A stretch of 63,500 nucleotides of DNA, counting the filler. It is 3 parts of 3 records of this genome, joined end to end, with 100 filler letters (N's around TTAATTAATTAA, not from the genome) between each part and the next. Parts side by side here need not be neighbours in the genome. Positions count along the whole stretch, not along the records: positions 1 to 31,273 come from SRR31156797_1359; 2 more parts are not named here. One strand, 5' to 3'. This document shows, one piece after another, positions 1 to 63,500 of this stretch. Both the position numbers and the translations under genes were made by a program. The notes beneath the pieces are model-generated. The model ran no database searches and was not told the DNA's origin. It saw nothing but the letters and a program-made list of their open reading frames with translations. Every line of letters starts with the position of its first letter. Position 1 is the stretch's first letter.

Positions 1-86
1 TTTAACTAAAGATAAAATTATGAAGTTGTGTTTGTGGTTTATATAAGAACGATATGCACAATGTATTTATCGAATTGTTAGGGTAC
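1..86 (+). mobile_element. Partial attC-like recombination site (right arm and R' core GTTAGGGTAC), cut by window start
   Basis: GTTAGGGTAC (77-86) lies 16 bp before the ATG at 103. It is the exact reverse complement of GTACCCTAAC (994-1003) at the end of the same gene. Confidence 0.5.
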
Positions 87-102
87 ATAAAAAAATACAT
101 AT

Positions 103-1002
103 ATGAAACATTATTTATCAATTATTTTGGTTTTTCTATTCTTCTCTTGTGGTTCTAAGACTGTTGAAACGCATGGGGGATTAATTATCGAGGTTGAGTT
201 GAAAGGAGGTACATCTGAAGTGAACTCAGTGATTGAGCTTCTAAAAAGAAGAGTATATATTATGGGCATACAAGACCCAAAATTTAGTTACAATCAGAAT
301 GACAATCGTCTGGAAATACAACTTCCTCAGTTTAACGATTCAAGTATTTTTAAGAATTATATTCTAAAATCAGGGACTGTTGAAATATATGAAACATATA
401 ATTACAGTGAATTGTTAAAATCAATTCGTAAAGTCAATGAAATAAATAAAAACGCATTAGAAGAAATTCTAGCTGCTCCAAATACTATTTATAATAGCTA
501 TACTGATGGGTCTATTATTGGATTTTCAAAAACTAAGGATACTGCACAGGTAAGTACAATTATAGAAAGTAGAATGTTTAAAGAAACTATTTCTGATGGA
601 ATCATCTGTGTTTGGGGACATAAGGACTTTAATGGTTTATATTCATTAACAATCATTAAGAAGGGACCAATATCAAAAAAAGTAAAATCATTAATGATAG
701 AAAAGTCGCATGTAAGAAAAGGAAATCATAATGACTATTTGGTGAACCTGAGATTAAAACAAGAATATCATAAATATTGGGAAGAAATGACTAGAGAAAA
801 CATTGGGAGAGCATTAGCAATAGTTGTTAATCAGGGTGTTTTGTCATCACCATCAGTTCATTCTGAAATCAAGGAAGGATTAACATCAATTTCTGGTTTT
901 GCAAATAAAGAAGAAGCTTTAGCTGTACATTCTTTAATTACAACGGGGGAACTGCCTTCAAAGTGTGAGGTAAATGTTATATCAATAAATAACGTACCCT
1001 AA
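103..1002 (+). CDS. Lipoprotein with SecD/SecDF periplasmic P1-like domains and no SecD transmembrane core; probable cassette gene
   Basis: Lipobox LFFSC. SecD-like motifs GG..I.VE, LKRRV..MG, IQLP, W.EMTRENIGRALAIVV, SSPSV.SEI..G...ISG and TGELP. Confidence 0.75.
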   Translation: MKHYLSIILVFLFFSCGSKTVETHGGLIIEVELKGGTSEVNSVIELLKRRVYIMGIQDPKFSYNQNDNRLEIQLPQFNDSSIFKNYILKSGTVEIYETYNYSELLKSIRKVNEINKNALEEILAAPNTIYNSYTDGSIIGFSKTKDTAQVSTIIESRMFKETISDGIICVWGHKDFNGLYSLTIIKKGPISKKVKSLMIEKSHVRKGNHNDYLVNLRLKQEYHKYWEEMTRENIGRALAIVVNQGVLSSPSVHSEIKEGLTSISGFANKEEALAVHSLITTGELPSKCEVNVISINNVP

Positions 1003-1176
1003 CAAAATGTATAAATAATAGCGGTTTTTTGGGGGTGTTCGGGCGTAAAGTGTTTCAAATTTGCTCCGCCAAATCTACTGATTTGACTAATTGAAAAGGT
1101 GTAGCTTTGGCTCTTTAAAAATCAAGAAACGAAACCACATTTAAGTCCGTTACTATTCATACAAATAACGTTATAC
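994..1176 (+). mobile_element. attC-like recombination site, a long imperfect palindrome of ~183 bp
   Basis: The R''-like CCCTAAC overlaps the stop codon. Arms TGTATAAATAATAGCGG (1008-1024) and CCGTTACTATTCATACA (1147-1163) are 14/17 complementary. Inner arms are GCCAAATCTAC (1068-1078) and GTAGCTTTGGC (1101-1111). GTTATAC at 1170 precedes the next ATG. Confidence 0.6.
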
Positions 1177-1185
1177 GAAAGTATC

Positions 1186-1812
1186 ATGAAAAACCTAATA
1201 CTAAGATTATTTCTTCTTGGAATTGCTTTTTCTTGTGAAAGAGGTTCTAAAGAATCATATCCCAAAATTATTGGTGATTGGGGAGTAGATTCAACTTTTC
1301 TGACATTTTGTATAACAGATAGTGTAGCATCTTTCGTTAATGATATTGAATTTTATCCATATTCAATTGAGGATGATTCAATAATTTGTTTTAAAAAGAG
1401 CCATCTTCATAATCCAACTCTTACAAGAATAGCTTATAAAATCAATGAAGTTAATGATGAGCATTTAATTTTAGAAGACAATGGACAAATAGCATGGAAG
1501 TTTTATAGAATTCTATCTAACGATAGCTCTGTAAACTTGGAGAAAGTTTGTTTTACTTCATCATTAAGTCATGGCCGAATTCCTTCAGTAAATATTGAGA
1601 TAAATAAGGATGGTATTTGTTATGCAAGACTTCTTAGGACTGAAAATGATGGATTATTTAAAGCTAAAATAGATCGGCTTAACTTTAATAAGTTGCAAGA
1701 AAAGATTAGAGCACTTCAGATTGATTCTTTAAAACCAATATATAATTTAGAACCTGTACCTCCAGGAAATCAGACATGTGGCTTAGTGTTACTATATGCT
1801 AACTATAATTAA
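1186..1812 (+). CDS. Lipoprotein with a C-terminal DUF6438-like domain, possibly truncated
   Basis: Lipobox IAFSC and a lipocalin-like IIGDW. The C-terminal S.S.G.IPS..IEI..DG...G.F..KI segment resembles DUF6438 but ends abruptly. Confidence 0.55.
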   Translation: MKNLILRLFLLGIAFSCERGSKESYPKIIGDWGVDSTFLTFCITDSVASFVNDIEFYPYSIEDDSIICFKKSHLHNPTLTRIAYKINEVNDEHLILEDNGQIAWKFYRILSNDSSVNLEKVCFTSSLSHGRIPSVNIEINKDGICYARLLRTENDGLFKAKIDRLNFNKLQEKIRALQIDSLKPIYNLEPVPPGNQTCGLVLLYANYN

Positions 1813-1826
1813 AAAAATACGAATTC

Positions 1827-3146
1827 ATGAAAAATTGCTTTTTAATCTTATTGACCAATTTATTTATCATTAATATATGCTTTGCTCAATCAAAGGATAA
1901 AAACAATGATCATAGAGCATCATTGAATGAGTTATGGTTTTATGGAAAAACAGATAAGGCAATTACATTAACATTGAAATTATATCAACAGAATCGTTCG
2001 TTTTTTTTGTATCGTATACACGATGATCTTGCATTACAATTAGAAAAAGATAGAAAGCATCACAGACTTAAATATCTTGAGCAATTGTATAGTAAGGGAC
2101 ATATGGAAATAAATGAGATCATAACACCTATTTATTTATGGGCAAAAGCATTAAATACTAAAAATAAAAAGGAATTAATTTCTATACTGGAAGAATTAAA
2201 TAACTTTCAGAAACACTGTTCGAATTATGATTCAAAATCAGTAAGATATTCGCTTTTAATATTAAAAATATTAGATGAAGCTCATATAATTGATAATAAT
2301 AGAAGTGAAATAATATTCAGAAACATACAATATCTAACACACAAGAGCAATCAATTAATAGATAACATACACGCTGAAAAACTATCAAGGTGTAGATATA
2401 TGCTGGCATATTGTTATGATTATTTATATTCTAATGTGATTGATAAGGAGGAATATTTAAAAAAAGCTTCAGATTATAGCCCAAACTATAATGATAGATT
2501 AAACAGGATGGCTTATTTTAATGATGCTAAGTTATTGACAAAAGATATTCATGAAATTGGATACAAAACCAAATATCATAAATACCTTGTTGCTAAAAAT
2601 AGAAGAAAGGAAGCTTTAGAATTACTATGCGAAATAACATCAATTCATCCATCTGATACCAATATTAGTTCGCTCAGAAAATATTATGAGAAAACTAGAC
2701 ATGATGGTTTATTTTATTCCTATTGGGAAGAATTTATTGAAAACCAAGGGATGAATGTTCCTAATGTTATATTAAAATTCAAAAATGAAGAACTTGACTT
2801 ATCGAAGAGTTCTGACAAATGGATTTATATCGATGTATGGGGAACTTGGTGTAGTCCTTGTTGTGAAGAGTTATCAGAATTGCAATCTTTTTATTCAGAA
2901 AACAAAAATAATAACGATTCCAAATTAAAAATCTACACCTTTTCATATAAATCTCGAAATCTGACAGATTTTATGTCTAAAAACAATTATACATTTCCTG
3001 TAAGTGAAATTGACAAACAGACAAACGATTTATTCGGAATATCAGGATATCCAACTAAAATATTGATCTCACCTCAAGGTAATTATATAAAATTACCTGC
3101 TGGCAATGCATGGAAAATATTCTTGAAAAATTATCTTTTACAATAA
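1827..3146 (+). CDS. TlpA/ResA-family thiol-disulfide oxidoreductase with a helical N-terminal region
   Basis: Signal peptide. C-terminal thioredoxin fold YIDVWGTWCSPC ... GYPTKILISPQG. Confidence 0.8.
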   Translation: MKNCFLILLTNLFIINICFAQSKDKNNDHRASLNELWFYGKTDKAITLTLKLYQQNRSFFLYRIHDDLALQLEKDRKHHRLKYLEQLYSKGHMEINEIITPIYLWAKALNTKNKKELISILEELNNFQKHCSNYDSKSVRYSLLILKILDEAHIIDNNRSEIIFRNIQYLTHKSNQLIDNIHAEKLSRCRYMLAYCYDYLYSNVIDKEEYLKKASDYSPNYNDRLNRMAYFNDAKLLTKDIHEIGYKTKYHKYLVAKNRRKEALELLCEITSIHPSDTNISSLRKYYEKTRHDGLFYSYWEEFIENQGMNVPNVILKFKNEELDLSKSSDKWIYIDVWGTWCSPCCEELSELQSFYSENKNNNDSKLKIYTFSYKSRNLTDFMSKNNYTFPVSEIDKQTNDLFGISGYPTKILISPQGNYIKLPAGNAWKIFLKNYLLQ

Positions 3147-3148
3147 AT

Positions 3149-3180
3149 AAAAGTGCTACCCCCGAAGGAGTAACACCTTT
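3149..3180 (-). terminator. Rho-independent terminator between convergent genes
   Basis: Minus strand reads GTGTTACTCC-TTCG-GGGGTAGCAC-TTTT. Confidence 0.65.
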
Positions 3181-3199
3181 TAAGAACCAAAAAATATGA

Positions 3200-3517
3200 T
3201 TATTCCTTATTGGCAGCAGTTTTTGTTGATTTAACTTCAGCTTCGTAACCTAATTTTTCAATGGCTTTTTCAAGGTTTTCAGAGGTGTTTTTGTCTTCTC
3301 TAAAAGCAACAGTAACTAATTTCTTTTCCAAGTTTACGTCTACTTTTTTCACTCCTTTTTCAAAAGGAATGTTCTTCATGATTTTGTTTTTGCAACTATG
3401 GCAATCGATAGTGCATGAGTAAGTTACTTCTTTTACTTTTGGCTTTTCTTTGGCAAATGTTGTTGTCATTGTAAATGCCATAAAAAGTGCTGCGATAATA
3501 AATTTTAAATTTTTCAT
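3200..3517 (-). CDS. Periplasmic heavy-metal-associated (HMA, MerP/CopZ-like) protein
   Basis: Signal peptide, IDCHSC CxxC motif, KGVKKVDV and IEKLGY. Confidence 0.85.
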   Translation of the reverse strand: MKNLKFIIAALFMAFTMTTTFAKEKPKVKEVTYSCTIDCHSCKNKIMKNIPFEKGVKKVDVNLEKKLVTVAFREDKNTSENLEKAIEKLGYEAEVKSTKTAANKE

Positions 3518-3563
3518 TTCTATATATTTTTAGATTATACTTTATAAACTTTAATAATTTCGA

Positions 3564-5768
3564 TTACTCTTTGTCCAACGTATATTTTATACCTACATAA
3601 AACATTCTACCATAAAGTGGACCCCAAACTCTGCTGGCATCAAACTCATCACCAAAAGGATTTTGCGCATCAATAATGGCATTCTTCTGAGTGAAGTTTC
3701 CTAAGTTTTCAGCACCTGCATAAAAGCTCCATTTACGATAATTTTTGGTTACCTGAGCTAATAAATACACATACTTTTCAGAAGTATCTGGCCTTGTATT
3801 GCCAACGCTGTTTCCATCGGTAGAAGGAAGCTCCATATCCCCATGGAATTGAGCGGTAAGGTCAAAGACCCATTTGTCTAAATTGGTCCGATACGATCCG
3901 GATAATAGCCCTTTGTATTTGCTTACAAAAGGTGTTCTTCTGAGCTCGTTATTGTAGGTTGCCTGAACATCATTTATACGATAGGCTGCAGTAAAATCAA
4001 AGCGATTAAAAAGCTCGTAAGTAGCTTCAAACTGAAAAGTATTGGAATAGGATTCTCCATCGAGATTGTAAAAATGAACCTCACGCGTATTCTGATATAA
4101 ATCGGTAATTAATCGATTTTTAAAATCAGTTCTAAAGAACTCAATATTCATATTTAACTCTCTGTTCCAGATTTTAAATTTGTTCACCAATGAAATTCCG
4201 TAGTTCCAGGCTTCTTCCTGTTTAACGTTTTCTTCGAAGATCAAATTTTTTGAACTCGCCAAAAGATTGGTGTTTTCACTGATAGCATTAGGCGTTCTAT
4301 AACCCTTACCTGCACTTACACGAATGGTTGCTGCATCTAAAAAATGATACTTGGCATGTAGGCGAGGGGTGATAAAACCTCCATGAATAGAGCTATGATC
4401 GTAACGCAATCCTCCTAATAGAGTAAAATGATCTCCGGGAATATAATTGTATTCCACAAACACACCCGGCGTAAATTCTTCATATCCTACCCAATCAGTG
4501 CTTCCGTTGAAAACCGCATTGTTTTTATCATACACCATGCTCAATCCACTATTGTAGGTGTGCTGCGTATTACCAATGTACGACTGGAAAATAAAGTTGG
4601 CGTATGCATTTTGTTGATCTATATCAAATGTATTATGACCATAAAATGATTCGCGATTGAAATAATTATAAGAAACGATTGTTCCTAAACTGGTACCGGG
4701 TCTGTTAAAGAAAAAGCCATTTTTAGCAAACAGGCTTACTTTTTCAACATCTATTTCCATTCCATAAGGATCGTCATCACTGAACGAGTAACTAGAAAAG
4801 TTCTTTTGTCCTCCTTTTCTACTTTCTTTTAGGTATGAGATGCCAAATTTAGATTCATATTTTTCCGAATTATAACTCCAGCGGTTCATAAAAGTTGCCA
4901 GGTTTGAAGTAGGCTTATCCAGAAAGCCGTCGTTATTCATATCTAATTCACGAAAGTTTCCACTGACATGTGTTAAGATAGAAGAGCTTAATTTTTCGTT
5001 TACTTTAAATGAATAACTAATGTTGTTCTCTGCTTTTCCATCCTGATTTCCATAAGCGTAAATCTGTAGTTTTTCAGCGCCATCAGGTTGTTTATACTGC
5101 ACGTTAATTTGCCCGGTAATGGATTCGTAGCCATTTTTTACCGCTGCTGTTCCCTTACTTACCTGAACAGATTCCATCCAGCTACCCGGAATATAATCCA
5201 ATCCAAATGCGGTTTCGGCACCTCTTAGAATGGGAATATTTTCCAGATTAATTTGAGAGTACCTGCCCGATAAACCTAACAAGCGAATTTGCTTTACCCC
5301 AGATACAGCATCAGAATAGGAAACATCCACCGAGGCATTGGTTTCGAAGCTTTCGGATAGGTTACAACAAGCAGCTCGCGCTAATTCTTTACCACTTACA
5401 TTTTGAACATAAAGCGGATCAAGCATAGAATAATTGCTGGAAGCTACACGAGTTGCCACCACTACTTCATCTAACTCTGCACCTGGTTTTAAAAAAACGG
5501 TTAGTTCAGAATTCGAGTTAATAGAGATCGTATCGTTTTGATAGCCAACAAAGCTAAATACCAATAAATTCTGCTGCGATTGATCGATGATGAATTTTCC
5601 ATTTTCATCGGTAATGGTACCAATCGTTGTACCTGCCCAATAAACATTCACGCCTGTAAGCGGAACGGTTTTGTTATCTTTTTTTTCGACGACTTTTCCT
5701 TTGATCTCACCAGCAAATGAAGAGACGCTCAAAATCATCGAAAAAACTATAATTAAAAGTTTTTTCAT
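3564..5768 (-). CDS. TonB-dependent receptor of the metal-associated type
   Basis: Signal peptide MKKLLIIVFS, CarboxypepD_reg-like N-terminus, plug with RAACCNLSESFETNASVDV, and a C-terminal barrel strand GRMFYVGIKY. Confidence 0.9.
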   Translation of the reverse strand: MKKLLIIVFSMILSVSSFAGEIKGKVVEKKDNKTVPLTGVNVYWAGTTIGTITDENGKFIIDQSQQNLLVFSFVGYQNDTISINSNSELTVFLKPGAELDEVVVATRVASSNYSMLDPLYVQNVSGKELARAACCNLSESFETNASVDVSYSDAVSGVKQIRLLGLSGRYSQINLENIPILRGAETAFGLDYIPGSWMESVQVSKGTAAVKNGYESITGQINVQYKQPDGAEKLQIYAYGNQDGKAENNISYSFKVNEKLSSSILTHVSGNFRELDMNNDGFLDKPTSNLATFMNRWSYNSEKYESKFGISYLKESRKGGQKNFSSYSFSDDDPYGMEIDVEKVSLFAKNGFFFNRPGTSLGTIVSYNYFNRESFYGHNTFDIDQQNAYANFIFQSYIGNTQHTYNSGLSMVYDKNNAVFNGSTDWVGYEEFTPGVFVEYNYIPGDHFTLLGGLRYDHSSIHGGFITPRLHAKYHFLDAATIRVSAGKGYRTPNAISENTNLLASSKNLIFEENVKQEEAWNYGISLVNKFKIWNRELNMNIEFFRTDFKNRLITDLYQNTREVHFYNLDGESYSNTFQFEATYELFNRFDFTAAYRINDVQATYNNELRRTPFVSKYKGLLSGSYRTNLDKWVFDLTAQFHGDMELPSTDGNSVGNTRPDTSEKYVYLLAQVTKNYRKWSFYAGAENLGNFTQKNAIIDAQNPFGDEFDASRVWGPLYGRMFYVGIKYTLDKE

Positions 5769-5927
5769 CTGTTTAAAATTTAGAAACTCAGCTAAGCAAA
5801 GCAATTTTCAATTATGCTACTGTGTAGCCTTATGAGTTGCTCCAGCCGTGCTGGTTTCATATTGTAATATTTTGTATTAAACCTTACTTATTTGTGCACG
5901 AATGCACATATGAGTTAAAGCAAAATA

Positions 5928-6419
5928 TTAACAAGCAATTTTAAACGTATGATGTTTAGTGATGATTTGCCTTCCGTTGGTATTTATGAGTGGTTTCTCG
6001 CGCGGTATTTCACCGGAAAAATCTTTCTCAAGCAATAAGGCATGAAAATAATCTAATTGAAGAATAGTTTCTTGTTGTAATAAAGAAACCAGGATGGGTT
6101 TGGGTGTTTGTTGCCTCTCTGAAAACTGAAAAGCACTGGTTAGTTTTACAATTTTGTTAGAGCTATGGTGATTATCGCAACAATCATGATCACTAGTTTC
6201 TTCAGCATGACAACACTGGTCATTGTGATGGAAATGATCATGGTTAATAATCGCATTCTCTTCACAAATATCTTCTGTAGAATCAATGAATACAGAATAA
6301 ACTAACTCGTGGGCATGAATACAATAATGATAGAAAAATACCAAACCACTGGTGCTTAATAAAAATAAGCCCAAAGTAATCAAGGTCATGATGCGTTTAT
6401 GTATTTCTTTCACTATCAT
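5928..6419 (-). CDS. HYC_CC_PP-like His/Cys-rich protein
   Basis: Hydrophobic N-terminus followed by HYC, two CC pairs and His runs (HDHFHHNDQCCH, HDCCDNHH). Lies directly upstream of the TBDR. Confidence 0.7.
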   Translation of the reverse strand: MIVKEIHKRIMTLITLGLFLLSTSGLVFFYHYCIHAHELVYSVFIDSTEDICEENAIINHDHFHHNDQCCHAEETSDHDCCDNHHSSNKIVKLTSAFQFSERQQTPKPILVSLLQQETILQLDYFHALLLEKDFSGEIPREKPLINTNGRQIITKHHTFKIAC

Positions 6420-6465
6420 AATACAAATAAACAAAACAATTACCAGATACAGTGTTAATACGCTG

Positions 6466-6675
6466 TTAACGTTTTGGAACGGTTACTTTAACCGGTTTAA
6501 AATGCTTTAATTTAGATTGTTTCAGTAAATCTTTTTTTGCGCTACAACTTCCGCAAGAACCAGAACAACCGGGTTGAGATTCCTGATAGCTTTCCCAAAT
6601 GGTTTTGCCTAAAGAGTATGCAGCATATCCAAAGGCACTAACCACACTAATCCACATTAATATTTCCTGTAACAT
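6466..6675 (-). CDS. FeoB-associated Cys-rich membrane protein
   Basis: One TM helix then CSGSCGSC. Starts 3 bp after feoB. Confidence 0.75.
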   Translation of the reverse strand: MLQEILMWISVVSAFGYAAYSLGKTIWESYQESQPGCSGSCGSCSAKKDLLKQSKLKHFKPVKVTVPKR

Positions 6676-6678
6676 AAG

Positions 6679-9183
6679 CTAAAAAATTAAACTTCCGGTT
6701 TGATAAATGATAAAAGATAACAACCAGGCCAAGCCGGTAGTATAAAAAATGGTAAATACGGCCCATTTCCACGAACCTGATTCACGCCTTATAGTAGCGA
6801 TTACACCAATACAAGGGAAATAAATCAATACAAAAATCAGGAAGCTGATAGCTACCAATGGTGTAAAAGATTGTTCTCCTTTGCTATTTGTGGCATGTTT
6901 TAAATTGTCTTCAAGACTTAGTGGTTCATCTGTTTCTAAATCTGTTTTTTCTGAGTGATAGATAACAGCCATTGTGCTAACTACTACTTCTTTAGCAGCA
7001 ACTCCGCTTAAGATACTAACGCCCATTTTCCAGTCAAAACCAAGAGGACGTATAGTCGGCTCAATAAAGTGGCCAATCATGCCGATGTAAGAACCTTTTT
7101 GTTCCTCACTTAACTTTGATACTTCAAGATCCTGAATTTTACTTTCGATGCCACTAGTTAAACGGATTTTGATACTATCCGGTTCATTTGAATTGGTGAT
7201 CTCAAGCTGTTGAGATTGCAATGTGGCAATATTCGCATCAAAATCTTGTGAATATTCAATGTCTTTTGGAAAGTTCTGAAGGAACCATATGATAATGGAC
7301 GCAATCATAATGATACCACCTACTTTTTTCAGATACTGTGCCCCTTTATTCCACATATGTCTGATTGTTGATCGTAGGGTAGGCATTCGGTAAGGAGGTA
7401 GTTCCATTACAAACGGAACATCTTTTTCTCGAAATAAAACCTTTCTGAAAACTTTGGCAATAACAATCGCCAATATAATTCCCAAAGTATAAATACTGAA
7501 TAATACTGTTCCTGAATGCTCTGGGAAGAATGCACCAATAAAAAGTATATACACCGGAAGACGAGCACTGCAGGACATAAATGGATTAATCAGCATAGTA
7601 ATTAATCGGTTGTTTTTATCTTCGATGGTTCTGGTTGCCATAATAGCAGGTACATTACAACCAAATCCCATGATTAGCGGAATAAAGGATTTTCCATGCA
7701 AGCCCATTTTATGCATAAGTTTATCCATAATAAAGGCAGCCCGGGCCATATATCCCGTATCCTCCATAAAGGAGATAAAGAAGAACAGGATTAAAATGTT
7801 AGGTAGAAATACCAAAACGCCACCCATTCCATTTATAATACCATTGATCAATAAATCTTTAAACGGCCCTTCATTCATAATGCCATCTAAAAAGGTCATC
7901 AAAAATTCAACTCCTTTTTCAATCAAGGCCATAGGGTATTCTCCCAAAGTAAATGTACTTTGAAACATAAGCCACATGAAGAAGAAAAAGATAGGAAAGC
8001 CAAATAATTTATGCGTTAAAAAGGTATCTACAATTTCCGATTTTCTGACTTTAACTCTGGGTGACTCTGAATAAGTCTCTTTTAAGGCACCGGAAATAAA
8101 GCCATATTTAGCATCAGTAATTAAAGTTTCACAATCATCGTTTAATTCAGCTTCAATTTTTTTAATGACCGCTTTATTTTCTTTTCGTAAAGAATCATAT
8201 TCTGGATTATTGAAGATGTCAGTACAAAACTCCTTATCCTGCTCTAAAAACTTTAAAGCAAGGTAACGAGGAGATACATTTTTAGGTAAATCATACTTCG
8301 GAAATATTTCATCCTGTAATCGCCATAAACCCTTTTCTATTGGTTGGCCATAATGAATGTAAACCCTGCGTTTGCTTAAATTAATATCTTCGTAAACATC
8401 AATAACTTTGTTGAATAATTTATCAATACCTTGTCGCTTAGAGCTAATGGTAGGAACAAAGTTAATGCCGAGCATCTTGCCTAAGGCTTCATGATCAAAG
8501 CTATCTCCTCTTCTTTGAAGCTCATCGTACATGTTTAAAGCCACAACAGCTTTTACATCCATGTCGATAAGTTGTGTGGTTAAAAACAGGTTTCGCTCAA
8601 TGTTTGATGAATCAATTACATTGATAACAATATCCGGCGTTTCATCTATAATATGCTTTCTTACAAATAGTTCTTCGGGTGAGTAGGCGGATAAGGAATA
8701 AGTTCCAGGTAAATCAACAATGTTAAAGGTATAGCCATTGTGATGAAAAACACCTTCTTTCGAATCAATAGTAACCCCACTGTAATTACCCACATGCTCT
8801 TTGGCTCCGCTTACATAATTGAATAAGGTTGTTTTACCACAGTTCGGATTTCCAACTAAGGCAACATTTATGGTTTTTCTTTTTTCTAAAGCAGTTTCCC
8901 TGAAAACTTCATCCGTAATAGTTCCCTCAAATGGGGTTGAAGCAATTTCTTTGGCTTCTTGTTTTGAAATTATTTCGACTAAAGTAGCCTCACTTCTTCT
9001 CAAGGATACTTTATAATCCATTATTTCATATTCAATCGGGTCCTTTAAAGGTGCATTTTTTACAACTTTAACTTTTTTCCCTTTAACAAAACCCATTTCA
9101 ATAATACGTTTGCGAAAAGCTCCATGGCCTTTCACCTTAACTATTATTGCTTCTTCTCCAGTATTTAGTTCAGATAAATTCAT
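6679..9183 (-). CDS. feoB: Ferrous iron transporter FeoB with fused N-terminal FeoA
   Basis: FeoA segment (RIIEMGFVKG, APLKDP), G1 GNPNCGKT, G3 DLPG, gate motifs GFGCNVPA, PFMSCSAR and MELPPY. Confidence 0.95.
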   Translation of the reverse strand: MNLSELNTGEEAIIVKVKGHGAFRKRIIEMGFVKGKKVKVVKNAPLKDPIEYEIMDYKVSLRRSEATLVEIISKQEAKEIASTPFEGTITDEVFRETALEKRKTINVALVGNPNCGKTTLFNYVSGAKEHVGNYSGVTIDSKEGVFHHNGYTFNIVDLPGTYSLSAYSPEELFVRKHIIDETPDIVINVIDSSNIERNLFLTTQLIDMDVKAVVALNMYDELQRRGDSFDHEALGKMLGINFVPTISSKRQGIDKLFNKVIDVYEDINLSKRRVYIHYGQPIEKGLWRLQDEIFPKYDLPKNVSPRYLALKFLEQDKEFCTDIFNNPEYDSLRKENKAVIKKIEAELNDDCETLITDAKYGFISGALKETYSESPRVKVRKSEIVDTFLTHKLFGFPIFFFFMWLMFQSTFTLGEYPMALIEKGVEFLMTFLDGIMNEGPFKDLLINGIINGMGGVLVFLPNILILFFFISFMEDTGYMARAAFIMDKLMHKMGLHGKSFIPLIMGFGCNVPAIMATRTIEDKNNRLITMLINPFMSCSARLPVYILFIGAFFPEHSGTVLFSIYTLGIILAIVIAKVFRKVLFREKDVPFVMELPPYRMPTLRSTIRHMWNKGAQYLKKVGGIIMIASIIIWFLQNFPKDIEYSQDFDANIATLQSQQLEITNSNEPDSIKIRLTSGIESKIQDLEVSKLSEEQKGSYIGMIGHFIEPTIRPLGFDWKMGVSILSGVAAKEVVVSTMAVIYHSEKTDLETDEPLSLEDNLKHATNSKGEQSFTPLVAISFLIFVLIYFPCIGVIATIRRESGSWKWAVFTIFYTTGLAWLLSFIIYQTGSLIF

Positions 9184-9361
9184 TCAAACCCCTTAAAAAA
9201 AAATAATTGTACCAATGGGTACAATATCCCGTATTTACAAAGATAATTTCTTTGGGTATGATGACCAATCCCTATTTGTTGGGATTTTTATACTGAAATG
9301 ATAGGTATATTCATAAAATCGTAACATTTATTACATTTGTGAGCTAATGTAAGGAGGGACT

Positions 9362-10129
9362 ATGAACGAAGAATTGGAATTTAATCAGGTATATAATAAA
9401 ATTCAGGAGTTGCTTAAAAATGGAAAGGCTAATATTTCTGTTCTGGAGGAAGAAGTGGATGTGGATTTACAATTGGAATATTTTAAGCAGTCGAAAAAAT
9501 TATATAAAACAATAGATAAACCTGCTGTAATTCAGGAAAAGGATGAACTTTTTAATGAAGAGACAAGTCTCGATCGAAAGAAGGAATTGTTATCATCACT
9601 TGCAAAAATTGAGGATCCGGAGGCATATAGAGCCATCGAAAATTACAAGGATAATGCAGATGTGGAATTAGAGCAATGGGCGAAGTTGGCTTTTCAGGAA
9701 TCTAAAATGGTGTTAGAGACATCTTTATTAGGAGAAGCGCCAATTTTTATTTCAACAGGTTTGGGTGGTCAAGGTAATAAGCTGAGGTATTTTATTGTTT
9801 TAGTCGCCAATGAAGAGGTGGCTCTTGAATTGTGGCAAAAGGAATTAGTAGAGAAAGAGTTGAATTTTGTTTTCCAAAGTAAGAATGGTCTTATTGAAAA
9901 CATAGATGACACCGATTCCTTTTTAATGATTACAGCTTTGCTGCCCATTGAAGAAAATATAAAGAGTACGCTTAGTCCTGTTGTTAAAGAATGCAACGAG
10001 ATGGGTAATTTTCTTCGTGATTCCTTTATTGTAACCAATGTTAAGAAGCTGGATGTGGAAGAAATTCAAGGTATGATAGATTCCAAAGATTCCATAAATA
10101 ATGAAGATAAATTAGAGGATATAGAATAA
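9362..10129 (+). CDS. Conserved Bacteroidota hypothetical protein (acidic)
   Basis: 255-aa ORF with an ISTGLGG..NKLRYF motif. TACATTTG promoter element at ~9332. Confidence 0.7.
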   Translation: MNEELEFNQVYNKIQELLKNGKANISVLEEEVDVDLQLEYFKQSKKLYKTIDKPAVIQEKDELFNEETSLDRKKELLSSLAKIEDPEAYRAIENYKDNADVELEQWAKLAFQESKMVLETSLLGEAPIFISTGLGGQGNKLRYFIVLVANEEVALELWQKELVEKELNFVFQSKNGLIENIDDTDSFLMITALLPIEENIKSTLSPVVKECNEMGNFLRDSFIVTNVKKLDVEEIQGMIDSKDSINNEDKLEDIE

Positions 10130-10437
10130 TGGAAGATATTTTAAATAACAATACAGTCAATATTGCTGTACAGGTGTTACCGGTAGCAAAAGATAAAGAC
10201 AGTTATGCTTTAGTAGATGAAGCCATCAAAATAATAGAGAATTCCGGAGTTAAGTATGTAGTCACTCCATTTGAAACAGTAATGGAGGGTAAGTACGATC
10301 AACTCATGGAAATTGTTAAGCAGGTGCAAAACGCCTGTTATCTTTCAGGAACAGAAAAACTGATGTGTTACACCAAAATACAATCCGTAAAAAATGTGGA
10401 TGTAACCATTGATGATAAAATAGGAAAGTATAGATAA
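10129..10437 (+). CDS. MTH1187/YkoF-family thiamine-binding protein
   Basis: AVQVLP...VDEAI.II..SGVKY.VTPFETVMEG...TIDDKI.KY. TAATG coupling to the upstream gene. Confidence 0.85.
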   Translation: MEDILNNNTVNIAVQVLPVAKDKDSYALVDEAIKIIENSGVKYVVTPFETVMEGKYDQLMEIVKQVQNACYLSGTEKLMCYTKIQSVKNVDVTIDDKIGKYR

Positions 10438-10439
10438 TA

Positions 10440-10465
10440 AAAAAGGCTACTTATAGTAGCCTTTT
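10440..10465. terminator. Bidirectional terminator
   Basis: AAAAGGCTAC-TTATA-GTAGCCTTTT between convergent genes. Confidence 0.75.
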
Positions 10466-10482
10466 AATATCTTAATTTATCT

Positions 10483-10851
10483 TTACTCTGCAAGATCTTC
10501 GAATTCTACATTTGTGTATTCATTTGCAGAAACAGCTTCGGCCATTTCTTGCATTGGCTCTTCGCTTTCGTAAGGTTGGTTTTGCTTGATAAACTCTACC
10601 GCTTCTTGCAAGCCATCGGCGAATTTTTCAAAATCTTCTTTGTAAAGAAATACTTTGTGTTTTTCAAAATGAAATCTACCGTCTTGTTCAAACTTCTTCT
10701 TACTTTCTGTAATTGTAAGATAATAATCGTTTTTACGAGTAGCTTTTACATCAAAAAAGTAGGTTCTTTTTCCTGCTCTTACCGCTTTTGAAAAGATCTC
10801 TTCTCGATTATCATTCTTTTCAAAACCTTCTTTTTTCTCATATCCTTCCAT
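10483..10851 (-). CDS. PUR-family DNA/RNA-binding protein (DUF3276)
   Basis: IFSKAVRAGKRTYFFDVK...YLTITESKK...KHKVFLYKEDF. Confidence 0.9.
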   Translation of the reverse strand: MEGYEKKEGFEKNDNREEIFSKAVRAGKRTYFFDVKATRKNDYYLTITESKKKFEQDGRFHFEKHKVFLYKEDFEKFADGLQEAVEFIKQNQPYESEEPMQEMAEAVSANEYTNVEFEDLAE

Positions 10852-11233
10852 CGTCAATAATTTGTTGTTTGATAAAAATACGCTGACTTTTGTTTACCAT
10901 CCAAAAATGGGAATTATTTTTTAATTATTCTATAATTTCTTTATAAATTATAGTAAACAATGTGATAAATATAAAGTTTTTGATAAGAAAAAGCGATAAA
11001 TTGGTATCAATAAATAGGTATTCTCTTGCGAAAATTACTTTTCAGACCTTCATATTCTTTAACAATATGAGTTATATTGAACCAATATTACATAAAACAT
11101 TTATAAATAAGCATATTAAATTATATAGAAAATCACTAAAAACTTTCTGTGATTAAAAGTTAGATTTTTGTGGTATGATATGAAAAAAGGTATATTTTTG
11201 CGGCATAAATATTTATTAAAAGTTCTTTGAAGA

Positions 11234-12178
11234 ATGCTTAACAGACGACTACTTCGGGTTAAAGTGATGCAGGTATTATATGCACACTATCAAAATAACG
11301 AAACCTCCATTCAAAATTCTGAGAAAGAGTTGTTTCATAGTATATCTAAATCGCTCGATTTATATTACTTATATATACTCTTGTTATTAGAAGTAAGAGA
11401 CTATGCAATCGGTAGAATTGAGTTTGCTAAAAGTAAAAAGACAGCAACTACCGAAGAGAGAAACCCTAATACCCGTTTTGTAACCAATAAAATCTTATCA
11501 AAATTAGCTGAGAATCCGGATGTAATTGCATTTATGAATAAAAATGGAAACAACTGGGTAAATTATAAAGAGGTTGTTAAAAACTTATATAATGCTATCC
11601 TTGATTCTCCTCAATACAAAGATTACTTAGAAAATAAGACTACCAATTTTGATTTAGACAAGAAGTTCATTATAAAATTATTTGAAAAGGTAATTGCTTA
11701 TTTTGAGCCTATTTATCCTGCATTTGAGGAGCAAAGCATTTATTGGAACGATGAGGTGGAATTTGTGTTGAGTATGATCGTGAAAACGGTTAAAGGCATG
11801 GAAGAAGGCAAACCTGTTGAATTAATGGGTGAGTTTAAAGACGAAGAAGACCGCGATTTTGTAAAAAGACTATTCCGAAAAGCTGCCGTTAACCATAAAG
11901 ATTATATGGAGCTTATCGAAAAGTATTCCAAAAACTGGGATGTGGATCGAGTAGCATTTATGGATATTGTTTTAATGAAGATAGCATTGGCTGAGCTGAT
12001 AGAATTTCAGAATATTCCAATTAAAGTTTCCATGAATGAGTATATCGAAATCGCCAAACATTATTCTACCGAAAAAAGTGGGGTATTTATAAACGGTATT
12101 TTAGATAAAGCCATTGCTGAGTTAACTGAAAAAGGGACAATCAAAAAGGTTGGAAGAGGTTTAGTTGAAGGTAAGTAA
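11234..12178 (+). CDS. nusB: Transcription antitermination factor NusB (Bacteroidota long form)
   Basis: MLNRRLLRVKVMQ, WDVDRVAFMD and IPIKVSMNEYIEIAK.YSTEKSGVFINGILD. Confidence 0.93.
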   Translation: MLNRRLLRVKVMQVLYAHYQNNETSIQNSEKELFHSISKSLDLYYLYILLLLEVRDYAIGRIEFAKSKKTATTEERNPNTRFVTNKILSKLAENPDVIAFMNKNGNNWVNYKEVVKNLYNAILDSPQYKDYLENKTTNFDLDKKFIIKLFEKVIAYFEPIYPAFEEQSIYWNDEVEFVLSMIVKTVKGMEEGKPVELMGEFKDEEDRDFVKRLFRKAAVNHKDYMELIEKYSKNWDVDRVAFMDIVLMKIALAELIEFQNIPIKVSMNEYIEIAKHYSTEKSGVFINGILDKAIAELTEKGTIKKVGRGLVEGK

Positions 12179-12582
12179 TGATGTATAAAAGCCTGCTTAT
12201 AGTACTACTTGTTTTTAGTGTTGCGTGTAAACATGGAGCTAAAAAAGAAACAAAAGCTGAAATTTTACAGAACACTAAAATTTCTTTTAATAAGGAGTTT
12301 CATTCTTTTGGAGATTTAAAACAAGGAGAGATTGTGGGCTGCTATTTTGTGTTTACAAACACAGGAGATTATCCTTTAGTTATTAATGAAGTGAAACCAG
12401 GATGCGGCTGTACTGCTGTTGAGTTTACCAAAGAACCTGTTGCTCCTGGTAAAAAAGGGGAAATAGAAGTGAAGTTTGATACACGCGGATTTAGTGGTAA
12501 GCAGTACAAGGTAATTCAGGTTTATACAAATGTTGAAGAAAAAATAAAAGAGTTGGTAGTTTCGGCCAATGTTGTTAATTAG
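12178..12582 (+). CDS. DUF1573 domain lipoprotein
   Basis: Lipobox SVAC and F.FTNTG..PLVI..V.PGCGCT...PVAPG. Confidence 0.88.
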   Translation: MMYKSLLIVLLVFSVACKHGAKKETKAEILQNTKISFNKEFHSFGDLKQGEIVGCYFVFTNTGDYPLVINEVKPGCGCTAVEFTKEPVAPGKKGEIEVKFDTRGFSGKQYKVIQVYTNVEEKIKELVVSANVVN

Positions 12583-12596
12583 ATAAATTTATTAAA

Positions 12597-12920
12597 ATGA
12601 ACTTACAAAGTATTTTCTTAGAAGGAACTCCTGCTTCCGGAGGCATGGGTGGAGCACAACAATTAATATTTTTTGCATTAATTATTGGTGTATTTTACTT
12701 TTTCATGATTCGTCCTCAAATGAAGCGTCAGAAAGAGTTAAAAAAATATCGTGAAGCTTTAAAGAAAGGTGATAAAGTTATAACTACAGGTGGTATTCAC
12801 GGTAAAGTAACTGAAATTAAAGAAGGTTATGCAAATGTTGAAATAGCTTCAGGAGTTGTGATTAAAATTGATAAGTCTGCCATTATTATGGATATGTCGG
12901 ATGCGCAGGCAAAACGATAG
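12597..12920 (+). CDS. yajC: Preprotein translocase subunit YajC
   Basis: FYFFMIRPQMKRQK...LKKGDKVITTGGIHGKV. Confidence 0.95.
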   Translation: MNLQSIFLEGTPASGGMGGAQQLIFFALIIGVFYFFMIRPQMKRQKELKKYREALKKGDKVITTGGIHGKVTEIKEGYANVEIASGVVIKIDKSAIIMDMSDAQAKR

Positions 12921-12939
12921 ACAATAAATTTTTTTATAT

Positions 12940-12977
12940 AAGGCCAATAACTAAATTTGTGAGTTGTTGGCCTTTTT
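12940..12977 (+). terminator. Terminator-like hairpin after yajC with TAAATTTG in its loop
   Basis: AAGGCCAATAACT...AGTTGTTGGCCTTTTT. Confidence 0.55.
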
Positions 12978-12984
12978 ATTTTAT

Positions 12985-14004
12985 ATGAAGCAGTTAAAAA
13001 GTAACATAGACGATATTGTAGATAAGCTAAAAGATGCATTACTATCTATAAAGCAAAACAGAGATTTATTGGTGTTTTTGCTTTTTTTTGTTTTGGCTAC
13101 CGGTTTGTGGTTCTTAAATGCGCTTCGTAAAGAATATACAACAACCATTACATACCCGGTTGATTACATTAAGTTTCCAAAGGATTTTATTGTTCTTGGA
13201 AAACCCCAAACTAAAGTGCAGTTAAAAATCAAATCTTCAGGATACAGTGTGCTTCCTTATCATTTAGGTAAAGTTTTAAATCCCGAAGAACTAAACGTGT
13301 CTTCTTTTCGAAGAATGGATTTAGGACAGAACTCAGGCGCATATGTTTTAACTGATGATTTAAAAAAATCATTCTCCGACAAACTATCAAACGGCATTGA
13401 GTTAATCGATATATTTCCGGATACCTTGTTTGTTAATTTTGAAAAGAAGGAAAGAAAAAAAGTAGCGGTTAAGTTTAACTCAACTTTGGAATTTCAACCT
13501 CAATATTATCAGTCAGGAGAGGTGATGATAAAACCGGATAGTGTTGAAATTGCAGGCCCTGCTTCAGTTATTGATTCAATTGACTATATCGAAACCTTAT
13601 TTAAGTTCGAAGATCCACTTAGCGATTCCTTAAAAAGAAATGTAAGTCTTAAATCCATAAAAGACATTGAAATTATTCCCAGTCGTGTGGTTATCAATAT
13701 TCCGGTAGAACCATTTACGCAAAAAAACTTATCTATTCCTATCGATCAATTAAATGTTCCGGATTCTTTGCGTTTAAAAAGCTTTCCAGGAAATGTAAAT
13801 GTTTCGTTTACGGTAGCAGTAAGTCAGTTTAATAATATAAATGCGCAAGACTTCTCTGCGATTGTAGATTACAATACTTATAACGAGGGAGGATTACCGG
13901 ATCGTCTAAAAATAAAATTACTGGATTTTCCCAATGGCATTAAATCGGTCAATTACTCGCCATTGTTTGTAGAATGTTTGTTTGAAAAAGTAAGTGATAA
14001 ATGA
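12985..14004 (+). CDS. YbbR/CdaR-like domain protein
   Basis: N-terminal TM (LWFLNAL) and YbbR-like repeats (IKPDSVEIAGP). Usual Bacteroidota position between yajC and coaE. Confidence 0.8.
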   Translation: MKQLKSNIDDIVDKLKDALLSIKQNRDLLVFLLFFVLATGLWFLNALRKEYTTTITYPVDYIKFPKDFIVLGKPQTKVQLKIKSSGYSVLPYHLGKVLNPEELNVSSFRRMDLGQNSGAYVLTDDLKKSFSDKLSNGIELIDIFPDTLFVNFEKKERKKVAVKFNSTLEFQPQYYQSGEVMIKPDSVEIAGPASVIDSIDYIETLFKFEDPLSDSLKRNVSLKSIKDIEIIPSRVVINIPVEPFTQKNLSIPIDQLNVPDSLRLKSFPGNVNVSFTVAVSQFNNINAQDFSAIVDYNTYNEGGLPDRLKIKLLDFPNGIKSVNYSPLFVECLFEKVSDK

Positions 14005-14597
14005 TAAAAGTTGGTCTGACTGGAGGAATTGGTACTGGTAAATCAACGGTAGCCGAAATATTCAAATTACTAGGTGTTCCAGTTTATAATGCGGATTACA
14101 GAGCAAGATTATTAACCAACACGCATACTGAAACTATAAGTTCAGTAAAAGCTTTGTTTGGCAATGATATTTATACAGAGAATGGCCTGGATAGAAAAAA
14201 AGTAGCTTCGTTGGTTTTTAAAGATAAACCTCTGCTTGCTCAATTAAACAATATTATTCATCCCGTAGTTGCCAAAGATTTTGAACAATGGTTAGAAGAA
14301 AATAGGAATAGCCCCTATATTATTAAAGAGGCGGCTATTTTATTCGAGAGTGGTGGAAATAAGCAAGTGGATAAAGTAATTTGTGTGGCTGCTCCTGAAA
14401 GTCTACGAATTATGCGGGTGATGAAAAGAGACGGCGTTTCGAAAGAAGAGGTGCAGAGTAGAATTAACAATCAAATGAAAGAAGAAGATAAACAGAAAAT
14501 GGCTGATTTCTTGATTCATTGTAATGATGAAGATTTGGCTATCCCACAAGTTGTCGCACTTCATCAATCGTTATTTTCTCTCGCTAAAAATGATTAA
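14001..14597 (+). CDS. coaE: Dephospho-CoA kinase
   Basis: VGLTGGIGTGKST, IIHPVV, EAAILFE, RVMKRDG and RINNQM. Confidence 0.95.
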   Translation: MIKVGLTGGIGTGKSTVAEIFKLLGVPVYNADYRARLLTNTHTETISSVKALFGNDIYTENGLDRKKVASLVFKDKPLLAQLNNIIHPVVAKDFEQWLEENRNSPYIIKEAAILFESGGNKQVDKVICVAAPESLRIMRVMKRDGVSKEEVQSRINNQMKEEDKQKMADFLIHCNDEDLAIPQVVALHQSLFSLAKND

Positions 14598-14617
14598 GTA
14601 ATAAAAGAATTAGAAAT

Positions 14618-15355
14618 ATGAGCAAATTTAAAATATCAGGTTCGTCATTACTGGGAGCCGGTTTAGGATGGTGGATACTTGGTCCGGTAGGTGCTATACT
14701 TGGATTTATTGCAGGTTCATTTGCCGAAGGTGTAGCTTCTGAGTTTAGCGAAGGAGAAAGACCCGGTGGTGATCCTCGGGATGGTTTTGTGGTTTCTCTT
14801 TTGGTGCTTATTGCTGCCGTAATGAAAGCCGATGGCAAAGTAGTGAAATCTGAGCTTGACTTTGTTAAAACCTATCTGTTAAGAGCTTTTGGCGAAAACA
14901 AAGCCTCAAAAGCACTCATAATGCTTAGGGATATTTTAAACAAAGAAATTCCTTTGCAACAGGTTTGTCATCAAATTAGTCAGCATGTGGATTATAATTC
15001 TAAAGTTCAGTTGATTCATATGCTCTTTGGTGTGGCTAATGCCGATGGTCATATTCCTGAAAGTGAGCAGCGAATTTTAAGGCAGATAGCCAATGGTATT
15101 GGCGTGATGCAGCCCGACTTTGATTCGGTATTAAATATGTATGTTAAAAATACCGATTCTGCATATAAAATATTAGAAATTGAGCCAACAGCTACTGTAG
15201 AGGAAATTAAAAAAGCCTACCGTAAAATGGCTGTTAAATTTCATCCCGATAAGGTTGCACACCTGGGAGAAGAATTTCAGACTTCGGCTAAAGAAAAATT
15301 TCAAAAAGTCAATGAGGCTTTCGAAACTTTAAAAAAGGAAAGAGGCTTTAATTAG
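14618..15355 (+). CDS. DjlA-like co-chaperone (TerB domain plus J-domain)
   Basis: TM, then MKADGKV..SEL (TerB), then C-terminal J-domain IKKAYRKMAVKFHPDK. Confidence 0.88.
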   Translation: MSKFKISGSSLLGAGLGWWILGPVGAILGFIAGSFAEGVASEFSEGERPGGDPRDGFVVSLLVLIAAVMKADGKVVKSELDFVKTYLLRAFGENKASKALIMLRDILNKEIPLQQVCHQISQHVDYNSKVQLIHMLFGVANADGHIPESEQRILRQIANGIGVMQPDFDSVLNMYVKNTDSAYKILEIEPTATVEEIKKAYRKMAVKFHPDKVAHLGEEFQTSAKEKFQKVNEAFETLKKERGFN

Positions 15356-15460
15356 TACATCTTTTTTATTTGATGTTAGTACTATTCTGCTATTTTTGCA
15401 CAGGATTTTAAATTTCCATTAAATAAAGGATTAAGGGGTTATAACGGAAAAAAGAATAGT

Positions 15461-15898
15461 ATGAGTGAAATGTTAAAAGGAATATTAGCTGTATCAGGTC
15501 AAAGTGGACTTTTTAAAATGATTTCGCAGGCAAAAAGCAGCATTATTGTTGAATCATTGGTTGATGGTAAAAGAATGCCTGCTTATGCGACTTCAAGAAT
15601 CAGTGCGTTAGAAGATATCTCCATTTTTACGGAGGATGGCGATGTTAAATTAGCCGATGTTTTCAAAAATATATTCGACAAAGAAGATGGAGGAGAAGCC
15701 ATCAGTCACAAATCTTCTGCCAACGAATTAAAAGATTATTTTGCAGATGTATTGCCTGATTACGATAAAGACAGAGTATATGTGTCTGATATTAAAAAGG
15801 TGTTACAATGGTATAATCTATTATTAAAGAGCGAGGTTTTAAATTTCGACGAAGCTGAAGATGTTAGCGCAGAAAACGAGGAAACAGAAAAAGAATAG
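15461..15898 (+). CDS. DUF5606 family protein
   Basis: ILAVSGQSGLFK...IVESL...ISALEDISIFT...PDYDKDRVYVSDIKKVLQWYN. Confidence 0.85.
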   Translation: MSEMLKGILAVSGQSGLFKMISQAKSSIIVESLVDGKRMPAYATSRISALEDISIFTEDGDVKLADVFKNIFDKEDGGEAISHKSSANELKDYFADVLPDYDKDRVYVSDIKKVLQWYNLLLKSEVLNFDEAEDVSAENEETEKE

Positions 15899-15924
15899 AA
15901 GAATAATAATACGAAGATATGATC

Positions 15925-15955
15925 AGGGTGAAGTTTTTAATTTCACCCTTTTTTT
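15925..15955 (+). terminator. Rho-independent terminator
   Basis: AGGGTGAA...TTCACCCT followed by a T run. Confidence 0.7.
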
Positions 15956-15987
15956 GTGCCTTGTTGAAACAAGTATAGAGTAATTTT

Positions 15988-16280
15988 TCAAAAACACTCA
16001 TTTAGTAGAATAAAACAATGAGCTTGTAGGACAAAAAAGTGATTTTGTAGGCCTAAGTATTCATTTTGTAATTTCAACTATTGACTTTGTAAGCTGAACT
16101 ATTCGTTTTGTAAAAGCAAAGAATGACTTCGTAATTTAAACTATTAAGTTTGTAAGACTGAGGAATGAGTTTGTAACTTAAAAGAATGACTTTGTAGGCT
16201 CAGATATTCATTTTTTAGGCAGAAACAATGACATTATAGGTTAAAATTTCATTTTGTAAGTTGAAGTAATGGTTTTGTAG
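15988..16280. repeat. Degenerate 21-bp tandem array, 14 units, consensus nnnnAAnnAWTSAnTTTGTAR
   Basis: Units end in TAR at 16008, 16029, 16050, 16071, 16092, 16113, 16134, 16155, 16176, 16197, 16218, 16239, 16259 (a 20-bp unit) and 16280. Confidence 0.9.
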
Positions 16281-16293
16281 GTCACTTAAATAA

Positions 16294-17631
16294 TTATGCT
16301 TTTTTGACGACTCCTTTTCCCTTCCATTTACCACTTAGGTAGTAAATAAGAGATCCGACCATACCGGCAGTCCATCCAGCAGGAATTGCCCACCAGATAC
16401 CTTCTTCTCCCATCATTTTAGAAAAAAGAACAGCTAAAGGAATTCGGATAATCCACAAAGACATGAGCGTAATAAACATAGGAATAAGCGTGGCGCCTGC
16501 ACCTCTTAATACACCATGGATAATAAACATGGTTGAAAAGACGAGGTAAAATGAGCTGACAATAACAAGGTAGCTTGATCCATGCTCTATCACATCCTCA
16601 CTTCCGGAGAAAAGCCCCATTAATTCATGACTAAATAAATAGGCAGAAACCATGACAATAAAACTGATGCTCCACGCCATTAAAAGTGTAGCTCTAAAAC
16701 CCTTTTTAATCCTTTCTAATTTATTAGCTCCCAGGTTTTGTCCAACAAAAGCAGATAGGGCAGATGCCAGGTTGAGGGCAGGCAATGCAGCCAACGAATC
16801 TATTTGTCCGGCAGCGGTATAGGCGGCCAATACTGATGAATCAAAGTTATTTACAATGCGGATTAATGCCATTAAACCTAATGCAACAAAGGTTTGCTGA
16901 AAACCGGTTGGTAATCCAATGCGAAGACTTTGTTTAAAAAGTTCCCAATCAAAAACCCAATGTTTCAGTTTAAAGGAGATAATATGTTTTTGCTTTTCTA
17001 AATAATAGATGGCTCTTCCGAATGCTACAAATTGAGATAGTACAGTGGCAAATGCCGCAGCCCTGATTCCCCAACCAAATACCACAACAAATAAAATATC
17101 CAGTACAATATTTAGTATGGTAGCAAATATTAAAAAGCGCAGAGGAGTTCTGGAATCCCCAAGACCTCGTAGAATTGAGGAAGTTCCATTAAAGCCAAAA
17201 AAGGCGATCATACCCGTCATGTAAATGGTAAAATACTCAACAGATTGGGGTAATACATCCTCACCTACGTTAAGTAATTCAAATATTTCGCGACTAAAAT
17301 AAATGCCAATAAACATGATGACCAGGCTGGCAAAAAACATAAAGGTAAAGATGGTAGTGATGGTTCTTCTTACCTTTTCGGTTTCTTTGGCTCCAAAATA
17401 TTGCGAAATAACAATGGTTGCTCCGCTTCCTATTCCAATCATAAATGAAATAAGCATATAAAAAATAGGGAAAGAAGCACCCACTGCAGCCAATGCCGAA
17501 TCATCGATAAATCGACCCACGATAATTCTGTCAACAACACTATAAAGCTGTTGAAACAAATTACCAAGTACCATGGGTACGGCAAAATTAAAAATTAGCT
17601 TAGCTTCATTTCCTACTGTAAGGTCTTTCAT
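16294..17631 (-). CDS. MATE family efflux transporter
   Basis: MKDLTVG, PMVLGNLFQQLYSVVD, LRGLGDSRTPL, GQNLGA and about 12 TM segments. Confidence 0.93.
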   Translation of the reverse strand: MKDLTVGNEAKLIFNFAVPMVLGNLFQQLYSVVDRIIVGRFIDDSALAAVGASFPIFYMLISFMIGIGSGATIVISQYFGAKETEKVRRTITTIFTFMFFASLVIMFIGIYFSREIFELLNVGEDVLPQSVEYFTIYMTGMIAFFGFNGTSSILRGLGDSRTPLRFLIFATILNIVLDILFVVVFGWGIRAAAFATVLSQFVAFGRAIYYLEKQKHIISFKLKHWVFDWELFKQSLRIGLPTGFQQTFVALGLMALIRIVNNFDSSVLAAYTAAGQIDSLAALPALNLASALSAFVGQNLGANKLERIKKGFRATLLMAWSISFIVMVSAYLFSHELMGLFSGSEDVIEHGSSYLVIVSSFYLVFSTMFIIHGVLRGAGATLIPMFITLMSLWIIRIPLAVLFSKMMGEEGIWWAIPAGWTAGMVGSLIYYLSGKWKGKGVVKKA

Positions 17632-17776
17632 TCAAAAAGGAGCATCAAATAAAACGTACTACTTCAAAAGCTGTAGTAGATTAAATTGTTCAATAAAAAA
17701 ATGGAAGCTACAAAGCAACGTAATTATTTAAGATAAACCAAGAAATCGGCCGGAGGCTTGTGTTAAGATAACTTAA

Positions 17777-18142
17777 CTAGTTAAAGGTGATGAAATAATT
17801 GGCAAAGAAATTCCAGCCGGTTGTGAAAAGTATGGCTAAGAACTTGGCCACATAAAAGTTCATTTTTTTCTCTAGTAAGGATAAAATCAGGTTGTTAATA
17901 GCTAATCCGATTAACGAGATAATAAAAAAGCTGCTGTATTCGGTTAGTACATCGGTATTTTTACTTTGAAAGGTAAACCATCTGTTTAAAAAATAATTGG
18001 AGCTTGCTGCCAATATAAAACCGGTGGAGTTGGCTATAAACCGATTTACTTTTAGTTTTTCTTTTAAAAGAAAGGTAGCTGCAAAATCGATAATTAAACC
18101 GGAAAAGCCAACAATAACAAACTTAAGTAGTTTTAATATCAT
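17777..18142 (-). CDS. GtrA family protein
   Basis: KFVIVG...NYFLNRWFTF...WNFFANYFITF. Confidence 0.9.
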   Translation of the reverse strand: MILKLLKFVIVGFSGLIIDFAATFLLKEKLKVNRFIANSTGFILAASSNYFLNRWFTFQSKNTDVLTEYSSFFIISLIGLAINNLILSLLEKKMNFYVAKFLAILFTTGWNFFANYFITFN

Positions 18143-18164
18143 CTTTACAAGTAAGATAAAAATG

Positions 18165-18194
18165 AAAACGCTCCCTTTAATTAGGAAGCGTTTT
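18165..18194 (-). terminator. Terminator after the NCS2 gene
   Basis: AAAACGCT.CCT...AGGAAGCGTTTT inverted repeat. Confidence 0.55.
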
Positions 18195-18205
18195 GAATGA
18201 TAAAT

Positions 18206-19510
18206 TTAATCTATAAAGAATTTAAAAATAAATAATACAGCCAGTAGTAAGCTCACTATATTTATTTGCTTGAATTTTCCTGTTAATATTTTTAAGGCTA
18301 CATAAGCCAACATACCAAATACAATTCCTTCTGCAATTGAAAAAGTAAAAGGCATCATTACAATAGTTAGAAAAGCAGGAATAGCCTCTGTAAAATCAGA
18401 TAAATCAATTTTAGAAATAGGTGTAAACATCATCACACCCACTAATATTAACGTAGGAGCGGTTGCCGCTGAAGGTATCATTAAAAACAGAGGCGATAAG
18501 AACAAAGCCAGTAAAAATAAAACACCGGTTGTTGCAGCCGTTAGACCTGTTCTTCCTCCTTCACCAACACCGGCAGCACTTTCCACATAAGTAGTAACTG
18601 TAGAAGTTCCTAATAAAGCACCTAAAGTTGTTCCAATAGAGTCGGCAAAAAGAGCTTGTTTAACACGAGGTATTTTACCATCCTTATCCAACATATTCGC
18701 CTTTGACGACACACCAATTAAAGTTCCTACTGTATCAAATAAATCTACAAACAAGAATGTTAGTAATACCAGAGCCATATCTATGGTAAATATTTGGTTC
18801 CATTCAAATTTTGCAAAAATAGGCGATAAGGAAGGAGGAGTCAATTCAAATGATTGTGGTAAATGAGTTAATCCAAAGGGAATGCCTAATACCGTTCCTA
18901 TAAAAATACCAATTAATAAAGCGCCTTTTACTTTGCGGGCTAATAATGCTCCTGTTATCAATAGGGTAATTAAAGCCACCATTGGTGCTGCATTGTTTTG
19001 TATATCGATTACTTTACCAAGTCCAACAAGGGTAGCATCGTTACCTATAACTACACCTGCATTTTTAAAACCAATAAGAGCAATAAACAAACCGATTCCT
19101 ACAGAGATGGCGTGTTTAATGTTAATCGGAATAGCCTTAATAATGAGCTCTCGAATATTAAAGGCAGTCATTAAAATAAAAATGATTCCTTCCAGAAAAA
19201 CGGCCGTTAATGCAAACTGCCACGAGTGGCCCATGTTTAAACAAACAGTATAGGCAAAAAATGCATTTAAACCCATTCCAGGTGCCAGTGCAAAAGGTAA
19301 TTTGGCTACAATAGCCATGACTAAAGTTGCCATAGCTGCAGATAGCGCAGTAGCTGTAAAAACAGCACCTTGATCCATTCCTGCCTTTGCTAATATATCC
19401 GGGTTTACAGCCAAAATATAGGCCATGGTCATAAATGTGGTTATACCTGCAATAACCTCAGTACGGATATTTGTATTGTTCTTTTTAAGATTGAAGAATT
19501 TCTCTAACAT
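18206..19510 (-). CDS. NCS2/AzgA-type purine permease (PbuG-like)
   Basis: TEVIAGITTFMTMAYILAVNP, APGMGLNAFF and TTYVESAAGVGEGGRTGLT. Confidence 0.93.
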   Translation of the reverse strand: MLEKFFNLKKNNTNIRTEVIAGITTFMTMAYILAVNPDILAKAGMDQGAVFTATALSAAMATLVMAIVAKLPFALAPGMGLNAFFAYTVCLNMGHSWQFALTAVFLEGIIFILMTAFNIRELIIKAIPINIKHAISVGIGLFIALIGFKNAGVVIGNDATLVGLGKVIDIQNNAAPMVALITLLITGALLARKVKGALLIGIFIGTVLGIPFGLTHLPQSFELTPPSLSPIFAKFEWNQIFTIDMALVLLTFLFVDLFDTVGTLIGVSSKANMLDKDGKIPRVKQALFADSIGTTLGALLGTSTVTTYVESAAGVGEGGRTGLTAATTGVLFLLALFLSPLFLMIPSAATAPTLILVGVMMFTPISKIDLSDFTEAIPAFLTIVMMPFTFSIAEGIVFGMLAYVALKILTGKFKQINIVSLLLAVLFIFKFFID

Positions 19511-19522
19511 ATGCTTAGTTTT

Positions 19523-20197
19523 TTAGAAGGTCCATTTTGCAGCCAGAGTAGGATTTACCATGGTACCTTTGTTTCCACCAAAATTGTTGCTTATCTCCAC
19601 TTCTCCACCAAAAGAAAGATTGGTGTTAATATTATACCATATCTGTGGTTCCGTTAAAAATACAAAGTCAGTTGTTTCCAATCCGAAAACATTTTCTTCT
19701 TTCCAGAAATCAGCAAAACCGGTTAGCGAAAGTTTTTTATTGAAAAAATGTAAACTCCAAACTCCAGTAATCTGAAATCCGTTGTCTTTATCCTGGATAG
19801 TTTTGTAGTTAGCCTGTAAGGTAAATATTTTCGAAAAGTCAGCTGTGTTCCAGGTGTATTGTGCACCAAACAACCAGGCATCGTTTATAGGAAAGCCTAA
19901 TACAGTTCCGTTATTAAATTCTACACGAGGTTCAAATTTTTGATCTTCCTTCCATTTAAAGCTTCTGGCAATTTCCCAATATGCCAGAGATACGCCATTT
20001 TCAACGCCTCTTTTGTCAGATTGATAATCAAAATCTACAAAAAAGAATGTGCTACCCCATTTGTCAGGTTTAAACATTTCTAAAGTAGTGGTAACCATCT
20101 GTCGATCTTTTCCAAAATCGTAATGTACCTGAAGGTTTTGGGAACTTAATAGTTGGATTGTAATGGCAAAGACGAAGAAAAATAATAACTTTTTCAT
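19523..20197 (-). CDS. DUF5020 family outer-membrane protein (Tsx-like nucleoside channel)
   Basis: QNLQVHYDFG, TTTLEMFKPDKWGSTFFFVDFD, EPQIWYN and a terminal KWTF. Confidence 0.82.
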   Translation of the reverse strand: MKKLLFFFVFAITIQLLSSQNLQVHYDFGKDRQMVTTTLEMFKPDKWGSTFFFVDFDYQSDKRGVENGVSLAYWEIARSFKWKEDQKFEPRVEFNNGTVLGFPINDAWLFGAQYTWNTADFSKIFTLQANYKTIQDKDNGFQITGVWSLHFFNKKLSLTGFADFWKEENVFGLETTDFVFLTEPQIWYNINTNLSFGGEVEISNNFGGNKGTMVNPTLAAKWTF

Positions 20198-20459
20198 TGA
20201 CGTTTTTTTTAATCAAATTTCATTCAGTAACTAAAAGAATGTGAATTCAATAATAAATTAATAAGTGTTTTTGTCTTGATATTTAGATGGTACAAAAGTA
20301 TATTAATTTGAATAGCTTTCTAAAATTAGAGTAGTAAAATACTTGTTTTGTCCCATATCTGATATATTTTAAAATGGTCTGATGTTTGTAAAACCATGCT
20401 TCAAAATTCAAAATAGCAAAATGTTTGCCCGAAACAATTTTTTCTATCTTTGCCGCACG

Positions 20460-22508
20460 ATGAGTAAAAAATGGACATATGTAGTTTTTTTTCTGATGAT
20501 AAGCCTTGTCTCTATGGCACAAAGAGGCATGGATCGAGATCAACAGAAAGAGGAAAAAGTTAAAAAAGAATACGTAAAACCTGAAGATCGCTTTGGTTCA
20601 TGGCGCTTGCTGGATGATTTTACTTTGGTTGATTCTATTCCAATTGATACGATTACAGCAGGTTTTCAGAATTACAATCCTATTTTTAAGAAGAGCTATT
20701 CCAATATTTACCTTGGGAATATTGGTTCAGCTTATATGTCTAATTTAATGTCGGATAAAGGTGATTTTAATGAATTTATATTCTTAAATAATCTTCGCGA
20801 ATATTTTACCCAGCCACAGGATCTTAAGTTTTATGACAGTAAAGTTCCCTATACTAATCTGACTTATATTTATTCTCAACCGAAAAGATTATCAGAAGAG
20901 AACATTTCGGTGTTCTTTACACAAAATGTAAATCGAAAACTAAATATTGGTTTTAATTACCATTTACTTTCATCCATTGGATTGTATCGGGCACAGTTGG
21001 TGGATAACAGGAACTTCAACTTTTTTATGAGTTACAGAGGTGATAAATATAGTATGCATGGTGCAGTACTTTATAATAAGGCCGCTCATAAAGAAAATGG
21101 AGGTATCGAAAACGATAGTATTGAATATATCACAGATCCTAAAAAATACGAATTTGATAAGGCAGAAGATATAAGGGTTAAATATGCTAATGCTACTAAT
21201 TTTGTGGAGAACTACCAGTTTTTTATACATCAGTCATTGGGTATAGGTAAAATTAATATGCATGGTAGGGATACTTTAGTGAGTCCTGTTGATAGTCTTG
21301 GTTTTATGGAGTTGGAAGAATTGGAATTGCCTGTTAGTACGGTTTACCATACATTTCATTTGAGTACCTATAAAAGAGCTTATAAAATCAGTGGACTTTC
21401 TGATTATTTCTCATCTGATGGTGGACAGCTATTGCCTTTATATGAAAATATATATGCTGATTCAGTAGCAACAGCTGACACATCGCGTTATGCGAGTTTC
21501 AAGAATACCTTTCAAATTAAATTTAATGAAGAAGCCAATTCATTATTAAAGTTTGGATTAAGAGCTTATCTGGTTAATGATATTAAGCACTATAAATACC
21601 AAGAAGAACCTACTATATTTTATGATTCAGATGATACGCAAAGACCTTATTATAGAGGAGGAGATACAACATTAGTTACTACTTATATTGGAGGCCAGAT
21701 TTTTAAGAATATAGGTGAAAATTTCTGGTGGAATCTAGGAGGTAAATTGTTTGTTCAGGGTTATAGAGTAGGAGATCTAGAAGTTGAAGGTAATGTGAAT
21801 ACCTTATACAAAGTGTTAAAGGATACTGCAGGAGTTTATGGTAAAGGAAAAATTAGCTTAAGATCTCCTGAATTATTTCAAGAACGATATTATTCCAATC
21901 ATTTTAAATGGGACAGGTCGCTAAAACAACAAAAATCAGTGGATATTGAATTTGGATTAAATATTCCAACCCGCGATTTAAAGTTGTCTTTTGAATCACA
22001 ATCCATTACCGACTATCTCTATTGGAATTATGATGCGGAGCCAGATCAGTCTTCTGAACTAATCAATGCATTCCAGATTTCTTTATTCAAACATTTTAAG
22101 TTCGGGCCATTACATAGTAATAACCAGTTGGCTTACCAGTATACTTCTAATGAAAGATTATTTCCATTACCTGACTTTACAGGAAAATCATCCAATTATT
22201 TTGATTTTTATCTAGCAAAGAGAGTACTTAATGTACAAATAGGTTTTGACGTAAGGTATCATACAGCCTACTATACGCCTGCTTATATGCCTGCTACAGG
22301 ACAATTCTATCTTCAAGATATACAAAAAGTGGGAAACTATCCTTTTATGGATGCCTTTATGAATTTACAATTAAAACGTGCACGTATTTTCCTGAAGTTT
22401 GATCATTTTAATCAAAGTTTTATGGATAATAATTATTTCCTAACGAGAGGTTATCCTCATAACCCAACACGTTTTATTTGGGGTATTTCGTGGAATTTCT
22501 ATGATTAA
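20460..22508 (+). CDS. Putative porin (Bacteroidota)
   Basis: Signal peptide, YLGNIGSA, FTQNVN, ENGGI and a C-terminal GISWNFYD. TATCTTTG at 20445 favours the ATG at 20460. Confidence 0.82.
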   Translation: MSKKWTYVVFFLMISLVSMAQRGMDRDQQKEEKVKKEYVKPEDRFGSWRLLDDFTLVDSIPIDTITAGFQNYNPIFKKSYSNIYLGNIGSAYMSNLMSDKGDFNEFIFLNNLREYFTQPQDLKFYDSKVPYTNLTYIYSQPKRLSEENISVFFTQNVNRKLNIGFNYHLLSSIGLYRAQLVDNRNFNFFMSYRGDKYSMHGAVLYNKAAHKENGGIENDSIEYITDPKKYEFDKAEDIRVKYANATNFVENYQFFIHQSLGIGKINMHGRDTLVSPVDSLGFMELEELELPVSTVYHTFHLSTYKRAYKISGLSDYFSSDGGQLLPLYENIYADSVATADTSRYASFKNTFQIKFNEEANSLLKFGLRAYLVNDIKHYKYQEEPTIFYDSDDTQRPYYRGGDTTLVTTYIGGQIFKNIGENFWWNLGGKLFVQGYRVGDLEVEGNVNTLYKVLKDTAGVYGKGKISLRSPELFQERYYSNHFKWDRSLKQQKSVDIEFGLNIPTRDLKLSFESQSITDYLYWNYDAEPDQSSELINAFQISLFKHFKFGPLHSNNQLAYQYTSNERLFPLPDFTGKSSNYFDFYLAKRVLNVQIGFDVRYHTAYYTPAYMPATGQFYLQDIQKVGNYPFMDAFMNLQLKRARIFLKFDHFNQSFMDNNYFLTRGYPHNPTRFIWGISWNFYD

Positions 22509-22601
22509 TAATTCATCAGAATATATTTTCACTCATCAAATCATTTTTGTCAAGCACAATATTTGATATATATTTGAACCGGAATTACTAAGGTGTTGTA
22601 T

Positions 22602-24023
22602 ATGAGAATTATTGTATTGTTCAGTGTGTTGTTGATGCTATTGTTAGGCGCGTGTAATAACCATAAACCACAGAAGCAGGAAGTAACATCAGAATCAGAA
22701 ATTGCATTTGATCTGAATGATATTAAGCAGAGGGGAAAGCTTAAAGTTGTTACGGATTATAACTCTACAAATTACTTTATTTATAAAGGTCGCCCAATGG
22801 GATACCAGTTGGAGTTACTTGAAGAGTTTTGTAATAATTTAGGTATTAAGTTAGAGGTGCAGGTAAGTAATGATGTGGAGCAAAACATTGTAAACCTTAA
22901 GTCAGGTAAATTTGATTTAATTGCTCAAAATCTAACAGTAACCAGAAAAAGAAGTGAAGAAATTCAGTTTACTGAACCACATACATTCTCTCGTCAGGTA
23001 TTGGTACAACAAAGCAACGATAAAGAAGACTCCTCTAATAAAACACGTTTTAACGATCTTATCCGAAATCAATTAGATTTAGCAGGAAAAACCATTTATG
23101 TGCAGAAGGGATCTTCATACGTTACTCGCCTAAGACATTTGTCAGACGAGATTGGTGATGAAATTAATATTGTGGAGATCCCCGATTATGAAGCTGAACA
23201 GTTGATTGGTTTGGTGGCTGAAGGTGAAATTTCTTATACGATTTGTGATGAAAATTTAGCCAGGGTAAATAAAAACTACTACGAGAATATTGATATTGAA
23301 ACAGCCATTAGTTTTCCGCAAAAAATTGCCTGGGGAGTACGTAAATCTTCTCCTGATTTATTACATGTTGTAAATAATTGGTTGGTGAGATTTAAGAAAA
23401 CAACCAAATACCATGTGATATATAATAAGTACTTTTTAAATAGAAGATCTACGCATATTGTGGATGCCGGATTTAATTCCTTAAAAGGAGGTTTATTTTC
23501 TAAGTTTGATGATATAATTAAGCGAGAGAGTAAGACTATAGATTGGGACTGGCGTTTAATTGCGGCTTTAATATATCAGGAATCTCGTTTTTTACCGGAG
23601 ATTAAGAGTTGGGCAGGTGCGCAGGGCTTAATGCAGTTAATGCCTGAGACAGCAAAGAAGTTTGGTGTAAATAATATTACTTCTCCGGAGGAAAACATCA
23701 GAGGAGGTATTAAATTTCTTAAATGGTTAGATAAGCGTTTAGCCTTGCGAATTGATGATCCTGAAGAAAGAATGAAGTTTATTTTGGCTTCTTATAATGT
23801 AGGATTAGGTCACGTATTAGATGCTATGCGATTGGCTGAAAAGAATGGTAAAAATCCGAAGATTTGGGAAGGTAATGTTGATTTCTATCTTTTAAATAAA
23901 TCAAAACCGGTTTACTTTAACGATCCGGTGGTTCAGTTTGGATATTGTAGAGGAGAAGAACCTTACTTATACGTTATAGAGATACTTGATCGTTATGAGC
24001 ATTATAAGAATCTGATGGAATAA
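22602..24023 (+). CDS. mltF: MltF-like lytic transglycosylase (SBP family 3 plus SLT domain), lipoprotein
   Basis: IKQRGKLKV (SBP). SLT motifs YQESRF, GAQGLMQLMP.TA and ASYNVG.GH. Confidence 0.85.
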   Translation: MRIIVLFSVLLMLLLGACNNHKPQKQEVTSESEIAFDLNDIKQRGKLKVVTDYNSTNYFIYKGRPMGYQLELLEEFCNNLGIKLEVQVSNDVEQNIVNLKSGKFDLIAQNLTVTRKRSEEIQFTEPHTFSRQVLVQQSNDKEDSSNKTRFNDLIRNQLDLAGKTIYVQKGSSYVTRLRHLSDEIGDEINIVEIPDYEAEQLIGLVAEGEISYTICDENLARVNKNYYENIDIETAISFPQKIAWGVRKSSPDLLHVVNNWLVRFKKTTKYHVIYNKYFLNRRSTHIVDAGFNSLKGGLFSKFDDIIKRESKTIDWDWRLIAALIYQESRFLPEIKSWAGAQGLMQLMPETAKKFGVNNITSPEENIRGGIKFLKWLDKRLALRIDDPEERMKFILASYNVGLGHVLDAMRLAEKNGKNPKIWEGNVDFYLLNKSKPVYFNDPVVQFGYCRGEEPYLYVIEILDRYEHYKNLME

Positions 24024-24648
24024 TATTAAGTTCATTAATTATTTCCTTAAGTTCACTAATAATCATGGCAGTAGCTCCCCATATTTGGTGTCCTTGAATA
24101 TTAAAATAAGGAGCCTTGATTGTATGTCCGTTAATTTCTTTTATAAAAGTATCAACGTTATTGGGAGAAAGCAATTGGTTTAGAGGAGCTTCAATAATTT
24201 GGGCTACCTCATAATTGTCCGGAAAAAAATCAGGACAGAAAGGTAGGTAAGCTACAAAAGGATTTACATTAAAGTTGCTATTGGGTATATAAGTGGTGGT
24301 TAACTGACCAAGAATTTCCATACGATCGGAGCTCACTCCAATCTCTTCATAAGTTTCTCTTAAGGCTGTTTCTAAAATAGATTTGTCGCGAGGTTCTACT
24401 TTTCCTCCGGGTAAACTAATTTGACCGCTGTGCGCACCATTATAAAGAGGACGTTCAATAAATGGGATATACAATTGTTTGTTTTTAGTATACAATAATA
24501 CTAAGACACTACTTTCTCTGGCCGTATTCTTATCAGGAAAAAACTTACCGGTAAAGCGTTTGTTAGGCGACATGATTTGATGTGCATCAATGCCAGGTAA
24601 TTGACCCCTTAGTTTTTTTTGCAATTGTATAATTAGATTATTGATCAT
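23974..24648 (-). CDS. Nudix CoA pyrophosphatase
   Basis: HSGQISLPGG...ALRETYEEIG Nudix box and IWGATA. Confidence 0.9.
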   Translation of the reverse strand: MINNLIIQLQKKLRGQLPGIDAHQIMSPNKRFTGKFFPDKNTARESSVLVLLYTKNKQLYIPFIERPLYNGAHSGQISLPGGKVEPRDKSILETALRETYEEIGVSSDRMEILGQLTTTYIPNSNFNVNPFVAYLPFCPDFFPDNYEVAQIIEAPLNQLLSPNNVDTFIKEINGHTIKAPYFNIQGHQIWGATAMIISELKEIINELNIIPSDSYNAHNDQVSL

Positions 24649-24760
24649 ATACTGTTGTTAATACAATGTGCAATTAAGATAGTAAATTAAAAAGGAATAT
24701 TAAGGATGGGTTAAGACTTTTATAAGAAAGATAGTTGAAATTCTAAGAGAAAATAAAAAC

Positions 24761-24792
24761 AAAAAAAATGCTGGACGTTTCCAGCATTTTTT
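24761..24792 (-). terminator. Rho-independent terminator
   Basis: Minus strand reads AAAAAATGCTGGA-AACG-TCCAGCATTTTTTTT. Confidence 0.8.
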
Positions 24793-24835
24793 CTCATTGT
24801 CTTGTCTTTAATTTAAACCTTTTGTATAAATACAT
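24761..24835 (-). ncRNA. Candidate sigma54-dependent small RNA (~75 nt)
   Basis: Lies between a -24/-12 element (24860-24845) and a strong terminator. No plausible ORF. Ends are inferred. Confidence 0.4.
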
Positions 24836-24844
24836 ATATGGTAT

Positions 24845-25018
24845 ATTAAAAATTGTGCCACAAAATTTTCAGGACGTGTAAAATTTTTAGATTAATTATT
24901 AAGGTGTTGATTAGTAGAATGATGTTAGTGTATTTTTATTTTCTGTTTTTAAAATGAGTAGTTATTCAGAAAATACAGAAATGTACGTATTCGTTCACAT
25001 GGTGTTCGTAGAAGTACA
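24845..25018 (-). promoter_or_regulatory. Sigma54-type promoter architecture: -24/-12 element, IHF site and paired UAS
   Basis: TGGCAC-AATTT-TTAAT (minus, 24860-24845). AATCAACACCTTA matches WATCAANNNNTTR (minus, 24912-24900). TGTACGTATTCGTTCA (24982-24997) and TGTTCGTAGAAGTACA (25003-25018) start 21 bp apart. Confidence 0.5.
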
Positions 25019-25048
25019 GATAAGTAACTTGTAAGAAAAGGATGTTAC

Positions 25049-26293
25049 TTAATCAAATCGTATGGCTTCCACTGGGGTAATTTTGGTAGCTAAATACGAT
25101 GGTGCAATCATCATTAAATAGGAAGCGAAAATGGTTCCTATATTTAAATATAGCAGATGTAAGAAATTTAAATGAATAGGAACAGTGCTTAAATAATAGT
25201 CTTTAGGATCGAGCTGAATAATTCCAAAGTGCGATTGAATCAGACATAAAGCGATACCAATAATATTTCCGATAATAACTCCTTTGGTAATGATAAAAGT
25301 GGCCAGATAAATAAACACCTTTCGAATGTTGTGATTTTGTTTTCCGAGTGCTTTTAATATGCCAATCATGGCTGTTCTTTCCAGAATAATAATTAACAAA
25401 CCGGAAATCATGTTGAAGCCGGCAACCAGAACAATTAGTACCAGAATGATAGCCACATTTGTGTCTAATAAATTAAGCCAGCCAAATATTTGAGGCTGCA
25501 GCTGAATGATGGTTGTGGTTCGTAACAAACCTCCATCTGGTGAAATACGTGATGCGGCAATAAAATCAATTTGTTTAGCCAACTCCGGCGTATCGTCAAA
25601 ATCGTTAAGAGTTATTTCGTAGCCCGAAATTTGATCATCTTCCCAGTTGTTTAGTTTTATAATATGCCTGATGTCACCGAAGATAAAGAGTTTGTCAAAT
25701 TCTGGTAAGTTAGAATCATAAACGGCTGATATTTTAAAGTTGCGTGCCCTCACACGATCCTGGAAAAAGTACATAGGTACTTTGTCTCCTATGTTAAGTT
25801 TTAGCAGTTTCGATAATGTACTGGAAATGATGATGTCATTGGAGGTTTTATTTTGCGTTACATCTGGTTTAGTACCGTCAACAATGATCTTGTCAAAATA
25901 ATCCCAGTTAAAATCTTTACCAATTCCTTTAATAATAACTCCCTGAATATGGTCGCTGGTTTTAAGAAGACCCGGTTTGGTTGCAAATTCCTGAACCATT
26001 TTGACATCTTCCAGATTCTTAATTTGCTCAACAAAGATCGAGTCTCGCTTTATGGGGTTTGTTTCGTATGAGGAGTTATAATCGTAATTAATAACCTGAA
26101 CATGTGCACCAAAACCAATAATTTTATTCCTGATTTCTCTTTTAAATCCGGTACCGATAGCCATGCTCAGAATCATAACCGAAATACCCAATACTATACC
26201 AATGGTTGCTACAGTAATAATAGGACCGGATAGTTTTTGGCCTGTAATTTCTCCCTTACGTATTTTATTGGCTATGTATAAATTTAAATTCAA
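25049..26293 (-). CDS. LolC/LolE-family ABC permease (MacB/FtsX fold)
   Basis: IA..I, GF.REIR.KI.GF..H, VAGFNMISGLLIIILERT.MIGILKALG and P.EAIRFD. TTG start. Confidence 0.88.
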   Translation of the reverse strand: MNLNLYIANKIRKGEITGQKLSGPIITVATIGIVLGISVMILSMAIGTGFKREIRNKIIGFGAHVQVINYDYNSSYETNPIKRDSIFVEQIKNLEDVKMVQEFATKPGLLKTSDHIQGVIIKGIGKDFNWDYFDKIIVDGTKPDVTQNKTSNDIIISSTLSKLLKLNIGDKVPMYFFQDRVRARNFKISAVYDSNLPEFDKLFIFGDIRHIIKLNNWEDDQISGYEITLNDFDDTPELAKQIDFIAASRISPDGGLLRTTTIIQLQPQIFGWLNLLDTNVAIILVLIVLVAGFNMISGLLIIILERTAMIGILKALGKQNHNIRKVFIYLATFIITKGVIIGNIIGIALCLIQSHFGIIQLDPKDYYLSTVPIHLNFLHLLYLNIGTIFASYLMMIAPSYLATKITPVEAIRFD

Positions 26294-26472
26294 AGCAGGT
26301 GTACTCTTTATTAGTTTGCCGTAAATATAATCATATTATTATTCTAAGTGGCATGAATAAAATATGTGCTCACTATAGCAGTGCGACAGGAATGAGCATA
26401 AAAAAACTGACTCATTGAAAATTAAGAATTGTGAGCCAGTTTTTGTAAATTATTTTATTTGCTACTTGAGCA

Positions 26473-27672
26473 TTACTTCTTTCTACCCGGATATACTTCG
26501 AGGGCTTTTTCGATGACAACTAAAGCTTTTTTCAGGTCATCGGAATTTAATACATAAGCGATACGAACTTCATCTTTACCCAAATAGCGGCTAAAATAAA
26601 AGCCAGACCCCGGTGCCATCATTACCGTTTGTCCTTCGTATTCAAATTCTCTTAGAATCCATTGGCAGAAGTCATCGGAATCCTCAACCGGTAATTTAGC
26701 CATGGTGTAAAAGGCTCCTTTAGGAACCAAAGATTTTACTCCCGGAATCTTATTTAATCCTTCTACCAGTACATTTCTTCTTTCCAGGTATTCTTTATAT
26801 ACCGTTTCAGTGTACTCAGGAGCTGCATCGAGCGAAGCACAAGCTGCAATCTGTCCTAAAAGTGGCGGACTTAAACGTGCCTGAGCAAACTTCATGGCCG
26901 ATTCAATGACTTGTTTGTTACGGCTCACTAAAGTTCCAATACGAATACCACACTCGCTGTATCGTTTACTAACCGAGTCGATTAAAACCACATTTTCTTC
27001 TAATCCTTCCAGATTTAATGCTGAAATATGGTTGTATTCATCATAACAGAATTCACGATATACTTCATCAGAAAGCAAGAATAAGTCGTTTTGTAAAACG
27101 ATTTCTCTTAATCGATCCAATTCAGCTTGTGAATACAAATAGCCGGTTGGATTATTCGGATTACAGATGAAAATACCTTTTGTTTTGGATGTAATTAATT
27201 TCTCAAACTCTTCCATCGGCGGTAAGCCAAATCCATCTTCAAACCTTGAAGATATTGGTTTGATGTTAATTCCGGTAGCAGAACCAAAACTGCTATAGTT
27301 AGCATAAAAAGGTTCTGGAATAATAATTTCGTCACCTGGATTAAAACAGCAAAAGAAGGCAAAAATAAATGCTTCCGAACCTCCGGTTGTTACCATTATT
27401 TCTTCTTTGTCTACCTCAATATCAAATCGCTTATAATATTGCGTTAGCTTTTGCCTGAATTCAGGTAATCCCGCCGAGTGGCTATATTCCAGTATCTTAC
27501 GATCGATATTACGTACCGCATCAATCGCTTCTTGTGGGGTGTGTATATCAGGTTGTCCAATATTTAAATGATACACAGTAGTACCCTTAGCTTTTGCAGC
27601 ATCAGCAAGTGGAACTAGTTTTCGAATAGGTGATGGGGGCATATCATTACCCCGCTTTGAAATAGATGGCAT
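26473..27672 (-). CDS. PLP-dependent aminotransferase class I/II (aspartate aminotransferase-like)
   Basis: SPIRKL, LNIGQPD, NPNNPTG, SDEVYREF and DSVSKRYSECGIRIG. Confidence 0.93.
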   Translation of the reverse strand: MPSISKRGNDMPPSPIRKLVPLADAAKAKGTTVYHLNIGQPDIHTPQEAIDAVRNIDRKILEYSHSAGLPEFRQKLTQYYKRFDIEVDKEEIMVTTGGSEAFIFAFFCCFNPGDEIIIPEPFYANYSSFGSATGINIKPISSRFEDGFGLPPMEEFEKLITSKTKGIFICNPNNPTGYLYSQAELDRLREIVLQNDLFLLSDEVYREFCYDEYNHISALNLEGLEENVVLIDSVSKRYSECGIRIGTLVSRNKQVIESAMKFAQARLSPPLLGQIAACASLDAAPEYTETVYKEYLERRNVLVEGLNKIPGVKSLVPKGAFYTMAKLPVEDSDDFCQWILREFEYEGQTVMMAPGSGFYFSRYLGKDEVRIAYVLNSDDLKKALVVIEKALEVYPGRKK

Positions 27673-27914
27673 ATGATTAATAATTTTTTATAGCTCGCAA
27701 AAATACCTAAAACCTGTCATTTATCAGATTTTTTGGTAATATTTTTATTTTTCAAATGCTTACCTTAATATTGTGTTAAATGAAATGAGGATGCAAGGGG
27801 GATTAATGACACTCAATTATATTCGTACTATTCATTTTAAATGATTGAATCTATAACTATTATATACTTATATGTGTTGTTATAAGTATAACCTGGAACT
27901 AAATAATATTGGTA

Positions 27915-30611
27915 ATGTCTATTAATAAATGTTTGCAAAGAAATGCTTGTAAGGTTAGCTTAAGTAAAAAAGTAATTGCAAGAATCTTCTTTTTATTTAT
28001 TGTTTTATTCTTTTCTGCACAAAGTGGATACAGTCAGGTTTTATCAGGAGTGGTAAGTTCGGCTGATGGAGAATCAATTCCTTTTGCATCTATTTACATG
28101 AAGGAGTTAACCACCGGAACAACAACTAATCTGGAAGGAGAATATAGCTTGGAGTTACCTCCGGGCATGCATCATATATCATTTCAGGCGTTGGGATATG
28201 CCAAAGTTGAGCTGGAAATTGATTTGAATGGTAAAGATCTGCTAAAAAATGTAGTGTTGAGACCACAGGATTACCAGATTAAAGAAGTTAGGGTTTATTC
28301 CGGAAACGAAGATCCTGCCTATGGTATCATGCGAAAAGCTATTAGTCTGGCACCTTATTTTTTACGTCAGATTAAGCATTATCAGGCTGATGTGTATTTA
28401 AAAGGGGGCTTTGATATGAATAAAGTGCCTCGTTTGTTTCGAAAGCAGCTGAAAGAAGAAGGTATTGAGCAGGGAAAAAGTTATGTTACTGAATCGATTA
28501 ACGAAATTACTTTTAATGCGCCCAATCGCTATGTGCATAAGCAAATTTCCAAACGTTCTACTATCCCTAACGACAGTGAAAACGAGGTGATGGGTTTTAT
28601 CAACTATAGTTTTTACGATTCGGATAGTGAGTTGGCCATTTCTCCATTATCGCGCAAAGCCTTTTCATTTTATAGGTTCAGATACGAGGGGTTTTTCCAG
28701 ATGGGAGAGTATTATGTGAATAAAATAAAAGTAGATCCTAAACGAAAAAATCAAAAACTATTTACCGGGTATATTTTTATTGTGGATAATTACTGGAATC
28801 TGCATTCGGTGGATTTGGTCAATGAACAGTTTTTTGGAAAAGTAAGAATTAAACAGGTTCAGGAGCCAGTTAAAGGTAAGGCCTGGTTGCCTGTTACGCA
28901 CAACTTTGAGATAGATGCCAAGATGATGGGCTTTAAAGCCACTGCCAATTATGGGGGATCGGTAAAGTATAAAGTGGTGGAGCTGGATACAGAACTTCCG
29001 GTGCCGGCATCTTTAATTAAAGCTTACGCCGATAAGGAAACAAAACAGGAGATTGAAGAAGAAGCCCAACCAGAGGTAGTAACCAAAGATCAGAAGAAAA
29101 TACAGCAGCTATTGGCTAAGGAAGATTTGAATAATCGCGAAATGATGAAGCTCACTCGCTTGATGGAAAAAGAAAATCAAGGCTTGGATCAGGTGCAAAA
29201 AAGTCTGCAGTTGGCTAGTCCGGATAGCTTGTACAAAGTGGTGAAAGATACGGTTCAAAGAGATACGATCGACTGGAATAAATTCCGACCTATTCCTTTA
29301 AGTAAAAAGGAAATTGAAAGCTTTGGTATAAAGGATTCTTTAACCCTGGCTATGGCCGGATTAACTAAGGATTCAATTGATTACAGCGAAAGCGATAAAA
29401 AGTCATCACGCGTAGGAAAACATATAGGTAATGTGTTGGGCGGGTACAAATATTATTCTCAGGATTCCTCTTTCAGGATAAAGTATTTTGGTATTCTAAA
29501 TGGAAATTCACTGGGTTTTAATACCGTGGATGCTTTTCATATTAATCAAAAAGCAAATATTAAGAAGTTATTGGAGAATGCTCGTTTGGATTTCTACCCG
29601 GAGCTTCGCTATGCTTTTGGTCGTAACGATTTTATGTGGAAAACAACCGGTAAAGTAACCACTAGTTATATTACGCACACTTACTTTTATGTCGGGGGCG
29701 GGCAATGGACTACCGATTTTAACAGTGTAAGTGGAATAGCACCTTTTGTAAATACAGCTTCCACTTTGTTGTTGAAAGATAACTATATGAAACTTTACAA
29801 AAGTCATTATTGGCAAGCAGGAGGAGGTACCGATTTAGCTACCGGTTTGTTTTTTAAATACGATGTTCAATTTCAACGAGCAGAACGACTCGAAAACTCT
29901 ACTGACGCGGCCTTTGGTTATTACAACAAAGCATACCGGCAAAATAATGTATTAAAAAACCATACTGATCCGGCCATTTTTAACGATAGAAAAAGCTTTG
30001 TAATAGATGCGAATTTAAGCTATACGCCTCAATACTTTTACCAAATAAGGGGAGATAACAAGCATTATATGTACTCGGATTATCCAACCTTTAATTTGCG
30101 ATACAAAAAAGGCTTAGCCAATGTTTTAGAGTCTAAGTCTGAATATGATTTATTGGAGTTTAGTGTTAAACAAGAATTAGAGTGGAACTACATGTACGGA
30201 TTAAGTTACCAGTTACGTGCAGGTAAGTTTATGGGTGCTCAAAACATACATTTTTCAGAATTTACGCATTTTAATACTACAGAGGTACCTATTTCGTTTA
30301 AGGATTGGTCCAACACTTTTAATCTGTTGCAGGATTATGAATACAGCACCAATAAATGGTATATAGAGGGCCATGTGCATTATGCTACGCCTTACTTAAT
30401 CATTAAAAACTTACCTTTTTTACAAGATAAATTTTGGGACGAAAATGTGTATTTAAGTCATTTAACTACGCCCGATTTTAGAAATTATAACGAGATAGGT
30501 TACGGAATCACAAAAATATGGCTGCTAGCAAACATTGGCGTATTCGCAGGTTTTGAGGACATGGAATTTGAGCGCTGGGGCTTCCGCTTAAGCTTTAATT
30601 TTGATGATTAG
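27915..30611 (+). CDS. DUF5686 plus carboxypeptidase regulatory-like domain outer-membrane protein (start uncertain)
   Basis: GESIPFASI...GTTTN.EG.Y, EDPAY.IMRKAI, ISPLS..AF.FYRF and a beta-barrel-like C-terminus. Confidence 0.82.
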   Translation: MSINKCLQRNACKVSLSKKVIARIFFLFIVLFFSAQSGYSQVLSGVVSSADGESIPFASIYMKELTTGTTTNLEGEYSLELPPGMHHISFQALGYAKVELEIDLNGKDLLKNVVLRPQDYQIKEVRVYSGNEDPAYGIMRKAISLAPYFLRQIKHYQADVYLKGGFDMNKVPRLFRKQLKEEGIEQGKSYVTESINEITFNAPNRYVHKQISKRSTIPNDSENEVMGFINYSFYDSDSELAISPLSRKAFSFYRFRYEGFFQMGEYYVNKIKVDPKRKNQKLFTGYIFIVDNYWNLHSVDLVNEQFFGKVRIKQVQEPVKGKAWLPVTHNFEIDAKMMGFKATANYGGSVKYKVVELDTELPVPASLIKAYADKETKQEIEEEAQPEVVTKDQKKIQQLLAKEDLNNREMMKLTRLMEKENQGLDQVQKSLQLASPDSLYKVVKDTVQRDTIDWNKFRPIPLSKKEIESFGIKDSLTLAMAGLTKDSIDYSESDKKSSRVGKHIGNVLGGYKYYSQDSSFRIKYFGILNGNSLGFNTVDAFHINQKANIKKLLENARLDFYPELRYAFGRNDFMWKTTGKVTTSYITHTYFYVGGGQWTTDFNSVSGIAPFVNTASTLLLKDNYMKLYKSHYWQAGGGTDLATGLFFKYDVQFQRAERLENSTDAAFGYYNKAYRQNNVLKNHTDPAIFNDRKSFVIDANLSYTPQYFYQIRGDNKHYMYSDYPTFNLRYKKGLANVLESKSEYDLLEFSVKQELEWNYMYGLSYQLRAGKFMGAQNIHFSEFTHFNTTEVPISFKDWSNTFNLLQDYEYSTNKWYIEGHVHYATPYLIIKNLPFLQDKFWDENVYLSHLTTPDFRNYNEIGYGITKIWLLANIGVFAGFEDMEFERWGFRLSFNFDD

Positions 30612-30639
30612 CCTACCATTTTCTATATAAAATACTTTT

Positions 30640-30676
30640 AAAGAAGTGACTTACATGCCATAAGTCACTTCTTTTT
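30640..30676 (+). terminator. Rho-independent terminator
   Basis: AAAGAAGTGACTTA-CATGCCA-TAAGTCACTTCTTTTT. Confidence 0.8.
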
Positions 30677-31060
30677 GTTTTTATCATCCAACTGGCCGAC
30701 TAAAATAACCGTCAAACTATTTTTGAGTTCTTTTTAGCTTATCAGATTACCTCAAAAAATAATTAAAACACCAAGCTTGCAAACCAGAACTCATCTAAAA
30801 ATGAAAAGAAGGGTATAATGGTCTACTATTTATATCAAAAAAAAGGTTTGAAGGGCGAGATGGTTTACTCTGGGAGCCGTTAAAATTTTTATCTCCACAA
30901 TTCATCTCTTTATCAACAATATTAAAAAGCTCAAGTCGATATTAAGGCATTGAATCAATTACCATTCGTGAATTACGGTTGAATATTTAACTTTGTCAAT
31001 CGAAATTTCCAATATTCTAAACATTTTGTCTTTGACATCTTAACAATTAAAACAAATTAT

Positions 31061-31273
31061 ATGAGAGTTTTTTACTTCATTCTTGTGTCATTGCTTCTAT
31101 TTAGTAGCAATGATATTTTTGCTCAGGATACAACAGCAGTTTATGGTTGTACCGATACATTAGCAATTAATTACAACTATTTAGCTACCGTTGATAACGG
31201 AACATGTGAGTATGTTTCAGATACAACAACAATATTTTATGGTTGTATGGATTCAACAGCGATCAATTACGAT
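31061..31273 (+). CDS. Secreted protein with YGCxD..A.NY repeats, partial (contig end)
   Basis: Signal peptide, then DTTAVYGCTDTLAINY..ATVDNGTCEY and DTTTIFYGCMDSTAINYD. Runs into the gap. Confidence 0.7.
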
Positions 31274-31373
31274 NNNNNNNNNNNNNNNNNNNNNNNNNNN
31301 NNNNNNNNNNNNNNNNNTTAATTAATTAANNNNNNNNNNNNNNNNNNNNNNNNNNNNNNNNNNNNNNNNNNNN
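31274..31373. other. Artificial contig spacer
   Basis: N runs flank TTAATTAATTAA, which has stops in all frames. Base composition shifts across it. Confidence 0.97.
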
Positions 31374-31471
31374 AGTGAAAAATTCATGAATTTTTCAGGT
31401 TAAGAATGTCCCTATAAGATTTAAAACTGTTTTGATCAAACAACCAGAAAGCCAATGATAAACCGGTTCAC

Positions 31472-33484
31472 ATGAAACAAATTTCCTTTCTTCCCCTCTT
31501 TTTATTGCTTTTGTCAAGCAATTCCTTCGTAAAAGGCCAGGATTGCAGTTTCCATATTCAAAGCCTACACGACACCATCATTGAGCTTGACCAATGTTGG
31601 AAATACCACCCTGGTGATGACAGTACCTGGGCTGCCTTTGATTATCCTGATCAAAATTGGGATACGATATCTCCCAGGTTAAATATGAAGCAGTTTGAGG
31701 AGCATCAATTTCCGGGAATCGCCTGGTTCAGGTTGCATTTTACCATCGATTCATCAATAATGAACAAGTCTTTCCTCCTGATGATGCGACACAACGGCGC
31801 TTCGGAGGTATATCACAATGGTGAAATCATTAAAAAAAATGGCATTATCAGGGAAGGTGAAGATAACGACCAGAATACGGATCCTGTTCATCTGCCCATA
31901 TCATTGCATTTTGACGAAAGTGCCAATCAAGTTATTGCCGTTAGATATGCTAACGATAAAGCTTCGAAGTTTTTTAATCATTACGGTACTGAAGTTGCAG
32001 GTTTTAGCATGAGCATGATGGATGATGCTCCAATGCGACAGACTTTGGTTGGTACTTCTTTGGGCCTGAGCATTATTATTATCCTAACATCGATATTTTT
32101 TGTGCTTGGCGGACTTCACCTGCTCCTTTTTCTATTTTTCAGGGAAAACTTATCAAATCTTTATTACAGTGTTTTTTCGATGCTTTTTGCACTGGTTATC
32201 CTTTCCTCCTATTTTCAGCTTTCATCTTTATACAACCCCTCATTTGTTTTGGGATATGGATTCTATATGAGCCTGATGATCCCGGTCGTATTTTTCTCAC
32301 TCGAAATGCTGGTTTACAATATTTTACTCAAAAGAATTCCAAAATTTTCCTGGATTTCAGGAGGTTCTACCATTATTCTGATCGTGTTGATGTATCAAAA
32401 CTTCGATTGGGCAGATACAGCTTTGGGCATATTTTTACTCCTGATTTTTATCGACATTGTCAGGGTAGTCATCCGGTCCATGATTAAAAAAGTCAGTGGA
32501 GCATGGATTGTTGGTACAGGCATCATCTTTTTTATCCTGTTCATAACCTTCATAATCATCATAGCCATGTGGCAGGGATCTTATGCCATACAGGGTGGCG
32601 GTCCGATTACTCTAATCCTGTCGCTGATGTTTATCCTGGCTATCGTAAGCATTCCGCTTTCCATGTCGCTATATCTGGCAAGGGATTTTGCCAAAACCAA
32701 TAAAAACCTAGAAGTCCAGCTTGAGAATGTGAAGGTACTTTCTGCTAAAACCATCGAACAGGAAAAAGAAAAGCAGCGTATTTTGGAAGGTCAGAAAGAA
32801 AAACTGGAAAAAATGGTTGATGAACGAACCAAAGAACTGGCCGATGAAAAAGAAAAAACTGAACAGCTGTTGCTCAATACGCTGCCGTTGAAAGTTGTAA
32901 ATGATTTGAAAACAAACGGTAAAACCGAGCCTGAAAGCTTCGAGGATGTAACGGTATATTTTTCTGATATCGTTGGATTTACCAAAATCTCATCACAGCT
33001 CGAGCCTGCAGAACTAATCCATGAGCTAAACGAAATCTTTACAGCCTTTGACGATATCATGGAACGCAACAACTGCGAACGTATCAAAACCATTGGCGAT
33101 GCTTACCTTGCCGTTTGCGGCATGCCCGAACGCAACCCCGACCATGCCTTCCACATGTCGAAGGCAGCATTGGAAATCCGGGAATATCTCAAATCGCGAA
33201 ATACAGATTCGGAAATCGAATGGAACATCCGGATCGGGCTACACAGCGGGAAAGTTGTGGGTGGTGTTGTTGGGGTTAAAAAATATATTTATGATGTTTT
33301 TGGAGACACCATCAATACCTCATCCAGAATGGAAAGCAACTCAAAATCCATGCACATCAATATCTCAGAAGTAACGCATTCTCTCCTGAAAGGCAAATTC
33401 AGGTTCACCGAACGTGAGCCCATGGAAATAAAAGGTAAAGGTATGATGAAGATGTATTTTCTGGATGAATCCGCAGAAAAATAG
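31472..33484 (+). CDS. Membrane class III adenylate cyclase with a 7TM-DISM-type sensor
   Basis: Periplasmic W.Y.PGDD/GIAWFRL domain, about 7 TM, coiled coil, then FSDIVGFT, IKTIGDAY and YDVFGDTINTSSRME. The K/D specificity residues indicate ATP. Confidence 0.9.
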   Translation: MKQISFLPLFLLLLSSNSFVKGQDCSFHIQSLHDTIIELDQCWKYHPGDDSTWAAFDYPDQNWDTISPRLNMKQFEEHQFPGIAWFRLHFTIDSSIMNKSFLLMMRHNGASEVYHNGEIIKKNGIIREGEDNDQNTDPVHLPISLHFDESANQVIAVRYANDKASKFFNHYGTEVAGFSMSMMDDAPMRQTLVGTSLGLSIIIILTSIFFVLGGLHLLLFLFFRENLSNLYYSVFSMLFALVILSSYFQLSSLYNPSFVLGYGFYMSLMIPVVFFSLEMLVYNILLKRIPKFSWISGGSTIILIVLMYQNFDWADTALGIFLLLIFIDIVRVVIRSMIKKVSGAWIVGTGIIFFILFITFIIIIAMWQGSYAIQGGGPITLILSLMFILAIVSIPLSMSLYLARDFAKTNKNLEVQLENVKVLSAKTIEQEKEKQRILEGQKEKLEKMVDERTKELADEKEKTEQLLLNTLPLKVVNDLKTNGKTEPESFEDVTVYFSDIVGFTKISSQLEPAELIHELNEIFTAFDDIMERNNCERIKTIGDAYLAVCGMPERNPDHAFHMSKAALEIREYLKSRNTDSEIEWNIRIGLHSGKVVGGVVGVKKYIYDVFGDTINTSSRMESNSKSMHINISEVTHSLLKGKFRFTEREPMEIKGKGMMKMYFLDESAEK

Positions 33485-33530
33485 CCAAATTAAAAACCCA
33501 AATAACCAAAAACTCAATAACAATTTACCA

Positions 33531-34268
33531 TCACCTTCTCTGCCTGATCGCCTCATAAATCATCACAGCTGAAGCCACCGAAACATTTAGTGATGCCGTT
33601 TGACCATACAGAGGAATTTGTACCAGGTGATCACACTTGCGCAAAAATGCCGGTGAAACACCATCCTCCTCCGATCCCATGATAATAGCCGTTGGCAGTT
33701 TGTAATCCACATCATAAATCATGGTTTCGGTTTTTTCGGTTGCTGCAACCATCTGTAAACCTGCATTTTTTAAATAATCGATTGAACGGGCCAGGTTTTT
33801 ACTCCGGCACACCGGAATGTTATTGAGTGCACCGGCAGATGTTTTCATGGCATCGGCATTTACCTGCGCTGAGTTTTGCATGGGAAAAAGGATGGCATGC
33901 ACTCCGGCACATTCGGCCGTACGGGCGATAGCACCAAAATTCCTGACATCGGTAATCCTATCCAAAATAAGAACTAGTGGTATTTCGCCTTTTTCAAAGA
34001 TCATTTGCACAACCTCCTCAACGGGCTGAAAAGAAATGGATGAAACAAATCCAACAATACCCTGGTGATTTTTACGCGTAAGACGGTTGAGTTTTTCGAT
34101 GGGAACATGCTGATAGGGAATTTCAAACTCTTTTAGCAAACTATAAAGCTCTGCCATTTGTTCGCCTCTCTGGCCTTTCTGAATAAAAAGCTTATCGAAT
34201 TCTTTCCCTGACCTGATACTCTCGATCACAGGGTGGATACCGTAAATTAAATTATCTGACTGTTTCAA
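33531..34268 (-). CDS. rlmB: 23S rRNA (Gm2251) 2'-O-methyltransferase
   Basis: IYGIHPV.E, NHQG, LDRITDVRNFGAIARTA, GSEEDG and SLNVSVA. Confidence 0.9.
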   Translation of the reverse strand: MKQSDNLIYGIHPVIESIRSGKEFDKLFIQKGQRGEQMAELYSLLKEFEIPYQHVPIEKLNRLTRKNHQGIVGFVSSISFQPVEEVVQMIFEKGEIPLVLILDRITDVRNFGAIARTAECAGVHAILFPMQNSAQVNADAMKTSAGALNNIPVCRSKNLARSIDYLKNAGLQMVAATEKTETMIYDVDYKLPTAIIMGSEEDGVSPAFLRKCDHLVQIPLYGQTASLNVSVASAVMIYEAIRQRR

Positions 34269-34331
34269 CGTAAATAAGTTTTTGCGAAGGTAATGAAAAC
34301 AAAAAACCCCGCCGGATGGCAGGGCCTGTAT

Positions 34332-34730
34332 TTATGATTCAGATTGTGTTTTAACATCAATTTGCGGCGGCGTTTTGAGGTGTTCCTTCACAGCGCAAAG
34401 GTTAGCTGCATTGATTACCGCCGGTTTATATTTTTCCGGAAAATCCTTGGGGAGATGTATTTTAAGTTCGATATTATCGATTAACCGGGTTTTATAATTG
34501 TAATTCATTTTTTGGGTAAGGTATATTTCATCTGTAGGGATATTTCGCTGTTCGCAAAACGATTTTACATAGATACCGGCACAAGTTCCTATTGAGGCCA
34601 GGAACAATGTAAAAGGGGCCGGTGCACTGCCATCACCACCGGCCTGCAAAGGCTGATCCGTTGCAATAAACTGGCCGTTAAATTCTGCATTTACTTTTTT
34701 CTTTCCTTCAAGGCTGATTTTCATCTCCAT
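34332..34730 (-). CDS. OsmC family protein
   Basis: TDQP..AGGDGSAPAPF.LFLASIGTCAG ... CAVK.HL. Start placed at MEMKIS. Confidence 0.88.
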   Translation of the reverse strand: MEMKISLEGKKKVNAEFNGQFIATDQPLQAGGDGSAPAPFTLFLASIGTCAGIYVKSFCEQRNIPTDEIYLTQKMNYNYKTRLIDNIELKIHLPKDFPEKYKPAVINAANLCAVKEHLKTPPQIDVKTQSES

Positions 34731-34845
34731 ATCAAGCGATCTTTTAAATTCGGGTGCAAAGATACAGGGACAATTACCGGCGAAAACCCTTGTTAGGTAA
34801 TGTAACCGGAAATGTAAGCTAATGAAAGCGTGATGGATTGAAGGT

Positions 34846-36618
34846 TTAATGCCCAAAAAGCATATCCTGCTCCCTTTGAGATGCCGGCTTAACCCACTCC
34901 TTTGGCTCAAGGTTCCAATTGTTATTTACAGTTGGATTGACGGTTCCTTGCCCCCTGATCCATTCCATCAGGTAAAAGCGGAAATCCTTTTCGGTGCTGG
35001 TAATAATCCGGTCGGCGAGCAGTTCCTGCCTGATTTTTGCGCCAGCCGTAAGGTGGCCGCCACCCCCATTGCCACGGTATGAATTGATGGCAACGCTGTA
35101 TGTTTTGTTCAGGTCAAAGGGTGTTCCATCAGTCATTGATGCAATCGTAACCCGCTCTCCAACCGGCTTTCTGAGATCTACGGTATAATTGATCCCTTCG
35201 GCGTTATCGAAGTTGTAATAGGCATTCCGGAGCCTGACTTTTCCATTTTTTTCGATGGGTTTACCATCTTCATCCAGTTTATAATTCAACAGATAATCAG
35301 ATGAACTTTCCATTTGATTGAACCACAATCCATACGAATATTCCAAAAAATCCTTGATCTCCTGTCCCCCCAGTTTCATGGTGTACATGAAATTTTCGTA
35401 TCTGTAAATTTTAAACAGATCACCCACATAAACAGGCCCTTCAGTTATGGTTTTATTGAAGGAGAGTGGCGCAGTAAATGAAATCTCAGCACCCGTTAAA
35501 TCCATTTGAGCCTGGTGGATCATATCCGTGAAAGCGGCATCGCCAAAAAATGCATCGGTGGTGGAGATGGATTTGCCCATGTTGCCCAATAGTTCGGAAA
35601 CATATTTTTTAACCGCCTCCATCTGTGGATTAAATTTTTCCATAAAGCTGCTATCCGGCTCATAGTCTTCCATCTTCACAAGCTTTCCTGTAAGTTCTTT
35701 TTTATAGTGGTTGGTGGTTTTACTCAAGGTTAAATTGATTTCTGCCACTGCTACATCGTGGGCTTTGCTTGATGGCCCCATCACCAAAACTTCGTTGCCG
35801 GCCCAGTTGGTGAGTTTTTCGTTCCAGCCGTGATGGTCGTGACCAACAAGCACCAGGTCGAAACCGGGCACCTGTTCAGCCACCAGCTTTGACGCATTTT
35901 CGTTTTTGTATGTTTCGGCAGTTTGGTTGTTATATGTATAATCATACCCGGCATGAAAAAGTCCGATCATAACATCGGGTTTTTCTTTCTGGCGTATCTC
36001 CCCAACCCAGTATTTGGCTGATTCGATCATATCCTCAAATTCCATCCCTTCCCAAATCTGTTCAGGCAGCCATTGTGGAATGGCCGGAGTCAAAAGGCCG
36101 AGTATGGCTATTTTCACGCCTTTTCTTTCCAGAATCGTATATGGTTTAAAATATGGTTTGCCGGTTTCAACATCTTTTGTATTTGCGGCCAGCCAGGGAA
36201 AATCAAACTCAGTTCTGATCTTGTCATACACCGGATGGCCCGGCTCCACATCATGATTCCCGACTGTTGCAGCGTCATAACCCATCAGATTTAACACACC
36301 CGCCACGAGATGTTCCAACTCTGGTTTTATAAAATTGTAATAATAAACGCTGGGATCCCCCTGAAGGATATCACCGTTATCGAGCAGAATTACAACCTGG
36401 CCTTCCGTTGCGCGCTCCTGTTGAACATAAGTATAAACCTGGGCCATGGAATGATTTTGGGGTTTGCCTTCAACAAAATCGTAAGGGAAAATAGCACCAT
36501 GTACATCACTGGTTTCGATGACTTTAATTTTCAGCCGCTCAGGCCGTTCAACCTGGTTGCAGGCGGCCATAAAAATTATTGATAATATGATGATGGGAAA
36601 TAAACGTTTAAAATGCAT
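34846..36618 (-). CDS. Bifunctional 2',3'-cyclic-nucleotide phosphodiesterase / 5'-nucleotidase (CpdB-like), lipoprotein
   Basis: ETSDVHG, DNGDILQG, GNHD, GHDH, YENF, YNFD and NSYRGNGGG. Confidence 0.9.
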   Translation of the reverse strand: MHFKRLFPIIILSIIFMAACNQVERPERLKIKVIETSDVHGAIFPYDFVEGKPQNHSMAQVYTYVQQERATEGQVVILLDNGDILQGDPSVYYYNFIKPELEHLVAGVLNLMGYDAATVGNHDVEPGHPVYDKIRTEFDFPWLAANTKDVETGKPYFKPYTILERKGVKIAILGLLTPAIPQWLPEQIWEGMEFEDMIESAKYWVGEIRQKEKPDVMIGLFHAGYDYTYNNQTAETYKNENASKLVAEQVPGFDLVLVGHDHHGWNEKLTNWAGNEVLVMGPSSKAHDVAVAEINLTLSKTTNHYKKELTGKLVKMEDYEPDSSFMEKFNPQMEAVKKYVSELLGNMGKSISTTDAFFGDAAFTDMIHQAQMDLTGAEISFTAPLSFNKTITEGPVYVGDLFKIYRYENFMYTMKLGGQEIKDFLEYSYGLWFNQMESSSDYLLNYKLDEDGKPIEKNGKVRLRNAYYNFDNAEGINYTVDLRKPVGERVTIASMTDGTPFDLNKTYSVAINSYRGNGGGGHLTAGAKIRQELLADRIITSTEKDFRFYLMEWIRGQGTVNPTVNNNWNLEPKEWVKPASQREQDMLFGH

Positions 36619-36689
36619 TTGTTTTCGGTTTGGATGACGTGATAACAACAATGAAATCGGGATTGGGTTTAACCTAAGTATTGACAGAC

Positions 36690-37706
36690 TTAATAATAAT
36701 GGGTTTCAACAACCGGCTGCCAGAACTTGCGGTAATCAGGATTTGTTGCACCGGGACAAAAATCCTGAAAAACACAACGGTTGTGATGCCGAACCTCAAC
36801 AATTTCAGTAAAAGTGCAGGGATCCTTTTCGCAAACATGGTCAGCGCACAAGGTGGTTTCGTTGCAGCAACTGCGCCCCAGCGACCAGAAGAAATCATTC
36901 ATTTTTGTTACCGGATGGCCTGATTCGCCGGCAATAATCTTAAAGGCCTCAATACACAGGCTACGAATGGGCTCATCACTTGCCAGGTTTTCCTTGTTGA
37001 GGATTTTTTCCCGGTAAAATATATCCCTGATCTCTACACACCCTAACCTGAGTAAAACGCGTTGCATGTGATAATCCATGATGGGTATAAAATTTTCCGG
37101 ATCCTGAATCTTCACCAGGTTTTCCTCTTCAAGAAATTTGATGAGCAATGTTGATTTTTTTTGCTGTGGATCTTCAAATGCCTCAAATTCGGGCAGCAAC
37201 TTATACAAACCTGTCTGTCCGGAAACTCTCCCATCTGAAATTTTGAACAGGTTACCTATCTGGCCATAATATTTTTCAATTAAAAGTTTAGCGGCATCCT
37301 TCATCAGGCGGGCACGTTCATTCAGCCTGTCGAGTGAACATACCATGGGGTTTTGTGAATGTGCGAATGCCATTTTTAAAGCCTGTTCGATTCCGGCCAA
37401 ATCGGCTTCATCTAAATATTCAGGCTTTAATAACCGGTGATCCTTACTGGCAAGTTTTATGAAAACATGTTCAATAAAATCCCAACCGTATAATTTCAAT
37501 CCGGGATGAAACAAATGATGAGTTTGATGACAGATGGCCGTAGCAAAAAAATGCATCCGGAATCGTGTTTCTTCAGAAACATCCAGGTTCAGGTATGGCC
37601 GATTATAAAAGTTCCTGCTGAGTTTGAGTGGACTGATGGATTCAGCAACCTGCCTGCAACGTTCTTTATTTAATTCAGCCACATGTTGATTCAAAATATG
37701 ATTCAT
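36690..37706 (-). CDS. Queuosine-salvage (Qng1/DUF2419)-like or HhH-fold N-glycosylase with a C-terminal Cys-rich Fe-S motif
   Basis: AICHQT, ER..L, F.DP..KKS.LL, IMDYHMQRVLLRLG and DFFWSLGRSCC...C...CVFQDFC. Confidence 0.55.
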   Translation of the reverse strand: MNHILNQHVAELNKERCRQVAESISPLKLSRNFYNRPYLNLDVSEETRFRMHFFATAICHQTHHLFHPGLKLYGWDFIEHVFIKLASKDHRLLKPEYLDEADLAGIEQALKMAFAHSQNPMVCSLDRLNERARLMKDAAKLLIEKYYGQIGNLFKISDGRVSGQTGLYKLLPEFEAFEDPQQKKSTLLIKFLEEENLVKIQDPENFIPIMDYHMQRVLLRLGCVEIRDIFYREKILNKENLASDEPIRSLCIEAFKIIAGESGHPVTKMNDFFWSLGRSCCNETTLCADHVCEKDPCTFTEIVEVRHHNRCVFQDFCPGATNPDYRKFWQPVVETHYY

Positions 37707-37723
37707 GGATTTTCCAAAAATGA

Positions 37724-38497
37724 TCAGATCAGGCGTTTAATAAGCCTGAGGTTATGTGTGTATTTTTTTTGCTGCCGGCTGAAAATGCCATGATGATCCA
37801 GTTCGTCTATTCTTACAAATCCCGAGGCATGGATGATCTTCCCATCTTCGATGAGAATGCCTACATGGATGATCTCACCTTCTTCGTTATCAAAAAATGC
37901 AAGGTCGCCGGGTTGTGCCTCCGAAATCATATTGATGGTTTCACCCTGGCCGGCCTGGTAGGATGAATCCCGGTGCAAGGCCATGCCGTTCATCAGAAAT
38001 ACATTTTGCACCAGGCCTGAACAATCGATCCCGGTGATGGAACGCCCACCCCACAGGTATGGTGCACCCAGAAAAACTTTTGCAGCATCAGCAATGGCCG
38101 AAGGTGTAGCAATAATTGCTGAATCAGCTTCATTAGGGTTATCGCTAATTTTACTTACATCGATTTTTCCATGTTCAAAGCCACCCATCAGACTTCCGGG
38201 CATGACCATCATTTTAATGCCGCTGCTATCGGGAATCCAATCCAGTTTATTTGTCCTATTTGCAGCCGGCCTTTTCAAGAGCATCGCATACTCATCATCG
38301 GAAACCGTCAGAAATTGCTTTTCGTCAATAAATCCTTCGTATTTATCGTGGAAACTCCTGATCAGTTTCCAGCCTTTGAACGCGTCGATAATCTCAAAAA
38401 TCTCACCAAAAAGTAGCTGATTCACCATCTCGCTGCGATCTGATGCCTCAGCCCTGACGGGTACACAGGTAAGATTACAAAAACCAAATTTTTGCAT
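37724..38497 (-). CDS. SH3 plus NlpC/P60 (C40) peptidase, YkfC-like
   Basis: VPVRAE.SDRSEMV.QLLFGE, PYLWGGRS..GIDCSGL, HVGI and IIHASG. Confidence 0.92.
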   Translation of the reverse strand: MQKFGFCNLTCVPVRAEASDRSEMVNQLLFGEIFEIIDAFKGWKLIRSFHDKYEGFIDEKQFLTVSDDEYAMLLKRPAANRTNKLDWIPDSSGIKMMVMPGSLMGGFEHGKIDVSKISDNPNEADSAIIATPSAIADAAKVFLGAPYLWGGRSITGIDCSGLVQNVFLMNGMALHRDSSYQAGQGETINMISEAQPGDLAFFDNEEGEIIHVGILIEDGKIIHASGFVRIDELDHHGIFSRQQKKYTHNLRLIKRLI

Positions 38498-38700
38498 GAC
38501 TATAATTTTTGACAATAGTAACAAATTCAGGATAATGAGCAGGTATATGTTTATATTTTTCGTTTGAATACAAACTGTCAGGCAATTACCTTTTGCAATA
38601 GTATAAACCGTAAGCCCAGGCCGATTTGGTTTTGAATAAGTAAAACTGTCTGACGGCTACATTTCCAAAATATGTTTAATTTCGCCGTAAATTGTTTGTT

Positions 38701-40773
38701 ATGAGTTGGATTTGGAGATTCCTGCGACGAAATTACCCCTACTTTTATAAGGCCATCCTTTTTCTGATCAGCCTGGTGATACTGGTATCTTTTTTTCCGA
38801 AAGAAGCCAAATTCAAATATGAATTCACAAAGAGCCGCCCATGGCTGCACGAAGACCTGATTGCTCCCTTTGATTTTCCGGTATTGAAAGCTCCCGAAGA
38901 AATTGAGAAAGAACGGGAAGAAGTGTTGGAAAATCATGAAATGTATTTCGACTTCAACCTGAAGATCAACGAAAAAGTAATTAATGATTTTGAAAAAAAC
39001 TTTGAACTCTACTGGGCGGCGAAATATGGTGTAGTACCAGAAAATGAATTGCTCAAACAAACCACCCTGGATCGCGGACTGGAAATACTGAGTTCGATAC
39101 AGGCCCGTGGAATCATCCAAACACCATCTGAAATTGAGGATAAGCCTCCGGGTTACAAAATCACGCTCATCATCAACAACACGGCTGAGCGCATCCGCCT
39201 TGCCGACCTGTATACCATCCACACGGCCTTTGAGCAACTTAACAAAATGCTCAGCGAATCCGGAACTGTGGATGTGGAGGTGCTCAGGCAGCTACTCGAA
39301 GAATCGATCACGCTGAACATTTTTTATAACGAAAAAGTAACGCAATCGGAATTGCAGGATTTTCTTGACCAGGTTTCCACAACCCGGGGTATGGTGCAAG
39401 AGGGCGAACGCATCATATCCAAAGGCGAAGTGATCAGCAAAGAAAAGTACCGCATCCTGGAATCGCTGCGGCAGGAGTACGAAACCCGGCTTGGGCTGGA
39501 TTCGGATTATTACCTGATCCTGGCAGGCCAGATTTTGCTTGTGGCCATTTCGCTGACAGTGCTTGTGTTTTTCCTGTACTTTTTCCGGCGCGATATCCTG
39601 GAGGACAACAAAAAAGTGGTGCTCATACTGGTGGTGATCATTCTCATGGTTTTCATGGTGAGTACGGCACTCAAATTCGATGTGCAATACATTTACCTGG
39701 TGCCGCTTTGTATCGCACCAATTATGATCCGCGTATTTTTTGATACCCGCCTGGCATTGTATACCTACCTGATCAACATCATCCTTATCGGATTTTTGGT
39801 TCCCAACAGTTTCCAGTTTTTATTCATGCAACTTATTTCGGGTATCATAACTATTTTCAGCATAGTAAACCTGCAAAAACGGTCGCAGTTTTTATTTACT
39901 TCTCTTGTGGTATTCATCTCCTACTCCGCCATCTATACCGGCCTCAACCTGATCCAGGAGGGCAATTTTACAACCATCCGGCCACAAGATTATGCCATGT
40001 TTGCCGGCTCAGCGCTGCTGATCCTGTTTTCATATCCTTTGATCTATTTATTCGAAAAGATATTTGGGCTCGTTACCGACGTAACCTTGCTGGAACTCTC
40101 CAACACCAACAGCAAACTCCTGAGGGAACTTTCATTACGGGCGCCCGGAACCTTCCAGCACTCCCTGCAGGTAGCCAACCTGGCTGAGGAAGCTATTTTT
40201 GAAGTTGGCGGCGATGCACTCATTACACGAACCGGCGCACTTTATCACGATATTGGTAAAATGGACCAACCCATGTATTTTATCGAAAACCAGGTAACCG
40301 GAGTTAACCCGCACGATGAGCTCACCAACGAGGAAAGTGCACGAATCATTATCGGTCATGTGATCAAAGGCATCGAAAAGGCCAAGGCAGCCAAGCTGCC
40401 CGAGCAGATCATCGACTTCATACGTACGCACCACGGCACAAGCCGTGTAGGCTACTTTTATGCCATGCAACAAAAAGAAAACCCCGATGAACAGGTGGAT
40501 GCAAAGCGCTACACCTATCCCGGCCCTATCCCCTTCTCCAAAGAAACATCAGTAGTGATGATGTCCGACTCCGTGGAAGCGGCCTCACGCAGCCTTAAGG
40601 TAATCAACGAAGAAACCATCAACAACCTGGTTGAAATGATCATTAACAAACAAATGGAGACCGGTCAGTTTGCCAACTCCGACATTACCCTGCGCGACAT
40701 CAACAAAATCAAAAAAATTCTCAAAAATAAACTGATGAACATCTACCATATCAGGATTGAGTATCCGAAGTAA
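38701..40773 (+). CDS. 7TM-HD (HDIG) phosphohydrolase, PgpH-like
   Basis: Extracellular domain, about 7 TM, APGTFQHS, YHDIGK, THHGT and DSVEAASRSL. Confidence 0.92.
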   Translation: MSWIWRFLRRNYPYFYKAILFLISLVILVSFFPKEAKFKYEFTKSRPWLHEDLIAPFDFPVLKAPEEIEKEREEVLENHEMYFDFNLKINEKVINDFEKNFELYWAAKYGVVPENELLKQTTLDRGLEILSSIQARGIIQTPSEIEDKPPGYKITLIINNTAERIRLADLYTIHTAFEQLNKMLSESGTVDVEVLRQLLEESITLNIFYNEKVTQSELQDFLDQVSTTRGMVQEGERIISKGEVISKEKYRILESLRQEYETRLGLDSDYYLILAGQILLVAISLTVLVFFLYFFRRDILEDNKKVVLILVVIILMVFMVSTALKFDVQYIYLVPLCIAPIMIRVFFDTRLALYTYLINIILIGFLVPNSFQFLFMQLISGIITIFSIVNLQKRSQFLFTSLVVFISYSAIYTGLNLIQEGNFTTIRPQDYAMFAGSALLILFSYPLIYLFEKIFGLVTDVTLLELSNTNSKLLRELSLRAPGTFQHSLQVANLAEEAIFEVGGDALITRTGALYHDIGKMDQPMYFIENQVTGVNPHDELTNEESARIIIGHVIKGIEKAKAAKLPEQIIDFIRTHHGTSRVGYFYAMQQKENPDEQVDAKRYTYPGPIPFSKETSVVMMSDSVEAASRSLKVINEETINNLVEMIINKQMETGQFANSDITLRDINKIKKILKNKLMNIYHIRIEYPK

Positions 40774-40921
40774 CCGGACAATTGGGCGTTTTGAGTTTAG
40801 CCTTTTGGAGTTAAGCCTTTTGAGCTACACTTACATATATCAGCCTCAATCGAAACAGTATATGTATCTTTGATGAAGTCAATCATCAAAACAATTATAG
40901 TTCAACATATACTCAACCGTC

Positions 40922-43900
40922 ATGAATTTCAACATATCGAAGTTTTCTTCAGGTTTATGGATTGCGATTTCATCTGCAATTGTGCTCATCTTTTTTTACC
41001 TGTTTTATGTAGAAATTTATATGAAACAGCAGGAAAAGGATGTTGTTTCAACCCGGTTTCGTGTGCTTGACCAAATGGGGAAAAACATCAGCAAACGCTA
41101 TGATATCTTAAAACAAAACGCGGAGGACCTCAGTGGCAAGGTAGCGCTGGATACGGCATCAAATAAACGTTTAGCCGAAAGCATAAACAACAGGAAAGAT
41201 ATCAACAAAAAACTTGAAGTAAAATCCGTTACCGCTGTAAACGACACCATAAATGACAAATCATGGAAATCCGGCACAAAACAGCTCTCATTTTATATTA
41301 AAATCATAAACCAAAATGAACCGGATTCGTCCTCAAAAGGCATCATGACTGTAGAATCATCCTATGAAAATCTGATAAACGGGCTTGAGCGGAAAGATAT
41401 TTTCGATGGTATTCTACTGATCAACAATAAATACCAGGTGGTGCACAATAACCTCAACCAGGAAATAATCCTTACAAAGGGTGATGGTGATGAAGCCTCC
41501 CCTATCATGGGAAAGGAAGCCAAATCAAGGACAGATAAAGAGAAGGAAATACATGATTACATGAAGTCGGAGATTGGCAATATATTTTCCGGAGAAGCCA
41601 TCGATATTGAAATTTCCAACAGTGCCTATAAAGCTTTTGTAAAGCCTATTGAGGTTAACAACCAAACCTGGTATGCCATTGGGCTGATGCATAAATCAAC
41701 GTTTAATGCCACCATCAGAAGCATTGAACCTTCGTTTGTTATCCTGCTCTCACTTGTGCTGGTCTTTATCATCCTTGGCCTGCCCTTAATCAAACTCGCT
41801 GTAATTTCCACATCAGATCAACTGGATACCTCCACCATCATCAGCAGTGCGCTTTCAACCATCCTGGGTGGATCAATCATTATCCTTTTTCTCTTTTTCT
41901 TATCCCAAAATTATAAACGCAATTCCAACATAAAACGTCATCTAACCGTATTGTCGGATTCAATTGAAAATCATTTTTTGTCTGAAATAAACAGTGCGTA
42001 TAAGCAAATGGTTGATTATGATAAAAATCCTTTTTGCTTGGTAAAACATGCCGGGGTTTATAAGGTTAATGAATCACTGCTGAACAGCACAAAAAATTCA
42101 AATGTCCTGGCTGTAATTCAAGGCAACAAACCCATTTTGCTTAACGACCGCGATTCATGGACTTTGTATCCAAAATCCGGGCTTGTGGCGAAAGATATTT
42201 TAAATATCCCAGAACCATTTTACCCATCAATTTACCCTTATGGCGATTATTACTTTTGGGTAGATAAAAACGGCAGACAGAAAGCGTACTACACGCCTTT
42301 CAACGAATTTGGCACCTTGTCCGACTTAAGTTCGAGGGACTATGTGAACAAAAAAGACGAATGGTTTTTACCCAATAGCAAAAATGAAAAATTCAGGCTT
42401 GAGTCCATTGTTTCGGTAAGTTCCGGCTCTGTAAAAGCAGCCATTTCCAAACCAAGCAATTTACTGGGAATCCCGGTCATAGCCATCTCATCAAAGCTTA
42501 CATCCATCATCAATACGATCCTTCCCAAAGATTACGCATTTTGCATCATTGATAAAACCGGTAAAGTATGGTTTCACTCCAACGAAAACCTGAACCTTAA
42601 GGAGAACTTTATAGAAGAATGTAACAGCGACAGCGAACTAAAATCACTCATCTATGCCAATGTGGACAACACCCTTGAAGTGGATTACTACAACAAAAGG
42701 CACAAAATTCATATCAGCCCCATAAACAACATACCGCTCTACCTCATCACCATGCATAACATGCAGGCGGAGAGCTCCTTCCAGAAGCAGGCCGTCACCC
42801 TTACACTTGCACTGCTTGGTTTTCTGCTGCTGACCCTGTTTGTACAAATCATCGCGCTGTTGATTATTGAACGAAAATACCGGCTTGCATTAAACCGGAA
42901 TTTGATCATGAAACTCACCCGCCCCATCAGCAGGCTCAACGGCGAATACATTTACCTTGTAAAACTATATCTTATTGTTGTTTTTCTGATCATCCCATTT
43001 CTTATCATTTATCAGGATTTGGCCGCCATAATGATCATCTTCGCCATGGTAATCATGATGTTTTGGTATTCATATTATATCCTGAACCAGAATGAACTGA
43101 AGAAAAAACATCGCAAAAGATTTGGCCAGTTCAACTTTGTCTTGCTACTCATTGTAACTGTGGTTAGCAGCATCCTTTTACAAGATGAAGGATGGTGGAA
43201 AATCTTGCTCTTTGAAGGCGTTTTGGGCACTGCCATTCTCCTGGCGCACCTTTTCGTAAGAAAAGAAAAACAGGATTCCTCTGGATACTGGAAAAATTAC
43301 ACCTACTTTTTTCTCATGGTACTAATCCTTTTCGGGATATTCCCCACCCTCAAATTTTATGAGCTGGCTTATAAAACTGAAGCTGAAATCCGGGTGAGGC
43401 ATATGATGTATGATTTTGCAAATCAAAAAGAGAAAAGGAACCTGGACATGCACAACTACTTTTCAAAAGTTAACGTGAGGGATAGCGCCAGATCTCATAT
43501 TGAAGAAATATATACCTCGCGTAAAAAAAGGGGTATTTACGGAGATATGATTCATGGGCTGAAACTCCGCAATAAGAAAGTCCCGGATACATTGGATTTA
43601 AAGAACGGTTGCGAAATGATGATTAAAGATTCGATTTATAGTAAGAAGTTTATTGCACAGTTGAGGATCGGTTCAAATGAAGAAAAGATAATGATTGTAA
43701 ATGTTTCGATCGACTCGATTAACAGCAAAAATTTCAGTAATAGGCTGATCATCGATTCCAGTGCCCCAAACAAATTTAGTGAACAAGTGGCCATCGATAC
43801 AATCGTAAGCAATAATTCGAGCCCGTGGGAAAACCTGATCAAATTCTTCCGCCCTTATTATGATAATTATATGGTGGAAAATAAATACCTGCTTCACGAA

Positions 43901-45379
43901 AGAGCCAACGATAGAAATATAGCCTGGTATCTTACAGACAATGACAAAAGTTTAACCCTCGTTTATCCTAGCCTTACCAATAATTTTTCACTCGAAGAAA
44001 TAGAATACAATGCTGTTTCTGCAGAACTACCGGAGCTCTGTTTGTACCTTCCGTTTAGTTTTAATGGAATGTCCGGGACGCATGAATGGGTGTTGAATGT
44101 GATTTTCTGGATCATGGTTGGTATGTTTATCTACCTTTTTTATGCCCTGATCAATTACAGCATTTCACAAATATTTGCCCGCAGGATCATCACCAACTTC
44201 CATTACCAGGATTTCGGCAGAATACTCCATCAACAAAAACTGGCCAACAAAGACATCCTGGTTTACAGGCTTTCCAGACGGGATCACTCAACAGCATTCC
44301 GTGATGATTTCATAAAAACCTATGGCAGCCTGGCCATCGACACATCTTCAGCTGATAAAATGTCCAAAACACAGCGGCATATCGATAGCCTCATACGTAA
44401 ACGGACAAAGTTAAATGAAACAGTTGCTCAGGAAACCTTAACTCTGCTCATAGATCATTTTGACATGGGTTTTGAACTAGCTGATCTTTTCATCCAAAAA
44501 TTGGATGTGGTCAGGAAATACCTAAAAAGGAATGATATCCACCTGGTGATTTTTTCGCAATTGAAACCTGGAGTAATTCAAAAATACTACAGGGAAGAGG
44601 CAGACAAACTATTAGAAGAGAAAATTGGCGACCCGGAAGGCATCAAACTGCAGCTGGAAACATGCAAAAATATCATCAATCAGTTGGACGAACTCATGTT
44701 TGCACTGCTAATCACTTCGCTACCGGTTTTATACCAGAGGCCTGAAAAAGACATCAAAAAATATTGCACCGAAAAACCGAGGCGCATTAGCCATGAAGCA
44801 CTGATCAAAGGTGAACTATCTGCCAGCGATTACCTGATGCACTATCAGGAGGCACTGTTAGAATACAAATCAGGATACATTGATGCAGAAAACATATTAG
44901 AAGGCGAAGAATTGATCATTACCAAAATCAATACGCTGGCCGATAAGTATTACAGCGATATTTTCGAGAGCTGTACCGCTGAAGAAAAATACTTACTTTT
45001 TGATATGGCCCATGACCAAATTGTAAATTCTAAAAATGAAGAAGCCATAAACAGTTTACTAAGAAAGGGATTGCTGGTGAAAAAGTGCTACAAGATCAAT
45101 TTTATGAATATGAGCTTTCGCCGATATATCATGTCGAAGATCAGCAAACCGGAAAAGCTTAAAATTGAATCCGCACTGGGAAAACCAACCGGAACCTGGC
45201 AGGGTTATCGCAATGCATTGATACTGGTCATCGTGGCCCTGTTTATTTTTATTGCTTTGGCCAACCAGGATTTCCTTGATAACCTGAAAAGCCTTTTCGT
45301 GGCTCTTGGCGGTATCATTGCAGTGATCACCAGCGTACTCCGTATGCTGAGCCAAAAAAACAAGCCGGCTTCGGATTAA
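40922..45379 (+). CDS. Large multi-pass membrane protein with Cache-like domains and a cytoplasmic C-terminal domain
   Basis: 1485 aa with many TM segments. Cache-like LSSRDY and F.IIDKTGKVWFHS. C-terminal Y..IF..C..EEK.LL.D.A.D..VN.KN...I..LL.KGLL...MN.SFR. Confidence 0.65.
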   Translation: MNFNISKFSSGLWIAISSAIVLIFFYLFYVEIYMKQQEKDVVSTRFRVLDQMGKNISKRYDILKQNAEDLSGKVALDTASNKRLAESINNRKDINKKLEVKSVTAVNDTINDKSWKSGTKQLSFYIKIINQNEPDSSSKGIMTVESSYENLINGLERKDIFDGILLINNKYQVVHNNLNQEIILTKGDGDEASPIMGKEAKSRTDKEKEIHDYMKSEIGNIFSGEAIDIEISNSAYKAFVKPIEVNNQTWYAIGLMHKSTFNATIRSIEPSFVILLSLVLVFIILGLPLIKLAVISTSDQLDTSTIISSALSTILGGSIIILFLFFLSQNYKRNSNIKRHLTVLSDSIENHFLSEINSAYKQMVDYDKNPFCLVKHAGVYKVNESLLNSTKNSNVLAVIQGNKPILLNDRDSWTLYPKSGLVAKDILNIPEPFYPSIYPYGDYYFWVDKNGRQKAYYTPFNEFGTLSDLSSRDYVNKKDEWFLPNSKNEKFRLESIVSVSSGSVKAAISKPSNLLGIPVIAISSKLTSIINTILPKDYAFCIIDKTGKVWFHSNENLNLKENFIEECNSDSELKSLIYANVDNTLEVDYYNKRHKIHISPINNIPLYLITMHNMQAESSFQKQAVTLTLALLGFLLLTLFVQIIALLIIERKYRLALNRNLIMKLTRPISRLNGEYIYLVKLYLIVVFLIIPFLIIYQDLAAIMIIFAMVIMMFWYSYYILNQNELKKKHRKRFGQFNFVLLLIVTVVSSILLQDEGWWKILLFEGVLGTAILLAHLFVRKEKQDSSGYWKNYTYFFLMVLILFGIFPTLKFYELAYKTEAEIRVRHMMYDFANQKEKRNLDMHNYFSKVNVRDSARSHIEEIYTSRKKRGIYGDMIHGLKLRNKKVPDTLDLKNGCEMMIKDSIYSKKFIAQLRIGSNEEKIMIVNVSIDSINSKNFSNRLIIDSSAPNKFSEQVAIDTIVSNNSSPWENLIKFFRPYYDNYMVENKYLLHERANDRNIAWYLTDNDKSLTLVYPSLTNNFSLEEIEYNAVSAELPELCLYLPFSFNGMSGTHEWVLNVIFWIMVGMFIYLFYALINYSISQIFARRIITNFHYQDFGRILHQQKLANKDILVYRLSRRDHSTAFRDDFIKTYGSLAIDTSSADKMSKTQRHIDSLIRKRTKLNETVAQETLTLLIDHFDMGFELADLFIQKLDVVRKYLKRNDIHLVIFSQLKPGVIQKYYREEADKLLEEKIGDPEGIKLQLETCKNIINQLDELMFALLITSLPVLYQRPEKDIKKYCTEKPRRISHEALIKGELSASDYLMHYQEALLEYKSGYIDAENILEGEELIITKINTLADKYYSDIFESCTAEEKYLLFDMAHDQIVNSKNEEAINSLLRKGLLVKKCYKINFMNMSFRRYIMSKISKPEKLKIESALGKPTGTWQGYRNALILVIVALFIFIALANQDFLDNLKSLFVALGGIIAVITSVLRMLSQKNKPASD

Positions 45380-45437
45380 ACAATCATCAGAATGATTAAA
45401 TGAATTTTTTATTAAATGCAATTTAAAAACATGATAC

Positions 45438-46553
45438 ATGAAGCATAAAACACTGTTAGCATTATCCGTATTGATGCTACTCCATATATGGACACATGCC
45501 CAATCTGTGGAGACAAAATTACATTCAATGATAGATTCCGTTTATGCTGCACACCCTGCATCCGTTGGGATTATGGTGCATGTGGAATCGCCTGACAAAA
45601 ATATTTCCTGGAGTGGAGCCAGCGGCTTTTCTGCAATGGACAGCAACAACAAACTTGATCCCGACCAGCCTGTCTTGATTGCCAGCAACACAAAAACCTA
45701 TGTTTCAGCCGCAATACTCCGCCTGGTTGAACAGGGAAAATTATCCATCGACGATCCCATAAACCATTTACTTACTGATACAACCCGCAGCCTGTTCTCT
45801 GGTGGTGGCTACGATTTGAAAACCATCTACATCAAACACCTGCTTTCACACACCAGCGGTATCCGGGATTATGCAAACGATGATTACGTTAATTTTATCA
45901 GTAACAACAAAAACTACAGGTGGAGCCGGGATGAACAACTGGAGATGACCATCAAATCAGGAAAGCCGATGGGAAAACCCGGCAAAACCTTTAATTATTC
46001 CGATGCCAATTATCTTCTTCTTACAGAGATTATCGAACAGATCACTGGTAAACCATTCTACACAGCCATGCGCGAACTCCTGCTGTATGAACAACTGGGA
46101 CTGAGTGATACCTGGTTCTACACGCTTGAACCCCAGCCGGCTAACGCCAAAGATTTAGCAACCCAGTATTGGAGCGAGATGGACTGGAACACCTATACTA
46201 TTGATGTGTCGATGGATGTATACGGCGGCGGTGGCATAGCATCCACAACCAGCGATCTGGCCATTTTCTTTTTCAAATTATTCAACAATGAGATCATCAG
46301 GGATACTGCTACTTTCAATCAAATTTTCACGGAAATTCCGACGTTGGATGCAGAGCCAAGTAATTACTTTATGGGAATAGCAGCTAATGAATACAACGGG
46401 TTTAATGCCTATGAGCATAGCGGTTTTTGGGGAACAGTAGCTGTATATCTCCCTGGATTAGAAACATCAATAGCTGTGTTTGTGCTGGAAAGAGACAAGA
46501 GGTGGCTCAGGCCGGAAATTACCGGTCAAATCATTCGAATCATCAACCATTAA
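45438..46553 (+). CDS. Serine hydrolase, beta-lactamase/D-Ala-D-Ala carboxypeptidase family
   Basis: Signal peptide, IASNTK (SxxK), LLSHTSG, YSDANY and HSG. Confidence 0.9.
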   Translation: MKHKTLLALSVLMLLHIWTHAQSVETKLHSMIDSVYAAHPASVGIMVHVESPDKNISWSGASGFSAMDSNNKLDPDQPVLIASNTKTYVSAAILRLVEQGKLSIDDPINHLLTDTTRSLFSGGGYDLKTIYIKHLLSHTSGIRDYANDDYVNFISNNKNYRWSRDEQLEMTIKSGKPMGKPGKTFNYSDANYLLLTEIIEQITGKPFYTAMRELLLYEQLGLSDTWFYTLEPQPANAKDLATQYWSEMDWNTYTIDVSMDVYGGGGIASTTSDLAIFFFKLFNNEIIRDTATFNQIFTEIPTLDAEPSNYFMGIAANEYNGFNAYEHSGFWGTVAVYLPGLETSIAVFVLERDKRWLRPEITGQIIRIINH

Positions 46554-46613
46554 ATATATTGAAGTGTTCCGGCAGCTACTTGTTAAGCGCATTCCTTATT
46601 TTATTGCAGCATA

Positions 46614-48806
46614 CTATTCAACAACAATGATCCGGTTTTCCTGGGTGCCATTGGCATGTATTACTGAAGCAATATAAGTACCGGACATAAGATTTTGAAT
46701 ATTCAACCGAACAGTATTGCCGGCTGCATTTACTTCCAACAAACGCTTCCCGGTGATATCAGTTACAGATACCGTTTCGATTTCAATACCAGAACGCAGG
46801 TTGAGCAAATCGCCCTTTACGGGATTTGGCCAAAGTTTAACATCTGCAACAGCCGGCTGCCCGGGAATGGAAGTTATTGAAGGATTCACTTCGAGGGTGA
46901 ATTCGCCACCAACAACCGATACTACTTCTACTGCCCTAGAGTGAGCAGAAATATCATGCACATTGAAAGTAATATTGACACCTTCAGCCGGCAAATCTTC
47001 AAAATCATCCTTCAACTCAAAACTCAGTGTGGCCAGGTGTCCATAACCTGAAACATTATTATGGTTGGTTTTGGTGATACCCACATCAATGAGTGGCAGG
47101 TCATTATGTTTCATTTTCATGTCCAGCCCATTACCTTCACCATCATAAATCCAGGCATTTGAAAAGTTGAGCTTTACTGAACCATCTTTAATCCAATCAT
47201 TTTCATATGCAATTCTAAACATCATACCGTAAAAATTTTCCACCTGGTTCAGATCATCACCAAAATACACCGGAACACTCACTTTGTTATTGTCCGATAA
47301 TACAACCTCATCTACACCAGGGAAAAGTGGTGCTCCCTCTCCACTTCCGGATTTGAATGGATTGACGGGATGTGAAAATGTATAGTTCTGTATGATAGCC
47401 AGCGTATCGTCATCATTGCTAATACCATCGCCGTTGCAATCGGCATACTTCATATTTTCATTATTGGGGAGCGTATCCAACCACAAAGCAGCATTTTGTC
47501 CGTACCATCCAGTGGTAGGATTTTCACGCCCCGCACCTGTTAATCCACTGGTAAGCCCGAGTACCATCAGGTCGGCCATATTCACAAAGCCATCGTTGTT
47601 GGCATCACCGGGCCAAACGCAATCGAAAACACATTCGGGCTGCAGGCCGGTATCATCTGTCTTCATAATGTAAATATCAGATTCACTCACATTGCGATCA
47701 TTTTTCAACCATCCGGCCACTACATATCCTTCGCCCTGGTCCGGAATAATTTTTACGATTTTTGTTGAAGTATCCGAACCCAATATGGGTGTTCTTCCAA
47801 GCAGGTTGCCATCGGGATCCAGTTCAAGCAAATAACTCTGGAAAATGGTTGTCCCAAATGCGGAAAACTGGTTTTCTATCATCAACAGGTTGCCACTTGC
47901 TGTTTCGGCAATATCAAATCCCTGGGTGTACATGCTTTCGGGTTCAAATGCTTTTGCCCAAATCAGATTTCCTTCGGCATCGGTGCGAAGCGCACCACTT
48001 GCTGTTGCATTGGGGCCTATTGCTCCGGCAACAATATAACCTCCGTCGGAAGTCTGCTTGATGCTCTGGGCATAACGCAGGGGGCTTTGATCTGCTTCAT
48101 AAATATTCGACCATACCGAGTCAGCATTAGCATCAAATTTCCAGATAAAGGCTGATCCGATTCCACCGCTGGTGGCACCGCAAATCACAAAACCTCCATC
48201 ATCGGTTTGGGCAATGTCGTGGGTGAAAGTACCGCTGAACCAGACCGGTGGTACAAGGCTTTTCAGTTCTTTTTCTTCGATAAGATCACCGTCACTCTCG
48301 ATCAGGTACAGGTAGGGCTTGTTCATATTTGAGTAGGTGATCATTGCAAGACGACCATCGGGCAATTCTGTCCCGACGGCAATCAATGCACGGTGATATT
48401 CAACTTCATCTGACCATTGTGTTGTCCACAGCGTATCCCCCTGCGGAGAAAACCGAACTGCATACGGCCAGTTACCCTGTCCACCATTTCCAAACAAAAT
48501 AAAATCTCCGTTTTGCGCTTCGATGGCTGAAAACCCCCGTTCAGAATAATTACTTAAAGAAACCACAGACTCCCATTGGGATGTTCCGTTTACATTCAGT
48601 TTAATCAATTTAAAGTCACTGGTTCCGCCATCAGAATCATATGCGCTTACCAGGAATCCGCCATCAGAGGTTTTTACTAAATCATAGGCAAACTCAGCAC
48701 CCTCATCACCAATCACGTTAGCCCATCGATCCTGGGCCTGCGACTGGTTCATCATTAAAACAATCAGGATTATATAAAAAGTAAAATGGAGTATTGTGCG
48801 TTTCAT
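46614..48806 (-). CDS. T9SS type A-sorted protein: beta-propeller-like repeats, dockerin-like and cohesin-like domains
   Basis: T.DGG repeats, WPGDANNDGFVNMADL and ADCNGDGI...DD, cohesin-like G..F.I.Y...G.G.LATL.F, and a C-terminal WPNPV...L..G.Y. Confidence 0.8.
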   Translation of the reverse strand: MKRTILHFTFYIILIVLMMNQSQAQDRWANVIGDEGAEFAYDLVKTSDGGFLVSAYDSDGGTSDFKLIKLNVNGTSQWESVVSLSNYSERGFSAIEAQNGDFILFGNGGQGNWPYAVRFSPQGDTLWTTQWSDEVEYHRALIAVGTELPDGRLAMITYSNMNKPYLYLIESDGDLIEEKELKSLVPPVWFSGTFTHDIAQTDDGGFVICGATSGGIGSAFIWKFDANADSVWSNIYEADQSPLRYAQSIKQTSDGGYIVAGAIGPNATASGALRTDAEGNLIWAKAFEPESMYTQGFDIAETASGNLLMIENQFSAFGTTIFQSYLLELDPDGNLLGRTPILGSDTSTKIVKIIPDQGEGYVVAGWLKNDRNVSESDIYIMKTDDTGLQPECVFDCVWPGDANNDGFVNMADLMVLGLTSGLTGAGRENPTTGWYGQNAALWLDTLPNNENMKYADCNGDGISNDDDTLAIIQNYTFSHPVNPFKSGSGEGAPLFPGVDEVVLSDNNKVSVPVYFGDDLNQVENFYGMMFRIAYENDWIKDGSVKLNFSNAWIYDGEGNGLDMKMKHNDLPLIDVGITKTNHNNVSGYGHLATLSFELKDDFEDLPAEGVNITFNVHDISAHSRAVEVVSVVGGEFTLEVNPSITSIPGQPAVADVKLWPNPVKGDLLNLRSGIEIETVSVTDITGKRLLEVNAAGNTVRLNIQNLMSGTYIASVIHANGTQENRIIVVE

Positions 48807-49145
48807 AATGAACAATATTTTTGTTTAATCTTATTCAGTTTATTTAAACAGTATTGCAAATAAACATTATTCAAATAGCTTATTTTGTTAACTACTCGTT
48901 AATCTTATCAAAATATTGTTAATTTTTCTTGTTTATTATTTATTATTTTTTATTAGTCATAAAAGTATATACCACCGCCAGTTTGAATTGGTTTGTTAAG
49001 TTTCAAAAAAGGCAAATTTATCAGTGTCAACACCCTGACTAAAAAGCCGATCTTAATCCTGAAAGCATTTCGGGAAAATACCAAAAGGTTACCGGGAAAA
49101 TGTATTTTTGAAGCAAATTAAGTTTGGGGAAAAATTATCACACCA

Positions 49146-50726
49146 ATGCCCATCAGTTTTTTTACAACTACGCAGATACTGCCATTTTATTCAGGTGCAG
49201 TCCTACTGTCAGTATCTGTGATTTTTTTTCATAAAAATGAAAAATTGAGCCTGTTGCTGCTGTTTGCAGGTTCGCTAATCATGGGTTTTTTCATTGCCAA
49301 CCTGGATCAGTTCCTCGTACTCTGGGACGAGCAATACCACGCCCTTGTTGCAAAAAATCTCGCTAAGGATTTCCTGAAACCCACACTTTATGCCAATCCT
49401 GTCCTTGATTACGATTTTCGGGATTGGACCAATAACCACATCTGGCTGCACAAACAACCCCTGTTTTTGTGGCAAATGGCTTTGAGCATAAAAGTTTTTG
49501 GTACCTCGACTTTGGCCATCCGGCTGCCAAGTATAATTCTGCATGCTTTAATTCCACTCCTTATTTACCGGATGGGTAAAATTGTTATCAATAACCGGGC
49601 GGGGTATTTTGGCGGACTTCTCTTTGCTGTGGCCTACTTCCCGCTGGAACTGGTGGCCGGCCGGTATTCAACCGATCACAACGACCTGGTTTTCCTGTTT
49701 TATGTTACGGCATCATTTTGGGCATGGTTCGAATACCAACATTCCGGTAAGAAACACTGGCTGCTGCTGATCGGGATTTTTAGCGGTTGTGCAGTCCTTG
49801 TAAAGTGGCTCATGGGATTGCTGGTGTTTGTAGTTTGGTTTATCACGATTATGATCACTGACAAAACAGGAAGGTTCAAAATCAGGACTTACCTTCCCGC
49901 GATTTATGCAGAGCTAATAAGTATTGTCATTTTCCTGCCATGGCAAATTTTTATCCTGATCAAATATCCTGAAGAAGCGAATTTTGAATATGCATTAACC
50001 TCATCACATTTTTTTCATGCCGTTGAAGATCATGGTGAGCCATTGTGGTTTTATTTTAATGATGGCCTCGGAAAAATTTACGGCCAGGGAGACCTGATGC
50101 CGTTTATCCTGCTTTTTGCAATTGTCTTCCTTTTGATTCGCATACCAAAAAAGATACACAAAGTTACTATTGCTGCGGCCATCATTTTCGTTTATGCATT
50201 CTACACAATTGCTGCAACAAAAATGATCGCGTTTCCGCTTATCGTGAGCCCGTTTATTTTCCTGGGCCTGGGATACCTGGTTCATGGGTTGATAACTATT
50301 TTGGAAGCGAAAATCAAACTGAAATGGACAGGGAAAATACTTGCTGTTTTACTGCCCCTCATCCTGGCCTGGTCGATGCTGAATATCTCGAGGATTGCCA
50401 ATTATCACACCCATTGGAAACCTCACGATAACCACAAGCGGAGCCTCGAACAGGCTGAAATGCGTTTTATAAATTCGCTTGATGAAAAATTACCTGATGA
50501 AAATTGTGTGATTTTCAACACCTCAATCACCTATGCCGGCCACATACCTGTGATGTTTTTTACAGATTACACGGCCTACCCTTTTATTCCGACCCAAGAG
50601 CAAATCAAAATGGTTAAGAATAAGGGTTACAAAGTTGCTGTGACTGACCTGGGGAACCTGCCGGATTATATTATTTATGATGACAAGGTATTAATAGTAG
50701 ATCCTGGTGTAGCCTATACAGAATAA
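49146..50726 (+). CDS. ArnT/PMT_2 (GT-C fold) glycosyltransferase
   Basis: WDEQYHALVAKN, WLHKQPL..W, RLPS, AVLVKW and many TM segments. Confidence 0.85.
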   Translation: MPISFFTTTQILPFYSGAVLLSVSVIFFHKNEKLSLLLLFAGSLIMGFFIANLDQFLVLWDEQYHALVAKNLAKDFLKPTLYANPVLDYDFRDWTNNHIWLHKQPLFLWQMALSIKVFGTSTLAIRLPSIILHALIPLLIYRMGKIVINNRAGYFGGLLFAVAYFPLELVAGRYSTDHNDLVFLFYVTASFWAWFEYQHSGKKHWLLLIGIFSGCAVLVKWLMGLLVFVVWFITIMITDKTGRFKIRTYLPAIYAELISIVIFLPWQIFILIKYPEEANFEYALTSSHFFHAVEDHGEPLWFYFNDGLGKIYGQGDLMPFILLFAIVFLLIRIPKKIHKVTIAAAIIFVYAFYTIAATKMIAFPLIVSPFIFLGLGYLVHGLITILEAKIKLKWTGKILAVLLPLILAWSMLNISRIANYHTHWKPHDNHKRSLEQAEMRFINSLDEKLPDENCVIFNTSITYAGHIPVMFFTDYTAYPFIPTQEQIKMVKNKGYKVAVTDLGNLPDYIIYDDKVLIVDPGVAYTE

Positions 50727-50762
50727 ATAAACTCAAGACTCAATTATACAAAGCTGTCAGGA

Positions 50763-51383
50763 TTACTGCTTCAGGTAATCGATTGTTTCTGGCCCCATAT
50801 TAAAAAGTAAATCAAGGATACTCAAACCGGGGATGAATCCATACCGTTCGGCGAACGCCTGGTAATAGGTTTTGAATTGAAATGTAGAGATATCGAATTT
50901 GGGTGACAGGATATGCCTGAAATCTGCCATTTCTTCCGGTTGTTTTTCGAAGGCATATGTAACTGAGATTTTCACCTCCAGGCCAATGAGCTCGCAAAGC
51001 CTCTCCAGGAGTTGCATATTGAAATCAAAGAGGTTTGTAAAGTCCTTTTGATAAAAAACCTCAATATCATCTTTATAATAGAGATAGAATGGAGCGTTGG
51101 TATACGCAATGCGGATGGCACGCCAGTGAAGTATCTGCCAGTCGTACTGATCTGAGATTTTGATCCTGTCAACGCGGGTATGATTTCCATCCACTTTAGT
51201 TACAGGAATCGTTAGCGCCAGTTTGCCATTGGCTGAATAAATTTCACAGCGGTTGCGAAATGTGCGCTTGGGGTAGGTCTCATTTTTTTCGATAAAAATT
51301 TCAGGCGCAGCAGCCATCAGCATAAAATAGTGTACGGAGGGCATGTAGGAAGTTGGAAGTAAAACCGGCTTGTCGAAGTTCAT
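50763..51383 (-). CDS. WbqC family protein
   Basis: Y.P, FRNRC.I, LTIP, HWRAI..AY..APF, YYQ.F and LSILDLLFN.GP. Confidence 0.9.
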   Translation of the reverse strand: MNFDKPVLLPTSYMPSVHYFMLMAAAPEIFIEKNETYPKRTFRNRCEIYSANGKLALTIPVTKVDGNHTRVDRIKISDQYDWQILHWRAIRIAYTNAPFYLYYKDDIEVFYQKDFTNLFDFNMQLLERLCELIGLEVKISVTYAFEKQPEEMADFRHILSPKFDISTFQFKTYYQAFAERYGFIPGLSILDLLFNMGPETIDYLKQ

Positions 51384-51413
51384 TTTTCAGAAATTTGGGT
51401 GCAAAGGTATTTA

Positions 51414-51495
51414 GTTATTGGGTTATTGGTTATTGGGTTATTGGTTATTGGGTTATTGATTATTGGGTATTGGGTATTGGGTATTGGGTTATTGG
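51414..51495. repeat. 7/8-bp short tandem repeat (G)TTATTGG/GTATTGG, about 11 units
   Basis: gttattgggttattggttattgggttattgg...gtattgggtattgg is directly visible. Confidence 0.9.
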
Positions 51496-51603
51496 TCCGC
51501 CTACGGCCCGCTTCGCTGCGAGGCGAGCGAGACAAGTTATTTGTTAATTGATCCATTTGTTTTTTGACGCTTGAGAGTGCTGGGCATCTTCCAATATCAG
51601 CAC

Positions 51604-51768
51604 CTGACTTTCAGGCGTGCGAAGCACCCTGGAACGTCAATATGGGGAAAAGTCAATTGTTATTTGTTTTGCCGCTTTTTTAAGCTTTAAAGTGCTGCTT
51701 ACGTTCAGGGTCAGGTAACTGACTTTCAGGCGTGCGAAGCACCCCGGAACGTCAATATAGGGAAAAGT
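51604..51768. repeat. Two 50-bp palindromic REP-like direct repeats, period 115 bp
   Basis: CTGACTTTCAGGCGTGCGAAGCACCCYGGAACGTCAATATRGGGAAAAGT at 51604-51653 and 51719-51768, 48/50 identical. Confidence 0.88.
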
Positions 51769-51795
51769 TTTTGCCTTTAACTGTCTGGCAGGTTC

Positions 51796-51832
51796 AAAAA
51801 AAAAGGTGCAATACCGAAGCATTGCACCTTTT
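51796..51832 (-). terminator. Terminator of the thioredoxin pair
   Basis: AAAAGGTGCAAT-ACCGAAGC-ATTGCACCTTTT with an A run on the left. Confidence 0.75.
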
Positions 51833-51857
51833 AAGGTTTGGAGAATTACAGGGAAAG

Positions 51858-52235
51858 TTAGTTGTTTACGGTTTCAGGTTTCTTGTTTTTTAAGAGCACT
51901 TCTTCGATTACCTGCTTGAGGGATTCCTTAGGCAATGCGCCCTGTGCCATTTGTGGCTGTTCGTCTTTTGGGCAGAACAACAGTGAAGGAATACTGCGGA
52001 TGCCAAATGCACCTGCTAATTCCTGCTGATCTTCAGTATCAATCTTATAAATATCAATTTTGCCGTCATATTCCTTCGCCAGTTCTTCGAGAATTGGGGC
52101 TACCATTTTACAGGGTTGGCACCAGTCGGCATAAAAGTCAATCAGGCAGGGCTTGTCACCTTCAAATGTCCACTCTTTGTTCTTTTCGAAATTAAATACT
52201 TTGTTGAGAAATGTCTCTTTTGTTAAATGTTCCAT
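51858..52235 (-). CDS. trxA: Thioredoxin
   Basis: IDFYADWCQPC...GIRSIPSL...PQMAQGALPK. Confidence 0.88.
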   Translation of the reverse strand: MEHLTKETFLNKVFNFEKNKEWTFEGDKPCLIDFYADWCQPCKMVAPILEELAKEYDGKIDIYKIDTEDQQELAGAFGIRSIPSLLFCPKDEQPQMAQGALPKESLKQVIEEVLLKNKKPETVNN

Positions 52236-52268
52236 TTTAAAATTTCGTTTTTATTTATTATCAATTAT

Positions 52269-52778
52269 TTATTTCACATTAAGTACATCGGTAATAATTC
52301 TTTCAAAAGCAGCTTTATCCTTGTAACCTTTGTCCATCTGGGGCTGACCTTCAGCCGGAATGTAAAGGAAAGTCGGGATGCTGGTCACCTGGAAAACCTG
52401 TGCCAATTCGCGCTGAACCTGGGTATCGATTTTATAAACCTTTACCTGGCCGGCATAATCCTTTGAAATTTCATCCAAAATCGGTGCTACCATTTTACAG
52501 GGTTTACACCAATCGGCGTAAAAGTCGATAATGGCTGGTTCGGATCCTTCGTAAACCCACTGCTGTGGATTTGCTTCGTAATTCCAGATTTTTTCTTTAA
52601 AGGTTTCTTTGGTAAGAAATTCAGGTTTAACCTCTCCGTTTTCGTTTCCACCGGCATTTAATTCGGTGTTGTCTGATGATGTTAAACCTTCGCTGGTTTC
52701 GCTGTTTGCACTGCTACATGCAGTTGCTGAAAAAGCAATGGCCAGTGCAAGAAGAAAAACAAATGAGAATCTTTTCAT
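52269..52778 (-). CDS. Thioredoxin-family lipoprotein
   Basis: Lipobox ATAC, IDFYADWCKPC and SIPT. Confidence 0.88.
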   Translation of the reverse strand: MKRFSFVFLLALAIAFSATACSSANSETSEGLTSSDNTELNAGGNENGEVKPEFLTKETFKEKIWNYEANPQQWVYEGSEPAIIDFYADWCKPCKMVAPILDEISKDYAGQVKVYKIDTQVQRELAQVFQVTSIPTFLYIPAEGQPQMDKGYKDKAAFERIITDVLNVK

Positions 52779-52946
52779 ATTTAAATAATGTTTAAAGTGT
52801 TTGAGTTCTTAAAATTTCTGCAAAGATAAATAAAAAAATAAATTTAAAGCGTTTAAGTATCACTTTTTAACTAATTTTGCAAAAACGATGCAAAAACAAA
52901 AATGGCTAAATTTGTAAGTCATTTTGTCATATAACATGAGTTAGAT

Positions 52947-53378
52947 ATGTCAAATAGTATGAAAAATCAGATTATTCATTTGAAACCGCTTGAATTTGAA
53001 TCGGCCTTTTCGTCGGATGAAAAATGCCTTGAGTTCCTGGCCGGAGAAAAATGGAAAGCCGGTTATTCCTGCCGGAAATGCGGACATACCAATTACTGCA
53101 AAGGGAAAACCCCATTTTCAAGACGTTGTACACGCTGTAAGCACGACGAATCTGCAACCGCACATACGATATTTCACCGGTGCAAAATCAACCTGACGGA
53201 AGCTTTTGAAATAGCATACATGGTTTGCAGCACGCCCAAAATCTCAAGTTACAACCTGTCAAGAAAGCTGGAAAAACGCCAGATGACCTGCTGGAAATTC
53301 AAAAAGAAAATCACGGAATGTATCGAACGCAACGGGGAGTTGCAGTTTATCGAAGGATCCGAAAAAACAGACAATTAA
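52947..53378 (+). CDS. Stand-alone IS1595-type Zn-ribbon plus HTH protein, no DDE domain
   Basis: F.SDEKCL.FL...KW..GY.CRKC...CTRC...SATA.TIFH, then ISS..LSR.L..RQ.TCW. Ends at 143 aa. Confidence 0.75.
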   Translation: MSNSMKNQIIHLKPLEFESAFSSDEKCLEFLAGEKWKAGYSCRKCGHTNYCKGKTPFSRRCTRCKHDESATAHTIFHRCKINLTEAFEIAYMVCSTPKISSYNLSRKLEKRQMTCWKFKKKITECIERNGELQFIEGSEKTDN

Positions 53379-53402
53379 TCACCACAATCTAAGCCGGGTT
53401 CA

Positions 53403-55199
53403 TTATTTCTTATCTGCTTTTTTAGCTGCCCTCTTTTTCTGCCTTTCCTCTCTTCGCTGTTCTCTTGCACTTTTCTTTTCTTCTTTTTCAACTTCCTTCA
53501 AATAGCGTTTTTTCGGCGAGGAAATACTTGGTAAAATAGTAGACTTTATCCCACTGATCAGGCCCTTAGCCAGGTAATTGAAAATACCCTTGTTTTTATC
53601 GCGTTCAAAAAATATTTGAGACTCTATGGGCTCACCACCCTTTTTATTAGGAGGATTAAACTGCCTTATAACCACATTTGCAATGGCTGACAGTAATCCA
53701 ATTTCTTCACGATCCTTTTTAACTGCTTTTCTTAAACCGGCAATCTTCAAATTATCATACAACATCAACAGCCCTCCTTCAACATATTCGCGATTGGCCT
53801 GCGCATCGAACGACATGGATTGAATAATCCCAGATTCAATCCGGATATAATCTGTGTGTTCTATAAATTGGTTGAACACCTTCATGTCCATTTTTTCCAC
53901 CGAACCTGAATATGAAAAATCCGGCCGTTGGATATTTTTTGTGAATTCAACATCAAGATGAAGTTTACCTTCAGCAAAAAAACGCGCATCAAATTCCCAA
54001 ACCATCGCTCCATGCGTATTGATCTCACCGGGAATGTTTGAAACGTTGCGGACTGATCCGTTAATCTTTTTTATGGGCAGTTGCCCGGGAGTGCTGCCAT
54101 TTTGCCCCAACTGTTCATACAGCACCTCCGAATCGGTAATCTTGATTTCGCGTACATCCAATGGCATTTCTAAATCAGCCAGCGCCTGTTGTGGCAGTTT
54201 GGGATATCTGTTATAATCGAATTCAACATTTTTATCACGAAATGCATTCAGGTAAAGGCCATCAACAGATATCAGGTCGACAAAAACCTGTTTATCGTTT
54301 AAATATCTGTCCACATCAAATCCATTAATCTCAAGCTCTTCCAGTCTTACATGCATCCTGTCAGTTTGTTTACCAAACTTCTCCCCAAACTCCATTTTTT
54401 CATATTGCGGAATGAGTTCAAAATCAAGGATTGATATATCATGACTTGCTGACTGATTTACAATTTCACCGACTTTAATATGGTAAAATCCATTGACGGG
54501 GTACTCAACTTTTCCGATGCTGAAGCGGGCATCCTTAATTGTACGTGAAATCATGGCATCCATTTCGCCTGCAAATTCAACCTTAAGATCCTTGCTACTA
54601 ACATCGATGCTTCCGGCCGAAATAATTTCCTTTTCCACAATTCGATCGAAATAGCTGAAACTACCATTATCGATTTCAAAAACCTGAAGTATAAACCGCT
54701 TTATTTTTCCTTCTCCGGATTTCAAATTTTCATGCTGTTGTGCTTTTCTGGCAGCTGCAGCGTCTTTTTCAGCTTTGCTTAAATGATTAATGATGGTGAT
54801 GGATGGCTCATAAATCGAAATCTGCTTCAAACTGATTTCATTGAGTGAAAAGGAAAAATTTTCATCTATACCGGTTATTTTCAACCTGGGAATCAAGACT
54901 TTAAATAACATGGGGTATTTAATGCGAAGCGAATCAGGGGCGTAATAAAAGGATTCATTTGGGGTGACCCTAAGATTGCTGATTTTGAATCTTCCGGATA
55001 ACAAACCAATGCTGATATCATCATAAGAAATATCATAAACATGGCTAATTTCGGATCCGGTATATTCTTTTGTCAGCAAATCCTCCATGATCGAATCAGC
55101 GTTTTTGTTCAGGTAAATGAGCCCTCCGCCCAAAACCAGTAAAATAACCAGAATCACAATCCCGGAGATGATTAATATTTTGCGTAAGGATTTCGACAT
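53403..55199 (-). CDS. AsmA-like/DUF748-type hypothetical protein
   Basis: N-terminal TM anchor, beta-rich repeats, and a C-terminal Y.NLKI...ERD.NK.IFNY..K....GIK. Confidence 0.6.
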   Translation of the reverse strand: MSKSLRKILIISGIVILVILLVLGGGLIYLNKNADSIMEDLLTKEYTGSEISHVYDISYDDISIGLLSGRFKISNLRVTPNESFYYAPDSLRIKYPMLFKVLIPRLKITGIDENFSFSLNEISLKQISIYEPSITIINHLSKAEKDAAAARKAQQHENLKSGEGKIKRFILQVFEIDNGSFSYFDRIVEKEIISAGSIDVSSKDLKVEFAGEMDAMISRTIKDARFSIGKVEYPVNGFYHIKVGEIVNQSASHDISILDFELIPQYEKMEFGEKFGKQTDRMHVRLEELEINGFDVDRYLNDKQVFVDLISVDGLYLNAFRDKNVEFDYNRYPKLPQQALADLEMPLDVREIKITDSEVLYEQLGQNGSTPGQLPIKKINGSVRNVSNIPGEINTHGAMVWEFDARFFAEGKLHLDVEFTKNIQRPDFSYSGSVEKMDMKVFNQFIEHTDYIRIESGIIQSMSFDAQANREYVEGGLLMLYDNLKIAGLRKAVKKDREEIGLLSAIANVVIRQFNPPNKKGGEPIESQIFFERDKNKGIFNYLAKGLISGIKSTILPSISSPKKRYLKEVEKEEKKSAREQRREERQKKRAAKKADKK

Positions 55200-55331
55200 G
55201 ATTAAATGTGTAAAGAGTTAACCAACCAAAGATAGGGTTTGTTTGTAAGTAGAAGAATTGATGCACCATTTTAATTGGCAAATTGTAGATTTGCAACACC
55301 ATGACCAGAAACATGAATAATATTTTAGGAT

Positions 55332-55946
55332 ATGCTTGAATTTGAAAACATATCAATTTCATTTGATGGCAAACCGCTGGTCAATGGCCTGCGTTTTTCA
55401 GTGATGCAGGGCGACAAGGTCGTGATCCGGGGTAAGTCAGGCTCCGGAAAAAGCAGCCTGATAAATACCCTTACCGGTTTTGTAAGGCCGGTAACGGGAA
55501 AAATTCTCTTTAGAGGCAACAAACTTACAGCAGAGAATTTCGATGAATTAAGAAAACAGATCGCTTATTTACCTCAACAGGTTTCGTTCAACAACCTGTA
55601 TGTAAAAGGTTTTATTGAATTGCCATTTGAATTTCAGCTCAACAAACCGGCGTTTCCGACCCGGGAAAAAATCCGGGAATTCTTCAACAAATTCGGCCTT
55701 AAAAATGATATCATGGAAAGCAGAATGCAGGATATTTCAGGAGGTGAAAAACAAAGAGTGGCATTAATATCCTGCTTATTGCTTTGCAGAAATATCTTGC
55801 TGCTTGATGAACCCACTTCGGCACTCGACAGCCAGGTAAAGCAAAAGGTAATGGATGTTATTTTTGAAATGGATGAACTCACCATCGTTTCAGCCTCCCA
55901 CGACCCTGAATGGGTAGAGCGATGTTCAAAAGTTATTGATATTTAA
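55332..55946 (+). CDS. ABC transporter ATP-binding protein (FetA/YbbL-like)
   Basis: GKSGSGKS, ISGGEKQR, LLDEPTSALD and SHD. Confidence 0.88.
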   Translation: MLEFENISISFDGKPLVNGLRFSVMQGDKVVIRGKSGSGKSSLINTLTGFVRPVTGKILFRGNKLTAENFDELRKQIAYLPQQVSFNNLYVKGFIELPFEFQLNKPAFPTREKIREFFNKFGLKNDIMESRMQDISGGEKQRVALISCLLLCRNILLLDEPTSALDSQVKQKVMDVIFEMDELTIVSASHDPEWVERCSKVIDI

Positions 55947-55957
55947 AGTATAAGCAC

Positions 55958-56734
55958 ATGGAAACCATCAACATAAGTTGGATCAATCTTTTGACAGGGT
56001 ATTTGCTACTGGTAATTCCAATTGCTGCTATGTGGTATTACCGAACCGGACTGGTGAAGGACACCCTGATAGCTGCCGTTCGGATGACTCTTCAATTGTT
56101 CCTGATGGGTTTGTATCTTACTGTGCTTTTCGATCTGAACAGCATGTGGCTTAACCTGCTATGGCTCCTGATTATGATTGGTGTTTCCACCGGAACAACC
56201 ATCAAACGGAGCGAACTGAGCTGGAAAAAATTCACCATCCCTGTTGCCATTTCAACTATAATTTCGATTGTAGTGGTTGATGCGGTTTTTCTGGGGATAA
56301 CCCTCAGGTTGGAAAACATTTTTGATGCCCGCTATTTCATTACCATTACCGGGATGATCCTTGGCAATTCGATGAAACAGAACATCATTGCACTCAACAC
56401 TTTTTACAAAACACTGGAAGAACAGAAAGCAGACTACCGGTATTGTATCGCAAATGGTGCCACACGAAAAGAAGCCATCATGCCTTTTATGAAGTCTGCC
56501 ATCAAAAGATCGTTTAACCCACAAATTGCAACCATGTCCGTACTTGGACTCATTGCTCTGCCCGGAACACTAACCGGACAAATTATCGGAGGATCCGCCC
56601 CGGATGTCGCCATCAAATACCAGATATTGCTAATGCTGGCCATTTTCGTTGCATCAATGATCACCATTGTGCTTACCATCAACCTGGCAAACAAGTTTCT
56701 CTTTGATGAATGGGATGATTTTGGGAAGTTTTGA
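55958..56734 (+). CDS. ABC permease UPF0014 (FetB/YbbM-like)
   Basis: RMTLQL, RYFI.I.GMILGNSM, GL..LPG.LTGQI.GG..P..AIKYQI. Confidence 0.88.
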   Translation: METINISWINLLTGYLLLVIPIAAMWYYRTGLVKDTLIAAVRMTLQLFLMGLYLTVLFDLNSMWLNLLWLLIMIGVSTGTTIKRSELSWKKFTIPVAISTIISIVVVDAVFLGITLRLENIFDARYFITITGMILGNSMKQNIIALNTFYKTLEEQKADYRYCIANGATRKEAIMPFMKSAIKRSFNPQIATMSVLGLIALPGTLTGQIIGGSAPDVAIKYQILLMLAIFVASMITIVLTINLANKFLFDEWDDFGKF

Positions 56735-56737
56735 TAC

Positions 56738-56772
56738 AAAAAAATCCCGGAATCTTTTCGAAACCGGGATTT
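56738..56772. terminator. Terminator between the permease and the tRNA
   Basis: AAAAAAATCCCGG...CCGGGATTT. Confidence 0.7.
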
Positions 56773-56775
56773 GTC

Positions 56776-56823
56776 GGGTGCAAGATGGGATTTGAACCCA
56801 CGACCCCTGGAACCACAATCCAG
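56776..56823 (-). tRNA. tRNA-His(GTG), 3' part only (cut by contig end)
   Basis: Minus strand: CTGGA-TTGTGGT-TCCAG anticodon arm, GTGGGTTCAAATCCCAT T-arm and acceptor CTTGCACC-C. Confidence 0.9.
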
Positions 56824-56923
56824 NNNNNNNNNNNNNNNNNNNNNNNNNNNNNNNNNNNNNNNNNNNNTTAATTAATTAANNNNNNNNNNNNNNNNNNNNN
56901 NNNNNNNNNNNNNNNNNNNNNNN
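56824..56923. other. Artificial contig spacer
   Basis: N runs with TTAATTAATTAA. GC content jumps sharply after it. Confidence 0.97.
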
Positions 56924-57075
56924 GGCATGTCGTTCATTGCCCTTAGATGGGAACTGGACCGGCGATTGCCAGGCGGGCGGCGATTGTCAGGCAGTCCAAC
57001 CTGGGGCACAATCGGGACCGAATCATAGAACCGGAGATCCGAATAGGACGAGCCGGAAAAAATGGGAGCGAAACG

Positions 57076-58659
57076 ATGAGGCAAAAACGCTTCGGGCATT
57101 TATTCATTTGTTTTTTGATTTCATTTGTTTTGGCCGCGCCGGCCAGTGCCGGCTGGTACCAGAACGCCAAGTTCGGCTATGCCATCAATCTGCCGGACGG
57201 CTGGCGCATCGCCGAGGACGCGGCCAACGATACCGTCACCGCGACCCGGCCCGACAACAATGTCGAGATCGCCGTGCAGGCGCTTGATTTGCAGGGCCAG
57301 ATCGGATCGGCCGATCAATTGGCCGACCTGTTCACCGCCAACGTTTTCAACGGTTTCAAGTTCCTGTCCAAGCAGCCCGACGACGTCAACGGCATTCCCG
57401 GTGTCGTCGCCGCCTATTTGGGCCAGAACAACGGCCAACAGGTGGTCATCGGCGCTTTTTACCTGGTGCAGCCGCCCCATGGCTTCGTCATGTATGCCGC
57501 CATGCCGGCGGAACAGGCGCAAACCCTGTCGAAACAACTGGACCCGGTTTTCGATACCTTCCAGCGCCTCGGCGCGGCACCGCAGAAGCAGGCGGCGGCG
57601 CCGGCGGCACCGGTGGCTCCGGCGCCCGCCCCGGCCCCGGCGGCGGCCGAGCCGCCGCTCGATCCGATCGACGCGCCCTATGTTTCGGTCGGCGAGGCCC
57701 GGGTCCGCGAGCGCCCCGACGTGCGGGGTAAGACCGTGCGTAAGCTCAAACCCGGCGAGGAGATCTACGCACTCGGCCGGGTCCAGGGAACCAAGTGGAT
57801 CCTGGTGGCGCGCAACGACGAACCGATCGGCTATGTGCTGGACCGTCAGATCCGCGACAAGGCGAAGGCGGCGCCGGCCGCGCCCGTCGTTGCCGCCGCC
57901 GCGGCGCCGGCCCCGGCCGCGGTGCCGGCCAAGAACGTCCCGGCAGGTGTCGACTTCGGAAGCTACTTCGCGCTGATCATCGGCAACACCGGGTACAAAC
58001 ATTTTCCGGAACTGGTAACGGCGGATGACGACGCGCGAGCCGTTGCCGCCCTGCTTGGCGATGCCTACGGTTATCAAACCCAGGTTCTGATGGATGCGAC
58101 CCGCAACCAGATCATCGACGCCATCGAAGGCTATCGCGAAAAGCTGGGCGCGGGTGACAACCTGCTGATCTATTACGCCGGCCACGGCTGGTTGGATAAA
58201 AAGGCCGAGCGCGGTTACTGGCTGCCGATCGACGCGAAGCCGGACAGCAAGGCCAACTGGGTTTCCAATACGACCATTACCGACAGCATCAAGGCGATGG
58301 ACGCCCGGCATGTGATGATCGTCGCCGATTCGTGTTATTCCGGCACCCTGACACGCGGCATCAAGATCAAGCGCAGGGATTCGGAATATTTCAAACGGCT
58401 GGCGGCGAAGAAGGCGCGCGTCGCCATGACGTCGGGCGGGCTTGAACCGGTCAGCGATACCGGCGGCGGCGGCCATTCGGCCTTCGCCAAGGCCTTCATC
58501 GACGTGCTGGCCCAAAACGACGGCATGATCGACGGGACCGAACTGTTCAAGCGCATCGAACGGCCGGTCAAGTTGAACGCCGATCAGACACCGGCGTTTT
58601 CCGACATCCGCAAGGCCGGCCACGAGGAAGGCGGCGACTTTATTTTCGTGCGGCGTTAG
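57076..58659 (+). CDS. Secreted caspase-family (C14) peptidase with PsbP/DcrB-like and SH3b-like domains
   Basis: Signal peptide ending ASA, Y.N..FGY.I.LPDGW, Pro/Ala linkers, VRERPD...W......GYV, ALIIGN..Y, and catalytic YYAGHG and ADSCYSG. Confidence 0.85.
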   Translation: MRQKRFGHLFICFLISFVLAAPASAGWYQNAKFGYAINLPDGWRIAEDAANDTVTATRPDNNVEIAVQALDLQGQIGSADQLADLFTANVFNGFKFLSKQPDDVNGIPGVVAAYLGQNNGQQVVIGAFYLVQPPHGFVMYAAMPAEQAQTLSKQLDPVFDTFQRLGAAPQKQAAAPAAPVAPAPAPAPAAAEPPLDPIDAPYVSVGEARVRERPDVRGKTVRKLKPGEEIYALGRVQGTKWILVARNDEPIGYVLDRQIRDKAKAAPAAPVVAAAAAPAPAAVPAKNVPAGVDFGSYFALIIGNTGYKHFPELVTADDDARAVAALLGDAYGYQTQVLMDATRNQIIDAIEGYREKLGAGDNLLIYYAGHGWLDKKAERGYWLPIDAKPDSKANWVSNTTITDSIKAMDARHVMIVADSCYSGTLTRGIKIKRRDSEYFKRLAAKKARVAMTSGGLEPVSDTGGGGHSAFAKAFIDVLAQNDGMIDGTELFKRIERPVKLNADQTPAFSDIRKAGHEEGGDFIFVRR

Positions 58660-58675
58660 GTCAGTCTCGAAGGAC

Positions 58676-58716
58676 AAAAGGCCCGGGCGGTTGCGCCGCT
58701 CGGGCCTTCCGTTTTT
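58676..58716. terminator. Bidirectional terminator
   Basis: AAGGCCCGGGCGG-TTGCG-CCGCTCGGGCCTT between convergent genes. Confidence 0.75.
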
Positions 58717-58730
58717 GCCGGTTTGTGCGC

Positions 58731-60617
58731 TTACGCGTGTTCGGGTTCGCGTTCGGTCATCTGGATGTAACCGGCCGGGCAGACATCCTGGCACATGTGA
58801 CAGCCGATGCAGCGCCGGTAGTTGGTGAAGACGAACTTGCCCAGTTCCTTCTCGTCGTCGTCGACCAATTCGACCGCGCCACGCGGACAGAAGACCAAGC
58901 AGTTCTCGCATTCCAGGCACATGCCGCAGCACATGCAGCGGCCGGATTCGGCGATCACCTGGTGTTCGTCGAGCGGCTTCACCCGTTCGCGGAAATTGCC
59001 GAGCACGTTGGTCGCAGACACCCGTTCGCGGGTCCTGCGGCCGCGCGGCAGGAATTCGAAGTGGCTGAGGAACATGCGGTCGTCGAAAATAACCTCGCGT
59101 TCCGCTTCCTCCTCTTCGCGCAACGACGGATACAGCCCGACCTGCGGCGGTGCGTCGACTTCTTCGCCGCGCACGTATTTGTCGATCATCTGGGCGGCGA
59201 AGGTGCCGTGGCCGATGGCCGTCGGCAACAGATGCGGCCTTACGATATCGCCGCCGACAAAATGACCGGGCCGCCCCGGCACCCGGTGGATGCCGTCGGC
59301 ATCGATATAACCGGCGCCGTTATCGAGCGGATCAAGCCCTTCGCCGAGTTGCCCGGCCTGCCCGATGGCGGCAACGACCAGTTCGGCGTTGACGGTGAAT
59401 TCGGTGCCTTCGCGCGGCACCGGGGTGGTGCCGTTCATGTCGCAATCGGCCATGCGAACCGCGACGGCGCGACCGTCGTCGTCGGTGATGATTTTCACCG
59501 GCATGACGCCGCATTTGAACTCGACGCCTTCCGACATGGCGTCCTCGACCTCTTCGTCGGCGGCGAACATCTGTTCGCGCGGGAACAGCGACGTCAGCAC
59601 CACCTTGACGCCTTCGCGGACGGCGGTTTCGATGACCTCGTGGGCGGCGGCGCCCTGAATGACGTCCTCGACCCGGTTCGATTCGATGTCCTGAAGGATC
59701 TGGCCGAGCCGGCGGGTCACCGAAGCGACGTCGACCGAGGTGTCGCCGCCGCCGATGACGACGATGGGGCCGCGCACGTGTTGTAAGCGGCCCTGGTTGA
59801 AGGCTTCGAGGAAACCGACGCCGCTGACGACATTCGGCGCGTCCGATCCCGGGATCGGCAGCTTGCGCCCGCTTTGCGCGCCGATCGCCCAGAAGACGGC
59901 GTCGAATTCGGTATCGAGCTGTTCGATGCTGACGTCCTGGCCGACCCGGGTGTTCATCCGGGTTTCGATGCCGAGGTCGAGAATGCGCTGGACCTCGCCC
60001 TTCAGCACGTGGCGCGGAATGCGGTATTCGGGAATGCCGTAGCGCATCAAACCGCCGAGTTCGGCCTGGGCCTCGAACAGGGTCACGGCGTGGCCTTCGA
60101 CGCGGAGGATATAGGCGGCGGTCAGGCCGGCCGGCCCGCCGCCGATGACGGCGATTTTCTTGCCGCTATCCTCGCCCGGCTGCGGCAGTTCGAAACCCTG
60201 TTCCAGGGCGTGGTTGCCGACGGCGTGTTCGACCGCGTTGATGCCGACCGGGTCCTCGAGCACACCGCGGTTGCACTTGGTCTGACACGGCGCCGGGCAG
60301 ACGCGGCCCATGATCGCCGGGAACGGATTGGCCGTCACCATGCTGCGAAACGCGTGTTCCTGCCAGGTCATGTTGCCGCGCGGTTTGTCCTGTCCGCGCG
60401 CGATGGCGAGCCAGCCGCGAATATTATGGCCGGCCGGGCAGTTGGCCTGGCAAGGCGGGGTTCGCCGGATATAGGCCGGGATGTCGTCCGTCTTCGCGGC
60501 CTCGAACATCATCGGTCCGCTGTCTTGGCCTTCCTGCGTTTCGATTTCCTTGGTCATCGCTTTGTCCCCGTGTGTCGTTCCGGCCCCGTTTTTCGGGTTG
60601 TTTGTTGGCGCTGCCAT
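58731..60617 (-). CDS. dsrL: DsrL-1-like iron-sulfur flavoprotein, NAD(P)H:acceptor oxidoreductase (alternative start 60557)
   Basis: TPPCQANCPAG.NIRGWL.IARGQ.KP...WQE.AF...NPFPAIMGRVCPAPCQ..CNR, GGGPAG, GGGDTSVDVASV.RRLG, LTSLFP, RCMCCGMCLECENC and CIGCHMCQDVCPAGYIQM. Confidence 0.75.
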   Translation of the reverse strand: MAAPTNNPKNGAGTTHGDKAMTKEIETQEGQDSGPMMFEAAKTDDIPAYIRRTPPCQANCPAGHNIRGWLAIARGQDKPRGNMTWQEHAFRSMVTANPFPAIMGRVCPAPCQTKCNRGVLEDPVGINAVEHAVGNHALEQGFELPQPGEDSGKKIAVIGGGPAGLTAAYILRVEGHAVTLFEAQAELGGLMRYGIPEYRIPRHVLKGEVQRILDLGIETRMNTRVGQDVSIEQLDTEFDAVFWAIGAQSGRKLPIPGSDAPNVVSGVGFLEAFNQGRLQHVRGPIVVIGGGDTSVDVASVTRRLGQILQDIESNRVEDVIQGAAAHEVIETAVREGVKVVLTSLFPREQMFAADEEVEDAMSEGVEFKCGVMPVKIITDDDGRAVAVRMADCDMNGTTPVPREGTEFTVNAELVVAAIGQAGQLGEGLDPLDNGAGYIDADGIHRVPGRPGHFVGGDIVRPHLLPTAIGHGTFAAQMIDKYVRGEEVDAPPQVGLYPSLREEEEAEREVIFDDRMFLSHFEFLPRGRRTRERVSATNVLGNFRERVKPLDEHQVIAESGRCMCCGMCLECENCLVFCPRGAVELVDDDEKELGKFVFTNYRRCIGCHMCQDVCPAGYIQMTEREPEHA

Positions 60618-61762
60618 CAGGCGGGTTCGCGGGCCAGAATTTCGGCAAGGTCGAGCACCTCGAGGCTTTCCTCGAGGCCTTCGGTTTTGCGGCTGTCGTC
60701 AAGAAGCGAAATGCAATAGGGGCAGGCCGTCGCCAGGATATCGGCGCCGGCTTCGGCGGCCTCCTTTACGCGCAGAACGCTGAACCGTTTTTCGGTCGGC
60801 GTTTCCATCCAGACGCGGCTGCCGCCGCCGCCGCAGCAAAGCGAGAAATCGCGTTCGCGCGGCATCTCGACCATTTGTGCCCCGGTCGCCGCCAGCAGGT
60901 CGCGCGGTTCATCGAAGACTTCGGCATGGCGGCCCAGATAGCACGGATCGTGATAGGCGATCTTGGCGTCGATGCCCTCCGGCACCTGCAATTTGCCATC
61001 GGCGAGGAGTTGCGCCAGCAGTTGGCTGTGATGGATGACTTCCCAGTCGCCGCCGATTTCCGGATATTCGCGGGAAAACGTGTACAGGCAGTGCGGCGAG
61101 GTGACGATGACCTTGTTGACGCCGTGCTTGCCGAACAGCGCGATGTTGGCTTCCGCCAGTTTGGTGAAGCCGGCCTCGTCGCCGGTCTTGCGCAAGCTTT
61201 CGCCGCAGCAGTTCTCGTCATTGCCGATGACGCCGAACGAAACGCCGGCTTTCGTCAGCAGCTTGACCAGCGAGCGCGCGATGTTGCGGCTGCGGGCGTC
61301 GTAGCAGGACGTGCAGCAGACGCTGAGAAGGTATTCGGTATCCTCGGTATAGGCCGGGACGTCGAGCCCCTTCATCCAGTCGGTCCGTTTGTCGCGGGCT
61401 TCGCCCCACGGATTGCCGTTGGAATCGCAGCTTCCGGAAACGGCGCGCAGGGTATCGGGCAGGGCGCCCATTTCGGCGCCGATGGAGCGGATCGCCGTCA
61501 TGATGCCGATGATGTCGACGCCGCGCGGGCAATTGATCACGCATTTGTTGCAGGTCGTGCAGCCGAACAGGATGTCTTCGACCTCGTTGCCTTCCAATCC
61601 CATCTGACCCAGGCGGATCGCACGGCGCACGATGAATTCGCCGTCGACTTCGCGCCACGGGCAAACGGCGGCGCAGGTGCCGCATTGCATGCAGGTATTG
61701 AGATCCGTACCGCCGGAATAGACGATGGCCTCGTTAACCTCGAAAAACGGTGTGTCGGGCAT
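60617..61762 (-). CDS. HdrD/BamD/GlpC-like (Fe-S)-binding protein with two CCG domains
   Basis: CMQCGTCAAVCP, CTTCNKCVINCP, GNPWG, NCCG, YHDPCYLGR, LCCGGGG and TACPYC. Confidence 0.88.
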   Translation of the reverse strand: MPDTPFFEVNEAIVYSGGTDLNTCMQCGTCAAVCPWREVDGEFIVRRAIRLGQMGLEGNEVEDILFGCTTCNKCVINCPRGVDIIGIMTAIRSIGAEMGALPDTLRAVSGSCDSNGNPWGEARDKRTDWMKGLDVPAYTEDTEYLLSVCCTSCYDARSRNIARSLVKLLTKAGVSFGVIGNDENCCGESLRKTGDEAGFTKLAEANIALFGKHGVNKVIVTSPHCLYTFSREYPEIGGDWEVIHHSQLLAQLLADGKLQVPEGIDAKIAYHDPCYLGRHAEVFDEPRDLLAATGAQMVEMPRERDFSLCCGGGGSRVWMETPTEKRFSVLRVKEAAEAGADILATACPYCISLLDDSRKTEGLEESLEVLDLAEILAREPA

Positions 61763-61806
61763 TGGTCGTTCCTAATAAGCCAACTTGTTTTTGCCGCGCC
61801 TGCTTT

Positions 61807-62136
61807 CTAGTCGTCGTCTTCCGGGACGTCGGCGGAGGCCGCTTCCAGGCCATAACGGAAATAGCCGCCGTCGTTGTCGCGTTCGCCGACGATGCCGTAT
61901 TTTTTCATCGCCATGACGCACCACAGAATTTCGGTCGCTTCGAACCCGGTGGCCTCGGCGAGTTCCAGTACGGTCATCGGCCCCTCGCTTTTGGCCAGGG
62001 CATCGCGCACCTTCTTGATGCTGATCATGCGTTTGCGGTTGGCCTGGAAGGCGTCCTTGATCTTTTCGCGCCGTTCCTTGCGAATGATCGCAAGTTCCTC
62101 GACCTGTTCGGGACTCAATTTCGTTTCGACGCTCAT
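61807..62136 (-). CDS. Small winged-helix protein (109 aa)
   Basis: GAGGAGG RBS and ATGA overlap with the hdrA stop. GPMTVLELAEATG...EILW.V.AMKKYG.V.E....GGYFRY. Confidence 0.8.
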   Translation of the reverse strand: MSVETKLSPEQVEELAIIRKERREKIKDAFQANRKRMISIKKVRDALAKSEGPMTVLELAEATGFEATEILWCVMAMKKYGIVGERDNDGGYFRYGLEAASADVPEDDD

Positions 62137-63500
62137 GACACTGCCTCCTCGATGCCGGCATCGGCGACGATGGCGTCGACCATCACCTCGTACTGGCGCA
62201 GGGTCCAACCGTCGATTTCGATGGCGATGTTCGGGCAGACCGCGACGCACATGCCGCAGCCGGTGCAAAGCGCCGGGTTGACCTTGGCGACCTTGCCGCC
62301 GCCCTCGGCATCGACCAGGGACATGCAGCCGTCGTGCGGGCATTCCTCGACGCAGGCGCCGGTGCCGGTGCAAAGATCGGCGTTGATCTGGGCGATATAG
62401 GGGTCGAGCTCGACGAAACCCTTCGACAGGATGGCGGCGGCCTTGACCGCGGCGCCGGTGGCGCATTCGGCCGCTTCCGACGAATCCATCGGCGCCTGGC
62501 TGGTGCCGGCCAGAAGAACGCCGGTGTTGGCCAGTTCGACCGGGCGCAGCTTCGGATGGACCTCAAGCAGGAAGCGATCCGATCCAACCGGCAGTTTCAT
62601 GTGATCGATCAGACCGGAAACGTCAGACGGTTCCATGCCGACCGCCAGCACCACCAGGTCGACCGGCACTTCCAGTTCCTGCCCCGACAGCAGGGTGTCG
62701 GGAACGGTTACGTTGAGCGCCGTTTCGGATCCGTCCGGGGCGCGGGTGACGACCGGTGGGCTGTCCGGTTCGAAGCGCACGAACAGCACGCCGTCCTTCG
62801 AGGCGCCGATGTAATAGTCTTCGTGGCCGCGGCCGTAGGCCCGGATGTCGCGATAGAAATCGTAGATTACCGTTTCCGGGTATTTTTCCTTCAATTCGCG
62901 GTCGGCCTGAAGCGTCGCCGTGCAGCAGACGCGCGAACAGTATTCGTTCAGGTTGCCGTTTTCGTTTTCTTCGTGAATGCCGGGGATCTGGCGGCTGCCG
63001 ACGCAGCGGATCATCGCCATGCTGTTGATCGGCCGGCCGTTGACGGTCAGCGTGCCGCTGCCGTCTTCATCCTCGGCCATGATCTTGATCAGATCGGGCA
63101 AGGTGATGACTTCCGGCAACTCGCCGTAGCCGTATTCGCCCTTCGGCGGCGAATAATGGCGGAAACCCGTGGCCAGCACCACCGACCCGGTCGCCACGTC
63201 GCGGCTTTCCTCGGTGTTTGGCACGTCGTCGGGCAGAATGCCGACGAAGGGAACGAAGGCGCCCTTGACGGCGCCGGCTTCCCGATAGCGCGCCAGCTTG
63301 TCCAGATCTTCGGCATCGGTCGGCGGTTTGCGCGTGACCGTCAGCTTGAAGTCACCGACGTAGCCGTCGCTGCCGGAAACTTCGGCGCAGGTGACGATCT
63401 CGATGTCCGGGTGGTCGATGACCGAGGCGGCAAGGCCGGCCAGAAGATCGCCGGCTTTTTCCTGGGTCGGGAAGACCCGGTCCAATTGCGCGAAATTGCC
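62133..63500 (-). CDS. hdrA: Heterodisulfide reductase subunit A-like protein, 5' end beyond the window
   Basis: G.VGDF, VLATGF, CVGSR, YCSRVCC, YRDIRAYG, E.HPKLRPVE and two C-terminal ferredoxin motifs. Confidence 0.88.
   Translation of the reverse strand, partial: GNFAQLDRVFPTQEKAGDLLAGLAASVIDHPDIEIVTCAEVSGSDGYVGDFKLTVTRKPPTDAEDLDKLARYREAGAVKGAFVPFVGILPDDVPNTEESRDVATGSVVLATGFRHYSPPKGEYGYGELPEVITLPDLIKIMAEDEDGSGTLTVNGRPINSMAMIRCVGSRQIPGIHEENENGNLNEYCSRVCCTATLQADRELKEKYPETVIYDFYRDIRAYGRGHEDYYIGASKDGVLFVRFEPDSPPVVTRAPDGSETALNVTVPDTLLSGQELEVPVDLVVLAVGMEPSDVSGLIDHMKLPVGSDRFLLEVHPKLRPVELANTGVLLAGTSQAPMDSSEAAECATGAAVKAAAILSKGFVELDPYIAQINADLCTGTGACVEECPHDGCMSLVDAEGGGKVAKVNPALCTGCGMCVAVCPNIAIEIDGWTLRQYEVMVDAIVADAGIEEAVS

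Follow-up and report, generated by a model that had tools for sequence, protein, structure and literature searches.

The question raised by this locus is whether the gene standing ahead of an ORF2-TlpA operon in a Bacteroidota genome is a mobile cassette of the kind captured by integrons, which are the textbook gene-capture system of Proteobacteria. An earlier note on the window, by which we mean the whole stretch of DNA analysed (63,500 nt, numbered along the stretch, positions 1 to 31,273 being SRR31156797_1359), had described an integron-like cassette with an unusually long attC-like site, at the end of an array extending to the left. We propose that 78-1170 is probably an isolated integron-type mobile cassette, SALIN-like, lying in the 5' leader of the ORF2-TlpA operon and carrying a 180-nt attC-like site. 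Taken alone, the features of the window are within chance, and the significance of the cassette comes from the comparison with other genomes and not from the window by itself.

Anatomy of the unit between positions 78 and 1170

The features of the locus are as follows.
1..77, plus strand: left flank, resident intergenic DNA and 5' leader; its last base is G77 of the left GTT
78..1170, plus strand: putative cassette of 1093 bp, consisting of a 25-nt leader, ORF1 and the attC-like site; block-replaced in the related chromosome L001
77..86, plus strand: left junction GTTAGGGTAC, with the probable crossover at G77|T78; 78-86 would be the cassette's own R'-derived end
103..1002, plus strand: ORF1, 299 aa, predicted lipoprotein corresponding to the periplasmic SecDF P1-head domain without the membrane part
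994..1003, plus strand: R''-like box GTACCCTAAC, including the TAA stop codon of ORF1
1004..1007, plus strand: unpaired 4-nt spacer of the best-scoring 4/6-nt geometry
1008..1024, plus strand: L''-like arm, pairing with 1147-1163
1025..1146, plus strand: variable central part, containing the inner arms 1068-1078 / 1101-1111
1102..1109, plus strand: TAGCTTTG, fitting TAnnTTTG; possible internal promoter for ORF2
1147..1163, plus strand: L'-like arm, partner of 1008-1024
1164..1169, plus strand: unpaired 6-nt spacer of the best-scoring 4/6-nt geometry
1170..1176, plus strand: R'-like core GTTATAC, with the probable crossover at G1170|T1171; identity with L001 restarts here
1171..1812, plus strand: ORF2 unit, a 15-nt leader and ORF 1186-1812 (208 aa, DUF6438 lipoprotein), with no attC after it
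1798..1826, plus strand: GCTAACTATA then ATTAAAAAAA, fused to the end of ORF2; may be a TlpA-cassette 5' end in degenerate form
1827..3146, plus strand: ORF3, 439 aa, TlpA-family thiol-disulfide reductase (Pfam AhpC-TSA, Thioredoxin_8, Redoxin)

On re-reading the sequence, the positions given earlier for the ORF, the inverted pair, the arms and the GTT were all found to be right. In the 10-bp inverted pair, 77-86 recurs in reverse complement at 994-1003, a stretch that includes the TAA stop (1000-1002), so that 78-86 is perfectly complementary to 994-1002; the perfect repeat is actually 12 nt long (75-86 / 994-1005). The outer arms pair by Watson-Crick rules at 14 of 17 positions, the mismatches being two bottom-strand G-T wobbles and one top-strand wobble, and the nested inner arms pair at 10 of 11 positions, a pairing also present in the computed folds. 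The GTT begins at 1170 and the ATG of the next ORF follows at 1186, 16 nt on. The inverse core consensus of integrons is RYYYAAC for R'' and GTTRRRY for R', and the boxes CCCTAAC and GTTATAC each agree with it at 6 of 7 positions, the AAC and GTT triplets being present. The site is long, as had been claimed: attC sites usually span about 57-141 nt, a range that is exceeded both here (180 nt) and in L001 (194 nt). The window presents several marks of an integron cassette, namely a promoterless ORF with a short leader and a site immediately 3' of it, a G|TT crossover, and an L''/L' palindrome with unpaired spacers.

ORF1 matches Pfam SecDF_P1_head (5.8e-15) and SecD_1st (1.3e-4), its NCBIfam matches are partial SecDF models far below the curated cut-offs, and its nearest clusters in the language-model Atlas are Bacteroidota proteins made up of SecDF_P1_head only (score 0.97); a signal peptide with its cysteine was recognised by eye. 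A search for homologues of near-equal length returned P0001, 74% identical, as the sole relative. A genome scan with peptide patterns of ORF1 and P0001 gave 279 pattern matches, none of them related, suggesting that ORF1 is absent from species-representative genomes at least as far as these two patterns reach. In the plasmid search P0111 had no match and ORF1 matched true SecD/SecDF genes only.

How far the window falls within chance can be seen from its inverted repeats, as positions 1-31000 contain 15 perfect repeats of 12 nt or longer within 1500 bp, compared with 8.7 (range 4-18) in Markov shuffles, while the junction 10-mer at up to one mismatch occurs in the window at only 2 places, 1.5 being expected. 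The earlier note had recommended folding the bottom strand of 994-1176, and as DNA this fold was at chance level (z = -0.22 against shuffles), nor did the top strand as DNA (z = +0.15) or the RNA (z = -1.12) show any excess stability over shuffles. In the form of the excised circle the bottom strand of the window folds at -22.8 kcal/mol, with z = -2.72 matched by 0 of 200 shuffles; for the corresponding L001 form the z values are -1.24 (bottom strand, 20 of 200 shuffles being as low) and -0.82 (top strand). In integron sites, extrahelical bases on the bottom strand set the choice of strand; at minimum energy the L stem of the window site folds with a 1x1 mismatch and no bulged base, compared with a 2-nt bulge in L001 and a 1-nt bulge in locus L018. 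Wobbles favour the bottom strand by 7 to 2 over the window and L001 sites, which is only suggestive. Rfam assigned no family in the whole window at gathering thresholds, sub-threshold matches within 1-1400 being to unrelated families only, and a tRNA scan of the window found none.

Block replacement at the same points in a Saccharicrinis chromosome

The host belongs, as had been supposed, to the Bacteroidota, being a Saccharicrinis of the order Marinilabiliales. L001 is a Saccharicrinis chromosome in which 8220-8300 match window positions 1-81 at 96% and 9343-21317 match 1169-13143 at 97.7% identity over 11,976 nt; between these flanks lies a unit of 1048 bp (8297-9344) that is unrelated to the 1093 bp of the window. 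Identity on the left stops after CGAATT[G/A]TTAG, the junction base in L001 being A instead of G. The crossovers that the earlier note had predicted, G77|T78 and G1170|T1171, are the exact points at which the sequence switches to the different cassette of L001. Within that unit, the first 9 bases TTAGCTGTT (8297-8305) are complementary to AACAGCTAA (9154-9162), which overlaps the ORF stop codon, and an imperfect palindrome with 4-nt and 6-nt spacers follows and ends at GTT. The expectation that the 5' end of a cassette complements its own R'' is thus borne out at 9 of 9 positions in both cassettes. The R stems of the two are also alike, nine perfect pairs being followed by a bottom-strand wobble, leaders are short (25 nt, 78-102, in the window and 30 nt in L001) and both ORFs are in sense orientation, and the centres of the two sites have no sequence similarity.

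These comparisons show block replacement at these exact points and an architecture common to both cassettes, and they support the view that 78-1170 behaves as a discrete cassette. As the conspecific genome has a different cassette, encoding an Abi-alpha-like protein, in the same slot, the slot turns over. The protein in question is linked to Abi_alpha by the language-model Atlas only (score 0.95), had no match in Pfam, PADLOC, PHROGs or PDB sequences, and is 32% identical to a hypothetical protein in Gordonia phages.

The leftward array proposed earlier did not materialise, the 8.2 kb to the left in L001 being ordinary genes that end in a divergent ECF-sigma / anti-sigma operon. A 6-bp GATAAA/TTTATC pair, noticed by eye, led us to consider the left flank as a short upstream attC, and this candidate was discarded, folds of window 1-84 and L001 8216-8303 giving z of -1.1 to +0.45. 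No second site of this kind was found in window positions 1-31000, and hence no array of at least two attC sites there. No empty site was found among the 77 loci compared, and this follows from the synteny, since beside the TlpA homologues of the other 76 loci there is no ORF2, sigma factor, anti-sigma factor or 430-aa protein P0110.

ORF2, which is 97% identical in L001 and matches Pfam DUF6438 at 4.5e-6 (under the curated cut-off), stands where a next cassette would be. It has no matching GTATAAC at its end, the motif being found only inside the ORF, at 1310, and no attC-like site follows either ORF2 or ORF3. The 108 homologues of ORF3 are labelled as TlpA family by their sources, and those in L003 and L006 are bracketed by GTTACCACCA / TGGTGGTAAC, with a one-mismatch version in L018; judged by these brackets, ORF3 homologues are cassette-borne in other genomes. 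The TlpA homologues of L003, L006 and L018 are preceded by GTTACCACCA-ATTAAAAAAA, and positions 1798-1826 align with it, at 6 of 10 positions in the core. If anything, degenerate cassette-derived units, ORF2 and ORF3, would thus lie to the right of the cassette rather than to its left.

The claim that there is no room for a promoter stands for the 16 nt before the ATG of ORF2, but the 166-nt site contains TAnnTTTG at 1102-1109. This is the -7 promoter motif of Bacteroidetes, and it occurs 71 times in the window against 75.7 expected, i.e. at chance frequency; an internal promoter at 1102-1109 is only a lead. The same motif, subject to the same chance frequency, stands at L001 8203-8210, 87 nt before the junction and ~10 nt before the point corresponding to window base 1. 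Counts of sigma-70 promoters and terminators in a scan of 1-3600 were at chance level, and the one terminator-like hairpin, at 3149-3180 on the minus strand, belongs to a converging HMA (heavy-metal-associated) gene.

We propose that the cassette, a promoterless ORF for a SecDF-P1-head lipoprotein together with a 180-nt attC-like recombination site ordered as R'' box, 4-nt spacer, L'' arm, variable centre, L' arm, 6-nt spacer and R' GTT, would have entered through a circular intermediate, by site-specific recombination at G|TT, 16 nt before the start codon of ORF2. After such an insertion the left end would carry the cassette's TTAGGGTAC, which is the complement of the cassette's own R'' at the ORF stop codon. 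The substrate would be folded as the bottom strand, catalysis may be performed by an IntI-type integrase acting in trans, and transcription presumably starts from a resident promoter upstream.

Related loci, recombinases and the choice between explanations

The comparison sample consisted of 77 Bacteroidota loci and the window, and because the loci were gathered through TlpA homology the enrichment described here is not that of a random Bacteroidota sample. Among 4262 GTT 10-mers upstream of ORFs, a perfect AAC complement at the ORF end was found for 7 and one with up to one mismatch for 27, whereas shuffles gave means of 0.8 and 13.3 with maxima of 4 and 22, the observed counts being reached by 0 of 200. 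These counts show that the GTT.../...AAC bracket is enriched around ORFs in other Bacteroidota loci. The earlier note had asked whether GTTnnnnnnn / nnnnnnnAAC complementarity recurs at other genes, and it does, in L001, L003, L005, L006, L009 and L018. In the Confluentibacter contig L003 it takes the form of an array, with at least seven same-strand units separated by repeated intergenic modules ending in GTT; of seven consecutive units, six have self-complementary ends. Two Flavobacterium loci, L005 and L009, were examined as long arrays and rejected, their structured spacers being mostly terminators and end complementarity being present only in the first two L005 units. The geometry of the R'' box is also that of the boxes in L001 (AACAGCTAAC), L005, L018, and L003 and L006 (TGGTGGTAAC), and the sites in these other loci measure 77-181 nt, plus about 350-367 nt in L003. 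Taken together, this supports the occurrence of similar cassettes in several other Bacteroidota genomes, as read from their sequences.

Measured against background TAAC...GTTA pairs, the L-arm score of the window lies above 662 of 662 and that of L001 has P = 0.006-0.03. In the window, spacers of 4/6 nt score best whichever of the three stem lengths is tried; in L001 they do so for stems of 10 and 15 bp, while 2/4 nt is best for 12-bp stems. Of 3904 TTAG sites in background loci, only 17 possess a 9-nt partner no more than 1100 nt away, and generic TTAG 9-nt inverted pairs are without enrichment (8 observed versus 11.9). A MAFFT alignment of seven sites aligned the R boxes and not the L arms. 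The L018 site fold has z = -2.85, matched by 1 of 200 shuffles; a candidate site after TlpA in L018 was set aside, its fold being at chance level despite an 8/9 match to the expected R''.

The earlier statement that no integrase is visible holds, no Phage_integrase domain being present among the 56 ORFs scanned of the window's 85 ORFs of at least 90 aa. Nor was a tyrosine recombinase found in the 12 L001 ORFs scanned or in 53 of the 64 ORFs of L003, L005, L009 and L018. Two candidates were dismissed: P0231, a 310-aa minus-strand ORF in the L003 array, has no Pfam (1e-5), NCBIfam or PDB match, and L009 796-1779 has no Pfam match at 1e-5 and no NCBIfam match. Accordingly, the scanned ORFs of the window, L001, L003, L005, L009 and L018 contain no intI, the gene of a tyrosine recombinase marked by an IntI-specific insertion, beside an attI and an array, no XerD-like gene, and no rAID-1-type arrangement of an XerD-family recombinase heading an immunity-gene array.

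It is conceivable, although in our estimation unlikely, that the same hairpin and G|TT logic is served by a non-IntI recombinase of Bacteroidota, for example a XerD-family enzyme as in rAID-1, and that the sites only resemble attC. Five contexts were examined and none has an integron integrase beside it, the sites are longer than is typical (129-194 nt, rising to about 350-367 nt in L003) and the L stem of the window has no bulged base, all of which would suit such a catalyst. It would also agree with the literature, the 2022 IntegronFinder survey stating that only In0 elements were found in Bacteroidetes in its earlier study (PMC9024848), and rAID-1 arrays having both a XerD-family recombinase and intergenic sequences that are repetitive and integron-like (bioRxiv 10.1101/471110). 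Nevertheless, the crossover position and the GTT/AAC triplets are those of integron sites, and no XerD-like gene was found nearby either in the ORFs scanned. A hypervariable slot between conserved genes, in which recombination between homologous flanks exchanges the alleles and whose inverted repeats are incidental or serve as terminators or attenuators, we hold to be quite improbable. Just two alleles have been seen, inverted repeats of 12 nt or more are common in AT-rich DNA (15 against 8.7 shuffled), the generic TTAG pairs show no enrichment (8 against 11.9) and the fold energy is at chance level, yet a slot of this kind leaves unexplained why the first 9 bases of two unrelated inserts complement their own stop-codon regions, why both have 4/6-nt spacers and the same GTT end, and why the bracket is enriched in other genomes. 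Homologous exchange between strains may still be the route by which the alleles spread.

Invertible regions are common in Bacteroidales, and the perfect 12-nt inverted repeat around the ORF could suggest a site-specific invertase that flips ORF1 between 75-86 and 994-1005. This we consider very improbable, as the repeat differs in sequence between the alleles and is part of the swapped block, the block runs 165-180 nt past the right arm in both genomes, the scanned ORFs of the window and L001 include no invertase gene nearby, and the orientation is sense in both genomes. We give equally little credence to coincidence devoid of any mobility function: no feature exceeds shuffles within the window alone, but coincidence is disfavoured by the comparative results, namely the L001 swap, the L-arm scores, the 9-nt partners, the L003 array and the bracket enrichment. 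An isolated integron-type cassette is, in our view, the probable explanation.

Significance and comparison with known systems

A wider reading of all loci together is one that we put forward tentatively and with more doubt than conviction. According to it, genomes of Marinilabiliales, Flavobacteriales, Cytophagia and Bacteroidia, including metagenome-assembled ones, might hold a widespread, unannotated pool of integron-like cassettes whose sites, about 130 to >350 nt long and without canonical bulges, may escape standard attC models; a TlpA-family disulfide reductase of 440 aa might be among the widely disseminated cassettes, and operon leaders might contain fixed G|TT hotspots at which solitary cassettes turn over. 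According to the 2022 IntegronFinder survey, the authors' earlier study had only In0 (integrase without recognisable attC) in Bacteroidetes (PMC9024848), the exception being one complete integron in Salinibacter (PMC9024848). If true, a cassette pool could explain this In0-only result, or point to a non-IntI recombinase. If the cassettes are genuine, a large environmental phylum would possess a pool of cassettes that is perhaps under-detected by current models, two cassettes at the same G|TT would be a natural case bearing on the recently proposed attG spread route, and the sites of 129-194 nt would be concrete material for testing integrase requirements. The cargo is informative as well, comprising a stand-alone SecDF P1-head lipoprotein, an Abi-alpha-like protein and periplasmic thiol-disulfide reductases.

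Like integron cassettes, the window has a promoterless ORF, a short leader and an imperfect palindromic 3' site with AAC...GTT cores and a G|TT crossover, and in both the window and L001 the first bases complement the unit's own R'' and the architecture is kept while the site sequences differ. Unlike them, the sites here measure 180-194 nt, up to about 360 nt in L003, the window stem is without bulges, no integrase, attI or Pc was found, and there is no array at the window locus. Fused integron cassettes (PMC4670013) recall ORF2 and ORF3 in their cassette-derived look with the attC lost, and the 14-nt ORF2-ORF3 junction resembles a degenerate 5' end of a TlpA cassette in one alignment, at 6 of 10 core positions. 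The rAID-1 arrays of Bacteroidales (bioRxiv 10.1101/471110) offer a precedent in the phylum for integron-like arrays with repetitive intergenic sequences, whereas their conserved XerD-family recombinase and immunity genes are absent from the scanned ORFs of the window and L001. CALIN or sedentary arrays (PMC9024848) resemble L003, with its same-strand units (at least seven), repeated modules ending in GTT and self-complementary ends in 6 of 7; they differ from the window locus, which has a single intact site and, after it, two units that lack one, and from Flavobacterium L005 and L009, where spacers are mostly terminators and not attC-like hairpins.

A SALIN is a single attC site lacking an integron integrase, and attG sites are 5'-GWT-3' (Loot et al., bioRxiv 10.1101/2022.09.11.507474); the same preprint describes expression of SALINs from resident promoters as well as their excision (Loot et al., bioRxiv 10.1101/2022.09.11.507474). 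In the regions that we scanned, the attC-like cassette stands alone at a 5'-GWT-3' triplet with no integrase or other att site nearby. The window resembles the SALIN/attG cases of that text in being a lone sense cassette with its GTT close downstream of a likely resident promoter, and departs from them in its Bacteroidota host and in the presence of two different cassettes at the identical point of near-identical genomes, which implies a natural hotspot or turnover.

The proposed cassette gene and its surroundings in the window

The earlier note had described a gene bracketed by an inverted pair and followed by a nested palindrome that ends in a GTT core. All its coordinates hold on recheck and the observation is confirmed.

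Features at the left end of the first piece
77-86: GTTAGGGTAC, with its complement at 994-1003 and the TAA stop inside the complement
103-1002: ORF1, 299 aa
1008-1024 / 1147-1163: outer arms, 14 of 17 positions paired
1068-1078 / 1101-1111: inner arms, 10 of 11 positions paired
1170: GTT, 16 nt upstream of the ATG at 1186
1186-1812: ORF2, DUF6438-like lipoprotein
1827-3146: ORF3, TlpA-family thiol-disulfide reductase

The perfect inverted repeat around ORF1 extends to 12 nt (75-86 / 994-1005), and two of the three outer-arm mismatches are bottom-strand G-T wobbles. Repeats of this kind (perfect, inverted, 12 nt or longer, within 1.5 kb) number 15 in window 1-31000, versus 8.7 (range 4-18) in Markov shuffles. 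The fold stability of 994-1176 is at chance (z = -0.22 for bottom-strand DNA, +0.15 for top-strand DNA and -1.12 for RNA), and an Rfam search gave no match at gathering thresholds. None of the window features alone rises above chance, and without other genomes the feature is unproven.

ORF1 is lipoprotein-like and carries a SecDF P1-head domain only (Pfam 5.8e-15; Atlas clusters 0.97). In a collection of 5.8 billion proteins, P0001 (74% identity) is the only homologue of comparable length. P0001 ends in SINNVP as ORF1 does (window 979-1002), the stretch encoded by the R''-like box, an identity that fits a constraint acting on the box at the DNA level. Genes downstream of ORF3 are housekeeping genes, including feoAB, nusB, yajC and coaE. 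No tyrosine recombinase was found in 56 ORFs scanned, of the window's 85 ORFs of at least 90 aa.

The fillers at 31274-31373 and 56824-56923 each read 44 N, TTAATTAATTAA and 44 N; their presence makes the window three separate pieces joined. G+C is ~33% in 1-31273, ~42% in 31374-56823 and ~63% in 56924-63500, and only the first piece is Saccharicrinis-like. The second piece holds a 1485-aa ORF with no Pfam match at 1e-4 (40922-45379) and a 143-aa ORF whose sole domain match is the zinc ribbon of IS1595-type transposases (52947-53378). Its end (56780-56823, GGGATTTGAACCC) resembles by eye part of a minus-strand tRNA cut by the contig end; ARAGORN called no tRNA in the window, this end included.

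Two probable cassettes at one chromosomal point

A scan with ORF3 homologues yielded 77 loci, among them L001, a 5.75-Mb chromosome labelled uncultured Saccharicrinis (Marinilabiliales, Bacteroidota). Window 1-81 matches L001 8220-8300 at 96% identity and window 1169-13143 matches L001 9343-21317 at 97.7% over 11,976 nt, whereas the inserts between these flanks, window 78-1170 (1093 bp) and L001 8297-9344 (1048 bp), are unrelated. Identity ends past CGAATT[G/A]TTAG and restarts at CGTTATACGAAAG, so that the G|TT cassette ends proposed in the earlier note coincide with both breakpoints. Two different cassettes at one point in genomes ~98% identical constitute the new observation of this analysis.

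The L001 insert carries a gene different from ORF1, with Abi_alpha as Atlas neighbour (0.95) and no match in Pfam, PADLOC or PHROGs; integron cassettes for phage defence include one with Abi-alpha homology (bioRxiv 10.1101/2024.07.02.601686). A frameshift in an A-run near 8447-8455 breaks this gene (8327-9162) into a 43-aa and a 240-aa piece and reflects either a sequencing error in the homopolymer or decay into a pseudogene; intact homologues span 265-288 aa (P0111, 288 aa; P0112, 287 aa). The insert starts with nine bases, TTAGCTGTT, whose exact complement, AACAGCTAA, overlaps the stop codon of its gene; in other loci, a 9-nt partner lies no more than 1100 nt away for only 17 of 3904 TTAG sites. 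In both sites a bottom-strand wobble extends the R stem, and an imperfect palindrome then runs up to the common GTT. Spacers of 4/6 nt score best in the two sites with 10- and 15-bp stems; with a 12-bp stem, 2/4 nt is best in L001. The L stem of the window outscores 662 of 662 background TAAC...GTTA pairs, and that of L001 has P = 0.006-0.03 against such pairs.

The array that the earlier note placed to the left is not borne out, as the 8.2 kb upstream in L001 contain neither an integrase nor a cassette array. They encode a GH127 glycosidase, an ArsR regulator, a thioredoxin and DsbD-like and ArsP proteins, next to a divergent operon whose products are an ECF sigma factor, an anti-sigma factor (zf-HC2) and a 430-aa protein that fits no known family. 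Because of this, and because the 77-nt left flank folds no better than chance, the cassette is solitary. Its position would be the 5' leader of an ORF2-ORF3 operon. As a candidate resident promoter, only a lead, L001 has a TAnnTTTG motif 87 nt upstream, and a second such motif lies within the window's site (1102-1109).

Nor did a next cassette after ORF1 emerge, its expected R'', GTATAAC, being found inside ORF2 only, and no attC-like site was found after ORF2 or ORF3. Window 1798-1826 aligns with the 5' ends of TlpA cassettes, reading GCTAACTATA-ATTAAAAAAA versus GTTACCACCA-ATTAAAAAAA in other loci. ORF2 and ORF3 may be cassette-derived units whose sites were lost, and we infer that an array, if any, would extend rightward rather than leftward.

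Related brackets in other Bacteroidota

The earlier note had proposed looking for self-complementary ends around other genes. We required G|TT plus seven bases at most 120 nt upstream of a start and an AAC-ending complement between -15 and +60 nt of the stop. In the window and the loci, a non-random sample as the loci were selected by TlpA homology, 7 of 4262 GTT 10-mers had perfect partners and 27 had partners with at most one mismatch. Shuffling the inner seven bases gave 0.8 and 13.3 on average and 4 and 22 at most; the observed counts were reached in 0 of 200 shuffles.

Perfect brackets
Case 1: window ORF1
Case 2: L005 372-854
Case 3: L009 2086-2673
Case 4: L018 9194-9844
Cases 5 and 6: TlpA homologues of L003 and L006, GTTACCACCA / TGGTGGTAAC
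Case 7: L061, one case, from the bracket count

The ends GTTACCACCA / TGGTGGTAAC of the TlpA family are common to three unrelated genomes (L003 4509-5883, L006 151-1536 and L018 9971-11350), with one mismatch in L018, where the second end reads TGGTGGTATC. Numerous ORF3 homologues lie on short contigs (1.4-2.5 kb), which is what assembly breaks at cassette sites would produce. Site lengths are 77-194 nt, with some of ~350-367 nt in L003. The L018 site has 129 nt and a 21-bp stem with one bulge (fold z = -2.85). The 12-mer TAGCGGTTTTTT, near the inner L''-arm end, is common to the window site (1019-1030) and the L018 site (~9876-9890), which may be chance or distant kinship. In an alignment of sites (window 1164-1172, L003 ~5998-6005 and ~8087-8094 and L005 ~969-976), AAC precedes the R' GTT in 4 of 6 aligned sites, giving the palindrome AACGTT, and ACC in the other two.

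L003, a 9.2-kb contig (1-9198; Confluentibacter sediminis DSL-48 contig25), is a cassette array throughout. Each unit is preceded by a conserved repeated module of ~100 to 250 nt ending ...GGTTATACAAGT|GTT, and in 6 of 7 consecutive units the first ten bases are complementary at 9 or more positions to the ten just past the ORF. Its genes encode, among other products, a GyrI-like protein, TlpA, a DUF4369-redoxin and an outer-membrane beta-barrel protein. In the middle of the contig lies a minus-strand unit, richer in G+C, with an XRE-like gene and a 310-aa ORF that fits no known family.

In the Flavobacterium loci L005 and L009, positions 1 to ~19500 carry 17 to 20 small genes, all on one strand and unrelated in function; both runs occupy the same chromosomal place, end at an FGGY kinase and share part of their content. 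We rejected them as arrays: structured spacers are mostly ordinary terminators and the bracket occurs only in the first two L005 units. The region is a variable one, mostly without attC-like spacers.

A scan of 53 of the 64 ORFs of L003, L005, L009 and L018 gave no integrase domain; the other 11 were TlpA homologues and L009 ORFs taken by position as L005 duplicates. In L018, a nucleotidyltransferase / HEPN gene pair (7722-8440) and then a terminator lie ~670 nt upstream of the cassettes, and those 670 nt contain no ORF of at least 50 aa.

Proposed mobilization and known systems

In attC x attI recombination, a circular cassette with one site R''-L''...L'-R' is integrated by crossover between G and TT. 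Linearised at that point, the circle would place its own TT-plus-bases end at a distance from its own R'', which that end complements; the earlier note gave this geometry correctly, and that of the cassette is what it predicts, with putative crossover points at G77|T78 and G1170|T1171. Folding the predicted excised-circle form gave z = -2.72 for the window bottom strand, reached by 0 of 200 shuffles, and z = -1.24 for L001, reached by 20 of 200.

For Bacteroidetes, the 2022 IntegronFinder survey (PMC9024848) states that its earlier study met only In0 elements, integrases without recognisable attC, and adds a single complete integron, in Salinibacter; a review counts Bacteroidota among integron-bearing phyla (PMC8618304). 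Titles and abstracts listed in literature searches gave no report of cassette arrays in Flavobacteriia or Marinilabiliales; supplementary tables may list some.

A catalyst other than IntI is possible: the window stem is without bulged bases and the sites are long, two respects in which the window's site differs from integron sites, and the Bacteroidales rAID-1 arrays with their XerD-family recombinase are a precedent. The core interpretation is supported by comparison with other genomes, evidence that lay outside the earlier note, and we classify the feature as a putative solitary cassette of the integron type in Bacteroidota whose attC-like site is atypically long. Similar cassettes of this phylum form the wider set to which it belongs. 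The closest described situation is that of SALINs, in which a single attC-bearing cassette sits at a genomic attG site (consensus 5'-GWT-3'); SALINs are inserted by an integrase, expressed if near a resident promoter, and excisable (bioRxiv 10.1101/2022.09.11.507474).
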